Below are positions 1-64,000 of a DNA stretch of 64,000 nucleotides, in pieces (position 1 is the first letter of the stretch; each line of letters begins with the position of its first letter). The stretch is taken from contig NW_025963791.1 of NCBI RefSeq assembly GCF_023055435.1, positions 23,002,001 to 23,066,000 of the forward strand. Reading direction: 5' to 3'. This DNA comes from Haliotis rufescens. Taxonomy: Eukaryota. Made by a program: the position numbers and the translations under genes. The notes beneath the pieces were generated by a model that was not told the DNA's origin, made no database searches, and saw only the letters and a program-made list of their open reading frames with translations.

Positions 1-446
1 TCAAAATGTCAACCATTTGTGAGCACGTGCAAACTATTTCACGGCGGTCATATGCTGGTATACGTTTCAACAATTTTAGAAATGGGAATAAGCAAATGCA
101 CAATGCTTCTGGCGTCAAACCAATTTGATTTTGATTTTTTTTAATTGTGTAACTGACAAAAACTGTGAGCTATATTTGGCTAATATAAGTTGAAAGATTC
201 ACTAACCCGGTAACACTGTCACAAACAGCCACTTTAGAATGTGATCTATACTGCACACCTGTCACCGTGGTGAGAGACAGCTGATTGCGTTTCAATCGTT
301 TCACAAGCTGTTCAATATTTCTTCATGAAACATATGCACATGAACCATGCGCTGAACAGGTGCATCTTGCTATTTTTTTATTTTTTTTTATATTGTTGTT
401 GTCAAGGTAGCAAATTGGATTGGCTTCAAATGAAGGCGACTCAAAC

Positions 447-655
447 TGAAAAGGCGACTATGCTTGTCGTAAGAGGCGACTAACGGGATCGGGTGGTCAG
501 GCTCGCTGACTTGGTCGATTCATGTCATCGATCCCAATTGCGTGGCTCGATGCTCATGATATCAATCACTGGATTGTCTGGTCCAGACTCGATTATTTAC
601 AGACCGCCGACATATAGCTGGAATAATGCCGAGTAAAACAACAATAAAACCAAAT
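447..655 (+). mobile_element. SINE-like family B, 5'-truncated
   Basis: Matches family-B consensus. Confidence 0.82.
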
Positions 656-1869
656 TCAAATTCAATTTCCAGAGCTTAATAAGTCATAAACAGTTCAATA
701 TTTCTTTGTGAAACTTTGTATCCACACCAGGTGTGATGTACTGGTGCCTCAGCATGTTGTATGTTGTACTAGGCGACTAAATAGATCCGGTGTTCACTCT
801 AAGTAATTACTGAATTGTCTGGTCCAGGCTCGGATTATTTCGAGGCCGCCGTCGTTTTGTTTATGGACGACCGTTTGCAGGTTGATGTTAGTGAATATAT
901 TCCCTGGATGATCTGTTCTAATTAAGGTCAGTCCACGTGACAGTAAAATGAAAACCTTTTGAAAGATTGAGAGATGTACATGTCATTTTACGCCACAGTA
1001 TATGCGATTTTCCTACTGTGTATAAGCTCGACCTGAAATCAACAAGATTACCCACAATCGTCCCGTTCACACAACATTCGCCGGCTATTGCAAAGGGCAC
1101 ACACATCATGATGGGGCACTGCGGGTATATTCTGCCATTGGATCCCCTGGTGATATGGATGTACCAATAGTTGCGGACTTTAACATTTGGACATTGCGGA
1201 CTTGGCTTGTGTCATCTGCCCTCAGGATCAATGTAACCTCAAAGCAAATTAACAAATATAAGGTATGGAATATGTTTTTAATATTAAATGACTCATTTCA
1301 GACCACGAGAGGTATCTATAGAAAAAATACCGATATTTTCAAATATAACATATAAGCGAAAGGAAATAGGGATATAAATTTATTTCCTTGGCGGAAGTTG
1401 ACAAATGAAAGCAAAAGGACACGCCAGGGAAAGGGACGGATGTTGATGACTTTGGGTTCTTGTTCTTGCTAAGGCGGAGATAAAATAATAAGCTATGGAA
1501 GTTGAGTCTGAACGCGTTGGGTTGCCTGCTGTCAGTTCCTATCGCGAGGAATGCACTTCTCAGTAGACAACGGGTCTAAACTTATTGGGCTGTCCTTCCA
1601 CGCCGAGACACTGTTAAAACGCGTTCAATCCCAACTCACTCTTTCGTCTCAAGCCCAAGGTTCTCCTGTCTATTTTATTGTCAGATCCCCATTCAATATT
1701 TAGGCGGTGATAACGTACAGTAGTCTCACTTAATTCGCAAGCACATCGAGACATTTTCATTTTATTCCTACGTTAAATGGTCGATGTTTACTGGCCCATG
1801 TAAGCTCCTCACAGCGATAGCCCTTGTTTCGCGGAGCTCTCAATACCATCGCGATGTTATCTACGGAGG

Positions 1870-2230
1870 TGTCACGCGCTGGAAAGGAGCTTGCGGCCCA
1901 CGGTGTCCAGGCGAAATGAACGCATCGGCCACTTCCCCTGAAAAATTCGGGTTACGGAAAGGGACGAGGTTGGCCGATTGGCAGTAATGGGTGAAGCTCT
2001 TCCGTTGTCGCTTGAGGAAAAGGGGAGGAGTTTTTGTTCTGTATCCAAAACCGCTATGTACAGTAGTACTGATATGTGTCCGTCCATATTATTTTCCCAT
2101 CGACCCGGCTTGCGTTCATTGTGGATAAACGTAGTGCGGGGCGGTGAGAGAGGGAGCCTGACAACATTGTTTAGTGCAGCGTTGTCTTCATCGTACTCGT
2201 TTAACAAATAAAGATACGGTTTGGGATGAA
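1870..2230 (+). promoter_or_regulatory. Probable ATF7IP promoter / non-coding first exon region
   Basis: Locally GC/CpG-rich in an AT-rich background, ATTGG (CCAAT) near 1977, GGGGCGG GC box near 2138; the ATG exon at 3255 has a splice acceptor, so an upstream exon must exist. Confidence 0.45.
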
Positions 2231-3261
2231 AACGTCGATGAGGTTGAAACCTGACGCCGTTTAACATAAGACCATGAAGAAGCCGCACTGAGCATGATTA
2301 CCTCAACAGGGTCTTACCATGACGTCTTTGATCTCATTCTAAACACAGTTTCAATGACTAAAGCTGAACCTTAGAGCTACAGTACGATACAAGATAATAT
2401 GCATAGTTTTAGCTAGGAATTCCATGTGCATTACACCAATTCCATAACATGCTATATCAACAAGGAACAGAAACATTGCATCATATTTTTTTTATCACAT
2501 ATGCAGCTGTTTATCAAGGAAACTCCTCGAAATAAATTGGGGGTAAATTCAAACAAAAACAACTTACTTTCAAACTGACCCTGATTTGTGATGGTAAACT
2601 TGGTATTTGAAAATGATGTGAATTTGGCAAGGATGAAAGCCTAATAATTAATGTTTCATGGTCTAAATTTGTTTTTTGTTGTTTAACTTTGCAGCTATAT
2701 GGCGGCAGTCTGTAAATAATACACTCATTAATATGCAATCAATAGAAAATTATCAAATAACAAGAAAAAAACCAGGTAATATAAATGAACATGTAATATT
2801 GGGAAAATGCGCAAAATATTTCTAAGTGATTGTAAAGGATGATTGATTGTTAAAAAAACCCCAAAGATTGATGATGAAGTCGCAACTTATTTGCTCCACA
2901 AATATATCAAGCCCACTCCCAACAAGAATATGTTTTCCATGCATTTCAGTTAGGGGGCTGTTTGTAATTGATTTAATATATTTAACACCTATGATTTAAA
3001 AAGAAAGTTCAGCTTCAGCATGTAAAGTCAGTTGTTTAGATATATTTGTCTTTTGTTTACTCAATTAGTTAGCATTTGTTGAGAAGTTGTATGAACAGAG
3101 TAATACTTTTACCTAAGATTTCCACCTACAGGGGTATGCGGTATTGTTGTGATGTGCCGACAATGGCTAGACTAGCTGCAGATATGTTTGAGTAAGGTCA
3201 GTGTGATGAAAATGAAAGATCAAAGATTATTTAGTGTGTCTTTTTTTTTATCAGGTGTAGA

Positions 3262-3310
3262 ATGTCAACCAAAGAACCTCAATCACAAGTCTTCAAGCAC
3301 AGTGTGAAAG
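3262..3310 (+). CDS. ATF7IP: ATF7IP coding exon 1 ([16 protein letters not shown])
   Basis: poly-T/tcag acceptor at 3254, ATG 3262, AAG|GTATGT donor; phase 1 joins exon at 4341 in frame. Confidence 0.8.
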
Positions 3311-6300
3311 GTATGTACAGTTTAAGATGAATAAAACTTTGGTTTATTAGTCATATTGCCTCGCCAAGCGAGACAAGTTGATAGGTGCTATCTTGCTACT
3401 GTCAGATGATATCAAGCCCCTTCATTTGTCAAGTTAAAAATGGATGCACCGCATGATCGGTGGTGGGGTAGCCGAATTGTTAAAGCATCTGCTGGTCATG
3501 CTGAAGACACGGTTTCGATTCCCCACATGGGTACAATGTGTGAAGCCAATTTTTTGTGTCCCTCCACCATTATATTGTTTGAATATTGCTAAAAGCGGCG
3601 TAAAAACATACTCATTCTCTCACTCACAACATGATCAGTCACATGACATTACACATAGGATATCAACAAACACCAGCTGATACATCATCTAAGTTTTAAG
3701 GTGTTTTTATCACTTGATGAATATCTAATCTCATGTAGGTCTGTTTCTAAAAAAACTTCAGCTGCAAATGGCTAACACTTTGATGTCTTCAGTGGGCTTT
3801 GAAGCGTCTACCTTGATTGTCATTAAGCGTGTGGTTACACATTGTATAGGGCCTCGAAAAGAGGTGAGGCTTGAAAACGTGACATAGGGATATACACACA
3901 GAACTTTGATGTGCTTCAATAAATGAGGTTAGACGTGTTTACATTAAATTGTGTTTTATTAAACATATCTAGCCTTTTAGTTAGACTTACTCTGACCTGT
4001 TTCACCAGGGGTAATAGTACAACCTATTGACTCGACCAAGTACCCTGATGCTGCTCATAATATCAACCACTGGTTTGTTGACCAAGGCTCTTTTGTTTCC
4101 AGGCCGTTATATGATTTGGCTGGAATACTGCTGACAGCGACCTTAACAACATTCACTCATTCACAAAACTGGGATGTAAATTGTAATCATGATTCTTTTA
4201 ATCACTCAAGCATAACTGGGTTCAGAACCCATTAGTCAGAATATAATTCATGGGCCAACATCAAAATTGTCCTCAAAATACCCTTTCTCTACATGTTTGA
4301 TTTGGAAGTGAGATGATTTTTTTATATTAACTAATTGCAGGTGATTCCATAAAGATAACCACTGCCAGAAAATCCACTGCTAAATTGGGACAAGGCTGGT
4401 CACTACCTAAGCTTGGCATAACCAAATCAGAAGGCGACAGTGGGATTGGTTCATCTGATTCTTCAGACTCAATGAGTGATGTGAAGGACAGTTTTCAGGA
4501 GGCAATAATGAACCTCAAGGCTTTGAACGGGGAAGGGGACAGTGCCAAGACTGAGTCTGCTTTGGAAAGTGATGCTGTTACAGAGAAGTCTGGGAACTGC
4601 AATGGCAAATCTATACTGAAAACAGTAGATATAGATGATCAAGCAAATGGTGATGCAATGACTGTAGCTTCTCCTGGAGTAGACTCTAAGCCAAGTGACA
4701 ATGGACATGAAACTCCAAGTATACAGTCAGCTAATGATAGTAAGGATGGCGAGGAACAAGAAGAATCCATGGAAGTAACGGATGAAGTAACAGATGAAGT
4801 AACTGAACAATGTGAAGAAGCTGCCGAAGTGCAGTCTGATGAACCTTCCAAAGTTCAGTCTGAAGAACCATTGGAAGCTCTGTGTGAGAAACCATTGGAA
4901 ATTCAGTCTGAAGAACCATTGGAAGCTCAGTCTGAAGAACAATCTGAGATTCAGTCTGAAGAACCATCAGAGATTCAGTCTGAAGAACCGTCAGAGGTTC
5001 ATTCAGAAGCTCCTTCCGAGATTCAATCTGAAGAACCTTCTGAAGTACAATCGGAAGAACCGTCAGAAGTTCAGTCTGAATTACAATCAGATGTTCAGTC
5101 TGAAATGCAGTCTGGTGCACCATCAGAGATACAATCAGAAGAAATTTCTCAAGATGCTGATAGGGAGATATCTGTAGAACCAGAAGTATCTACCTCTGAT
5201 AAAATTGAAATAATTGACAGTGACAATGAAGACACAAACGAAACTTCCAAAACACCAAATAGCTGTGATGATGATGAAGTGATGCTGCTGTCGGAAAGGG
5301 AGACTCTAACAGAAAAGGATGAGAAGTCTCAGGATTCTGAGCTTGGGGATCATCCTTTGACAATTGGTGATAAGGTCAGAAACTCAGTGAGAGATATTAT
5401 GTCCAAACTTAAACAGGGTAATGAATTGAATAAACTATTGGTGAAGCCCAAACACGAAGAGAGTATGGATGTTGAACTAACAACTGGTTCTTCAGAAAAG
5501 ACCTCTGAAAAGAGCAAGCTCCTGCCACCATCTCCCAGAAAGGGCAACTTGTTTGAGAATCTAACTGGGATAGGAGCTGGGAGTTCATCCAAGAAAACAG
5601 AGGGTAAGTAACTTATCATTATTGTTTGTTTGACTATGGCCCATTGATAACGGTTATTTATTCTGTTGGATGTCAGAAATATGATATGTAGCAGTTATCT
5701 CCACTAAAACCCTGAAAATGTAGGCTGGGCAGATGTTTTATCAATCATCTTACATATTATTCAGTCGCAGTTAGGGATGACTTTCAAGTCTGTTAAAAAC
5801 ATAATGATGATTCTTTTGCAATAGTTGTAGCAGTATTACAATTGTATTGCAAAGTTTCACCAGTATCTGTACTCAGTGTTTAAAATAGACAATGGCCCAT
5901 AAGGCTTATAGTTTTAAATTTCAGCAGGCCCTTACAGCCTGCAGTTATTTTAAGTTGTAAACATGGTAAATAAATCATAACACTGAGATTGCTTGGGGAA
6001 ACAGGGTCCAGTTTCAATGTACTCCGCTCGTTAACTCTTTCAACATGTTCAACACCGCAGGCCGGTATACCCACACTGTAGTTACAATACAGTTTCAAGA
6101 ACTGTTAATATATTCAAGAACCTAACTGTCATATCATTCATGTTTTAAATCAATCACTTTTCACAATGTTTGAAAATACGTATTTCCTTTCAATTTATCA
6201 TATTTTATCAATTGATTGTAAGTTATTAACTATTTCCTGCAATATTATTCGACAAAAAATCTGTTAAACATGTCAAAGAGCAATATAAGATTTTTCAAGT

Positions 6301-9300
6301 AAATCTGTAAACATGGTAATCAGTTAAATAAAGTAATAAAATTTACAAACAAATTTCAAAAAATATTGTCAAACATACATCTAAGTCAAATGACATCTCA
6401 GCATTTGTCAACTCGATTTTTAGGCTCGGACACAATGTTTAACGCCAAAACACATGCATGAGAAATCTTTGTCACAGGTCGTAACCTATTACGATATGTC
6501 CATGAAGTTCACGATTTTATCTTTAAAACGTTCAAAATAGCACAATGTAACTAAAAGTCTTTCGTCTAAATCTGAAATATATCATACACAAGGACGGTAT
6601 TCATTGCTGTAATTTGATTGGCTGCCTTAGGTCACATGCATGAATTTGACCATTTACGATCCTTATATTAGATTATGACAAATTGTCATTAGAAACCTGT
6701 TTCTATCCAATTATAACGCATGTTACAACTACAAAAATACTCCTTTCGCTTTGTTTGTGCTTAATCTGGACATTATAAATGTTTTAGATTAAAATTTTTC
6801 TATTAAAAACGGAAATTAATTAAGTTATAAATGCACTATTTAAATAATTGATAAACATAACTTTCATATTTATAATGAATAGGATTAAACCTTTGAACAT
6901 GTTGAAATCGATGCTCATGATGTCCATCACTGGATTGTGTGGTCCAGACTCGATTATTTGCAGACCATCTTCAAATAGCTGGAATATTGTCGAGCATGGG
7001 GGTTAAACAACAAACAAACAAACAAACCTGCAACATGCTATCACAATAAGCATCTTTGTCCTACTCATGCTCTCAACCACTGGTTTGTCTGGTCTAGATT
7101 TGATCATGTATTTATAGGCTGTAGTAACAACGCGAAAATAACACTTACTCATCATTACACTCGACATAGGGCAGATATTTTGGGCAATCTCGTTAAAATC
7201 AGAACTTAGTTCTCGCTACCGCTAAACAAAGATCTGAGGACATCCCATTACGGGTCACATCAGACCGACCTTGCGCGAACTTTGACTGACCAATGGAATG
7301 ACTGATCAGAAACCAACTTTCTCGTGCTTTACGGCACAAATTTCAAATTGGCGAATACGCTTCGAAACATATTTTGACAAATTCTCGATTACAAATTTGA
7401 AACCTGAACAAAAAAACCATTCTGGAATGACTAATCGATGGTCTAGAATGTAAGGATTCAGTCGTTAAACCCGTAACTATCGTTCGGAATACCCCATGTT
7501 AAAGTTTTCGAGATTGCATGATTAGAAATCACATTCCGACAGTCACTTTCATAATCTGGTAAGCGATGCACTGATTGGTTGTTCTGACGTGACCCCTAAT
7601 GGGATGTCTTCAGATCTTTGTTTAGCATTAGCGAGAACTAGGATCTGATTTTAATGAGACTGATATTTTGGGCCGAGTGTAAGACATGTCTTTGAATCTT
7701 GATGGTATGTCCCAGTTGAAATCGTCTTTTATTTTGAGCAGGTAAAAGTGCTAATGACAAACAAGATGGAAATAGCGTAGCAAAGAACTCATCTGAACAA
7801 TTAGGTCCACAAGAAAGTGATGTAGAATTAATTGATGATGACTTTGACAAGAAAGATGATGATATTATTCTATGTGATGATGAGGAACCAATGTTGAAAT
7901 CAAACTCAGGTAACTCAAATGTAACTCAGGGTACAGACGAAATTAAGAGTGAATCTGATTCTAAGGAAACAACCACAACAGAGACCAAGACTGAGTGTAG
8001 ATCTAGTGAAAATGATAAGCCTTCTGAACAAATGGTGAAGAAAGAAGTCAAATCAGAGAGGAAAGTGGAAAATGAAGATGAAATCAAACCGATGGAGATC
8101 GAAGAGGATAGCGAAGTCAAAGATGAGGTGAAAATGGTCAAACATGAAGATTCTGCTGAAGCCGCTCCTGCCTCTAGAACTGATCGTAAGAGATCTCAGG
8201 AAGATCAGTCCTCGGAGTCTGGGATTCCACCCAAGAGGTCAAGACTAGACATGGTTATTGGAAAGTTGGGATCACAAATTGGAATTTCTCCTGATACCAT
8301 CAAATCTGATACCTCGGATGAAGATTCCCACCCTGGGAGTGAGATGAGTGAGAAGTCGGAGGATGCCTTGTCTTCTGTGAGTGATGAGGATGATGACAAG
8401 ACATCTCAGTCAAGCACGAAGACCATTCGACTCTCAGGAAAGGTATGTTGCATAAACAAAGTTGAAGATATTGAAGATTTGCCTGAGTGTAAGGAATGCA
8501 TGTGCAGGTACTTACAGCTCACTTTGTTATGATACACCATTTATCAATTGTACCGCAAATACTCAAGACTAGAAAAGGCACCTGAGTATTTTGGGACGTT
8601 AATAGTTAAGTTGTTAACAAATAAAATGGGTTTGAGAATAGGGTTGTTTTAGACTAATTGTACTTTTCTTATGACATGTTTATTCAATGAAAAAAATTGT
8701 AAGATCTCAGGTAAAACATATAAATTTCATATGTTTGAGCGTGAATGTAATATTTTAGCGTTTTTTTCTTTATCTCCACCAGATGTCTGTCTGGTTCTTT
8801 TAACAGTTTCATTTAATTTTCAATATTACATTGATTTTATTCTGTCCTTCCACACACAGACCATATTAGACAGAGAATTTACATCAAAAGCCATTCAAAC
8901 CCTCCTAGCAACCACACTGTCCTTACCTTGATAAAGCAAAAAATATCACTGCATAAAACCTTTCACTTTCTGCGAACATGTGAACATGTATGACTTTTTT
9001 AATTTGTAACACTCAAAATAAGTCTTAACCCAGCTATTAATACAATATTTAGTGTTGAAATACTATATTTATCTGAAAAGATGAAATCAATATTTTCACA
9101 TAGTGAAATAAGACTTTATGCTTGAGCTCGAAAACACTACCTTGTTAGACTTAAATCTGTAAACAATCTGGCTTTTCTTGTGAAAAATAAACATGCATAT
9201 CTGCTCTTGTGAGCTGATAACGTTGACACTTTCACTCTTGGCTGTGCAAACATTCAGCTGAAGCAGGTCGCTCAATGAGATAAACATGTTGTTAGATGCA

Positions 9301-12300
9301 ACTCGCCGAAATGTATTCTCTTTCTATTGTATGACCTTGACCTTATCAGAAGTTGGAACTATGTACAGTGTTTATGTTATAGATGATGTCACCAACCAAA
9401 ATTTTTATTTTCCAGGAATTAGAAGCTCTTGTAAGAAGTAAAGTCTCTGCCTACCTCAAAGCTCATCGTGACAGCAAAATGGAGTCTCTCAAGTCCAAGA
9501 TAGTGGATCTGCAGATGGCCAATGAATCATGGAGAACTCAGGCCAAAGAACTGCAGAAGAAGGTCCTGGATCTCACTGTGTTACAGCAGAGGCTAGAGAA
9601 AAGAAAAGCTGCCACTGCTGCACTCAGGGTAAGCATGTTGGACTTACAATAAACTATGTTTATATCGAACATGCTTATAACATGTATAATGAACTGACGG
9701 ATATAACAAACTTATTTTTTTATCCTAGCCATTTGCTGTATATATGCCATATACAGTCAAGTCCCGTTAATCCGACATTGTTGGTTGCATAATATTATGT
9801 CGGATTAACATTTGTGATCTAAAATTTGACAACTATACAATAAATAAAACATGTTGTAATGAAAAAAAGGAAAAAGGAAATATTCATATTGTTGTGTTAC
9901 ATTGTTAGTGGAATATGTTTTCTAATCAATACATTACAGTCAGTTGGAAATAAGATTTTGGCCCACCTCTCAGCTATTTCTTTGTATATCATTGTGTAAT
10001 TTTCCATAGCGGTACACTGAGTATGACTTTTTATTATGAATTATTTATAATTTAATCTCTTATCATTATGTTGCAAGCATTTAGATAATCAGATGATGTA
10101 CAGAGCCTCATGACTTTAAACATATGTTCATATACTATTAGGCGCTAGAAGGGTAATGTGTAATAAGTTTCATTATAAGATAATATTTTTATCCTGATGC
10201 ATCAGTATTTTAAGAGTAATACTGATCAAGTATTGATACAGTATTACTGCTATTTTCACAAAGGGCAGTCGGGTAGCCTAGTGGCTAAAGCGTTTGCTCA
10301 TCACGCTGAAGACCCGGGTTCGATTCCTGACATGGGTACAATATGTGAAGCCTATTTCAGGTGTCCCCTGCCATGATATTGGTGGAATATTGCTAAAAGC
10401 GGTGTAAAACCATACTCACTCACTCACTATTTGCACATGTATCAATCAGGTTTGAACTTTGATGATATTGCCTTCAAACTGGATGCATGTCTAACAGTGT
10501 TGATTCATATGTGATACCTTAAATCTACTGATAGGAATATTAAGATATGAGATGGGAATTACTGATTAATACAACATTACTCAAGGAGGATAATTACATT
10601 AATCATGTTGCCCTATGTTGCTGCATTGTATACTTATGATTTCCTTTTCTTTCAGCAAATAACCACTCGCAGTGTGGCTGTGCAGGCAGATGACACCAAG
10701 GTAAGAGACAGATGGTTACTTGTCATGCTTATAAAGAATAATCAGTGAAAGCCAGCTGTCATCATTGAAAAACTTGCACTGTTTTTCTGGGTATAGGTGA
10801 TATATATTTGCTTAGAACATGGAATAGGTGAAACGTCTATGATGGATTTACCTGTGAGGATTTTATTTACTTTTAAATATATTTGTGATAAATGAAACCA
10901 TTATCCCTTGATTTGATTATGTGTAAATCGTTATTGTACATTTATTAAGTAATTGCTTAAAAACATAGACCTGAGCAATCCAGTTTTCAAGTTTAGGTCA
11001 TTTCGTTTTAACACTAATTTGAAAGGCCAGTCTTCTGTCATTTTCTGTCCAGTGGACAATGTTTATAGAAGCCCCCCATAATAGAGTAAAATTCTAGAAG
11101 AGTCAAAAAGGTTGTTTCACACAACTCAGTATCAGCTTTGAAGCGAACAGTCAAGTGAAAACACTTTAAGGGAAGGAAGTTAACATATTTGTGCTTATCT
11201 CACAGGAAAAGCAGGCTTCGCGGTCTGAGACTCAGGTATATTTTGAGTGTGGGTCTTGAACTGTAGGTTTTGTGTTAGATTTGCTGTTGAACTCATTCAC
11301 ATCCCGTCCCTGCCCTTCACCACTAAACACACCTCCTTGCATGATGCCTTGTTTTACTTGAATTTTCAAATACATTCTGACTTGTCAAGCAATGCCCGAT
11401 AGATGTTATGTCTGAATTGTATGTTGTCTTGAAAACAGTTGTCTGTTATTCAGATTTATATAGAACTAGCTTCTAGAATTGTTTGGACAGGTGTTTGTGA
11501 TTTAGAAGTTAAATGAAAACAAAACAAAACTAAATGAATGTAGTCAAGGGTTAGAGATTCCATGTACAGTAGATCTGTTCACAAGTATTGAAGAGTTAGC
11601 TCCCTTGGGTTGTCATCTCTGCATGGCTGAGATTTGGCTGTAGTGTATGAGGTTGATACAGGATTCATCTAAAGACAGTGATTCCTTCAGCCATTTTTTC
11701 ACTCTATTAAATGCCTTTAACATGTTTAACAATCCCCCCACTATTTTTCACAACTATTGTAAACTAACAATGTTTCCTTCTGGAATTTTGGGAATAAATC
11801 CGACTAAAATTAACACAAACATTTTGAAACAGATGTACTGATGAATAGTAAAGAAATTATAGGAGTAGGTTGAAATATTTTAATTAAATACATTCAACAA
11901 ATGCTTGTATGCTCTGGCCTAAGTAATAATAACATAATATTACTGACTGCATTTTTATTTCCCTACCACAACATGCACAAAGTGGGAGGAGATGTAGGAA
12001 CAGGTGCTCCCTGTCCGTCCTTCCATTCATCATCATTTTGTTTCAGAGCATAAGTCGAGACCATTCATCTTTTCTTGACTAAACTTTGCACAGATATTAG
12101 TCTAGCCATGAACTGGTTCCGTTTGCTATTAAGGAATTTTGGATTTGTTTTCATCAGTTTTCATGACAACAAATTCCAATCCATCATGAATCTTTTATAT
12201 TTCCTCACTAATCAATCAAGTGGTCAACTGCTTTTTATCTTCTATTTTTTTTTTCTTTCTAATTCCATCAAGAGGAAATAGAGAATCCCAGTGTATCTAA

Positions 12301-15300
12301 TGATAACCGCTGTGCCCAGTGTTCTTTTTCAAGTGACACCACCCTACTTAGATAGCCAAAGGTTTTTATTAAGTGTCATTTTGGAACACTCTTTGGAACA
12401 AGTCCTAGGCACCTTTGAGGTCAGGGACTTGAGTCATGCCCTCACCATTGGTGGGCGATATGGGTATTTCATGCTTTTTTCAATTTTCCCAACTGCTCCA
12501 TCTTTGAAATATTTTTTTTAAAACAGGATACAACTACAAAATACATACAAAAGTAGCTATTAAGTTCTTTAAATTATAATTGATGAAATGCATGTATGTA
12601 GTCTGTGGACACTGCAATCTTCGTTTACTATGAGGACTCCTACACTTTATACAGAATTAGCATTTCTTCCTTCTCTATACCAATTCATTTTCAACTCAAT
12701 ATTGAGCTACACAAATTTGTTTTATTTCAACCAACCTGAGCTAACTTTTTGCAAAAAGTGTTGTTGCCAACTCACTGTTAAATGATCATTGTTTACTTTG
12801 TTTCCAGACAAATTTTGCGACTGGTTTGGCAGTGAAGCAGCCTAAAACACCCCCTAAAGCAGCAGCACCAGCAACCAGTACCAGTTTCTCTATGCCAATA
12901 TTCTCCAGCAACACTGCAGCTGCTCCTGTCAGTTCCACCAGCGTGGCCGGAGTTGTCTTGACATCAGGCAGCAAAATAGCCCCTGCTGCATCTATCACTG
13001 CCTCTACAGTCAATAGGAGTAGTGTCTCACAGGTATGTTCATTTTCATGTATTTGGCCTATAGTACAATGTATATACAATGCCAAGTAATAGACAAATGT
13101 TACATACATTGTTTTCTGTACAGTTGTGATTATAGATTATACCTTGAGCAACACTGTTTCTGATTATCAGTATAATTAACAAAACTTTGATTTGGTTTTC
13201 CAAGAAGCTACAATTTAAAGCTAGGGAACTCGGAGTTTGTCTGCAGGAATTGGTCATATGTGAATTAATATGCATGATTTCCCTTATTAATGAGGAATTT
13301 CATGTTTCTAGAAACTGATCATTTCCACTTTTAGATTGTACGTGTCATGTTGTAAAAATTGGAATACTATGTGTTAAACCAAGTGTTGATGTCCTCATTT
13401 CAGTTGCTGTCGGCCACTGCTGTTCTACAGACCACGCCATCAACATCAACTACCCTCATAGGTGGCCACCCTCCACTAGGTACCTTGACCGGAGTCCGAC
13501 CTCAGCTTGCCCAGCACCTGAGCACTGCCCTCCCCACAGCCCTCCCCACATCACTCACAACAGTGCGCAGTCTCCTAGACAACACCAAGACCATCGACAC
13601 CACCAGCAAGTTACAAACCGTTTCAGGCCAGCCCATCTCAGGCTCCAATGTTATAGTTATGAGCTCTCCCAATCTTGCTGGTCAGGTTGGGGCTAAGGGG
13701 ATTGTGAATGTTCCCAAGGTAATTGACCTGACATCCGATGATGATAATGCTAAAGGTCCAGCAACTGCAACTCAACCTGCACGAACAATGACAGTGATGC
13801 CAGGGACAGCAGTTTCTGCTCTACGTCCGGGTCTTGTACAGCAGCAAGTGATCAGGGGTGTCAACCCGCTCACTTTACAACAGTCGCTCACTAGTGGAAC
13901 ATCTATTCTACTTAGCTCACCAGGACTTGTCAATGCAGGTCCCCAGAGTTTAACACGTCCTGGAGGGACATTCCAAATCGTGACTGTAGCATCAGGGTCC
14001 AATCTGCGGCCAGGAACATTGCTGACTGTTGTCCCTGCTTCCAGCCATGTTAACACACAACAAACTCAAATACGCACAACTGTTCCCACTGTACTCCCTG
14101 TGGCTAAGTCAGCAGGGGCTCCGGTGGGACAGACTATGCCTCAGTTACGTCCAGGTACAAGTTTAAGTCAAATCAGTGTCTCAACTCCTGTTCGACCAGC
14201 CACATCATTACAGACAGTAACAGCCAGACCACCACCACCTCTACAGACAGCACCTTCATCTACTCCAGTGTCAACAGTGAGTGGACATTTATTATGAGCA
14301 CATGGTCACAGTCTGTGCCAAAAACGCCTGCTAGCCCGAACTTGGTTCTTAGCATCATATTAAGTCAATTTTAGTGTTGTTATATGGACTAATATTTCTG
14401 AGCTTACTAGACTGAACCTAATATTTCTAGACTCTGGCTAGTTGCTAAGGGGACAGACTGTGGCCGTGTGTCATTAAAATTGTAGTTTGACTATGTTCAA
14501 AATGAGGTTAAGAATGAAGCTGCTCTCCACAATTTGTAAAACATACTTGCTTGAGAAATTTTTATTTCAACCTTATGTAAACAATATTTATCAACAAAGT
14601 GAGTGAAGACTGAATAATTTATGATTTAATGATTTAAAGTATACTCTGCAAAAAAAGATAAAGTAGTAAAATCGTAATTATCTGAGTGTTGCGATTGTCA
14701 TACAAAATTAATCATGTTCATACCTAAAATGAATTCGTCATTTCTGATGGATTGGAATTTGTGTAGAAAAAATGAGGAACTGCAGAAATTTGGTGAAAAG
14801 ATGGAAAAATCGCAAAAAACACAACCACATGAGAGCCTGGTGCCAAAACACCCAAAAATGACATGACACGTGCAACATCACTTGTTGGGCTATAAAAACT
14901 TGGGGGCTTCATTTGCATGCCATCATAATCTTACAGCAAGTAAACAATGAAAAGATACCACGACTGACGGAAGCCCAAGGCAATTACGCCATTGGCCAAC
15001 TGCAAACAGGAGAATCATCATCAGCTGTTTTTTCCACGAAGCACCAAGCACCATTACAAGACAGTGGCACCGTTATCAGACACACGGGACAACATGTAAC
15101 CTTCCCAGGTCCATCTACCCTGTATCACGACTGGAGCACAGGACAGATCCGTGCGATGACAGTGAGGAACCGTTTACTTGCTGAAGGTATTCACGGTAGA
15201 AAGCCGGTATATGGGGTCATTTTGAAGGAACCGCATCGTCGCCTGCAACATCAATGGTGTCAAGGTCATAGTATGGCCATAAGAGACATCGTGTTTACAT

Positions 15301-17352
15301 AGGTTGAAGGGGAGGTTATGCCCGAAACTGCATACAAGAAATGGACAGATTTGGTGGTAGTCACGTGATTATGTGGGCTGCCATCTCCTACACAGGTAGA
15401 ACAGACATGGTGTAAGTTCAAGGAAATTTATCGGCATAACGTTACACAGATGTGATTCTTTGGCCACACGTGCTTCCCATTATGCAACGAAGGAACATCA
15501 TTTTCCAACAAGACAATGCCTGGCAGGACTGACAGCCTTTGTGAGTAATCATTGTATCCAGGTCCTGGCCCTCCAGATTTAAACCCAATCGAACATTTAT
15601 AGGATGTACTTGATCGACTGCGAGCATGTCAGCAACAACCACAGAACTTCCTACAGTTGGCACAAACACTGCAGGTAGAGTGGGTGAACATCCCCCAGGC
15701 CACAATTCAGGATCTGATTGCTTCCATGGGACTACAATGCCAGTCAATTTTGGACTCTGATGGTGGCCATACATGATATTGAACACAGATGACCTTCACC
15801 TTGAAAAGCTACTGTTTCATGTGTGCCACATGGAACCTGGGTCAATGAGAATGATGTGTGCACATCTTGAACAATCGATTACCATCTATTGATTATTTAT
15901 ATGATATATAAAATATACATCTAAATTCACTTTTGCGTTTCTTTTTTTGCAGAGTATATATAAAGTCGTATGATGATGAGTGTTATTGATGGTATTGAAT
16001 TTGAGTATTTTTTAATAACTAACTATTTTTCTGTGACAGCCCATCACTCTGGCTCCTGCCCCTGCCCCTGCTCCAGCCCCTGCCCCATCACCTGTACCCA
16101 CTCAGAAACACCCAGCACCGCTCCCTGCCAAACCTACTAATCAAGTCAGCAGGGGGATCAAGGGAGTCCTACCTCCAAAACCAGGTCTCAAAATTTCAAG
16201 AGTCAGTCAAGGTATGTATATTATCCCAATCAAACAATTTATTACTTTATGGTACCAATGTAGATATTGGAATGACTAACAGAAGCTGAACAAGGACATT
16301 TCGATAAAAATTATGTCTAATAATTGTAGTAGATGTCTCCTTGTGGGGATTCCAGGTTGGAATAGTTCGCCAGCTACACATGCGTTGTTGTAAGAGGCGA
16401 CTAATTGGATCGGATTGTCAGGCCCCGTTAATTGGTTCATTGTACCCCAATTACGTTGGATTTATATCAATCACTGGTATTTCAAGACTGTTATTTCCAG
16501 GCCTTTATAAGCTGGAATATTGCTATGTTAAAAACAAACAAATGAAAACAAGCTTTGTGTTGACTGCTAACTTGTCCGCATCTCCTCCCTTCTGTCCAGG
16601 TATTGTGTTGTCCTGGAACATGACACTACAGGACAACCATGCAGAGATAGCTTCTTACCAGCTCTTTGCATACCAGGAGAGCTCTGCTCCGCCAAGCACA
16701 ACTTTGTGGAAGAAGGTAAGAATATGAACACACAATGCCATTTACAAAGTGGTCAAATGTAACAAATGTCATATTTTGGATAACACTTTCTTAGTCAAGT
16801 ACAGATTCTAGTACCTTTTTGGGGTGAGTACCATCTCATCCCATCTTGTTCATATGAATCAGGACCCTGTTCCACTTGTGATATTAGCTGGGACTGTTTT
16901 GTTTTAGTCATTTTTGGTCAAAGGTGTGGTCCTTAGGAAATGTTGAGTAGTATAGGTTAATGTATTGAAGTTACATTTATTGTCTTTTTCCTCTACGTTT
17001 GCATTTCGAAATGGTGATTAAATAGAAGGGGAAATAGGTAGCATTTCTTTAGCTGGGGTATTGATAACAATGGTGTAAAACCAAATTCATTACTATTACT
17101 CCTCCTCGTTACATTGATGTCCACAGTACAACACTTCATTGATACAGCCCACAGTTGCAACTGCAGGAGTGTAGTGACATTGTCCTTGTGTTTCAGGTGG
17201 GTGATGTGAAGGCCCTGCCCCTACCCATGGCCTGTACACTAACCCAGTTCCAGGAAGGAAACAAGTATCACTTCGCAGTTCGTGCTGTTGACAATCACAC
17301 CCGGCTAGGAGATTTCAGCGACCCCAGCACAATTCATCTAACACCAAAGTAA
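3262..17352 (+). CDS. ATF7IP: Activating transcription factor 7-interacting protein (ATF7IP/MCAF1/Windei orthologue), SETDB1 cofactor; 11 coding exons, ~1280 aa
   Basis: Phase-consistent GT-AG exons: 3262-3310, 4341-5603, 7742-8442, 9416-9628, 10656-10700, 11206-11235, 12808-13032, 13404-14276, 16040-16211, 16600-16715, 17197-17352 (3843 nt incl. TAA). C-terminus [69 protein letters not shown] matches the recalled ATF7IP FN3 domain; coiled-coil exon 9416-9628; [12 protein letters not shown]; N-terminal EPQSQVFK resembles human EPQKKVFK. Confidence 0.93.
3459..3627 (+). mobile_element. SINE family A, diverged
   Basis: Same consensus with substitutions. Confidence 0.8.
4341..5603 (+). CDS. ATF7IP: ATF7IP coding exon 2 (acidic, disordered; H3K9 mimic and QSEEPSE repeats)
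   Basis: ttgcag acceptor, G|GTAAGT donor, long open frame. Confidence 0.88.
4832..5140 (+). repeat. Coding 24-bp tandem repeat (QSEEPSE[I/V]) in ATF7IP
   Basis: CAGTCTGAAGAACCATCAGAGATT-like units, ~13 degenerate copies. Confidence 0.9.
7185..7662. mobile_element. MITE with ~70-bp TIRs and 10-bp TSD (Mutator-like), copy 1
   Basis: CAATCTC..AAAATCAGA..TTAGTTCTCGCTA TIRs; TSD ATATTTTGGG at 7175-7184 and 7663-7672. Confidence 0.88.
7742..8442 (+). CDS. ATF7IP: ATF7IP coding exon 3 (acidic; PPKRSR NLS-like)
   Basis: ttttgagcag acceptor, AAG|GTATGT donor, frame continuous. Confidence 0.88.
9416..9628 (+). CDS. ATF7IP: ATF7IP coding exon 4 (coiled coil, putative SETDB1-binding region)
   Basis: ttttccag acceptor, AGG|GTAAGC donor; heptad-like [10 protein letters not shown]...LQQRLEKRK. 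Confidence 0.88.
10262..10426 (+). mobile_element. SINE family A
   Basis: Same consensus; TSD CTATTT(T/G)CACA. Confidence 0.88.
10656..10700 (+). CDS. ATF7IP: ATF7IP coding exon 5 (45 nt; [15 protein letters not shown])
   Basis: ttttctttcag acceptor, AAG|GTAAGA donor, phase 0-0, no stop. Confidence 0.75.
11206..11235 (+). CDS. ATF7IP: ATF7IP coding exon 6 (30 nt; [10 protein letters not shown])
   Basis: ctcacag acceptor, CAG|GTATAT donor, phase 0-0. Confidence 0.55.
12808..13032 (+). CDS. ATF7IP: ATF7IP coding exon 7 (Ser/Thr/Ala-rich)
   Basis: tttccag acceptor, CAG|GTATGT donor. Confidence 0.82.
13404..14276 (+). CDS. ATF7IP: ATF7IP coding exon 8 (low complexity, VIDLT SIM)
   Basis: tttcag acceptor, ACA|GTGAGT donor, 873 nt open. 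Confidence 0.88.
14642..15956 (+). mobile_element. Degenerate Tc1/mariner DNA transposon (ATF7IP intron 8)
   Basis: TIR TACTCTGCAAAAAAAG...CTTTTTTTGCAGAGTA flanked by TA; transposase remnants [47 protein letters not shown] with frameshifts and stops. Confidence 0.88.
16040..16211 (+). CDS. ATF7IP: ATF7IP coding exon 9 (PA repeat, HPAPLP, start of FN3)
   Basis: gacag acceptor, G|GTATGT donor. Confidence 0.9.
16600..16715 (+). CDS. ATF7IP: ATF7IP coding exon 10 (FN3)
   Basis: GIVLSW...LWKK; ccag acceptor, AAG|GTAAG donor. Confidence 0.93.
17197..17352 (+). CDS. ATF7IP: ATF7IP last coding exon (FN3 end, stop TAA)
   Basis: [18 protein letters not shown]...HLTPK*. Confidence 0.95.
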
Positions 17353-18726
17353 TCCCATCATCGCCATCTCATCAGTTAACATGGTGCAACTTGCAAACAT
17401 GCTTGGACCCTTAGGAAAGATCTGATATCATTGAACGTGCTTTACTAAACTTACTTGACAAGGATTTGATAATCACAAAATAACAGGTTGCTTTGCTTCA
17501 AAAATAGCAACCCAGCCTAACACGAGGCACCATTGTTTATGATGGCACTGCCCAGCCTGTATGTAATACCAGGAAGTGTTTTCAAATTCTTCTAGATGCA
17601 TATAGTGCATGTACAACCCAGTGCTCTTATAGTTGCTCTAAATTGATATAACTTTCTTTTAAAAAGGAAGACAAACTTGTGTGTAATATAGACCAAGTGT
17701 CTAAGTAATTCACTATAGTGGATTGTGTCAATCCTGAAAGAAATCTTGGATTGAAGTGTTTTTTAGGTTTCTTTATACATGTGTTGTGTATTTTCCAGTG
17801 GTTGCAAGGTGTTCATGTCATTGTTACACTTTTTCATTGGGCATTAATCATTGCAATTTTGTTACAAGATTGCATTTGGTCGTAGTATTTCTGTGATGAT
17901 TCCAGTGATGGAAGCTTGTCCTAACAATTTCTACATAGCTAGGCAGGAGAAAATGATGGCATGGCTAGTTGTCACAAATAATTCATTGCTAGTCAAATAA
18001 AGCGTCCAAAACATACATTAACAGATTAAATATCACAAGACATTGAAAATACTCCTAAATATTTCGAAAAAAGGTTCTTCAGTAGCTCCTAGATCACGTT
18101 ACTTAACATTTATCCCAATTCTGTTTTGACAGTTTACAAGAAAAAAATGAAAAATATAATGAATTGCATTGAATATTTATTTTTTAAACTAATCCCAAAC
18201 TGGATACCTGTCAAGTAAAAGTTTCAGCACGTTCAAGCCCATGTTGTTGCTGGAAAAAGTACCTGTTTCAGTAGATACTTTTTACAAGGTTGACAGCTAA
18301 AGTGTCTTAGTATGTATTCGTCCTGTTATTGTTTTGTTGTAGATATTACCTACTCGAATACACTTGTCCTATTTATTATATTGCCAAAAGTTCAACATCA
18401 GTACAGGTTCGTGTAGTTTTTGATTTTTATAACAAATAGTTGATAAAATGCATAAAAATGTTTGATTTCGCTAATATTTGCGAAACAAACAAATTACATT
18501 TGAATGAAAGAATCGTCTCTTTAACATAAGCTATGTGTCATAAATGGCAGGGCTTTGTTTGTATTAACAAGTAAACACGTATGTTTCAATAAGGGCAGTG
18601 ACAGCCTTTTGGATCCCAGCTTAATGTTGTGACAGGATGGAATAGCTGCCATCTTTGTTTCTTGTCTGTACATATGTATATACATTGTTGATTGGTCTGT
18701 ACATGTATTGTCTTTTCATCACAAGA

Positions 18727-18732
18727 AATAAA
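18727..18732 (+). terminator. Candidate ATF7IP polyadenylation signal (alternative at 17996-18001)
   Basis: AATAAA followed by GT-rich sequence. Confidence 0.4.
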
Positions 18733-19479
18733 CATTTTTATATGAGTACTTGGTGGTTTGTGTTGGTGATTGTCATGGGTGGGATTCCTGTCCACCAGCC
18801 TAGCTGAAGGCCTGGAAGGACTTGGGAGTGCCCATGGTTTAAAATTACACCCTTTCACTACATATATTACATGTTACGTAGTTTGGTTTTAAAAATTCAG
18901 GGGAAGCCCCATTGAAAATGCTGATTTAAGGTTACACAAAACGGCAGATTGTGGGTCATTGAATACACAGTTGGGGCGGTGGGGGTAGCCTAGTGAACCC
19001 AATTTTTCTACATGGAATGACATGTAAAGCCCACTTCTGGGGTCTTTAAAGACATTTACATAATATACTAACAAATCAAACGCAGGACCAGTTTTTTGTG
19101 TTTGGGGTAGTTGCACACTTACTACAACACATAACATTTGAGTGATGCTATAATTGCAAACAAGACCACAGCGAGCGGACACCGAAAGTTATCATGGAGA
19201 GCTGTTATTGCGTGTCCCCGTCAAGTACCGAGGCTGATTCTAGGAACCCGTGAGGATCCGGGTTAGAATTGGTCTTCAGCAACCCATGCTTGTAAGAGGC
19301 GACTATCGGATCGTGTGGTCAGGCTATCTGACATTGTTGATGCTTGTCTTTTCCCAATTGCGTAGGTCGATGCGCATGACGTAAATAGCTTGATTGTCTG
19401 GACCAGACTCGATATTATTTACAGACCGCCGTCATGTAGTTGAAATATAAACAAATCAAATCTAGGAATGCTGCTGTTT

Positions 19480-20170
19480 CACGCGATGTAAGCGTTCGTT
19501 TTGAAAGATGACCTTAGCAAAGGAAGCGATGTGCAGCTGTAGTTTTCACAAGAAAAGCGTTGGATCGTTAAGTTGCCCTGCACTTTTATGATGTTTGTTC
19601 TACCACTGCGGGACATTTCCGCCCAAATCAATACGCTGCCATCGCTAAATCTGTCGACCTCCCGTATGCAGTTGAATTGACAGCAAAACGTTGATGGCGA
19701 CTCTGATGCAGCATTAATCTTAAATCGTCGCTGAACCAAACAGTTCTCCTTTACTGGTTAGTCCATACTTTTGTGCTTAACACATAGCAGTTCACGATGT
19801 TGATGCGTCAAAACACCACCTCTGACAAGCCGTCGTGCTCGGAGACCTATAGACTATACCCCACGACGGTGGTTCCGCACTGGCTGGTTTAGATATCTTT
19901 CGCAATACTGGAATTGTACACCTTTGTCGAAAATGACATAGGCGTATGAAGCGGTCATGGGCAGCCATTGTAACACAGGATCGACCGGTCTTGCGTCGGC
20001 CACGTACAACACCATGCTGTTGGTACCGATATCAAAATATAGAAATTGTACTCTGGGACACAATGCCCTAACTATAACCGACTGCGATTCTCTGCTTCAA
20101 ATCGCTGCTCCTTGTCCTTAAGGTTAACACACCTTTTAGCGACCGACAGCACCGCCTTCTTTTATAGGCC
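19480..20170 (-). mobile_element. Tc1-like transposase fragment
   Basis: VDRFSDGSVLIWAEMSRSGRTNIIKVQGNLT resembles the equivalent part of the element at 14642; disrupted, ends uncertain. Confidence 0.65.
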
Positions 20171-20522
20171 TTTCTCATGGTGGTTCACGTCTATATTTAT
20201 GTTTGTTTAACGCCGCACTCAGCAAAATTCCAGCCGAGTGACGGCGGTCTGTTAGGACCAGGTAATCCAGTGATATCACAAGAAGGATACTATGACATGC
20301 AACATGACCACCGGATCCCGTCAGTCCGCTCTTACCATCAGGGGATGAGGCCTACTCTAACCGGGACCTTCAGGGGCATCATGTGAAGTAGGTTGAGGTG
20401 TATTGATATTGTGGTGCGTTCTTTCTGGTTATGTTTGGATTGTGCATGTAGACTTTGGCACGTCTTGATTATTCCAACAGACATTATTTAATGTGTACCA
20501 AATGATGCATTCATGCTTCAGA

Positions 20523-20684
20523 TGGGGCGGTCGGGTAGCCTAGTGGTTAAAGCGATCGCTCGTCACGCCGAAGACCCGGGTTCGATTTCCGACATGGGTA
20601 CAATGTGTGAAGCCAATTCCTGGTGTCCCCCGCCGTGATGTTGCTGGAATGTTGCTAAAAGCGGCGTACTCACTCACTCACTCA
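20523..20684 (+). mobile_element. SINE family A
   Basis: Same consensus. Confidence 0.88.
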
Positions 20685-22057
20685 TACCTCAGACACGTAC
20701 ACAATTCTAATACAGTAAAATATGCAATGATGTAATTCGGGAAACTATACGTTTGCTTGTCAACAATTAGTCAATTTGTTGTTGTTTTTGTTGTTGAAAA
20801 CGAATGACAAACTCTCAGTGTTAATTCGCCAATGTCCTTCATCGTATCCCTGTAATACCAATGGCTCTGTAACAAAATGACCACACTACTTGTAGCTGAT
20901 GTCGTGCTTGTCAAATACGGTCTTGACCTAGTTCTTCCGTGGCCCCCGACTGTTTTGGTTCCCAAGAAAAAAACATGCATGGGTTGCTGAAGACCTATTC
21001 TACCCAGGATCTTCACGGGTCAATTAGTCCATTTGTTATTGTGTTGAAAACATGTAACCAAATGATTCCGATTAGTCAAGACATGGTATCAAACGTCATA
21101 ATAAACGTCACCCCAATACCAACACTCACTTACAAAGACGTTTTAGAAACGTGTGAACGGCTTTCTGTAATTAATCAAGTCTGGGCCAGACAATCCAGTG
21201 ATGGTTATCATGAGCATTGATACACACAATTGGTATATGATGACATGCATCAACCAAGTCAGCGAGCCTGACCACCAGATCCGTTAGTCACCTCTTATGA
21301 CAAGCATTGTCGCCTCTTACAAGCATGGGTTGCTGAAGACTTTAATAAACCTACTGGCTGTTTGTGTAACTCGATATGGAGTTTTTGAAATTGTGGTAAC
21401 ACCTCGTAGGAGGTATTACAACGTTTGTAACACCTCGCAGGAGGGCTTACAATCATCATAACTTCCGTTCAGATTGTAACATGTAATGAAATGTAAAATC
21501 AAATGACAAATGTTTTCCTACGGCCCCCTCGGGACGTTCTCTCATGTGAGGGTTTACAATCTCTAGTAATCCCTCGGAGACATGGTTTCTCCTACACTTC
21601 TACCCTGGATCTTCTCAGCCATTATGCAGCATCCCAGTCTCTTAGAAACAGCACAAGAACACAGTCATATGGAAGCTGCAACAACTGACACAGGCATGTG
21701 ATAACAGTGCATCAACAAGAACTCACTTCAACACAGGGTTCCAGCTGAGAATTTTACAGGTCTTCAGCAACCCATGCTTGCTGTAAGAGGCGACCATGCT
21801 TGTCATAAGAGGCAACTAACGGGATTGGATGGTCAGGCTAGCTGACTTGGTTGATGCATAGCATCGCCTCCCAATTGTGTGGATCGATGCTCATGATGTC
21901 ACACTGGATTGTCTAGCCCAGACTTGATTATTTACAGACCGCCGTCATATAGCTGGAATATTGCTGAGTTGGCGTTAAACAACAAACAAACATTTCTAGT
22001 GAATATAAGTGATGTATATAGTAACTAATGTCGATTATATTCCTGCCTGTGAACAAC

Positions 22058-22063
22058 TTTATT
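22058..22063 (-). terminator. Candidate RSAD1 polyadenylation signal
   Basis: First AATAAA seen on the minus strand downstream of the stop codon, just beyond the 60-bp array. Confidence 0.5.
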
Positions 22064-22186
22064 CAGAAAAAAAGTATCCAATTCAGTCCAGTCGGCAATA
22101 TTCGGTTGAATGATGGCCGAGTATGTACATGAACCACGTCTGCAGTATACATGTTCTTGGGGAATGGTTCATGGCTGCCATTTTAC

Positions 22187-25100
22187 TTTAGGTTTGAAGG
22201 CCAAGTCCAGCCGTAACAGTGATTGTCTCATGGCGTGTCATGTCACATATGATTTGAAGGCCAAGTCCAGCTGTAACAGTGGTTGTCTCATGGCGTGTCA
22301 TGTCACACTAGGCTTGAAGGCCAAGTCCATCTGTCTCATGGCGTGTCATGTCACGTTTGATTTGAAGGCCAAGTCCAGCTGTAACAGTGATTGTCTCATG
22401 GCGTGTCATGTCACACTAGGTTTGAAGGCCAAGCTCAGCTGTAACAGTGATTGTCTCATGGCCTGTCATGTCACGTTTGATTTGAAGGCCAAGTCCAGCT
22501 GTAACAGTGATTGTCTCATGGCGTGTCATGTCACACTAGGCTTGAAGGCCAAGCCCAGCTGTAACAGTGATTGTGTCATGGCGTGTCATGTCACACTAGG
22601 TTTGAAGGCCTAGTCCAGCTGTAACAGTGATTGTCTCATGGCGTGTCATGTCACACTAGGTTTGAAGGCCAAGTCCAGCTGTAACAGTGATTGTCTCATG
22701 GCGTGTCATGTCACACTAGGTTTGAAGGCCTAGTCCAGCTGTAACAGTGATTGTCTCATGGCGTGTCATGTCACACTAGGTTTGAAGGCCAAGTCCAGCC
22801 GTAACAGTGATTGTCTCAGGGCGTGTCATGTCACATTTGATTTGAAGGCCAAGTCCAGCTGTAACAGTGATTGTCTCATGGCGTGTCATGTCACACAAGG
22901 CTTGAAGGCCAAGCCCAGCTGTAACAGTGATTGTCTCATGGCGTGTCATGTCACACTAGGCTTGAAGGCCAAGTCCAGCTGTAACAGTGGTTGTCTCATG
23001 GCTTGTCATGTCACACTAGGCTTGAAGGCCAAGCCCAGCTGTTACAGTGATTGTCTCATGGCGTGTCATGTCACACTAGGTTTGAAGGCCAAGTCCAGCC
23101 GTAACAGTGATTGTCTCATGGCGTGTCATGTCACGTTTGATTTGAAGGCCAAGTCCAGCTGTAACAGTGATTGTCTCATGGCGTGTCATGTCACGTTAGA
23201 TCTGTAGGCCAAGTCCAGCCGTAACAGTGATTGTCTCATGGCGTGTCATGTCACATTTGATTTGAAGGCCAAGTCCAGCTGTAACAGTGATTGTATCATG
23301 GCGTGTCATGTCACACTAGGCTTGAAGGCCAAGCCCAGCCGTAACAGTGATTGTATCATGGCGTGTCATGTCACGTTTGATTTGAAGGCCAAGTCCAGCT
23401 GTAACAGTGATTGTCTCATGGCGTGTCATGTCACACTAGGCTTGAAGGCCAAGCCCAGCCGTAACAGTGATTGTCTCATGGCGTGTCATGTCACACTAGG
23501 TTTGAAGGCCTAGTCCAGCTGTAACAGTGATTGTCTCATGGCGTGTCATGTCACACTAGGTTTGAAGGCCAAGTCCAGCTGTAACAGTGATTGTCTCATG
23601 GCGTGTCATGTCACACTAGGTTTGAAGGCCAAGTCCAGCTGTAACAGTGATTGTCTCATGGCGTGTCATGTCACACTAGGTTTGAAGGCCTAGTCCAGCT
23701 GTAACAGTGATTGTCTCATGGCGTGTCATGTCACACTAGGTTTGAAGGCCTAGTCCAGCTGTAACAGTGATTGTCTCATGGCGTGTCATGTCACACTAGG
23801 TTTGAAGGCCTAGTCCAGCTGTAACAGTGATTGTCTCATGGCGTGTCATGTCACACTAGGTTTGAAGGCCAAGTCCAGCTGTAACAGTGATTGTCTCATG
23901 GCCTGTCATGTCACGTTTGATTTGAAGGCCAAGTCCAGCTGTAACAGTGATTGTATCATGGCGTGTCATGTCACACAAGGCTTTGAAGGCCAAGCCCAGC
24001 TGTAACAGTGATTGTCTCATGGCGTGTCATGTCACACTAGGCTTGAAGGCCAAGTCCAGCTGTAACAGTGGTTGTATCATGGCGTGTCATGTCACACTAG
24101 GCTTGAAGGCCAAGTCCAGCTGTAACAGTGGTTGTCTCAGGGCGTGTCATGTCACACTAGGTTTGAAGGCCAAGTCCAGCTGTAACAGTGATTGTCTCAG
24201 GGCGTGTCATGTCACACTAGGTTTGAAGGCCAAGTCCAGCTGTAACAGTGATTGTCTCATGGCGTGTGATGTCACGTTTGATTTGAAGGCTGAGTCCAGC
24301 TGTAACAGTGATTGTCTCATGGCGTGTCATGTCACGTTAGATCTGTAGGCCAAGTCCAGCTGTAACAGTGATTGTCTAATGGCGTGTCATGTCACACTAG
24401 GTTTGAAGGCCAAGTCCAGCCGTAACAGTGATTGTCTCATGGCGTGTCATGTCACATTTGATTTGAAGGCCAAGTCCAGCTGTTACAGTGATTGTATCAT
24501 GGCGTGTCATGTCACACTAGGCTTGAAGGCCAAGCCCAGCCGTAACAGTGATTGTATCATGGCGTGTCATGTCACGTTTGATTTGAAGGCCAAGTCCAGC
24601 TGTAACAGTGATTGTCTCATGGCGTGTCATGTCACATATGATTTGAAGGCCAAGTCCAGCTGTAACAGTGATTGTATCATGGTGTGTCATGTCACACTAG
24701 GCTTGATGGCCAAGTCCAGCTGTAACAGTGATTGTATCATGGCGTGTCATGTCACGTTTGATTTGAAGGCCAAGTCCAGCTGTAACAGTGATTGTCTCAT
24801 GGCGTGTCATGTCACACTAGGTTTGAAGGCCAAGCTCAGCTGTAACAGTGATTGTCTCATGGCCTGTCATGTCACGTTTGATTTGAAGGCCAAGTCCAGC
24901 TGTAACAGTGATTGTCTCATGGCGTGTCATGTCACACTAGGTTTGAAGGCCAAGCTCAGCTGTAACAGTGATTGTCTCATGGCCTGTCATGTCACGTTTG
25001 ATTTGAAGGCCAAGTCCAGCTGTAACAGTGATTGTCTCATGGCGTGTCATGTCACACTAGGTTTGAAGGCCTAGTCCAGCTGTAACAGTGATTGTCTCAT

Positions 25101-26828
25101 GGCGTGTCATGTCACACTAGGTTTGAAGGCCAAGTCCAGCTGTAACAGTGATTGTCTCATGGCGTGTCATGTCACACTAGGTTTGAAGGCCAAGTCCAGC
25201 TGTAACAGTGATTGTCTCATGGCGTGTCATGTCACACTAGGTTTGAAGGCCTAGTCCAGCTGTAACAGTGATTTTCTCATGGCGTGTCATGTCACACTAG
25301 GTTTGAAGGCCTAGTCCAGCTGTAACAGTGATTGTCTCATGGCGTGTCATGTCACACTAGGTTTGAAGGCCTAGTCCAGCTGTAACAGTGATTGTCTCAT
25401 GGCGTGTCATGTCACACTAGGTTTGAAGGCCAAGTCCAGCCGTAACAGTGATTGTCTCATGGCGTGTCATGTCACGTTTGATTTGAAGGCCAAGTCCAGC
25501 TGTAACAGTGATTGTATCATGGCGTGTCATGTCACACAAGGCTTTGAAGGCCAAGCCCAGCTGTAACAGTGATTGTCTCATGGCGTGTCATGTCACACTA
25601 GGCTTGAAGGCCAAGTCCAGCTGTAACAGTGATTGTCTCAGGGCGTGTCATGTCACACTAGGTTTGAAGGCCAAGTCCAGCCGTAACAGTGATTGTCTCA
25701 TGGCGTGTCATGTCACATTTGATTTGAAGGCCAAGTCCAGCTGTAACAGTGATTGTATCATGGCGTGTCATGTCACACTAGGCTTGATGGCCAAGTCCAG
25801 CTGTAACAGTGATTGTATCATGGCGTGTCATGTCACGTTTGATTTGAAGGCCAAGTCCAGCTGTAACAGTGATTGTCTCATGGCGTGTCATGTCACACTA
25901 GGTTTGAAGGCCAAGCTCAGCTGTAATAGTGATTGTCTCATGGCGTGTCATGTCACACTAGACTTGAAGGCCAAGCCCAGCTGTAACAGTGATTGTCTCG
26001 GGGCGTGTCATGTCACACTAGGTTTGAAAGCCAAGTCCAGCTGTAACAGTGGTTGTCTCATGGCGTGTCATGTCACACTAGGCTTGAAGGCCAAGTCCAG
26101 CTGTAACAGTGATTGTCTCATGGCGTGTCATGTCACACTAGGCTTGAAGGCCAAGTCCAGCTGTAACAGTGGTTGTCTCATGGCGTGTCATGTCACATTT
26201 GATTTGAAGGCCAAGTCCAGCTGTAACAGTGATTGTATCATGGCGTGTCATGTCACACTAGGCTTGATGGACAAGTCCAGCTGTAACAGTGATTGTCTCA
26301 GGGCGTGTCATGTCACACTAGGTTTGAAAGCCAAGTCCAGCTGTAACAGTGGTTGTCTCATGGCCTGTCATGTCACACTAGGCTTGAAGGCCAAGTCCAG
26401 CTGTAACAGTGGTTGTCTCATGGCGTGTCATGTCATACTAGACTTGAAGGCCAAGCCCAGCTGTAACAGTGATTGTCTCAGGGCGTGTCATGTCACACTA
26501 GGTTTGAAGGCCAAGTCCAGCTGTAACAGTGATTGTCTCAGGGCGTGTCATGTCACACTAGGCTTGAAGGCCAAGTCCAGCTGTAACAGTGATTGTCTCA
26601 TGGCGTGTCATGTCACACTAGGCTTGAAGGCCAAGTCCAGTTGTAACAGGGATTGTCTCAAGGCGTGTCATGTCACACTAGGTTTGAAGGCCAAGTCCAG
26701 TTGTAACAGGGATTGTCTCATGGCGTGTCATGTCACACTAGGCTTGAAGGCCAAGTCCAGCTGTAACAGTGATTGTCTCAGGGCGTGTCATGTCACACTA
26801 GGTTTGAAAGCCAAGTCCAGCTGTAACA
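22187..26828. repeat. 60-bp tandem array, ~77 copies, containing RSAD1 C-terminal codons and stop
   Basis: unit GTAACAGTGATTGTCTCATGGCGTGTCATGTCACACTAGGTTTGAAGGCCAAGTCCAGCT. Confidence 0.98.
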
Positions 26829-26887
26829 ACAATGATGGTATCAAGGTATCCAAAACATCCAGCCCAGTGTCTGAAGCTCGAAGTCCT
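26788..26887 (-). CDS. RSAD1: RSAD1 last coding exon (end overlaps the 60-bp array)
   Basis: [32 protein letters not shown]. Confidence 0.9.
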
Positions 26888-29800
26888 CTGAAATGATACA
26901 TGGTCACAATGAATATATATTCATACAGTTGATTCCTACATAAACTTGCAAAGATGATACACAGCAGCAACTACACTAAATCAAGGCGAGCACTGACAAT
27001 TCAGAATCAGCCCACACAGTGAGTCCTACTTTGATCCAATAAGAAGCCCAAAGTGGTTGGTTGGTTGGTTGGTTGGTTGGTTAACGCCACATTCAGCAAT
27101 ATTCCAGCTATATGACAGCGGTCTATAAATAATCGAGTCTGGACCAGACAATCCAGTGATTGACATCATGAGCATCGATCCACGCAATTGGGATACGATG
27201 ACATGCATCAACCTGGGATACGATGACATGCATCAACCAAGTCAGCGAGTCTGACCACCCGATCCCATTAGTCACCTTTTACGACAAGCATAGTCGCCTT
27301 TAACGGCAAGAATGCCAAAGTGAGTGACCTGGCTTTATATACCCCAAGCTGGCTGATGAGTCATTAAGAGATAAACAGTCCCATTACCATCTCCTCCTAC
27401 CAGGTACCCCTTCACTGCTGGTGAACAGAAGCATATTTCAAACAAAATCTCTTGCCAGAGGAGACTCATTAACAATTATTTTAAGATTTCACATTAGTTT
27501 AAATAAAACATGTTTTTTATGCAATATCTACTATATTTCCATGAGCCTATGGTTTGGGAGAAAAAACCCCAACTAATTAATACTAAAAGCATCTGAAGTT
27601 CTCTTTAACAAGAAACGCCTGTACCGGGTGTCGAGGTGCAGCAAGCCCTGGTCCCGGTAAGACTGGATGGTGCCTGAGTGATGGAAGATGTCCTGAAGAC
27701 CAAGAGGAGAAACCTCCTCCCATCTGTCATGTGATATCCCCCAGCCTGTCCTAAGTCCTACCGCCACCATCTCCTCCAAACTGGACAGAAGAGCAACACG
27801 TCACCTTTCTCACTACGTCCACACTTGAAAGTATCTTTCTTCATACAATCATTCATTTACCAATTCATTACTTTGTTTAGGTCCATTTGGAAATTATAAA
27901 AACTAAAACAAATGCAACTGTTTTTTTCTCTTCCCATTGTAACAAATCAAAGCAACTCAAGAAACTCTGAGTCTGTTCAGAATACTACTTTAAGGCAACA
28001 TGAGTTACCTCCCTTGCTTGTCTCAAAACTCCTTCACAGTCAGTAAGTATCTTTATAGTGGAGAGGGCTCCCAGAAAGGGCTATGGCTGTGAGTTTGAAT
28101 CTAAACGAAGGACTTCTTATCTTGGAGTTTCTTTTCTACACAAGGATGTGTCAATATTTATCAAGTGGAAAAAAATTCTATATTGTACGTTCCTAACACA
28201 TCAAACAAATCCTTGTCATTTATCAAATGATGTTTTGGTTTGAATCATCTTGGAAAATTAATGGTTCTATTTTCCTTGGTCAGGTTCAGTGTCGGAAATA
28301 AAGAAATTGCATTAGAAGCTGCAGACCCCAACTAAGCTCTTTTGGCCCTCATTCAAAACAATGCAGCTTATTGTGAAAGAAAAAAAATAAACACATAGAT
28401 AGAGTCACTGCAGGCATAAGGACCCATACACGTTTGAAACCATGAGCCCAACACAAGATCTACCTGCCACAGGCCTATGGGCAGGGGCTTATTTCAAACA
28501 CTGGGCAAGTCAATATTTTCAGAGCATCGTCACCAGCTTACTGATTTAGAAGTGTCTGTGGAACTATCTTGCGCGTAGCGTTCCCGAAGGCCTCAACCTC
28601 CCTCATCCAGATGTCTGGCTCCAGGGTCTGCACCCGCGCCTGTCTGGTACCCGCCACGTAGAACCTGCCATGGGCACCTAGGACATGATGGACACAGCAG
28701 TAATTAGCATTGTCTAAGAGTTATCTTGCCCCTGACTAGCAATTTGGAAAAAAGTCTCTCTTTTTTTTTTATCATAGTTCTTATTTTCTTAAATTAACAT
28801 TGTATTTTGATATGGAATTCAATGCAATATTATGAAACTAAGCATCAAAATCTCTACCTATTTATTGGTCTTGTTAACAATACAGGTTACCTTATTTAAT
28901 ACTTATTACATGAATTGGGAAATTTATAATTCCAAATCGGGTATTTTTAATGACATTGGCTGCCAGCTTGGGGCCAAATATTGGGCTCTGAGCAGGTAAA
29001 GATAAATCCCTAGGATCCTCCAGGTGATGCCAGAGAGGATTCCCTAGGTGATGACAGTGGATCCCCCAGGTGATGCCAGAGTGGATCCCCCAGGTGATGA
29101 GAGTGGATCCTCCAGGTGATGAGAGGGGATCCTCCAGGTGATGCCAGAGAGGATTCCCCAGGTGATGACAGTGGATCCTGAAGGTGATGCCAGAGAGGGT
29201 TCCCCAGGTGATGACAGTGGATCCTCCAGGTGATGACAGTGGATCCTCCAGGTGATGACAGTGGATCCTCCAGGTGATGACAGTGAGAATTCCCCAGGTG
29301 ATGACAGTGGATCCTCCAGGTGATGACAGTGGATCCTCCAGGTGATGACAGTGGATCCTCCAGGTGATGCCAGAGAGGGTTCCCCAGGTGATGACAGTGG
29401 ATCCTCCAGGTGATGCCAGTGGATCCTCCAGGGGATGCCAGAGAAGGTTCCCCAGGTGATGACAGTGGATCCTCCAGGTGATGACAGTGGATCCTCCAGG
29501 TGATGCCAGAGAGGATTCCCCAGGTGATGACAGTTGACCCCCCAGGTGATGACAGTGGATCCTCCAGGTGATGACAGTGAGAATTCCCCAGGTGATGACA
29601 GTGGATCCTCCAGGTGATGCCAGAGAGGGTTCCCCAGGTGATGACAGTGGATCCTCCAGGTGATGACAGAGTGGATCCTCCAGATGATGACAGTGAGAAT
29701 TCCCCAAGTGATGACAGTGGATCCTCCAGGTGATGACAGTGGATCCTCCAGGTGATGCCAGAGAGGGTTCCCCAGGTGATGACAGTGGATCCTCCAGGTG

Positions 29801-32800
29801 ATGCCAGAGAGGGTTCCCCAGGTGATGACAGTGGATCCTCCAGGTGATGCCAGAGAGGATTCCCCAGGTGATGACAGAGTGGATCCTCCAGGTGATGACA
29901 GTGAGAATTCCCCGGGTGATGACAGTGGATCCCCTAGGTGATGACAGTGGATCCTCCAGGTGATGACAGAGTGGATCCTCCAGGTGATGACAGTGATGAT
30001 CCTCCAGGTGATGATCCTCCACCCTTGCCGAACTAGGCTGGAATTCCGTGGCTCGATCATAGCACCACCAGTGGCTATTACAAGTTATGTTCCTTCTATG
30101 TCCTCCTATTGACCAATCAGATTCCACCTCTCATATCACATGCATTTGCTTCAAACAAAATGGTAGCACCAAGTCAAGACCAAATAAAATGTGCCTTACT
30201 TTGCAAAGTGCATCAAATCACTTGAGCACCTGGATTATAAACATGAAAAGATTTGAAAAATATCTGTTAACGGTACACATGCTCAGAAAATCCTGCAATC
30301 GACCAAAATCTGCACGTCAGTCGCCATGTTGTTTATGAACCGGATGTCGATTTCATTATACGATTTTGACTTGACTATACATAGACCTTTTAGTCCATAA
30401 TTCCAGCCTAGTTCAGCAAGGGTGGGAACTGGACATTTACAGTCAATTGACTCCCGTGCCTCAGGAAGATGGTTCCAGCATGATGCTGGCAAACCAAGTA
30501 TCATGATCAAGGTAAATATCAGATCCATAGGGATGCAACTCTGCACCGCACCTTGAACTTGTTTTTGCTGACTAATATCCTGAATCTCAGTGTGCTTGTG
30601 ACCTACCTGGCCCAACACCTATATATGGCATCCCTCTCCAGTAGGTCAGGTTGTGGGTGCTGTATGCTTCCTGGTGAAAGACATTATTATCAAGATAAGT
30701 GTTGTTATTTATCTAGTTTCATTGAATTGTTCTATAATGAGAATTAGGCACACAGTAGGTCTGTCCAAAACAGACCCTCTCGGAACTCAAATTTAGTCAA
30801 AGAGTTTAGTTTAAGCAGAAGTATTAGTGAATGAGTTTGGTTTGATCTCTGATGCATCTTCTTTCATGATCACAGCTGGTGGGGGGTGGGGGGGGGGTGG
30901 GGGGGTGGGGGGTGGGGGGGGTTGGGGACCAAGAATTGGCTTCACACAGAAGGGAGGTCAAAACGGCCGTATGTCAGAAGGCCTCAAAACCTCAAAAGGT
31001 AAAGTCACAATGGCCTCAACAAGAAAGTCAAAAGGGCCACACAAAAAATATAGACAACAAACTCAATTATTAAGTCACATTAGGTCTACATTGTCCATAT
31101 AACAAGGAATACCTTTAACATTTAACTATTCTAACTATTCTGAAAGGACAACAAAGAGATTATTTTGCATAGGCGTCAGAAGTGGGGAGGAGTGATGGGG
31201 GGTGGGGGGTGGGGTTGGGGGGTTGGTGGTGTGTGTGTGTGTTATGTGAGGGGTCCAGGACCCCCCAGGGCCACCCTACCCAACCAGGTTTTTGAAGAAG
31301 AAAAAAAAGTAGCCAACACAAAGTCTTAACAATACTATCCTACATTTAGTGATTATATGAATTTTATTGGACTCGAATATTATGATCCTATCAACATACT
31401 TCATATCCTATCTAAGGTATGAAAAGTTACAGGTGCTTATCGCAGCTCACTAGTCACAACTGGTTACCTTCATAATTGGCTACAGAGAAATTAATCTTCC
31501 TGAAGACACGTTTGTGTTTAATTTTGAATCTCTAAACTATTGTTGCAAAATGGCTGTCCATGCGTATTTAGAATCTAAATAACTTAGACGAACTGGTCCA
31601 TAGACAGACAGACAGACAGACAGACAGACTATCACGGACAAAGGACAAAAACATACCACTGACCCTCTGTCACACAATAAATATGGGCTCACTCTGGGAT
31701 CAGGAAGATGTCTTGACTTAGGGTTTTGAGGCCGTTCTGACTACAACACACACAGGTACCCATGGGGACTTGTGCCAGGGCCTTCACCATGATCAGCCAA
31801 CATCAAAACCACCAGGTTAAACAACAGCCCCAGTATTGGTTAACATGCAATAAGCAAGTAGCCCTTGGTCAATTTATTTGTAACTCAATAAATACCGGAA
31901 ATGACAATAAATATATGCTTCATTTCTTATACTTTCTTTTCTATTATTCTTCAGGGGCGGTCAGGTAGCCTAGTGGTTAAATCGTTCGCCCGTCACGCCA
32001 AGGACCCAGGTTCGAATCCTGACATGGGTACAATGTGTGAAACCCATTTCTGGTGTCCCCTGTCGTGATAATGCTTGCTTATTGCTAAAAGCGATGTAAA
32101 ACCAAACTCACTCACTATTATTCTTCAAGTACATGTTAGTGCTGAGTGGAATACACTCTTATAACAAATGTTATATTTGGGATAACACTTTCTTAGTAAA
32201 GTACAGATTCTCGTACATTTTTGGGTTGAGTCCTGTCCAGAAAGTGTTATCCCAAATATAACATGTATTACAATTGACCACTTTCTAAATGGCATTGTGT
32301 ATTCATAGCTTCGGCCATGGGAGCCGTGCCAATTTACACTTGTCAGAGGGGTACTCAAAGTACGTTATCTAGACTACCAGTTGTCGGACTTCCATTTATG
32401 TGGAAGCCTCGGTGGCTGAGTGGGTTAGATCGCTGACTTTGTGTGCTGGCGATCAGGTGCCTCACTCTGGCAAGGGTGGGTTCCAATCCCGGAAATATAA
32501 CATTTCTTACATTTGACCACTTTGTAAATGGCATTGTGTATTCGAATACACTCTTGTTGATTAAGCTTCATTATATGTATGTTTTTCATACCTGTTTTGC
32601 AAAGTTTGACACTTCATATCTCTTGTATTCATGATCGGAGAGAATCTGAAATGTAAAATATATTTTCTGCAAATCATTTTCTTTCCTTGTATGATCACAT
32701 ATTGTTTATGTAATCATTTCTCTGATATGTCTCAGCTAGCCTCTCAGTTTGACTACCATTCATCTTTTAGCCTATATATATTGTTCATTTCTCAGCCTAT

Positions 32801-35800
32801 CGCTTAGCACAGCACCCTGGTTACAGCACAGTACCCTGGTTACAGCACAACACAGTACCCTGGTTACAGCACAGCACAGCACAGCACAGCACCCCGGTTA
32901 CAGCACAGTACCCTGGTTACAGCATAGCACAGTACCCTGGATACAACAGAGTACAGTACCCTGGTTACAGCACAACACAGTACCCTGGTTACAGCACAGT
33001 ACCCTGGTTACAGCATAGCACAGTACCCTGGATACAACAGAGTACAGTACCCTGGTTACAGCACAGGACAGTGAGTGAGTGAGTGAGTTGGGTTTAATGC
33101 CACTTTTAACAGTATTACAGTTATATTGTGGCATGTCAGCTTAATGTGGGAGGAAAGCCTGAAGTGATGCAGGTCTCAGACGTTTACCACTTCGGTGAAA
33201 CCCACAAGCACGGGTATGGTGCTGACAAACCTAGAAATATAATAAGGGCGAACCAGGATTCGAACCCACAATCATATTTTTCTGGCATGCCCAAGGGACT
33301 CTGCACAGGGAATCATTGCACCTTAGACGACTGGGCCACCAGCAGAGGACAGTGTCCAGGGTACGGCACATCACAGTACCCTGGTTACATCACATCACAG
33401 TACCCTGGTTACAGGACAGGGGAGTACCCTGGTCACAGCACAGCACAGTACCCTGGTTACAGCACAGGATAGTACCCTGGTTAGAGGACAGGACAGTACT
33501 CTGTTTATAGCTCAGCATAGTACCCTCGTTACAGCACAGCACAGTACCCTGGTTACAGCACAGCACAGTACCCTGGTTACAGCACAGGACAGTACCCTGG
33601 TTACAGCACAGGACATTTCCCTGTTTATAGCTCAGCATAGTACCCTGGTTACAGCACAGCACAGTACCCTGGTTACAGCACCCTGGTTACAGCACAGTAC
33701 AGTACCCTGGTTACAGCACAGCACAGCACAGTACCCTGGTTACAGCACAGCACACTGGTTACAGCACAGTACAGTACCCTGGTTACAGCACAGCACAGTA
33801 CCCTGGGTGCAGCACGGGACAGTACCCTGGTTACAGCACAGGACAGTACCCTGTTTATAGCTCAGCATAGTACCCTGGTTACAGCACATCACAGTACCCT
33901 GGGTACAGCACAGCACAGTACCCTGGGTACAGCACAGGACAGTACCCTGTTTATAGCTCAGCATAGTACCCTGGTTACAGCACAGTACAGTACCCTGGTT
34001 ACAGCACAGCACAGTACCCTGGGTACAGCACGGGACAGTACCCTGGTTACAGCACAGGACAGTACCCTGTTTATAGCTCAGCACAGTACCCTGGGTACAG
34101 CACAGCACAGTACCCTGGGTACAGCACAGGACAGTACCCTGGGTACAGCACAGCACAGTACCCTGGGTACAGCACAGGACAGTACCCTGTTTATAGCTCA
34201 GCATAGTACCCTGGGTACAGCACAGCACAGTACCCTGGGTACAGCACCCTGGTTACAGCACAGTACAGTACCCTGTTTATAGCTCAGCATAGTACCCTGG
34301 GTACAGCACAGCATAGTACCATGGTTACAGCATGGGACAGTACCCTGGTTACAGCACAGGACAGTGTCCTGGGTACAGCACAGCATAGTACCATGGTTAC
34401 AGCACAGTACAGTCCCCTCGTTACAGGACAGTTCAGTACTATTGTTTTCACATATATCTGCCTACCTGGACCGCAGCCTTGTACATGGTCGCCACATCAT
34501 CGGGGGACGGCATCCGCTAGAAACAGTCACATCAAGACATAGTGCCTGATACAAGTCAGCCTAATTGATATTACATAGAGACATCTTCTTCTTTTATTGA
34601 AGACTTTCTAAAGGAGGACTTATGAATCAACATGGATCTAAAGGAGCTTTTTTCAAAGGTTGCAAAAATATCATTGCAGTGGTCAAGCTCTCATTCCCCT
34701 GTTGTACTGATGTGACCACTGTGTGTTTACCGACATCCTTAAACAGCTATACTGACCACTGTGTGTTTACCAACTTCCTTAAACAGCTATACTGACCACT
34801 GTGTGTTTACCGACATCCTTAAACAGCTATACTGACCACTGTGTGTTTACCAACTTCCTTAAACAGCTATACTGACCACTGTGTGTTTACCGACATCCTT
34901 AAACAGCTATACTGACCACTGTGTGTTTACCAACTTCCTTAAACAGCTATACTGACCACTGTGTTTACCAACTTCCTTAAACAGCTATACTGACCACTGT
35001 GTTTACCAACTTCCTTAAACAGCTATACTGACAGCTGTGTGTTTACCGACATCCTTAAATAGCTATACTGACCACTGTGTGTTTATCGACATCCTTAAAC
35101 AGCTATACTGACCACTGTGTGTTTACCGACATCCTTAAACAGCTATACTGACCACTGTGTGTTTACCAACTTCCTTAAACAGCTATACTGACCACTGTGT
35201 GTTTACCGACATCCTTAAACAGCTATACTGACCACTGTGTGTTTACCGACATCCTTAAACAGCTATACTGACCACTGTGTGTTTACCAACTTCCTTAAAC
35301 AGCTATACTGACCACTGTGTTTACCAACTTCCTTAAACAGCTATACTGACCACTGTGTGTTTACCAACTTCCTTAAACAGCTATACTGACCACTGTGTGT
35401 TTACCAACTTCCTTAAACAGCTATACTGACCACTGTGTGTTTACCAACTTCCTTAAACAGCTATACTGACCACTGTGTGTTTACCGACATCCTTAAACAG
35501 CTTTACTGACCACTGTGTGTTTACCGACATCCTTAAACAGCTATACTGACCACTGTGTGTTTACCAACTTCCTTAAACAGCTATACTGACCACTGTGTGT
35601 TTACCAACTTCCTTAAACAGCTATACTGACCCCTGTGTGTTTACCGACATCCTTAAACAGCTATACTGACCACTGTGTGTTTACCGACATCCTTAAACAG
35701 CTATACTGACCACTGTGTGTTTACCAACTTCCTTAAACAGCTATACTGACCACTGTGTTTACCAACTTCCTTAAACAGCTATACTGACCACTGTGTGTTT

Positions 35801-38800
35801 ACCAACTTCCTTAAACAGCTATACTGACAGCTGTGTGTTTACCGACATCCTTAAACAGCTATACTGACCACTGTGTGTTTACCGACATCCTTAAACAGCT
35901 ATACTGACCACTGTGTGTTTACTGACATCCTTAAACAGCTATACTGACCACTGTGTGTTTACCAACATCCTTAAACAGCTATACTGACCACTGTGTGTTT
36001 ACCGACATCCTTAAACAGCTATACTGACCACTGTGTGTTTACCAACATCCTTAAACAGCTGGGTTCCTCTCTCCAGGGTCAGCTGATAAAGTGACAGGTG
36101 CTTGTCACATATGTCTATCATCTGCATATCGAGAAAACAACAAGTCATCACAAGTTTCTAAAGGATTTCTCTCTGCATCATTTGTCTAGTCCTCCATCTA
36201 TATGTAGATCAAGTTACATTACATAATTCCTAAAAGAGTTTAGCCACTATGAACACATTCTTCATTCATACCAGAAATTATCACTAGTAGGCAGCTACTC
36301 AATAACTCAGTTCAGATGCCACTATTTTAAATCCCTTGCCCATGTATGCCATATTTCATAAATAACAAGGATTTGATATTCTTCAGTTGGGAGGGAATCT
36401 TGAATTTATCCTAAATACATAATTTGTTCCAGGATAATATTGGAAAAAAAATAAAATTCCTTTATGTTACAAAAATAGGTTGGACATGCTGGATGTCCAG
36501 AATAAAATGTCTACTATAACAGGAAAGAATTGTATGAGCTGAAGCAGCAGATGACTAAACACATATTCTGTCTCCCAACAAACCAGTCTGCTATAAACAT
36601 ACCAATCTCATTAAAATCAGATCTTAGTTCTCGCTACAGCTAAACAAAGATCTGAAGACATCTCATTAGGGGTCACATCAGAACGACCTTTCATCCGACC
36701 AATCAGAGCGTCGCTTACCAGATCATGAAAGTGACAGTTGGAATGTGATTTCTCATCATGCAACCTCGAAAACTTTAACATGGGGTATTTCGAAAGATAC
36801 TTACTGGTTTAACGACTGAATCCTTACAATCTTGACCATCTATTAGCCATTCCAGGATATTTTTTTGTTCAGGTTTCAAATTTGTAATCGAGAATTTGTC
36901 AAAATATGCTTCGAAGCGTAGTCGCCAATTTGAAATTAGTGCCGTAAAGCTTGAGAAAGCTGTCTTCTGATAGCTCATTCCATTGGTCGATCAAAGTTCG
37001 CGCAAGGTCGGTCTGACATGACCCGTAATGGGATGTCCTCAGATCTTTGTTTAGCGATAGCGAGAACTAAGATCTGATTTTAATGAGACTGTACACATAC
37101 TTGTCGGAGCTCAGCTAGCCAGGCATGAACAGTCTGTCCTGGAAGACCAAACATCAGATCCACAGACACACGGCCAGGAAACAAGGCCCTACCCTCCCTG
37201 ATACACCTGCAAAATGGATGGGTGAGATGGTGAGATTGGTGGTGAGACGTTAGCGTACCAAGGGTTGTTGTTTGATGTTAAATGCTGCACTCAACACCAT
37301 TCCAGCTGTAGGATGGTGGCCTGTACATAATAGAGTCTGGTGAGTGAGTGAGTTTGGTTTTACGCCGCTTTTAGCAATATTCCTGCAATATCACGGCAGG
37401 GGATACCAGAAATGGGCTTCACACATTGTACCCATGTCAGGATTCGAACCCGGGTCTTCGGCATGACAAGTGAACTCTTTAACAACTTGGCTACCCGACT
37501 GCCCCTAATAGAGTCTGGACCGGGGTTTGAATTTATGACCAACAATCCATGTCACTATTAAGTTGCCTTGTACGCCAAGCCTAGTATTCTAGGGACTTAT
37601 TCTAACTTGAAATCCCCAGGCAGAAACAGAGTGAATATGGTTTCATGCCACTTTAAGCAATGTTCCAGCCTTGTCATGGCAGGAGTACACTAGTAGTGGT
37701 TCACACATTGTATCCGTGGGGAATCAAACCAAGGACTTCAGCATGATGAACAAACAATTTAACCACAAGACTATGCTACCCCCAAGACTACACAGCACAA
37801 TGACAGTATAGAGCAAAACTGTTTATCCTCCCAAATAGAGGTGTCTTCTCCTATTGCCTACAGTGCACTTTGCCTACAGTGTTATCAAGGCACACAATAG
37901 CAAAAATTCATCCCTCTACCCTAATGAACTTATCCAAGCAATACCATTGTCAACAAACAATGAATATTTTTACACGTGTATTAGGCTTGCAGTTTATTTT
38001 ATATATATGAACATAATAAAAAATGGATAATAAATATTTGATACTTCTCACAATGTAAAATCCAAGATTTGATCACCTGATAATCTTATTACACATATAT
38101 ATAGTTTATTATAATCTCCTACTAATTTTGGAGTTTCTCTTATTCTTGTTCAATCTTTTCCATAGCTGGAACTGCTCACTAGCTCCTCATGGGGTTTAGA
38201 TAACAATAGCTTGACTATGAACACAACTATTGTTTCAAAGGATTAATAACTCATGACTACGCACATCTACTGGGTGTTGAGAGGAAATACCAAGCTGCAG
38301 TTTTAACATAAATACCCCACTCAGTCACAGTAAACTGACTCCGAGCCGACAACTCCTTGTTTTAACACCTTAATACCGAGCACCAGGCAGGGTACCAACA
38401 AGTACCATCTTTAAAAGTCGTAAAGTATGATGCGGCCGGGGATTGAACTCTTACCTTCCAGACACTCTAACACTATGCCACGGGGGCGGTCTCTCCATAA
38501 ATGAACAGAAATGTTGTCAAATTATAGTGTCCACACTATTTCACTCTTTGTTTTCATTATGACACAAGCACCAAAATTTTGAATGCCGACAGACTGTTCT
38601 GATAGGTGTAGAGTGCTTCACATAAATCAAATGTTGACAGGCCGAATGCGTGCACTCATTCGTCGTCACTCACCCCTTTCCGTAACCTGTAAGATGACTC
38701 GTCCCCCTATCGATGAGTGTCATGTGCGAAAATATGACAAACCAATCAGAATGCGCGTATGATTTCAAGTTGTTCATCAAAGAATCACTCAGAAATAATT

Positions 38801-41800
38801 GTGATTTTACATATGTCTTGCATCTAAAAATATACCAAGACACAGTTAAATGTGTTCAATCATACTGTATAATTCTGCATGTCCAGGTGTGCTTTAAATT
38901 GCATCTGAAATATATATAACACATGGGGAAATACATGTGAACCCTTACGCAACGAGTTGACAATTGTTTTAGATATGCCCGTTTGCGCTAAGACTGAACC
39001 CGGTCGCAAAATGGCCACGAGAGGGGCACGAGTTGCTATCCGGCTTGTCCCGGAATAACAAAAGTTGGTCACGAATGTGTGTGCACTGTCAGCAGCATGG
39101 ATAACCTCATACCTCTCATCATTTAAACCTCTACCACTCTACCAGGTCAAACCACCAGCTCACCTTTCAGCCTCCTCCACAGTGTGGTCCCTGCCCAGGA
39201 CGGAGAGGTTGTCTTGTCTCAATGACTTGAACAAAAGAATAGCATTTCTAAGGTAAATGATGAAAGGGTAACTGTTCACAGAGCAAGGCTATGTTAAAGA
39301 ACAGACTTTCATCACCCTCATAGCCCTTGGACGGGTAACTGTAATGGGGACGATGCAGGGCTCAATAGCAATATTCACAAAATATTACATAACTACGCGT
39401 TGTGAGTAGTGACAATAATTAATAATGTGTTCCAAATACTTCTGGCACATGTAGTTTGCTGCTAAGAATATATATAATAACATCAAACTTGCTCCCATGA
39501 ATAAATGTCAATATTCATACCATGACAAACTCTACTGTTTAGTTTCATCTGATTTTATGCAATATTTGCCATTGCTGAAGATACAAACAATCAACAATGA
39601 CCTTTTTCACAATGATGTGACAGGTGAAATAGTGAATATAATTAGTTACGTAAGCTTAATGTGGAGGGAAAGACCAACATGACCACTTTTGTGAAATCCT
39701 CATGCACAGGTATAGAGCTGAGACACATATATAATATCATTATCTGAGAAAATCTAAGATTCAAACACACAAGCGCCTCAAACATTTGGACCACCTGTGA
39801 CCCCTCCCCATCTCAACAGCCAGTGTCAACACCTGTGCCCCCTCCCCCACTCAACAGTCAGTGTGAACACCTGTGCCCCCTCCCCCACTCAACAGCCAGT
39901 GTGAACACCTGTGCCCCCTCCCCCACTCAACAGTCAGTGTGAACACCTGTGCCCCCTCCCCCACTCAACAGTCAGTGTGAACACCTGTGCCCCCTCCCCC
40001 ACTCAACAGCCAGTGTGAACACCTGTGCCCCCTCCCCCACTCAACAGCCAGTGTCAACACCTGTGCCCCCTCCCCCACTCAACAGTCAGTGTGAACACCT
40101 GTGCCCTCTCCCCCCACTCTACAGCCAGTGTGAACACCTGTGCCCCCTCCCCCACTCAACAGCCAGTGTGAACACCTGTGCCCTCTCCCCCCACTCAACA
40201 GTCAGTGTGAACACCTGTGCCCCCTCCCCCACTCAACAGCCAGTGTGAACACCTGTGCCCCCTCCCCCACTCAACAGCCAGTGTGAACACCTGTGCCCCC
40301 TCCCCCACTCAACAGCCAGTGTGAACACCTGTGCCCTCTCCCCCCACTCAACAGCCAGTGTGAACACCTGTGCCCCCTCCCCCTACTCAAGTCAGTGTGA
40401 ACACCTGTGCCCTCTCCGCCCACTCAACAGTCAGTGTGAACACTTGTGCCCTCTCCCCCCACTCAACAGTTAGTGTGAACACTTGTATGTGCATTTCCAC
40501 ATCCTATGTACAGCCTGATGCTGGAGACCCATTGTGTCCTATGTACAGCCTGATACTGGAGACCCATTGTGTCCTATGTACAGCTTGATACTGGAGACCC
40601 ATTGTGTCCTATGTGCAGCCTGATACTGGAGACCCATGGTGTCCTACGTACAGCATGATACTGGAGACCCATTGTGTTCTATGTACAGCTTGATACTGGA
40701 GACCCATTGTGTCCAATGTACAGCCTGATACTGGAGACCCATTGTGTCCTATGTATAGCCTGATACTGGAGACCCATTGTGTCCTATGTACAGCATGATA
40801 CTGGAGACTCATTGTGTCCCATGTACAGCCTGATACTGGAGACCCATTGTGTCCTATGTACAGCCTGATACTGGAGACTCATTGTGTCCTATGTACAGCA
40901 TGATACTGGAGACCCATTGTGTCCTATGTACAGCCTGATACTGGAGACCCGTTGTGTCCTTTGTACAACCTGTTACTGGAGACCCATTGTGTCCTATGTA
41001 CAGCCTGATACTGGAGACCCATTGTGTCCTATGTACAGCCTGATACTGGAGACCCGTTGTGTCCTATGTACAGCCTGATACTGGAGACCCATTGTGTCCT
41101 ATGTACAGCCTGATACTGGAGACCCGTTGTGTCCTATGTACAGCCTTATACTGGAGACCCATTGTGTCCTATGTACAGCCTGATACTGGAGACCCATTGT
41201 GTCCTATGTACAGCCTGATACTGGAGACCCATTGTGTCCTATGTACAGCCTGATACTGGAGACCCATTGTGTCCTATGTGCAGCCTGATACTGGAGACCC
41301 ATTGTGTCCCATGTACAGCCTGATACTGGAGACCCATTGTGTCCTATGTACAGCCTGATACTGCAGACCCATTGTGTTCTATGTACAGCTTGATACTGGA
41401 GACCCATTGTGTCCTATGTGCAGCCTGATACTCGAGACCCATTGTGTCCTATGTGCAGCCTGATACTGGAGACCCATGGTGTTCTATGTACAGCCTGATA
41501 CTAGAGACCAAATGTGTCCTATGACACACACAGGCTTGGTGGAAAGTAGAAACAAAACAATGAGCTCATTACCTGTACTCCAATAGAAAGTCGATTTACA
41601 CCTGCATCACAGAATTCTCTGAAAAAACAAGTTATGCCTGTGTAGTAAAATCAGCAAATGGTTGATGTGTAACTGTATGTTAAACAGAAATGTGACATGT
41701 TCAAAAGAATAGTGATGTGTTCAACGGTATAGCAATATATTCAACAGTAATGCAATATATTCAATAGTAATGTGATGTTTTCAACAGTAATGCAATATTT

Positions 41801-44800
41801 CAACAGTAATGTGATGTATTCAATGGTAATGCAACATATTCAACAGTAATGTGATGTGTTCAATGGTAATGCAATATAGTCAACATTAATGTGATGTGTT
41901 CAATGGTAATGCAATATATTCAACAGTAATGTGATGTTTTCAACGGTAATGCAATATTTCAACAGTAATGTGATGTATTCAATGGTAATGCAACATATTC
42001 AACAGTAATGTGATGTGTTCAATGGTAATGCAATATAGTCAACATTAATGTGATGTGTTCAATGGTAATGCAATATATTCAACAGTAATGTGATGTTTTC
42101 AACGGTAATGCAATATATTCAACAGTAATGTGATGTATTCAATGGTAATGCAACATATTCAACAGTAATGTGATGTGTTCAATGGTAATGCAATATAGTC
42201 AACAGTAATATGATGTGTTCAATGGTAATGCAATATATTCAACAGAAATGCAATATATTCAATAGTAATGTGATCTGTTCATCAGTAATGTGATGTGTTC
42301 AACGGTAATGCAATATATTCAACAGTAATGTGATGTGTTCAATGGTAATGCAATATAGTCAACAGAAATGTGATGTGTTCAACGGTATAGCAATATATTC
42401 AACAGTAATTTGATGTGTTCAATGGTAAGCAACATAGTCAACAGTAATGTGATGTGTTCAACAGTAATGCAATATATTCAACAGTAATTTGATGTTTTCA
42501 ACAGTAATGCAATATATTCAACAGTAATGTGATGTGTTCAACGGTATAGCAATATATTCAACAGTAATGTAATGTGTTCAAAGGTAATCCAATATATTCA
42601 ACAGTAATGTGATGCATTCAACTGTAATGCAATATATTCAACAGTAATGTGATGTGTTCAACGGTAATGCAATATATTCAACAGTAATGTAATGTGTTCA
42701 AAGGTAATCCAATATATTCAACAGTAATGTGATGCATTCAACAGTAATGCAATATATTCAATAGTAATATGATGTGTTCAATGGTAATGCAACATAGTCA
42801 ACAGTAATGTAATGTGTTCAACGGTAATGCAATATATTCAACAGTAATTTAATGTTTTCAAAAGTAATGCAATATATTCAACATTAATGTGATGTGTTCA
42901 ACGATAATGCACTATATTCAACAGTAATGTGATGCGTTCAATGGTAATGCAATATATTCAACAGTAATGTGATGTGTTCAATGGTAATGCAATATAGTCA
43001 ACATTAATGTGATGTATTCAACAGTAATGCAATATATTCAACAGTAATGTGATGTGTTCAACTGTAATGCAATATATTCAACATTAATGTGATGTATTCA
43101 ACAGTAATGCAATATATTCAACAGTAATGTGATGTGTTCAACGGTAATGCAATATATTCAACAGTGGTCTGTTGAATATGCAATATATTCAAGAGTAATG
43201 TGATCTGTTCAACATTAATGTGATGTGTTCAACGGTAATGCAATATATTCAACAGTAATGTGATGTGTTCAACGGTAATGCAATATATTCAACAGTAGTC
43301 TGTTGAATATGCAATATATTCAACAACTGGGTCATGTGTGGTCCCCGCATTCAAGTGGATAACAAGAGACTCTGCCAAAAATGGTATTTGAGACTTTTAA
43401 TATATCCCTACACTTCTTGCCAACACTTGTCAAATTGAAGTCATACTTTAAATATTTTGACTGTATTCTTCAAAAAGCTTTATAAAACGGTTAAAGTGGA
43501 CATTGTTCATTATCAAATAATTGGACAAAACTAACCTCAAGCGATTTGTCTCCAGAGATGTTGGATTGGCCTCAAGAGTGATCTCCCCTGAGTCAGGCAG
43601 TGTTACCTGTGCTTTGACTTGATTAATGATACTTGCAATCGTGTCTGCGCTTGCTAAACTTGGGGTCCCTGGGGCAAACACAAAGAGAGGGAGTATATCC
43701 CATCAGCATCATGGCTCCGGTCACATACTCTACCCCAATCTCATTAAAATCAGATCTTAGTTCTCGCTACCGCTAACCAAAGATCTGAGGAAATCCCATT
43801 ACAGGTCAGAACAACCTTTCATCCGACCAATCAGAGCATCGCTTACCAGATAATGAAAGTGACAGTTGGAATGTGATTTCTATTTCTAATCATGCAACCT
43901 GGAAAACTTTAACGCAGGGTATTCGGAACGATAGTTACAGGTTTAACGACTGAATCCATACAATCTAGGCCATCTATTAGCCATTCCAGAACATTCTTTT
44001 GTTCAGGCTTCAAATTTTTAATGGAATATTTGTCAAAATATGTTTCGAAGCGTAGTCACCAATTTGAAATTAGTGCCGTAAAGCACAAGAATGCTGCCTT
44101 CTGATTGGCTAATGTCGACTTCTTGTCAGTCCTTCCATTGGTTGGTCAAACTTTGAGCAAGGTTAGTCTGACGTAACCCGTAATGGGATGTCCTCAGATC
44201 TTTGTTTAGCCGCAGGGAGAACTAAGATCTGATTTTATGAGATTGATTCTACCCAGGAGCAGGATTCAACCCTGGACTGCATGAACAGCAAATGCTTTAA
44301 CTACCCAAATAAAGATGGAAATTAACCCAAAACATCTACTAGCCAGAATAATGATAACAAAAAGCAATACCCCCCAAAATGTTTGAAATTTTAGCAACCC
44401 TGGGGATACCTTTAACATTAAGAAAACTGGTCCGGGCTAGCAGACTGGTGAATTCCACCCCTCTAAAAATAAGACTTGCTTATCATAACTTCAAATAAAT
44501 ATTCATTAATGACTTTGCTCATCTTGTTATTGTGGGAAAGGCAACAGCTAGATCATAACAGTGAGTGAGTGAGTGAGTTGGGTTTAACGCCGCTTTTAAC
44601 AGTATTCCAGTTATATCACGGCGTGTCAGCTTAATGTGGGAGGAAAGCCTGAAGTGATGCAGGTCTCAGACGTTTACCACTTCGGTGAAACCCACGAGCA
44701 CGGGTATGGTGCTGACAAACCTAGAAACATAATCGGGGCGAACCAGGATTCAAACCCAGAATCATAGGTTTCTGGCGTGCCCAAGGGACACAACTCTGCA

Positions 44801-47389
44801 CAGCAAATCACGGCGCCTTAGACGACTGGGCCACCTGTGCCCCCCTAGATCATAACAGCTTGTACACCAGGGGTGTTACAAATCACCAATGTATCAATGC
44901 ATTGTGACCTTACACCTGGCAATACAACACACAATACGCCGACTCATGTATCAATTTACATTCTATTCTGTACGGATTTTCATAAAGTAATATTTATGAA
45001 GGTTTGCAATAATCGGGCCTGATAGATTACCAGTATATCTTTCATTCCCATATGATTGCATGATACTATTACAACAAGCCTGAATTTAACCCATCATGCA
45101 AGAAAAACACAAACTGGTTGATAGCAACAATAATTTGTCAGCTGGGCTTCAAGGAACACGGAACATTTCATACAAAAAAAATGAAGTATTGTGATATGTA
45201 TCATATTGTGGTCCATATAATATTTGTTTCTTTGTTGTTTAACGCAGCACTCAGCAATATTACAGCTATATGACGGCGGTCTGTAAATAATCGAGTCTGG
45301 ACCAGAAAATCCAGTGATTGACATCATGAGCATAGATCCACACAATTGGGATACAATGACATGCATCAACCAAGTCAGCGAGCCTGACCACCGGTGCTGT
45401 TAGTCGGCTCTTACGACAAGCATAGTCGCTTTTTACGGCAAGCATCGGTTGCATAAGACCTATTCTACCCCGGATCTTCACAGGTAGTTTTGTATAATGA
45501 TTTGCATCGAAATGTGAGGTATGCGTATTGTGACATCCATTCTGTTAATGTGTTTCAACTTAGAGCATCACATCAGGGTTTAAAACCAAAATTTCCAGAA
45601 ACTGTATGCATAATTAGCTAATATTACTTGAATAGAATCTATGTTCCTACCTCCTCCAAAGAAGATTGATGCTATGCTGGACACGCCACTGAGCCTGATG
45701 AGAGTTTCAGTCTCCCTCACAAGGTTATCTCTCATTCTCTCCTCGTTGACATTGCGACTGGAACAAAACAATAAGTCTAATGACACCTTCCTGCTTGGCA
45801 AAGTGACGAGGAATACAGGGTGAGATGAGGTGAAATGGAGTTTAACATCACTTTCAAGATTATTGCACTTATATAGCGACATGCAAGTGTGTGTGGTTGG
45901 GTTAGGTCAAATAGCGTGCGTGCGTGTGTGTGCTAGTCCGGACTAAAGCCGATTTAAAGTGCTAGATCACTGAGAACATGCTACAGTTTAACATGAATAC
46001 CCCAGACACAGGAAGCTGACTCCATGGTGACCAGTCCTTGTTTTAACCCCTTAATTAGGAGCGCAAGGCAGGGAAATAACAAGTGCCATCTTATAATGAC
46101 TTTTGGAATGATGCAGCCTAGGATCGAGCCACCCACCTTCCGCTCTGTGGGAAGACACTCAATCCACTGGGCCTTCATGAGGCAGTTCGAGGAATACAGG
46201 GAGGGAATGCTATTCGTACACTGCTTTGAACAGTACAAACAGCGACCCATGAACATTCCCGAATTTATTATTTCTGTTGTATGTTTACCAGTGACTGAAA
46301 CCTCTGCTTCTCTTCAATGTCTACTCAATACTTACTCGATATACTTGTTGAAGTTGCAGTACGTACATCGTCTCTTGCAGTAAGGCCACTGAAAACACAA
46401 TAGGTTTCAGCAGTGGGTGTAATGATTCACGGTGCCAAAGTTTCGTATTGACAAATCACTTTTCTATACTAAACAATGCATGTATATACAAGGGCAAGAT
46501 GTGCTGACATTTCAAGAGACTCTTTTCACACCAAACAGTCTGTACCTAGTCTGACCAAGACATAATAGTATTACCTGTACATTGTTTCTGTTGGGATTCA
46601 ATAGAAGATCATTGCATTGTATTTAGACACTGATTAGTTGTAATGAATGTAGTACTATTAAGTGTAAGCAGTGGTGAGAAAGTTATGATATTTAGATGCC
46701 TGAATTATCTGTAAACTTCCTAAATAGCATGGATGGATGTCAAGCATTATAGAAACATGTTGAATAACATGTGTGGTTCAAGTGACCTCTGGACTGGTTT
46801 GGCACTGTGTTGAAAGTGATGGAAGCTAGTTAGACTATATAAGTGGGACGGGCACGTGCCTGTCATCTCACATTTCATTTGACATTACATCAAGATCAGC
46901 TTCTGTGTGAAGATCACCTATCACCCCTGATTCCCAGCCTAGTCCTATCTCGGAAGCTTGACCACTGTTAGGGATAGGTAAATATTATTATCAATGAACT
47001 CTTTGCTATCACCACTGCCATCATATTTTGTATTTGTTACTGCCATTAAATATTGTACTGCCATTGCAATTGCTGTGCAGTAATTTGTATTGACCTTTAA
47101 ACCTAGTTAATTGAGTAAGACAATTGTTAATTGTATACCATTTGTTGGGTGTTTCACACTAAATTCTTTTATGCACAGATTTCTGGGTTAACTAATTGTT
47201 TCAATATGGGAATCGACACGTAACAATACTTACATGGACATACAATGCAGCACTTCTTTCATATTTTCGTTCCTTTTTTTCCACATTCACTTTTTCGAGA
47301 TGTGACAGTTTTGACGACTGACTGTCATTGGCCACACTGCAGAGACTCCTCCTACACCGGCTAATGACTGACAGGTGTTTTGATCTCAT
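26788..47389 (-). CDS. RSAD1: Radical SAM domain-containing protein 1, mitochondrial (HemW-like putative heme chaperone); 14 coding exons, ~438 aa
   Basis: Exons in transcription order: 47389-47234, 46388-46336, 45757-45651, 43668-43536, 41618-41573, 39225-39164, 37206-37101, 36121-36029, 34516-34466, 32645-32592, 30670-30607, 28677-28542, 27780-27625, 26887-26788 (1317 nt, all phases compatible). Motifs: [21 protein letters not shown] (CxxxCxxC), [78 protein letters not shown]; Arg/Ser-rich N-terminus resembles a mitochondrial transit peptide. Confidence 0.95.
27625..27780 (-). CDS. RSAD1: RSAD1 exon 13
   Basis: [15 protein letters not shown]...LHLDT. Confidence 0.9.
28542..28677 (-). CDS. 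RSAD1: RSAD1 exon 12
   Basis: GAHGRF...[19 protein letters not shown]. Confidence 0.93.
29021..30020. repeat. 22-24 bp minisatellite (RSAD1 intron 11)
   Basis: CCAGGTGATGACAGTGGATCCT and variants. Confidence 0.97.
30607..30670 (-). CDS. RSAD1: RSAD1 exon 11
   Basis: [21 protein letters not shown]. Confidence 0.93.
31954..32114 (+). mobile_element. SINE family A
   Basis: TSD CTATTATTCTTCA at 31941-31953 and 32115-32127. Confidence 0.9.
32592..32645 (-). CDS. RSAD1: RSAD1 exon 10
   Basis: [18 protein letters not shown]. Confidence 0.92.
32808..34432. repeat. ~24-bp minisatellite (RSAD1 intron 9), interrupted by a SINE
   Basis: ACAGTACCCTGGTTACAGCACAGC units. Confidence 0.97.
33071..33345 (-). 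mobile_element. SINE family C inserted in the 24-bp minisatellite
   Basis: Near-identical to the 44561 copy. Confidence 0.85.
34466..34516 (-). CDS. RSAD1: RSAD1 exon 9
   Basis: [17 protein letters not shown]. Confidence 0.85.
34713..36060. repeat. 40-bp minisatellite, ~34 copies, built from RSAD1 exon 8 end plus donor
   Basis: ACTGACCACTGTGTGTTTACCGACATCCTTAAACAGCTAT. Confidence 0.98.
36029..36121 (-). CDS. RSAD1: RSAD1 exon 8 (3' third is the first unit of the 40-bp array)
   Basis: [34 protein letters not shown]|GTCAGT donor (phase 0 required by exon 9). Confidence 0.88.
36603..37091. mobile_element. Same MULE-like MITE, copy 2
   Basis: Same TIRs; 9-bp TSD TAAACATAC/TACACATAC. Confidence 0.88.
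37101..37206 (-). CDS. RSAD1: RSAD1 exon 7
   Basis: [35 protein letters not shown]. Confidence 0.93.
37341..37505 (-). mobile_element. SINE family A nested in a degenerate family-B copy
   Basis: TSD TAATAGAGTCTGG on both sides. Confidence 0.88.
39164..39225 (-). CDS. RSAD1: RSAD1 exon 6
   Basis: [20 protein letters not shown]; AAG acceptor, GTGAG donor. Confidence 0.88.
39800..40487. repeat. 38-39 bp C-rich minisatellite (RSAD1 intron 5)
   Basis: CCTCCCCCACTCAACAGCCAGTGTGAACACCTGTGCCC. Confidence 0.97.
40502..41523. repeat. 35-bp minisatellite (RSAD1 intron 5)
   Basis: CAGCCTGATACTGGAGACCCATTGTGTCCTATGTA. Confidence 0.97.
41573..41618 (-). CDS. RSAD1: RSAD1 exon 5
   Basis: [15 protein letters not shown]. 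Confidence 0.93.
41685..43326. repeat. 20/40-bp AT-rich minisatellite (RSAD1 intron 4)
   Basis: TCAACAGTAATGTGATGTGT alternating with TCAATGGTAATGCAATATAT. Confidence 0.97.
43536..43668 (-). CDS. RSAD1: RSAD1 exon 4
   Basis: GTPSLA...[10 protein letters not shown]. Confidence 0.93.
43736..44245. mobile_element. Same MULE-like MITE, copy 3
   Basis: Same TIRs; 9-bp TSD ACTCTACCC/ATTCTACCC. Confidence 0.88.
44561..44845 (-). mobile_element. tRNA-derived SINE family C
   Basis: A box GTGGCCCAGTCGTCTAAGGCG, B box GGTTTGAATCC, (ACTC)n tail, TSD TAGATCATAACA; other copies 33071-33345(-), 50531-50790(-), 59935-60213(+). Confidence 0.88.
45225..45485 (-). mobile_element. SINE-like family B
   Basis: Full copy. 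Confidence 0.85.
45651..45757 (-). CDS. RSAD1: RSAD1 exon 3
   Basis: [15 protein letters not shown]...SIFFGG. Confidence 0.93.
46336..46388 (-). CDS. RSAD1: RSAD1 exon 2 (CxxxCxxC [4Fe-4S] motif)
   Basis: [17 protein letters not shown]. Confidence 0.95.
47234..47389 (-). CDS. RSAD1: RSAD1 coding exon 1
   Basis: MRSKHL...AALYVH, GTAAGT donor. Confidence 0.85.
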
Positions 47390-47498
47390 TGTTTTACTAT
47401 CTTTTGTTCAACAAAACTGCCAATTCAGCTCTCATCCTGTAATACATGAATAAAGAACCAAGCATAAATTTCCTGTGAACATGCTTGAGTGGTTTAGA

Positions 47499-47853
47499 TG
47501 TGAGGTGAAATGGGGTTTAACGTCGCGTCCAAGATTATTGCACTTATATAGCGACGTGCATGTACGTGTGTGTGTGTTTGTGTGGCTGCTTGTACTAGTC
47601 CGGACTGATGCCGATTTAGAGTGCTAGCCCACTGAGATACCATGCCGCAGTTTAACATGAATACCCCACTCAGACACAGTATACTGACTCCGAGCCGACC
47701 AGTCCTTGTTTTTAGCCCCTTCATGCCGAGCACCAGACAGGGTAACAACAAGTACCATCTTTTAACGTCTTTTGGTATGACGCGGTCGGGGATCGAACCC
47801 CGGACCTTCCGCTCTCCAGGCGGACGCTCTACCACTAGACCACGGAGGCGGTC
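47499..47853 (-). mobile_element. tRNA-derived SINE family D (Meta-domain-like, from recall)
   Basis: A box GTGGTCTAGTGGTAGAGC, B box GGTTCGATCCC, CATACCAAAAGACGTTAAAAGATGGTAC core, TSD GAGTGGTTTAGA; other copies 62941-63256(+), 45820-46180(-), 55280-55530(-), 38290-38490(-). Confidence 0.88.
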
Positions 47854-48689
47854 GAGTGGTTTAGAAGTTCGATATGCATCTTATGATAGTATAGAAGATC
47901 AACATCTCCACTAGCAATGTGATTACCTGGTACCATGTATGTTTTCATCTGTGCATTTTGTTTTGTCATAAACAGTGACTACCACTAATAAAATACTCAG
48001 ATTGGCACTCCCATGAGATGAAAGTGAGTTGGTAGTCACCTAGGTGCCCAGCTGCTGTATCTGCCTATTGCCTAGTGTAGCTGTTTAGTGTGGTTTCATA
48101 TTATTATTTATTCTATAAATAAACTGCTTGTATCGTGCTTGTAAATTATTGCTTTTTTATTGTTTGTTTCTTTTTCGTACAATGCCGCTCTCAGCAATAT
48201 TTCAGCGATATGACAGTAGTCTGTAAATAATCAAGTCTGGATCAGACAAACCATGCAGTAATTGACATCATGAACATCGATCTATAGGCAAATTGGGATA
48301 CAATGACAAAAATCAAAGAGGTATAGAGATGTACGTCTTTGCATGCATCAACCAAGTCTGCGAGCCTGACCACCTGATCCCGTTACAAGCGTGAGTTTCT
48401 GACCTGAAGGCCAATTCTAACCGGGATCTTCAGGGGTAGCTTGTAAATCACTAACACAGAAGCGTTCGAATCAGTGAGGGGAGTAGTGCACTTTACCAGG
48501 CGCACTTTTTCAGATCCAATTAGCGCTGTGGGGGCTCAAACACGCTTCGCCGGCTCACCGGCTTGGCTAATTAATGCGTTAATTAGCCGACGCTCTACCA
48601 CTGGACCACGAGCGCTATCACATGTAATCAGTGCTCGTTTATCGGGTCATTAGCACCCCCTTAACAAGCATGCGTAATTCAGAAAACAA

Positions 48690-48720
48690 TGAATTGCGCA
48701 TGCGTGTGACGTCACTGTCC
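48690..48720. promoter_or_regulatory. NRF1-like (TGCGCATGCG) plus CRE (TGACGTCA) motifs; candidate RSAD1 promoter
   Basis: TGCGCATGCG 48695-48704 and TGACGTCA 48707-48714, ~1.3 kb upstream of the RSAD1 ATG exon. Confidence 0.5.
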
Positions 48721-48852
48721 GCTCTCCCATTAATCTTTTCTTGAAACCACACCCACCATTGTTTATGTCAACATGACTGACCAGTCGGATTAACTAGATT
48801 AACACTTGAAAAGGTAAGAAATTATGGCTAACCCTTGCCCAAAGCAAGCTAA

Positions 48853-49433
48853 CCCTAAGGACCGAAAAGGGGTGTTGGATCGTAATGACGTGTAAGTTTC
48901 CCTAAGAACGAAAAGGGGTGATGGATTGTAATGACGTGTAAGTTTCCCTAAGAACGAAAAGGGGTGATGGATTGTAAAGACGAGTAAGTTTTCCTAAGAC
49001 CGAAAATGGGTGTTGGATCGTAATGACGTGTAAGTTTCCCTAAGAACGAAAAGGGGTGATGGATTGTAAAGACGAGTAAGTTTTCCTAAGAACGAAAACG
49101 GGTGTTGGATCGTAAAGATGTCTAAGTTTCCCTAAGACCAAAAACGGGTGTTGGATCGTAAATACGTATAAGTTTCCCTAAGACCGAAAACGGGTGTTGG
49201 ATCGTAAAGACGTGTAAGTTTCCCTAAGACTGAAAACGGGTGTTGGATCGTAAAGACGTGTAAGTTTCCCTAAGACCGAAAACGGGTGTTGGATCGTAAA
49301 GACGTGTAAGTTTCCCTAAGACCGAAAACGGGTGTTGGATCGTAAAGATGTGTAAGATTCCCTAAGACCGAAAACGGGTGTTGGATCGTAAGGATGTGTA
49401 AGTTTCCCTAGACCGAAAATGAGTGTTGGATCA
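48853..49433. repeat. 46-bp minisatellite, ~12.5 copies
   Basis: CCCTAAGACCGAAAACGGGTGTTGGATCGTAAAGACGTGTAAGTTT. Confidence 0.96.
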
Positions 49434-50118
49434 TGAAGCGAGAATCACCTGAGCGTGAGGCACTAACGGTATAGCGAGACAGCGGTAGCACTATAGCGGT
49501 AGCACTATAGCGCGGTTATTGACTGAATGGAAGAGCTCGGGCTGTGCCCGGTAAACTGCATTGTTGCCTCAGTGAGCTCTGTTGCTCAGGTACTACTACC
49601 AGAGACCACTATCAATGTTCCATGTTAACAGCAAAGTAGTACATAATCCATCAGAGCACAGGACTTTTTAGCATTCATATTCATGTACCAAACCATGCAT
49701 ACTTTGCCTCCGGAGTCTGAAAACTCTCTAAAAATGTGTTTCTAACCCTAATCGAATACTTTTATCTGACATTTCATTTTGAAATTTACAGCGTAAATGA
49801 GCTGACATCAACATATTACCCAAACATAACACACACTCAGCACCGACGCACGTTCTTATCATTCTCTGAAGTGTCCGATATCAAAGGGGCATAACTCTAT
49901 TCTAATAACGGATTGCGTGCCACTACACAGTCACTGATATGTATTATCCATTTTCTTACATTTTGCTGGAGATGAAAGACTTTAGGACATTAAAGAGATT
50001 TTTTCAACTTTTCATGAGGCATTATACTACATAATGATCAAATGTTAAAACACCTTTAGGGTATTCTGGATTACTATGTGTCCACTGCTCCAAGAAATGA
50101 ACCGATCTGAATCCTATA

Positions 50119-50293
50119 AAGTAAACTACGGTTATAATGAACTCAAAGGGACTACTTATTTTAGTTCTTTATAACCGTAGTTCGTTATAAGTATATATAC
50201 AGCATGACTACAGCAAGTAGTCGGGACCAAAAAATAAGTTCGTTATATCCGTCAGTTCGTTATAAGCGTGTTCGTTATAACCGTAGTTAACTG
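50119..50293. mobile_element. pogo/Tigger-like MITE, second copy (inverted)
   Basis: Same TIRs, TA flanks. Confidence 0.75.
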
Positions 50294-51297
50294 TAGGTGG
50301 TACCATTATACCTCCATTAAATCATTGTATATACCTAGTCAAGCATGTTCAGAAGATGGGAAGGTAGGATACAGTACTCAAAACGTTCAAGGCACGTCGT
50401 TTGGCACGGGGCCGTCTTAGCCATTACCCGTAGTATCATGAATGTACAAATTAATAGACCCTTTGTACGAAGCACGGAAAGGTCGCGGTGACACATATAC
50501 CTGCAAACCGGCCGCTTCAAAATTGAAGTAGTGAGTGTGTTGGGTTTATCGCCGCTTTTAACATTATTACAGTTATATCGCGGCGTGTCAGCTTAATGTG
50601 GGAGGAAAGCCCGGAGTGGTGCAGGTCTCAGACGTTTACCACTTCGGTGAAACCCACGAGCACGGGTATGGTGCTGACAAACCTAGAAACATAATCGGGG
50701 CGAACCAACAATCATAGGTTTCTGGCGTGCCCAAGGGACGCAACTCCGCACAGCGAATCGCGGCGCCTTTGACGACTGGGTCAGCCGTGTCCAAACTTGA
50801 AGTAAATAAAGATGTATAACTTTGCAAATACTTTGAAGTCGATGACCAAAAGTTGATAAACGAACAACTATCAAAATAGTAGGTGCCGTTCGAAGATAGA
50901 AAAGGGTAGATTGCATCGCGGGAATAACTATACACCAATAACGATAACAATTAACCGTCTCACCCAGCTGTAGGTAACCCTGTTTGGTAAGGGGTACCAA
51001 ATATCCGATTTTGGGTGAAATATCCGATCGATCCTTTCGACAATGGACTTTTATGGGGCATTTATATCTTTATATCTTTCGACGGATAGTCCAGTGCAAT
51101 TGCCATAGCAGCCCAGGAGCAAATTTGCGGGTTCGAACCCCGGACGGGACTCAACCCAAAAAAGTACGAGAATCTGTACTTTAGTACTCCCTGCAGCGAA
51201 TTCAGGCGCCTTAAACGACTTACGAGACAGAAGATGTAGTACACTTGATAATCGAGGACGGATATGATTCTGTAACAGTTCATGTCGATTTTAATAT

Positions 51298-51558
51298 GTT
51301 TGTTTGTTGTTTAACGCTGCACTCAGCAATATTCTAGCTATATGACGGCGGTCTGTAAATAATCGAGTCTGGACCAGACAATCCAGTAATTATCATCATG
51401 AGCATCGATCCACGCTATTGGGATACGATGACATGCATCAACCAAGTCAGCGAGCCTGACCACCCGATCCCGTTAGTTGCCTCTTACGACACGCATAGTC
51501 ACCTTTTGCAGCAAGCATGGGTTGCTGAAGACCTATTTTACCCCGGATCTTCACGGGT
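51298..51558 (-). mobile_element. SINE-like family B
   Basis: Full copy. Confidence 0.85.
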
Positions 51559-53135
51559 AATATACATATGTGAGACAAAGATAAAGTTTCTTTTAAAATT
51601 TGTTTTAATTTTTCCAGCTATTACTCATCCTCATGTAACTTTCTCAATTCAAAAACAAATAAAGCACAACGCATGTCCACCTCCGACAATCCAATATATT
51701 GTATCTTCATTCTGTAACATAATATATAATTGAGAAATAATACACCTATTCTACCCCGGGTCTTCACGGGTCTATTTCAATATGTGATATTGATAGACAT
51801 GTTAGTGTGTGTACCCGTCCGTGGAAAGCAATACATTTTCTTTACAGTCATGATGTGCAGGTGTATTGTTACCAGTAAATGATACCGTCATAAACATGGG
51901 AATTGAACTCATAACTGACTCACGAACGGCGACAACTGCAGCTGTGCAACGATTCCCATTCTGCAAAGGTACGTAACATGATGCGCCTTCAGAACACTGG
52001 GACATCTATGTCCCAAATACCCTGTGAAGCGGCGCGAACAGCCGACCCATAAAGCCCTACTAAAATGTTCATTGTATCACAACAAAAATAATAATCAAAA
52101 TATCAACAGTGATCAGTGTACAAGAAGAGCACATTACGGTTGCTATATGACTTCCTACTTAACGGGCAACTATAGTGTTCGTGTATGTATGTATGTATGT
52201 ATGTATGTATAAAGAGAGAGATATATATATTTACGTTAAGCTAACAAGGAAGAAAATTACAGATTGTGGGTATCACGTGACTTTGAACAACACCAGTGGG
52301 TGTGGGAGACGAATGTCTAAAGCAGAATAGGAGCACAGCTACACAGTTTCAGAGTTCACTCACGTCTGTGGACAAGCTGCCAATTTCAGGAACCTGTGTA
52401 AACCAAACAGGTGTGGAATCGGAGTGTTTCACTTGAAGGTAGGTTAGATTTTATTAGTCGAAAAGTTTGAACAACAAACCAGGAAGGTAAATACGAAGAT
52501 AAAACTCATTAAATGTATAGGAAAATGTACAACTTTATGAATATTAATTTTTTGTTTATTGAATTTAGCGACGTTTCGATGAAGATTCTTACACCGTTAT
52601 CCTATCGCTATGCAAAAAAACCCAGAAGTTTACTTTCCAGCAAGCTGTAGATTTTCTTATTCACTCACCAACTTCTAGAATGCCCACTAAACAGCCTTAA
52701 ATATTAATGATAGCCATCAGTGTTTATTCACAATTTTATAAACAGTATATATTTATACTACATGCATATTACGCGCATTGCGGTGAGGGTTATCCGAGCG
52801 TGTGCTGTGCATCATACACTCGACACAGCCATTACGCCGCGCTCACTAGATCGTGGACAACTCGGTGATATTTTGTTGCCGTAAGCCATAGGGGCAACGA
52901 CTTTTAAGACAAAATTCATGAAATTCCGTCGTTAATATCATATGAGGACGAGTTAAAACAGAAATATGCAACCGTAGAGCCCCGAAATTGTTTCCTTATT
53001 TGTTCTGCGACGTTGTAGGTAGGTGGCGTACAGATATGATTCACAAGCTCAGTTGATAGGCTTAATGCGCATGTATATGAGTGGTAAGCAAACATCGTTT
53101 AAAAAAAGTCCCAATTCAGTTCACATACCAGCATA

Positions 53136-54165
53136 CTCTATGGTCACACAGATGCGTTAACAATCTTGCACTGAATATGTCTCGCTCTTCTAGACTGTTT
53201 CCAGTCTCCCCTTTGGTCACGTTTGATTAATTCACTCATATTTTGTAATGTCTATTGTTTTTCTATTTACTCATTGAATTAATCCATTTTTAATATTCAT
53301 ATAGGGTGTTGCGATTTACACAAGATTCGCTGTATGGAGATACTTCGTGCCACGATAGACTTACCGTATTTCGTGATGTTGTGTATCTATACAAACCTAA
53401 AGGACAATGATGCGTAAATAGTGTTTTCTGAACGCGATTCCTAATATAATATAATTTCAATTGACTCAAAGATACTAATATGCTTCGGTGTATTAATTCT
53501 GTAATGGAGAAATCATGAAAATATGTTGATTCCGTAAGTTTGTTGTTTTTATTATGGCCGTGGGATTCTGGAGACCTACAAAAAGTCATACCGAACTTGG
53601 GGAACACTGTGTCAGTGGCATCAGTAGGACTTCCTGAAGGTCTCCAGAAATATCAAGCTTTCTACTATTGTTTTCCAGGTTGTTGTTATTTTTTGTCAAA
53701 TGCTCATACGTCCTTTCAAAGGTGTATTTTGTCAAGACGAATGGAGAGTTTAAATGAATAACAGTATAATAACAGTGTATGACGTCTACCCAGTGAAATC
53801 TCGTTAATCCGAACACTGCTGAATCCAGTGAAATCGTCCGGATTAGCAAAATCCTTTCAGTGTATCTATAACCGGTCCCTGTTACTGTTAACTACCGTTA
53901 AACAGGGTTTCCGGATTAACGACTAGGACACCGTTAAAACGGCAGGTTAAAGTTGCGTCCCTAGTCCAAAAGTCCAATGAAAGAAGGCATTGAAGAGTAT
54001 CTAGCAAAACACATTATGCAAAGCATGTTTTAATGTACACACATTTTCTATTCCTTTGACAGCCATATCTTCACTGTCAGCAAACACGAAATGCAATGTG
54101 AATGTGTTTGGGTTTTTTCTTTTTCTTTTCTCTGGCGTTGAGAGACATATCCCGGTCTTGTGTGT
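53136..54165 (+). repeat. ~1-kb local direct duplication, copy 1 (copy 2 at ~56842-58185)
   Basis: Colinear high-identity blocks, e.g. CAATCTTGCACTGAATATGTCTC and CAATGAAAGAAGGCATTGAAGAGTATCTAGC in both. Confidence 0.9.
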
Positions 54166-54976
54166 TTGGTAGAATGGGTCTTCAGCAACCCATGCTTGTC
54201 GTAAAAGGTGACTACGCTTGTCGTAAAAGGCGACTAACGGGATCGGGTGGTCAGCTCGCTGACTTGGTTGATGCATGTCATCGATCCCAATTGCGTGGAT
54301 CGATGCTCATGATATCTTTTACTGGATTGTCTGGTCCAGACTCGATTTTTTACAGACCGCCGTCATATAGCTGGAAAATTGCTTAGTGTTGCGTTAAACT
54401 TGGCATTTCCAAGTTTTGGCAACATTGGAGATATATATTTTGAAACAATTTAGCGGGGGCACTAGGCCTAGCCAAGCGGGATCAGTACGGGATCTGTGCT
54501 TGTAGACCTCTGCGTCTTGAAACCTTTTTCACAAATTAAAATTGTTGGATTTCTGCCGAAATATGTTTGAATTGTTACCTTGTTTCGTTTTGTCGCTGTG
54601 TGTACATCTGACGGCACTTCTTAAAGTTATGACAGGACAGGCCGACAGTCAACAACGTCTGACCGTGGCCGTGACGTCTCATAGACTAGGGTTAGAGTAG
54701 CCTCCCCTTTGACAAAGGGCAGTTACTTTAGCGGACAGACCGATTGATTGCCGCGAAAAGCAAGTAAAAACAATAGTTGTTTTGCGTATATGTTGCATCG
54801 CTTCAGTTGGAACTAAATTGGCTACTGTCACTGTCCGACAGACACATCACTTACCCTGTGGCGTAATAAATATTAATGCGCGCATTCCAGGACAGCTCGC
54901 AATGTTTCGGTAATGTTTGTGAGAGAGGGACAGCGACTTTCAAGCACAGAATTAAAGAATGACATTATGTGATAAA

Positions 54977-55126
54977 GAGGTTATCGCGCGAGTGTGTTTG
55001 GGGATGGTGAATATCCTGTATTAGGAATAAACACCATGTATGTAGCTCACAAAGGCTCGCTTAATACAATGTTTATTCTTAATGCAGGATATTTACCATC
55101 CCCAAACACACTCGCGTGATAACCTC
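54977..55126. mobile_element. Small fold-back/MITE-like element with ~56-bp inverted arms
   Basis: GAGGTTATCGCGCGAGTGTGTTTGGG...CCCAAACACACTCGCGTGATAACCTC. Confidence 0.65.
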
Positions 55127-56220
55127 CATTGATGTGTATATTTGTTGCTCAACCCACATCCCCGCCTGGACAATGCAGTGCGCTGGGGCAGTATACCGCG
55201 GCGCCTATCTCCCCTTTCCGGTGTTTGCCCTGTGCCTTGAAGTTGAAACCCCGGTGCTGCCACACTTGAATACGTATTGAGGTTGAGGTGACATGGGATT
55301 TGACGTCTCCTTGAAGATTATTGCACTTATATATGCACATATGTGCCGATTTATAGTCCCAGCCCACTAAGAAACCATTGCAGCAGTTTTAACAAAGATA
55401 CCCCACTCAGACACAGTAAACTGACTCCGACCCGGCTAGTCCTTGTTTAGACCCTTAATGCCGAGCGCCATGCAGGGTAACAACAAGTATCATTTAAAGT
55501 ATTTTGTTATGACGCGGTAGGGGATCGAGTCAGAAGTCAGAAATTATCAATTATTTTTATTACATCTTTTATGTAAAGACAAAATGTATTTTTAAAGAAC
55601 TAAGCTAATTTTGCCAATAATTTATTTATATTAAAATACCATTGCGTTGTTTTAGATAGACACTCTAAAAGAGTCCACTGTTCCGACTCGTGGTCTATGT
55701 ATCATATATCCCTGCAATATATCCACCCCGATTAGGCTTGTCTCATATTTACTTTAACATTATGAATGCAGGTGAAGGGGAACACGTGAAATCAGATAAC
55801 AACGGGTCATGTCCTACTCGTATTGTCTACCGTTGGGAAGCCACGGCGGTTAGAATTGTATAGAATGATATGAACACGGGCCACAGGAAAAAAACCGATT
55901 TAGCTGGTCGATCCGTTGGGTTACAATAGATCACTGAAGACATTAGCATATACAAATGTGTATTCTAGTGTTGAAATGCGTCAATACATGTAAGGTAAAC
56001 ATTATAAACTATGACTTTATAAACACTGTTTGAATTAAAATCGAGTACCGCCTTATACGTTAAGGGTGAAAAGGCAACAGAGGCAGACTTTCAACACGCT
56101 CAAAGAGACACAGGAAGAAACGTTATCCTTTATTCACAGGTAAATGGCAGTTGTTACTTACTGCACCACTGACCTATATATATAAGTCCGTGACTGCACG
56201 AGCGGCACGTGATGGATGTA

Positions 56221-56395
56221 CAGTAAACTACGGTTATAACGAACACGCTTATAACGAACTGACCGATATAACGAACTTAAATTTTAGTCCCGGCTATTTG
56301 TTGTATATATGCTGTATATATGCTTATAACGAACTACGGTTATAACGAACTAAAATTAGTGGTCCCTTTGAGTTCGTTATAACCGTAGTTTACTG
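56221..56395. mobile_element. pogo/Tigger-like MITE (TA TSD)
   Basis: TA|CAGTAAACTACGGTTATAACGAAC...GTTCGTTATAACCGTAGTTTACTG|TA; degenerate relative near 9646-9750. Confidence 0.8.
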
Positions 56396-56841
56396 TATGT
56401 TCCACAGTAAACAAAACGACGAACTTCCTGATCAATGGCAATGTGTAGATGAAGAGATAAGCCAAATTTAAGTATTGCATTATTAATCCAAAGTTCATTG
56501 TTACATGATTTCATGATCATCAATCCTACGATTGACGGTAACGATATGTAAATATCATGATAAATATTCATGTATCGTGTTTATTTCAACCTTAATCTCC
56601 CAACATGCATCTGCATTCGCGACATTCTCTTCACGCACGCCGACATTATTAATTAATCATACAGTGACAATCACAATGCAAAACGATTATACAACATTGT
56701 AGTACCAATGAAACGTCGTTTAGAATGTTTTTATAATTATATGATGGTATCAAGTTACACCCCCGTGTTGCCATGAACAAGGAAGTAAGTCAGGCAACGC
56801 GACCGAGGTGTGCACATGCCGTATCAGGGAGCTACATAGGA

Positions 56842-58185
56842 CTCTATGGTAACACGGATGAGATGACAATCTTGCACTGAATATGTCTCTCTCTTCTAGA
56901 CTGTTTCCAGTCTCCTCTTTGGTCACGTTTTATTCATTCACTCATATTTTGTAATGTCTCTTGTTTTTCTATTTAGTCATTGAATTAATCCATTTTTTTC
57001 ATATTTGTATGGGGTGTTGCGATTTACACATGATTCGCTGTATGGAGATACTTCGTGCCACGATAGACTTACTGTATTTCGTGATGACATGTATCAAAAC
57101 AAACCTATATTTGTTTAAAGGACAATGATGCGTAAAATACTGTTTTCTGAACGCGATTCCTAATATAATGTCATTTCAATTGACTCAAAGATACTAATAT
57201 GCTCCGGTGTATTAATTCTGTAATGGAGAAATCATGAGAATATGTTGATTCCGTAAGCAGAATCCACGAACCCGGAAGCTGTATGATATGAAGTGTTTAC
57301 TATCGAGTTTGTTGTTTTTATTATGGCCGTGGGATTCTGGAGACTTGGGGAACACTGTGTCAGGAGGACTTGTATCAGTAGGACTTCCTGAAGGTCTCCA
57401 GAAACATCAAGCTTTCTACTATTGTTTTCCAGGTTGTTGTTATTTTTTGTCAAATGCTCATACGTCCTTTCAAAGGTGTATTTTGTCAAGACGAAGTGAA
57501 ATCTCGTTAATCCGAACACTGCTGAATCCAGTGAAATCGTCCGGATTAGCAAAATCCCGGTTTAACGAATCGTTGTTGAAGATAATCCTTTCAGCGTATC
57601 TATAACCGGTCCCTATTACTGTTAACTACCGTTAAACATGGTTTCCGGATTAACGACTAGGACACCTTTAAAACGGCTGAGTAGAGTTGCGTCCCTAGTC
57701 GTACCAGGATCCGCTGGTCGTACGTTCAATTCCAAGAGTCGCCTCGATTATTACCCTTGGTAAACGCCCACGTCACCTTCCTCCCACAAAAAGCTGACAA
57801 GCAGTAATCTACAGTGCAAACGGCGAACACGCTCTCCAACCTGTCGGAAACATTGTTTTGTTATGCATGATATTCAAGTAGAGTGACTTAACAATTAGAG
57901 ACGCAAGCATCGACTTTGTTTACTGTCCAGCTTTATACGTCAGCCACTACGTTGTCGGTCTGAAAATTGACATATATGTACATGTCATTCTTAGGTTCAA
58001 TGAAAGAAGGCATTGAAGAGTATCTAGCAAAACACATTATGCAAAGCATGTTTTAATGTACACACATTTTCTATTCCTTTGACAGCCTCGTCTTCACTAT
58101 CAGCAAACACGAAATGCAATGTGAATGTGGTTCTTTTCTTTTTCTTTTCTCTGGCGTTGAGAGACATATCCCGCTCTTGTTTGTT
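56842..58185 (+). repeat. Local direct duplication, copy 2 (extra ~300 bp at ~57700-57995)
   Basis: See copy 1. Confidence 0.9.
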
Positions 58186-58436
58186 CGTTCGTCGATTGAA
58201 CCTTGGCCCCTTCATTCTCATTTAAATACAAAGGCGTTTACATGTATAACTCAGTACTAAAGTAGACAACCTGCTAACATGTCAATAGAGTTTAACAATT
58301 ATTTAAAAACTTACTCTATATATAGAGTGTGACAGGTTGATATTGGAGGAATGCCATGAGGACGATGAACACCGTCATGAGCAAGGGACATAACTCCCCA
58401 AACGTTTAGTCAACTGGCCATCCGCCTCCAGACAGA

Positions 58437-58704
58437 TTGGTTGGTTGGTTTGTTGTTTTACGCCGCACTCAGCAATATTCCAGCTATATGACGGCGGTCT
58501 GTAAATAATCGAGTCTGGACCAGGCAATCCAGTGATTGACATCATGAGCATCGATCTACGCAATTGGGATACGGTGACATGCATCAACCAAGTCAGCGGG
58601 CCTGACCACCCAATCCCGTTAGTGGCCTCTTACGACAAGCATAGTCGCCTTTTACGACAAGCATGGGTTTCTGAAGACCTATTCTACCCCGGATCTTCAC
58701 GGGT
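58437..58704 (-). mobile_element. SINE-like family B (CCCGTGAAGATCCGGG...GTCGTAAGAGGCGACTAA...GGAATATTGCTGAGTGCGGCG-(CAAA/CCAA)n); abundant
   Basis: Near-identical copies also at ~447-655(+), 6905-7026(+), 19246-19460(+), 21160-21340(-), 21758-21991(+), 27055-27312(-), 45225-45485(-), 48165-48437(-), 51298-51558(-), 54168-54398(+), 59472-59734(+); 8-bp TSD TCCAGACA here. Confidence 0.88.
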
Positions 58705-59471
58705 ATCCAGACACAGAGGGGCAGATATATTATCATGAGGATCAAATCACATTAACTACCGCTGGTTGAAACAACTGATTTGATCTGAGGTCCGCATCAC
58801 CGCGGAAACTATCACTTATAGAAAAGTGCTTCTTTCTCATTATTGTCCGTAGGCATTTTGAAATAACGATGTACACTTATCGGTTATAAACTGCAGAGTT
58901 GATGTTACAACAATATTCAATGTCGAGATTGATTCAATGTATGCACGGCAGTGCCTTTTGGGCAGGAAGCTCTCGAGAAAGAAATCAAGGGATAGAGTTA
59001 TTCAGGTTTTAGGGAAACAGAGAGACAAATCCACGCCGCTTTACTCAATAGCTATGCTCACACGAAGTTCGCGCTGTACGGAACCGTGCTCTAAATTGTC
59101 AACATGGTATGTTTATCTCCTAATTGTTACTTACCCAATCTTGCAGCGATAGACTTCACACACAGACAGGTTTAAAGTGCATCAGTGGGAATAAAACTGA
59201 GCATGCCAACCTCATGTTCACTGAATTCCGATACCATCTCATTGCTCACCCCAGAATCCCGAAACTGCTACAAATCTAAAAGAATTGAGAAAACAGTGCA
59301 ATTTGTTCTTACTGAAAAAAATATCAAATACGATTTTATTTGCACACCGCAAATCCCTCGTATACCGAAAGGGGAATGACACTCTCAGCTCCTTGGGGAG
59401 TATTCAACAGACGCCAACATAAGCTAGAGAGTTCACAGGCATTTATACCACCTCATCGCGCCTGGTACCCG

Positions 59472-59734
59472 ACCCGTGAAGACCCCGGGTAGAATTAAAA
59501 ATGCTTGCCGTAACAGGCGACTATGCCTGTCGTAAGAGGCTACTAACAGGATCGGGTGGCCAGGCTCTCTGACTTGATTGATGCATGTCATCGTATCCCA
59601 ATTGCGTGGGCCGATGCTCATGATGTCAATCACTGGATTGTCTGGTCCAGACTCGATTATTTACAGACCGCCGTCATATAGCTGAAATATTGGTGAGTGC
59701 GGCGTTAAACAACAAACAACAAATAACAAACAAC
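59472..59734 (+). mobile_element. SINE-like family B
   Basis: Full copy flanked by CCTGGTAC repeats. Confidence 0.85.
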
Positions 59735-60228
59735 GTACCTGGTACTCGTTCTTTTTGAAAGACTCAAATAAAGCACAAATAACACATTTCAAATAAAGCA
59801 ACTTATCTTAGAGACAAGTGGTTTCTGTATCGTGGATGAACAAACGTCAACTAGTAAAATGAAAACAAACGCCATGTTTTTACATTTCTTTTCTTACATT
59901 TTATGCGTTTACTTTGATTTTGTTAATAAGTACCAGGGTCACAGATGGTCAGTCTTCTTAAGCGCCGCAATTCTCTGTGCAGAGTTGCGCACATTGGGCA
60001 CACCAGATTGTGGGTTCGAATCCCGGTTCGCTCCGATTATGTTTCTAGGTTTGTCAGCACCAAACCCGTGCTTCTGGGCTTCTACCAAGCTGGTAAACGT
60101 CTGAGACCTGCATCACTTCCGGCTTTCCTACCTTTTCTAAGCTGACAAGCTGTCATGTAACTGCGCGGAATACTGTTCAAAGCGGCGTTAAACCCAACTC
60201 ACTCACTCACTCATAAATACCAAAATGT

Positions 60229-60369
60229 TTCGCTCGTTACGCCGAAGACACGGGTTCGATTCCCGACATGGGTACAATGTGTGAAGCCCATTTCTGGTGT
60301 CCCCCACCGTGATATTGTTGGAATATTGCTAAAAAAAAAACGTAAAACCATTCTCACTCACTCACTCAC
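60229..60369 (+). mobile_element. SINE family A, 5'-truncated
   Basis: B box, body and (ACTC)n tail. Confidence 0.82.
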
Positions 60370-60500
60370 CAAGATGTAATGTAACGTCACAGTTTCAGAC
60401 TTTGAGGCTGTTATACGAGGCCAGTATAGTGACCCTCTCCAATAACTACACTCAACCACTTTATCTGTTATGTTTCAGCATCGTCGTTGGCAACGCCATC

Positions 60501-62571
60501 ATGGGCTTATACACAGCATTCCGCAAGAATGGCGCCCCAACATTCTACGAGGCCAACAAGACGCCATTCGAGGCTGACCTCTTGGAGTCCGGTCTCATCT
60601 TTTGCATCGTCATTCTTGCCTTCTCCTTCTATGTCGTACTGCCGGGAATCCGGGGCAAAGAGGTAGGCTGTCTGTTGTACTGTCTGTTGTACTGTCTGTC
60701 ACAAGGAAGTAGGATGTCTGTTGTACTGTCTGTGACAAGGAGGTAGGCTGCCTGTTGTACTGTCTGTGACAAGGAGGTAGACTGTCTGTTGTACTGTCTG
60801 TGACAAGGAGGTAGGCTGCCTGTTGTACTGTCTTTGACAAGGAGGCAGGCTGTCTGTTGTACTGTCTGTGACAAGGAGGTAGACTGTCTGTGGTACTGTC
60901 TGTGACAAGGAGGGAGGCTGTCTGTTGTACTGTCTGTGACAAGGAAGTAGACTGTCTGTTGTACTGTCTGTGACAAGGAGGTAGGCTGTCTGTTGTACTG
61001 TCTGTGACAAGGAGGGAGGCTGTCTGTTGTACTGTCTGTGACAAGGAAGTAGACTGTCTGTTGTACTGTCTGTGACAAGGAGGTAGACTGTCTGTTGTAC
61101 TGTCTGTGACAAGGAGGGAGGCTGTTTGTTGTACTGTCTGTGACAAGGAGGGAGGCTGTTTGTTGTACTGTCTGTGACAAGGAGGCAGGCTGTCTGTGGT
61201 ACTGTCTGTGACAAGGAGGGAGGCTGTCTGTTGTACTGCCTGTGACAAGGAGGCAGGCTGTCTGTTGTACTGTCTGTGACAAGGAGGGAGGCTGTCTGTT
61301 GTACTGTCTGTGACAAGGAGGTAGGCTGTCTGTTGTACTGTCTGTGACAAGGGGGCAGGCTGTCTGTTGTACTGTCTGTGACAAGGAGGTAGGCTGTCTG
61401 TTGTACTGTCTGTGACAAGGAGGTAGGCTGTCTGTTGTACTGTCTGTGATAAGGAGGTAAGCTGTCTGTTGTACTGTCTGTGACAAGGAGGGAGGCTGTT
61501 TGTTGTACTGTCTGTGACAAGGAGGTAGGCTGTTTGTTGTACTGTCTGTGACAAGGAGGTAGGCTGTCTGTTGTACTGTCTGTGACAAGGAGGGAGGCTG
61601 TTTGTTGTACTGTCTGTGACAAGGGGGTAAGCTGTCTGTTGTACTGTCTGTGATAAGGAGGGAGGCTGTTTGGTGTACTGTCTGTGACAAGGAGGGAGGC
61701 TGTCTGTTGTACTGTCTGTGACAAGGAGGTAGGCTGTCTGTTGTACTGTCTGTGACAAGGAGGGAGGCTGTCTGTTGTACTGTCTGTGACAAGGAGGTAG
61801 ACTGTCTGTTGTACTGGTTGTGACAAGGAGGGAGGCTGTTTGTTGTACTGTCTGTGACAAGGAGGGAGGCTGTTTGTTGTACTGTCTGTGACAAGGAGGT
61901 AGGCTGTCTGTTGTACTGTCTGTGACAAGGAGGGAGGCTGTCTGTTGTACTGTCTGTGATAAGGAGGGAGGCTGTTTGTTGTACTGTGACAGGGGGCGGT
62001 CGGGTAGCCTAGTGGTTAAAGCGTTCGCTCGTCACGCCGAACACCCGGGTTCGATTCCCGACATGGGTACAATGTGTGAAACCCATTTCTGGTGTCCCCC
62101 GTCGTGATATTGCTGGAATATTGCTAAAAGCGGCGTAAAACCATACTCACTCACTCACTCACTCATTGTACTGTGACAAGGAGGCTGTTGGTGACACTTG
62201 TTTAATTACTCCCCTTGTGAAATACCTCACTTCAGATGGTTTGGTGGGGTAGCGTAGAGCTTATCCTTGTACCTTCTTGTATATTTAACTGAAAAAAAAA
62301 CTGTAGTGAGTGAATTATGATCCTTGGTCTCAGTAATATTGTCTTCTCCTCTACCTTTCACATGGATGTGAAGCCCATTCCTGGTGTTCTCGCCCCGATG
62401 CGTAAAGCGGCGTAAAACCATACCCACTCACTACAGAAAGTTAAAACATATGTTTATTTCCCATATTCCTCAACGACATCAAAATGGTTCTCTTAAAATA
62501 TTTTTCTTTTCAGAAACTCTTCACATTTACCCGAATTACAGTCAGCTTATTTATCGGTGCTTCCATATTGT
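60501..62571 (+). CDS. DUOXA1: Dual oxidase maturation factor (DUOXA/NIP/moladietz family), 5' part only: exons 60501-60662 and 62514-62571; gene continues beyond window
   Basis: MGLYTAFRKNGAPTFYEANKTPFEADLLESGLIFCIVILAFSFYVVLPGIRGKE + KLFTFTRITVSLFIGASIL resembles recalled DUOXA N-terminus (LPGIRG, SLFIGA); acceptors at 60478 and 62513, donors GTAGG and GTAAGT. The paralogue number cannot be determined. Confidence 0.88.
60656..61991. repeat. 34-bp minisatellite, ~39 copies, built from the DUOXA exon donor
   Basis: GTAGGCTGTCTGTTGTACTGTCTGTGACAAGGAG. Confidence 0.97.
61992..62165 (+). mobile_element. tRNA(Asp)-like SINE family A, intact copy
   Basis: A box TAGCCTAGTGG, GTC anticodon-like loop, B box GGTTCGATTCC, (ACTC)n tail; 13-bp TSD TTGTACTGTGACA. 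Confidence 0.9.
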
Positions 62572-62940
62572 GTAAGTACGCCCCAACTCTTTGACATACA
62601 ACGAAGGGAACTCAGATAGAACTGACGTAGGTTTATTTTTTCCACTTGACAAATGGCACGTTTACCTTTTCGAGTGAGATATCAGGTTCCTATTTGCACA
62701 TGCAGTTATTCGTGGATATACCTGCTCTGCAAGGTTAATGGACGAGATTAGCCGGTAACCACCCTCCAGCACACAAGCAACGAATGCATGTATGTAAAGT
62801 ATATGTACATATCACTTATCAGCCACGACACTGTCAAACTTCCTGCATCATTATAACGATGACGTCACTGGAGTTACATCCTTGTTAAATGTGCCGGCGT
62901 TCAACACACAGTTTGCCCGTGTATATTAGGCGTTACCATT

Positions 62941-63256
62941 CGACCGCCTACATGGTCTAGTGGTAGAGCGTCCGCCCGGAAAGCGGAAGGTCGGGGGTTC
63001 GATACCCGGCCGGGTCACACCAAAAGACGTTAAAAGATGGTACTTGTTGTTACCCTGCCTGGTGCTCGGCATTAAGGGGCTAAAACAAGGACTGGTCGGA
63101 GTCAGTATACTGTGGCTGAGTGGGGTATTCATGTTTAACTCTGGCATAGTATATCAGTGAGCTTGCACTATGAAATCGGCGTCAGTCCGGACTAGTACCA
63201 GCTATAGATGTGCAATAATCTTGGATACGACGTTAAAACCCCGTTTCACCTCACAT
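62941..63256 (+). mobile_element. SINE family D
   Basis: Near-identical to the 47499 copy. Confidence 0.86.
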
Positions 63257-63633
63257 GTACAGTTATAAGATATCAGAGTGACCATCATGCATCATTGTAA
63301 ATCCTCCAGGTTAACCTCTGTCCTACATAAATTACTGTTTGTGCCTCACGTGTCGATGTACTCGGCCTGAGAGAAATAAATTACTGCTTTGTTCTGTTTT
63401 GTTGGAAGATTTAGCGCATTAAATATCAAAGAAAATGAAAATGAGAGGGCCCGTTTAATAATGGTTGAGAAATACTTCACGGTCATGTTTGTCTAATAAC
63501 CACCCTAAGCGCAAAAATACTGTGCTGTATCATTGAAAATATATTATTTGTGTACGACATTCGCAGACTGTTGCACAATTAGCGTCAAAACATTTGCAAA
63601 CATTTCAAAACAATTGGGGGAGTCATTTGAGCC

Positions 63634-63697
63634 GGGGGGGGGGGGGGGGGGGGGGGGGGGGAGAGAAGAGGGGGGAGGGGGGGGGGGGGGGGGGGGG
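63634..63697 (+). repeat. Poly-G tract (others at ~30878-30928 and ~31196-31225)
   Basis: Long G runs. Confidence 0.9.
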
Positions 63698-64000
63698 TAT
63701 CTGAGCCTAAGGGAAGTCATCTGATCCTAGGTAGTCTGTCTTACAGACCCTGATACAAATACATCAAATACAGCCCATGCAAGTCTATAATGTTTGGCAA
63801 GTCTAGATTTCTGCAGTATCCGGAAAAATGAAGAGAGTCTCAGGGCTCTTTTTATTATTTTTTTAAGATAATTTAACAACTGGTTTGTTTTTTTCTGTAC
63901 GATATGTTCATTTCAGAGACTAGATGATAGTCTAGAGCCTAGGCTCAAATAACTCTGGGTCGTTATCTCAGCCTCCTAAGCCGCCTGTTTCAGTCTGGTG

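What the first reader, a model, noticed from the sequence alone, without database searches (positions are those of the whole stretch)
22058..26887. RSAD1 stop codon amplified ~77 times: a 4.6-kb satellite predicted to form the 3'UTR
Seen: the 60-bp unit on the gene strand is CTG TTA CAG CTG GAC TTG GCC TTC AAA CCT AGT GTG ACA TGA CAC GCC ATG AGA CAA TCA. These are the final 13 codons ([13 protein letters not shown]), the TGA and 18 nt of UTR, repeated in frame. The unit has no AATAAA, and the first one on this strand is at 22063-22058, just past the array. Inference: the mRNA would carry a ~4.7-kb satellite 3'UTR, a possible long-UTR NMD target or multivalent miRNA/RBP sponge. Gene conversion between units could swap C-terminal variants (KPSVT vs KSNVT) into the protein.
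Basis: partly seen in the sequence, partly recalled or inferred. Interest (0 to 1): 0.7.

Follow-up and report, generated by a model that had tools for sequence, protein, structure and literature searches.

The report
Stop-codon minisatellite fills abalone RSAD1 tail
The last 13 codons and stop codon of an abalone RSAD1 gene are repeated about 77 times head-to-tail, and RNA assemblies carry these copies, so they likely give the message a 4.7-kb tail, but the protein is intact and the repeat is likely a tolerated by-product in a genome where such local repeats fill about an eighth of the DNA sampled.

Summary
A single-locus 60-bp array (22189-26829, about 77 units) starts inside the last exon of an intact 14-exon RSAD1 gene, which matches the Haliotis rufescens RefSeq protein. 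Unit 1 supplies the true, ancestral stop codon.

RNA contigs support the long-UTR prediction. A spliced RSAD1 contig runs through the TGA into the array. Unit types that lie 0.9-4.5 kb behind the stop occur in two RNA-like runs, and summed unit depth is about 38 times that of the spliced contig. The poly(A) site, the strand and one continuous transcript are not shown.

Nothing supports a device. The fold is unremarkable, the units decay without coding constraint (12 of 73 carry early stops), and no C-terminal swap was seen. Similar locus-specific arrays cover 12.5% of 530 kb sampled, and the same gene has a 40-bp array that copies the exon-8 splice donor 31 times.

It is a stop-codon version of the 'mirage' / exon-stuttering minisatellites (lancelet, human F7, chicken), most likely neutral. 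This scan has noted stop-codon versions on other genomes (CINP, MRPS11, WDHD1, LSM11, Cdh1) and splice-site versions elsewhere in this genome.

The parts
26788..47389 (-). RSAD1 (HemW-like radical SAM protein) coding region, 14 exons, 438 aa, intact
   Evidence: exact exon chain to P0001; Pfam Radical_SAM + HemN_C; TIGR00539 HemW above cut-off, 266.6 vs 205.4 bits; one match in G000 for the exon-13 peptide
26788..26887 (-). Coding part of last exon (exon 14); TGA at 26790-26788
   Evidence: spliced RNA contig joins exon 13 to 26888
26770..26829 (-). Unit 1 of the array = last 13 codons + true stop + 18 nt
   Evidence: four Haliotis orthologues (P0001, P0002, P0003, P0005) end at the same position
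22189..26829 (-). 60-bp minisatellite, about 77 units, two main subfamilies (KPSVT and KSNVT type), internal block duplications up to 252 bp identical at 1561 bp distance
   Evidence: single locus, 30 of 30 pattern hits lie here
22280..22387 (-). Unit pair with a 12-bp deletion (48-bp unit); its junction occurs once in the window, 4.45 kb behind the stop
   Evidence: same junction as a loose end in X17 (RNA-like) and X2 (DNA)
22160..22219 (-). Diverged terminal unit that escaped homogenisation
   Evidence: its second half matches the unit at 19 of 29 columns, shuffle p = 0.0002; more diverged still in organism B DNA
22058..22063 (-). First AATAAA behind the stop; predicted poly(A) signal (use not shown)
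   Evidence: two TGTA motifs and a T run lie just upstream; no difference at these 6 bases in organism B (uninformative at about 6% divergence)
34713..36060 (-). Second exon-boundary array in the same gene: 40-bp unit = last 32 nt of exon 8 + its 5' splice donor, about 34 units, 31 donor copies; use of any later donor adds an early stop
   Evidence: the pattern tested occurs only at this locus
27573..27623 (-). Read-through frame into intron 13 (ends ...DAFSIN*), matching RefSeq isoform P0004 of another Haliotis; an alternative end that would skip the array exon
   Evidence: not seen in RNA here (intron part 26890-27040 has no contig)

Best explanation
This is a locus-specific minisatellite made of the RSAD1 gene's own last 13 codons, stop codon and 18 untranslated bases; it likely arose by a local tandem duplication and likely persists as a neutral passenger because copy 1 still ends the protein correctly, while the other copies likely only lengthen the 3' untranslated region to about 4.7 kb. 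Shown: array, single locus, intact gene, ancestral stop in unit 1, decay of the other units, presence of units in RNA-like runs and in related species, and a genome-wide abundance of such arrays. Inferred steps: (1) seeding by slippage or unequal repair at a short microhomology (ATCA on both sides of the unit border); (2) growth and homogenisation by unequal exchange and conversion, which spared the terminal unit; (3) transcription through the array to the displaced AATAAA at 22063; (4) tolerance because ribosomes stop at the first TGA and no splice junction lies behind it. Arrays that extend outward from an exon edge leave the coding copy whole, which also explains the exon-8 donor array.
For: Background: 39 arrays of at least 500 bp and period at least 10 in 53 stretches of 10 kb (12.5% of bases; 25 of 53 stretches; 3 arrays of 4 kb or more). 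They are locus-specific: 1 cross-match among 48 arrays, between neighbours. The window has 9 such arrays. Two of the 8 arrays in the gene touching an exon is within chance (p = 0.29). Extrapolated, about 98,000 arrays would capture about 84 stop codons if there are 25,000 genes and seeds are 40 bp (both assumed). No coding constraint: only 23 of 73 units keep the peptide and 12 of 73 have early stops. No unusual fold: RNA z = -0.95; DNA z = 0.61 and -0.13; no Rfam match. Block duplications and a diverged end unit fit ordinary array turnover, as described for lancelet mirages (PMC3087553, passages). Transcription: 922-nt spliced contig in X15, identical over 26770-26888 and running 38 nt further. 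Six alternative contigs at one unit position sum to about 390 against 10.2 for the spliced contig.
Against: The array is shared by at least three organisms (A; B in DNA; D in an RNA-like run), so it has persisted across speciation, which neutrality allows but does not predict. No RNA contig covers the unique 3' flank or the AATAAA in 3 of 3 RNA-like runs, whereas DNA run X10 does. This is weak, because DNA run X2 and two RNA-like runs also lack the unique exon. Contigs show no strand and no single molecule beyond unit 2. No expression effect was measured, so neutrality is inferred, not shown.
Confidence: 0.72

Rival explanations
1. The array is a regulatory 3'UTR: its length tunes RSAD1 output through long-UTR NMD, through many identical miRNA or RNA-binding-protein sites, or through translation of the 17-codon mini-ORF that starts 6 nt behind each stop.
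For: The units are in RNA. 47 ATGs in a GCC/GGCC-ATG context open a 17-codon frame (42 + 5). The array is kept in at least three organisms.
Against: No special structure. The mini-ORFs are a trivial result of the 60-bp period and are often broken (10 are cut to 9 codons). Similar arrays are common in the DNA sampled. The gene is expressed (spliced contig). No miRNA-site test was run.
Confidence: 0.1
2. The array is a reservoir of alternative C-termini that conversion or unequal crossover moves into the coding unit, speeding up evolution of the protein's tail.
For: Unit 1 takes part in turnover: it is identical to unit 9 over positions 2-60 and shares a private allele with units 9 and 14. Array variants AFKSNVT (14 units) and AYRSNVT (2) carry the Asn and Tyr seen in the orthologues ending AYKTNVT and AYKCNIT. 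The last 13 residues differ at 6 of 13 from P0005 against 53 of 377 before them (p = 0.007).
Against: The same excess appears between P0002 and P0005 (3 of 13 against 28 of 377, p = 0.075), and against P0002 it is not significant (4 of 13, p = 0.09). C-terminal tails generally evolve fast (own knowledge). All 3 coding copies seen are KPSVT. Two of four outgroup-like states among about 21 array alleles is within chance (about 0.15, hand estimate). The residues lie outside HemN_C.
Confidence: 0.07
3. Most RSAD1 mRNA is short (cleaved at a non-canonical site within the first units, or ending in intron 13 like isoform P0004), and the array RNA comes from read-through, an antisense transcript or the convergent fn3_4 (ATF7IP-like) gene.
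For: No RNA contig on 22015-22179 in 3 of 3 RNA-like runs. Four RefSeq accessions of another Haliotis end in intron 13. A convergent + strand gene ends near 16,700. Contigs are unstranded.
Against: The spliced contig enters the array. Unit depth is about 38 times the spliced contig's, close to what a largely full-length tail predicts. No poly(A) hexamer among 13 tested lies in the array. The + strand has 6 AATAAA between 17996 and 21349, before the array. An antisense transcript would also have to cross the uncovered flank.
Confidence: 0.1
4. The array is an assembly artefact or much shorter in reality.
For: Copy number was not checked with long reads.
Against: 46 distinct unit strings with nested block duplications. 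The same rare variants appear in independent runs (48-bp junction in X2 and X17; YRSN type in X15 and X17). Units are multi-copy in organism B DNA.
Confidence: 0.01

Closest known systems
Amphioxus 'mirage' minisatellites (Adh3, globins BflGb6/BflGb9, troponin C, PGBD5; PMC3087553 and PMC3902484, passages read)
   Same: Local tandem copies of an exon edge with its signal; the authentic copy stays in use; concerted evolution with boundary units excluded. The exon-8 donor array in this gene fits the description directly.
   Different: Published mirages span exon-intron borders and the copies end up in introns. Here the copied signal is the stop codon and the copies are in the mature RNA. The two BflGb6 haplotypes have 3 and 6 units against about 77 here.
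Human F7 intron 7 37-bp VNTR (PMC1557585, abstract read)
   Same: The first element spans a functional signal and later identical copies stay silent because the most upstream one is used. It is a close match for the 40-bp exon-8 donor array.
   Different: A splice donor in an intron, with several copies, not a stop codon with about 77 copies in the UTR.
'Sequence/exon stuttering' on chicken dot chromosomes (PMC12954441, abstract and 12 passages read)
   Same: Strictly local expansion of originally unique sequence, including exon edges, spans of 112 to 23,555 bp, in a repeat-prone genomic setting.
   Different: Defined for introns; 'stop codon', 'UTR' and 'last exon' occur 0 times in its main text. 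It is tied to GC-rich dot chromosomes, whereas here arrays were found across the 12 abalone contigs sampled.
3'UTR VNTRs such as human SLC6A3/DAT1 40-bp VNTR (recalled, not read here)
   Same: A tandem array carried in the untranslated tail, with debated effects on expression.
   Different: As recalled, not built from the coding end and stop codon, and far shorter.

Membership tests
Minisatellite / VNTR | Head-to-tail units of about 10-100 bp in a kb-scale array | tested here: met
   period 60, 77.5 copies, 4.64 kb
Minisatellite / VNTR | Locus-specific unit rather than a dispersed satellite family | tested here: met
   30 of 30 exact hits of a 29-nt unit pattern lie in this array
Minisatellite / VNTR | Copy number varies between individuals | not testable with these tools
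   only short contigs could be laid on the flanks; no spanning reads
Mirage / exon-stuttering repeat | Unit derives from the host gene's own exon edge | tested here: met
   unit 1 is the last 13 codons of P0001 plus the stop
Mirage / exon-stuttering repeat | Unit spans an exon-intron boundary and the copies lie in an intron | tested here: not met
   the 60-bp array spans the stop codon and lies in the terminal exon; the 40-bp exon-8 array does meet it
Mirage / exon-stuttering repeat | Authentic copy is used and the product is unchanged | tested here: met
   spliced X15 contig has 0 differences through the stop; orthologues end at the same position
Mirage / exon-stuttering repeat | Concerted evolution with boundary units excluded | tested here: met
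   mean pairwise difference 4.4 of 60 among units; terminal unit 49 of 60, more diverged in organism B
RSAD1 / HemW | Radical SAM CxxxCxxC + HemN_C domain, HNxxYW motif, HemW model above cut-off | tested here: met
   HNLTYW in exon 11; motif named in PMC10114718 (passage)
Long-3'UTR NMD target | Long distance from stop to poly(A) site in the real transcript, and stabilisation on UPF1/SMG loss | not testable with these tools
   distance predicted about 4.7 kb; poly(A) site not covered by RNA contigs; no perturbation data
miRNA / RBP sponge | Many sites for an expressed miRNA or protein, and enough RNA to titrate it | not tested

The most novel reading that the evidence does not exclude
A gene's own coding end, amplified into a 4.7-kb tail that has lasted across several abalone species, acts as a copy-number dial on RSAD1 output (NMD or about 50 tandem downstream mini-ORFs) and as an archive of older C-termini (Tyr/Asn variants like those of distant Haliotis) that conversion can write back into the protein. 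Dozens of abalone genes would carry such stop-codon arrays.
Probability: 0.12. Interest if true: 0.65.

Novelty: new variant of a known kind. Interest (0 to 1): 0.3.

Why it matters
As a neutral passenger it shows that a conserved gene tolerates a repeat tail more than three times as long as its coding sequence. It also shows that abalone DNA is full of locally born minisatellites (about 12% of the sample), so exon edges and stop codons are captured by chance. That matters for annotation, because read mapping and gene models near such exons can mislead (compare isoform P0004). It offers a natural test of whether long-3'UTR NMD operates in molluscs: alleles or species with different unit numbers in one otherwise unchanged gene. 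If unit number tuned expression, or fed variants into the protein, it would be a new route from tandem repeats to gene regulation.

Tried and rejected
(1) The idea that the array displaced an older C-terminus (terminal unit, KPKVKWQP*) was rejected: orthologues end at the unit-1 stop, and the terminal unit is a diverged copy.
(2) A dispersed satellite or transposon origin: not supported, since the unit pattern hits only this locus.
(3) A coding repeat: the gene-strand frames are open for at most 59 codons; the longest antisense frame is 447 codons, with no sign of use.
(4) A structured RNA or hairpin seed: z-scores near zero; no Rfam match.
(5) Enrichment of arrays at exon edges in this gene: p = 0.29.
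(6) Polarising the tail residues with non-Haliotis molluscs: two protein searches returned only 2 clusters, both Haliotis.
(7) Missing RNA cover of 22015-22179 is not taken as evidence of early termination, because holes also affect DNA run X2 on the unique exon.
(8) Genomic DNA as the source of unit contigs in X15 is unlikely: the run holds a spliced contig, 72 million letters of contigs against about 950 million for DNA run X2, and no intron cover. X17 and X19 are RNA by guess only.
(9) Copy number from DNA depth was not usable.
(10) Literature: 10 searches. None listed a paper on this locus or on a stop-codon-spanning UTR minisatellite; two searches returned 0 papers, and for the others only the top listings were seen. 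PMC8210747 (abstract) was not relevant enough to use. No supplements were read; those of PMC12954441 might list terminal-exon cases.
(11) 27 of 80 background stretches requested did not exist; the 53 obtained came from 12 large contigs at fixed round positions.
Full report
Observation. TRF reports one array at 22189-26828 with period 60, 77.5 copies and 91% matches. On the minus strand it has 78 unit starts: 73 units of 60 bp, two of 61 bp, a 48-bp unit with its neighbour, and a diverged terminal unit. Each unit is 13 codons, TGA and 18 nt; the TGA survives in 76 of 78. The first AATAAA behind the stop is at 22063-22058, and none of 13 hexamers tested lies inside the array. The two 61-bp units break the frame, which does not matter behind a stop. 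A 29-nt unit pattern has 30 exact hits in the genome, all in this array.

The gene. The exon-13 peptide finds H. rufescens and H. rubra RSAD1. P0001 (XP_048248376.1) is read exactly from 14 blocks between 47389 and 26791, apart from two split codons. It has Radical_SAM and HemN_C domains and passes the HemW model, and the exon-13 peptide has one match in the genome. A review describes RSAD1 as a likely heme chaperone (PMC10114718, passages). Four Haliotis orthologues end at the same position (AFKPSVT twice, AYKTNVT, AYKCNIT), so the TGA of unit 1 is the ancestral stop. The terminal unit is an old copy, not a displaced C-terminus: its second half matches the unit at 19 of 29 columns (p = 0.0002), and organism B carries a more diverged version.

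Is it in the RNA? I laid four runs on each flank. In X15 a 922-nt contig of depth 10.2 is spliced from exon 13 into exon 14, is identical through the TGA and all of unit 1, and runs 38 nt further. Six alternative contigs covering one unit position sum to about 390, about 38 times the spliced contig. Only 8 of the 16 X15 records were shown, and the tool warns that depth is not a copy number, so this is a rough figure. Differences identify two X15 contigs as KSNVT and YRSNVT types, which in the window first occur 0.94 and 2.44 kb behind the stop. X17, from another study and RNA by guess, holds the 48-bp junction that occurs once in the window, 4.45 kb behind the stop; DNA run X2 holds it too. 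Positions may differ in other individuals. Units also occur in an RNA-like run of organism D and in DNA of organism B. Against this, no RNA contig covers the unique flank 22015-22179 with the AATAAA in 3 of 3 runs, while DNA run X10 does. That hint is weak, because X2, X17 and X19 also lack the unique part of exon 14. Strand, poly(A) site and single-molecule continuity are not shown. A tail of about 4.7 kb is therefore likely but not proven.

Background. In 53 stretches of 10 kb from 12 contigs, TRF found 39 arrays of at least 500 bp with period 10 or more: 12.5% of bases, 25 of 53 stretches, and 3 arrays of 4 kb or more. Among 48 arrays (39 + 9 in the window) there was one cross-match, between neighbours. 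Extrapolation gives about 98,000 arrays and, with assumed values of 25,000 genes and 40-bp seeds, about 84 captured stop codons. RSAD1 itself holds 8 arrays. A second one, at 34713-36060, copies the last 32 nt of exon 8 with its donor (31 donor copies); any later donor would add an early stop. Two of 8 touching an exon is within chance (p = 0.29).

No sign of a device. Only 23 of 73 units keep the peptide and 12 of 73 have early stops. Folding z-scores are -0.95 for RNA and 0.61 and -0.13 for DNA, and Rfam has no match. About 47 GCC-ATG starts open a 17-codon mini-ORF, a by-product of the period. On conversion: unit 1 equals unit 9 over positions 2-60 and shares a private allele with units 9 and 14, so it takes part in exchange. 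Array variants carry the Asn and Tyr of more distant orthologues. But the tail also changes fast between P0002 and P0005, the three coding copies seen are identical in peptide, and the residues lie beyond HemN_C.

Mechanism (inferred). A short duplication at the gene end, probably helped by the ATCA microhomology at the unit border, was amplified and homogenised by unequal exchange. Identical blocks of up to 252 bp at 1561 bp distance record this. The poly(A) signal was pushed 4.6 kb downstream. Ribosomes stop at the first TGA and no splice junction follows, so the protein is unaffected and the array is tolerated.

Comparison. It works like the lancelet 'mirages' (PMC3087553, PMC3902484; passages), the F7 intron-7 VNTR (PMC1557585; abstract) and chicken exon stuttering (PMC12954441; abstract and passages). 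It fails their defining feature of spanning an exon-intron border, so the 60-bp array is filed as a stop-codon variant, while the exon-8 array is a plain member. Ten literature searches listed no paper on this locus or on a stop-codon array (top listings only, no supplements). Earlier notes of this scan pointed me to the mirage and stuttering papers and record similar cases; I checked the papers but not those loci.

Verdict. Real, transcribed at least in large part, unusually long, but most likely a neutral product of a repeat-prone genome. Interest 0.3.

Noticed in passing
window 34713-36060 (-): 40-bp array that repeats the end of RSAD1 exon 8 with its splice donor (31 donor copies); every later donor would add an early stop. 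F7/mirage type. The length of the 922-nt X15 contig fits normal splicing across it, but those letters were not shown.
   Followed up: partly
window 27573-27623 (-): Open frame into intron 13 matches RefSeq isoform P0004 (4 accessions, another Haliotis), which would drop the last exon and cut HemN_C; either a real escape from the array exon or a gene-model artefact.
   Followed up: partly
window 29013-30014, 32806-33072, 33340-34439, 39792-40486, 40502-41523, 41720-43297, 48853-49432, 60680-61987: Further unrelated local minisatellites (periods 20-46); arrays of 500 bp or more cover 20.7% of the window. Three start or end within about 30-100 bp of an exon.
   Followed up: partly
window about 4331-16724 (+): Convergent gene with a C-terminal fn3_4 domain, ATF7IP/MCAF-like by my recall of that domain; it has a 12/24-bp coding repeat ([12 protein letters not shown]) at 4772-5140.
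   Followed up: partly
window 60333-60743 (+): DUOXA (dual oxidase maturation factor) N-terminal exon; a 34-bp array begins at 60680, directly at the end of the matched part, possibly a third exon-edge array.
   Followed up: no
L012 4046-10000, L016 2171-10000, L030 1-6157: Background stretches with arrays of about 6 kb or more, showing that the 4.6-kb length is not extreme for this genome.
   Followed up: no
window 21865-21999 and 27000-27350: Copies of a very abundant short interspersed repeat flank the locus; thousands of contigs per run lie on 21865-21999.
   Followed up: no

What the first reader, a model, noticed from the sequence alone, without database searches (positions are those of the whole stretch)
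60656..61991. Second independent donor-seeded array: DUOXA exon 5' splice site amplified ~39 times with live and dead variants
Seen: the exon ends CAAAGAG|GTAGGCTGTCTGTTGTACTG and the 34-bp unit is CAAGGAG|GTAGGCTGTCTGTTGTACTGTCTGTGA. Units vary precisely at the donor: GTAGG, GTAGA, GTAAG, GCAGG and GGAGG (dead). Reading through the true donor hits TAG at 60744-60746, so later donors give frameshifts or premature stops. Inference: variation concentrated at +2 may reflect selection to inactivate competing donors. It is the same architecture as in RSAD1 but with an unrelated sequence.
Basis: partly seen in the sequence, partly recalled or inferred. Interest (0 to 1): 0.7.

Follow-up and report, generated by a model that had tools for sequence, protein, structure and literature searches.

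The report
Splice-donor minisatellite in abalone DUOXA intron
The splice signal at the end of one exon of an abalone DUOXA gene is repeated 38 times into the next intron, yet the assembled transcripts examined use only the first, true signal, so this is likely a tolerated repeat of a kind known from human and lancelet genes; such repeats sit at about 1 in 20 predicted splice donors in two sampled abalone gene families, about three times the chance rate.

Summary
The array is real: 38 in-register 34-bp units (60702-61991) follow the donor of a DUOXA1-like exon (60479-60662). Contigs of 5 RNA-like runs (3 studies) show only the true donor joined to the next exon (62514). Every extra donor would give a stop at codon 82-101 of 432. 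The selection idea is not supported. The 19 non-GT units at +2 are two alleles spread by duplication; GG is linked to a +10 change (p=0.0009) and lies far from the exon. +1 never varies, and unit 2 has a donor identical to the true one. Across 34 donor-spanning arrays +1/+2 vary no more than other positions (p=0.94) and 554 of 664 copies keep GT. The architecture is known: human F7, CBS and 6-16 VNTRs, lancelet 'mirages'; this scan has noted it at other loci of this genome. One addition: in 1.23 Mb of two transporter families, 33 of 644 predicted donors (31 independent) carry such an array, against 8.6-11 expected. Acceptors show a weaker excess. So the locus is ordinary, but the donor-side excess is worth a genome-wide test.

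The parts
52415..52438 (+). 3' end of the upstream (non-coding) exon; donor GT at 52439 (start of exon not mapped)
   Evidence: loose end of RNA contigs at 60477 found at 52415
60479..60662 (+). first coding exon of DUOXA1-like gene (ATG 60501, 54 codons, ends ...GIRGKE)
   Evidence: Pfam DuoxA E=2e-5; 100% to P0001, labelled H. rufescens DUOXA1-like by NCBI; RNA contigs 60477-60662 with 0 differences
60660..60668 (+). true splice donor GAG|GTAGGC
   Evidence: joined to 62514 in contigs of 5 of 5 RNA-like runs laid; PWM 9.1 bits, 65th percentile of predicted abalone donors
60656..60701 (+). junction unit: 7 exon bases plus intron start with a 12-nt internal duplication
   Evidence: sequence; TRF period-12 row 60668-60699
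60702..61991 (+). 38 units of a 34-bp minisatellite, each with a donor-position copy: 19 GT, 15 GG, 4 GC; last unit 4 nt short
   Evidence: 21-mer of the unit occurs 28 times in the genome, all in this array
60744..60746 (+). in-frame TAG (the GTAG of unit 2)
61992..62165 (+). short interspersed element with (CTCA)n tail inserted into the array's 3' end; 13-bp direct repeat TTGTACTGTGACA at 61979-61991 and 62166-62178
   Evidence: sequence; 7 further near-full copies in 94 kb and 198 hits in the 1.23-Mb sample; 'tRNA-derived SINE' is my recalled label, not tested
62177..62189 (+). remnant CAAGGAGGCTGTT: likely the original downstream look-alike of the exon end that seeded the duplication
   Evidence: sequence; role inferred
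62514..62571 (+). next exon (KLFTFTRITVSLFIGASIL), strong acceptor
   Evidence: contigs in 4 of 4 runs; acceptor 12.3 bits, 96th percentile; junction reproduces P0001

Best explanation
This is a locally born minisatellite whose first unit spans the donor of a DUOXA1-like exon; the spliceosome likely takes the first donor it meets, so the 38 later copies are likely silent passengers whose variants spread by duplication rather than by selection. Shown: the array, its local uniqueness, the true junction in RNA contigs, the stops behind every later donor. Inferred: birth by misalignment between the exon end (CAAAGAGG..CTGT) and a look-alike about 30 bases into the intron (CAAGGAGG-CTGTT), which explains why units carry CAAGGAG; growth by slippage or unequal exchange; the GG+10T unit type resembling the 3' flank and spreading from the distal side; later SINE insertion; first-donor preference as in human F7, with nonsense-mediated decay removing any leak.
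For: True donor joined to 62514 in one contig per run in 4 of 4 runs and 2 of 2 RNA-like runs from the donor side, one of them also; no RNA contig covers 60666-60678. Unit unique to this locus. GG and +10T linked, 8/7/1/22, p=0.0009; GG distal, mean index 24.3 against 16.8 for GT units, p=0.034 for GG against all other units. 10 units keep the exact true 9-mer and one scores higher. 34 arrays: heterozygosity at +1/+2 0.097 vs 0.086 elsewhere, p=0.94; 554 of 664 copies keep GT. Precedent: PMC1557585, PMC3087553, PMC3902484.
Against: RNA evidence is assembled contigs, which drop rare forms; run type is a guess; 9 loose-end rows were not shown; decay of stop-carrying forms would hide leaky use. 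In this array +2 is the most variable site, with two separate GT-breaking alleles, and the nearest copy (unit 1, GAA|GTAGGA, 4.9 bits, 9th percentile) is weakened. First-donor scanning was shown in mammalian cells, not molluscs. The donor-side excess of arrays is not explained by plain neutrality with uniform seeding.
Confidence: 0.8

Rival explanations
1. Selection inactivates competing donors: +2 changes are favoured because live copies steal splicing and give truncated DUOXA.
For: 19 of 38 units lack GT through two separate alleles at +2; 7 of 16 alleles in the 9-nt donor window (p=0.10); unit 1 is weakened. [quoted passage not shown]
Against: +1 invariant; units 1-4 all GT, unit 2 identical to the true donor; dead units distal; no general trend over 34 arrays: most variable site at +1/+2 in 4.5 arrays vs 2.9 expected, this array included.
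Confidence: 0.1
2. The array is a dosage dial: low-level use of later donors sends transcripts to nonsense-mediated decay, so copy number or live-donor number tunes DUOXA level, as proposed for the human CBS VNTR.
For: All 38 pseudo-donors give early stops; 19 keep GT; human 6-16 and CBS use the two nearest pseudo-sites (PMC1557585 Introduction).
Against: No contig with a pseudo-donor junction or exon-to-array read-through in 5 runs; the architecture is common in unrelated genes, which argues against a gene-specific role.
Confidence: 0.08
3. Assembly artefact or a dispersed repeat that landed at the exon end.
For: A weak 72% look-alike array lies 22 Mb away on the same contig.
Against: Units differ in an ordered way; the 21-mer is confined to this locus; DNA-like runs of another organism label carry the exon into the first 25 intron bases and short contigs of the unit, with the +2 T>C variant; the distant array has a different 31-bp unit.
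Confidence: 0.02

Closest known systems
Human F7 intron 7 37-bp VNTR (PMC1557585; read: abstract, Introduction passages, whole Discussion)
   Same: First unit spans the exon-intron boundary (4 exon bases there, 7 here); donor reiterated in the intron; only the most upstream donor used.
   Different: 5-9 identical copies there; 38 here, half with GT broken; use of the first donor here is seen only in contigs, no mutational test.
Human 6-16 (25 pseudo-sites), CBS intron 13 (15-20 units), lamin B2 (100 bp x 10-15), PDGF intron 4 (81 bp x 16-18) as summarised in the Introduction of PMC1557585 (original papers not seen)
   Same: Donor-reiterating minisatellites of similar size.
   Different: 6-16 and CBS also use the two nearest pseudo-sites; no such use seen here.
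Lancelet 'mirage' repeats (Adh3, globins BflGb6/9, troponin C, PGBD5; PMC3087553 and PMC3902484, passages read)
   Same: Invertebrate tandem repeats across exon-intron boundaries at either end; many but not all units keep splice signals; normal splicing; concerted evolution with deviant boundary units.
   Different: Reported gene by gene; the passages read give no frequency or chance expectation. Length instability shown there, not tested here.
Internal tandem repeats at exon-intron boundaries in human segmental duplications (PMC2812944, passages read)
   Same: Repeats at boundaries can affect gene structure.
   Different: There they create new introns or alternative forms; here exon ends match mollusc orthologues and no new form is seen.

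Membership tests
Junction-spanning minisatellite (F7-type VNTR / 'mirage') | First unit spans a real exon-intron boundary | tested here: met
Junction-spanning minisatellite (F7-type VNTR / 'mirage') | Splice site reiterated in the intronic units | tested here: met
   19 of 38 keep GT, 10 carry the exact true 9-mer
Junction-spanning minisatellite (F7-type VNTR / 'mirage') | Regular splicing at the authentic site | tested here: met
   5 of 5 RNA-like runs, contig level only
Junction-spanning minisatellite (F7-type VNTR / 'mirage') | Concerted evolution, boundary units deviant | tested here: met
   linked variant types; junction unit, unit 1 and unit 38 deviate
Junction-spanning minisatellite (F7-type VNTR / 'mirage') | Copy-number polymorphism between alleles | not testable with these tools
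   contigs break at the array; no long reads offered
Array under selection for dead donors | Excess of independent changes at +1/+2 | tested here: not met
   2 of 16 alleles, p=0.24; 34 arrays p=0.94
Array under selection for dead donors | Exon-proximal copies inactivated first | tested here: not met
   units 1-4 GT; GG distal; 29 of 34 first copies GT vs 29.3 expected
Alternative-donor / NMD dosage VNTR (CBS, 6-16 type) | Detectable use of pseudo-donors | tested here: inconclusive
   none in contigs of 5 runs, but contigs drop rare forms

The most novel reading that the evidence does not exclude
In abalone, splice donors are hotspots for the birth or survival of minisatellites: about 5% of donors are amplified in tandem, three- to four-fold above chance, with GT left intact. 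That would point to a link between splicing or exon ends and tandem duplication, and give thousands of natural ladders of identical donors for testing first-come 5' splice-site choice in an invertebrate.
Probability: 0.45. Interest if true: 0.6.

Novelty: new member of a known kind. Interest (0 to 1): 0.3.

Why it matters
The locus alone matters little: it is one more F7-type or mirage repeat. The sample result matters more. If donor-spanning arrays are as common genome-wide as in the two families sampled, abalone offers many natural tests of how one donor is chosen among dozens of equals, and the excess needs a mutational or survival explanation. My searches listed no paper that gives such a frequency; the library lacks most subscription journals and I read no supplements. 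In practice these arrays can mislead gene predictors and profile searches.

Tried and rejected
No listed holder was on record as RNA; runs were treated as RNA-like because their contigs join exons. Depth was not used as expression or copy number. Kinase, myosin (28), aldehyde dehydrogenase (36) and SSF (40) family searches and the 30 ABC search loci (41) were fetched but not used in the counts: kinase hits were mostly single-exon, myosin mostly one paralogue cluster, the others had no local profile or were covered by larger tiles. Internal acceptors or a 3-nt microexon within the unit: AG scores -1.8 to -8.6, below all predicted acceptors; rejected. Frames printed for units 1-2 had a one-base error at exon 4 and are replaced; the DUOXA last-intron row was off by one and is replaced. 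Divergence from the true donor copy was lower at +1/+2 than elsewhere (0.075 vs 0.105, p=0.009) but equal against near positions (0.075 vs 0.075), so I claim no conservation of GT. A homologue search for the RSAD1 exon failed on a frame error and was not repeated. Turri 1995 (PMC306954) is not held. Higher GC as the cause of the excess: spanning and other arrays have equal GC (0.445 vs 0.449).

Full report
Observation. The window holds about ten long tandem arrays. The one in question has period 34. In register from 60702 there are 38 units; the true junction unit in front (60656-60701) is 46 nt because of a 12-nt duplication. At +2, 19 units have T, 15 G and 4 C; +5 has 6 A, +4 has 2 A, -1 has 3 A, +10 has 9 T; +1 and +3 never vary. 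A 21-mer of the unit occurs 28 times in the 1.33-Gb genome, all within this array; a BLAST-type search found only a 72% look-alike elsewhere with a different unit. A short interspersed element with a 13-bp direct repeat cuts the last unit; behind it stands CAAGGAGGCTGTT, which resembles the exon end CAAAGAGGTAGGCTGT.

The gene. The exon translation hits Pfam DuoxA and is 100% identical to P0001, which NCBI labels Haliotis rufescens dual oxidase maturation factor 1-like, so the animal is likely an abalone. P0001 maps exon by exon on the window and the next 13 kb. Joining 60662 to 62514 reproduces P0001; each of the 38 later donor positions gives a stop at codon 82-101 of 432.

Splicing. Laid on the acceptor side, 4 of 4 RNA-like runs (3 studies) have one contig over 62512-62571 whose upstream loose end is the true exon end; 9 loose-end rows were not displayed. 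From the donor side, 2 of 2 RNA-like runs (one shared) leave at 60662 into the next exon, and none covers 60666-60678; short low-depth contigs of the unit itself exist in both. Two DNA-like runs of another organism label continue 25 bases into the intron and hold unit contigs with the +2 T>C variant, so the array is likely older than this assembly's lineage. Contigs drop rare forms, so leaky use is not excluded.

Is +2 under selection? Units in an array are not independent. Counting alleles in units 1-37, 2 of 16 lie at +1/+2 (p=0.24) and 7 of 16 in -3..+6 (p=0.10). GG is linked with +10T (8/7/1/22, p=0.0009), a pairing that resembles the 3' flank, and GG units lie distally (mean index 24.3; GT units 16.8; p=0.034 against all other units). 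Units 1-4 keep GT and unit 2 equals the true donor; in the human cases the nearest pseudo-sites are the ones used (PMC1557585). For a wider test I took 34 donor-spanning arrays (31 from the sample below, plus this one, the RSAD1 one and a third in the last DUOXA intron). 554 of 664 copies keep GT; the first copy keeps it in 29 of 34 (29.3 expected); heterozygosity at +1/+2 is 0.097 against 0.086 (p=0.94), and +1/+2 is the most variable site in 4.5 arrays against 2.9 expected. Selection for dead donors is not supported.

Are such arrays enriched at donors? Exons were located with local profiles; their ends were set with donor and acceptor matrices seeded from recalled consensus and trained on the SNF hits, so boundaries are predictions. 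After dropping 24 of 712 hits that lay mostly inside arrays, and weak or edge sites, 644 donors, 642 acceptors and 242 arrays remained. 34 arrays spanned and reiterated a donor, 22 an acceptor. By eye I dropped 1 donor row as a false exon and 2 as shared between paralogues (33 raw, 31 independent), and 3 acceptor rows as mis-calls (19 raw, about 13 independent). With arrays collapsed to one unit and seeds placed at random outside exons, 8.6 donor-spanning arrays are expected, 11.1 after masking the 23% of sequence shared between the two families; none of 200,000 draws reached 31; each family is enriched alone (SNF 11 vs 3.5-4.2, ABC 20 vs 5.1-6.8). Acceptors: 19 vs 8.7-11.3 (p=0.001-0.017), 13 not significant (p=0.10-0.34). 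By distance, without paralogue merging, array starts are 30 vs 6.4 expected at -50..-4 of the donor, 12 vs 5.4 and 10 vs 4.7 in the next 50 intron bases, and below expectation beyond 100; acceptors 17 vs 6.5, 11 vs 5.6, 9 vs 4.8. So there is a peak across the donor on top of a general rise near exons. Limits: 0.09% of the genome, two expanded families chosen by me, incomplete transposon masking. Causes not tested: protection from deletion by the exon, later transposon dilution of mid-intron sequence, or a true mutational hotspot.

How it works. Inferred: misalignment between the exon end and its downstream look-alike duplicated about 34 bases including the donor; slippage or unequal exchange grew and mixed the units; a SINE later landed at the 3' end. 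The first donor wins, as shown for F7 in mammalian cells (PMC1557585 Discussion), so later copies are nearly free to drift; any leak would carry an early stop and likely be degraded (established NMD knowledge).

Comparison and novelty. The architecture is described for human F7, 6-16, CBS, lamin B2 and PDGF (PMC1557585) and as 'mirages' in lancelets (PMC3087553, PMC3902484; I reached these two papers through earlier scan notes). PMC2812944 and PMC10078293 (passages) treat repeats and splicing in humans; the passages give no chance expectation for boundary-spanning arrays. The scan has at least 8 similar notes in this genome (unchecked). Verdict: new member of a known kind, interest 0.3, most of it from the donor-side excess.

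Noticed in passing
L020, G000:C13:23078329-23079003 (12 kb past the window): The last intron of the same DUOXA gene starts with another donor-spanning array (26-bp unit across CAG|GTGAGT, 7 of 8 copies keep GT) that grades into a 43-bp array sharing part of the unit.
   Followed up: partly
window 34713-36060, minus strand: 40-bp array with 16 exon bases and donor TTG|GTAAAC; 32 of 33 copies keep GT; units end in TAG before the exon part, so each looks like a 16-nt mini-exon. Gene name RSAD1 not tested.
   Followed up: partly
window 61992-62165; also 20524, 37350, 10263, 31954, 60229: A high-copy short interspersed element with (CTCA)n tail; this copy has a clean 13-bp target-site-like repeat inside the array end.
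   Followed up: partly
G000:C346:3048001-3068000 (L154, L155); G000:C268:1404001-1444000; G000:C90:2120001-2150000: Single genes carry four to six junction-spanning arrays each, so the trait may cluster by gene or region.
   Followed up: no
ABCC genes at profile positions 763, 819, 659 and 1272-1278: Junction-spanning arrays shared between paralogues, so some are older than the gene duplications.
   Followed up: partly
P0002 (H. rubra DUOXA1-like): Has V instead of K/R as first residue after this junction (GKEVLFTF vs GKEKLFTF); V is what the first intron codon GTA would give; could be a substitution or a prediction slip.
   Followed up: no
window 22189-26828: 4.6-kb array of a 60-bp unit with long open Cys/His-rich frames on the + strand; no exon link seen; likely non-coding.
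   Followed up: no
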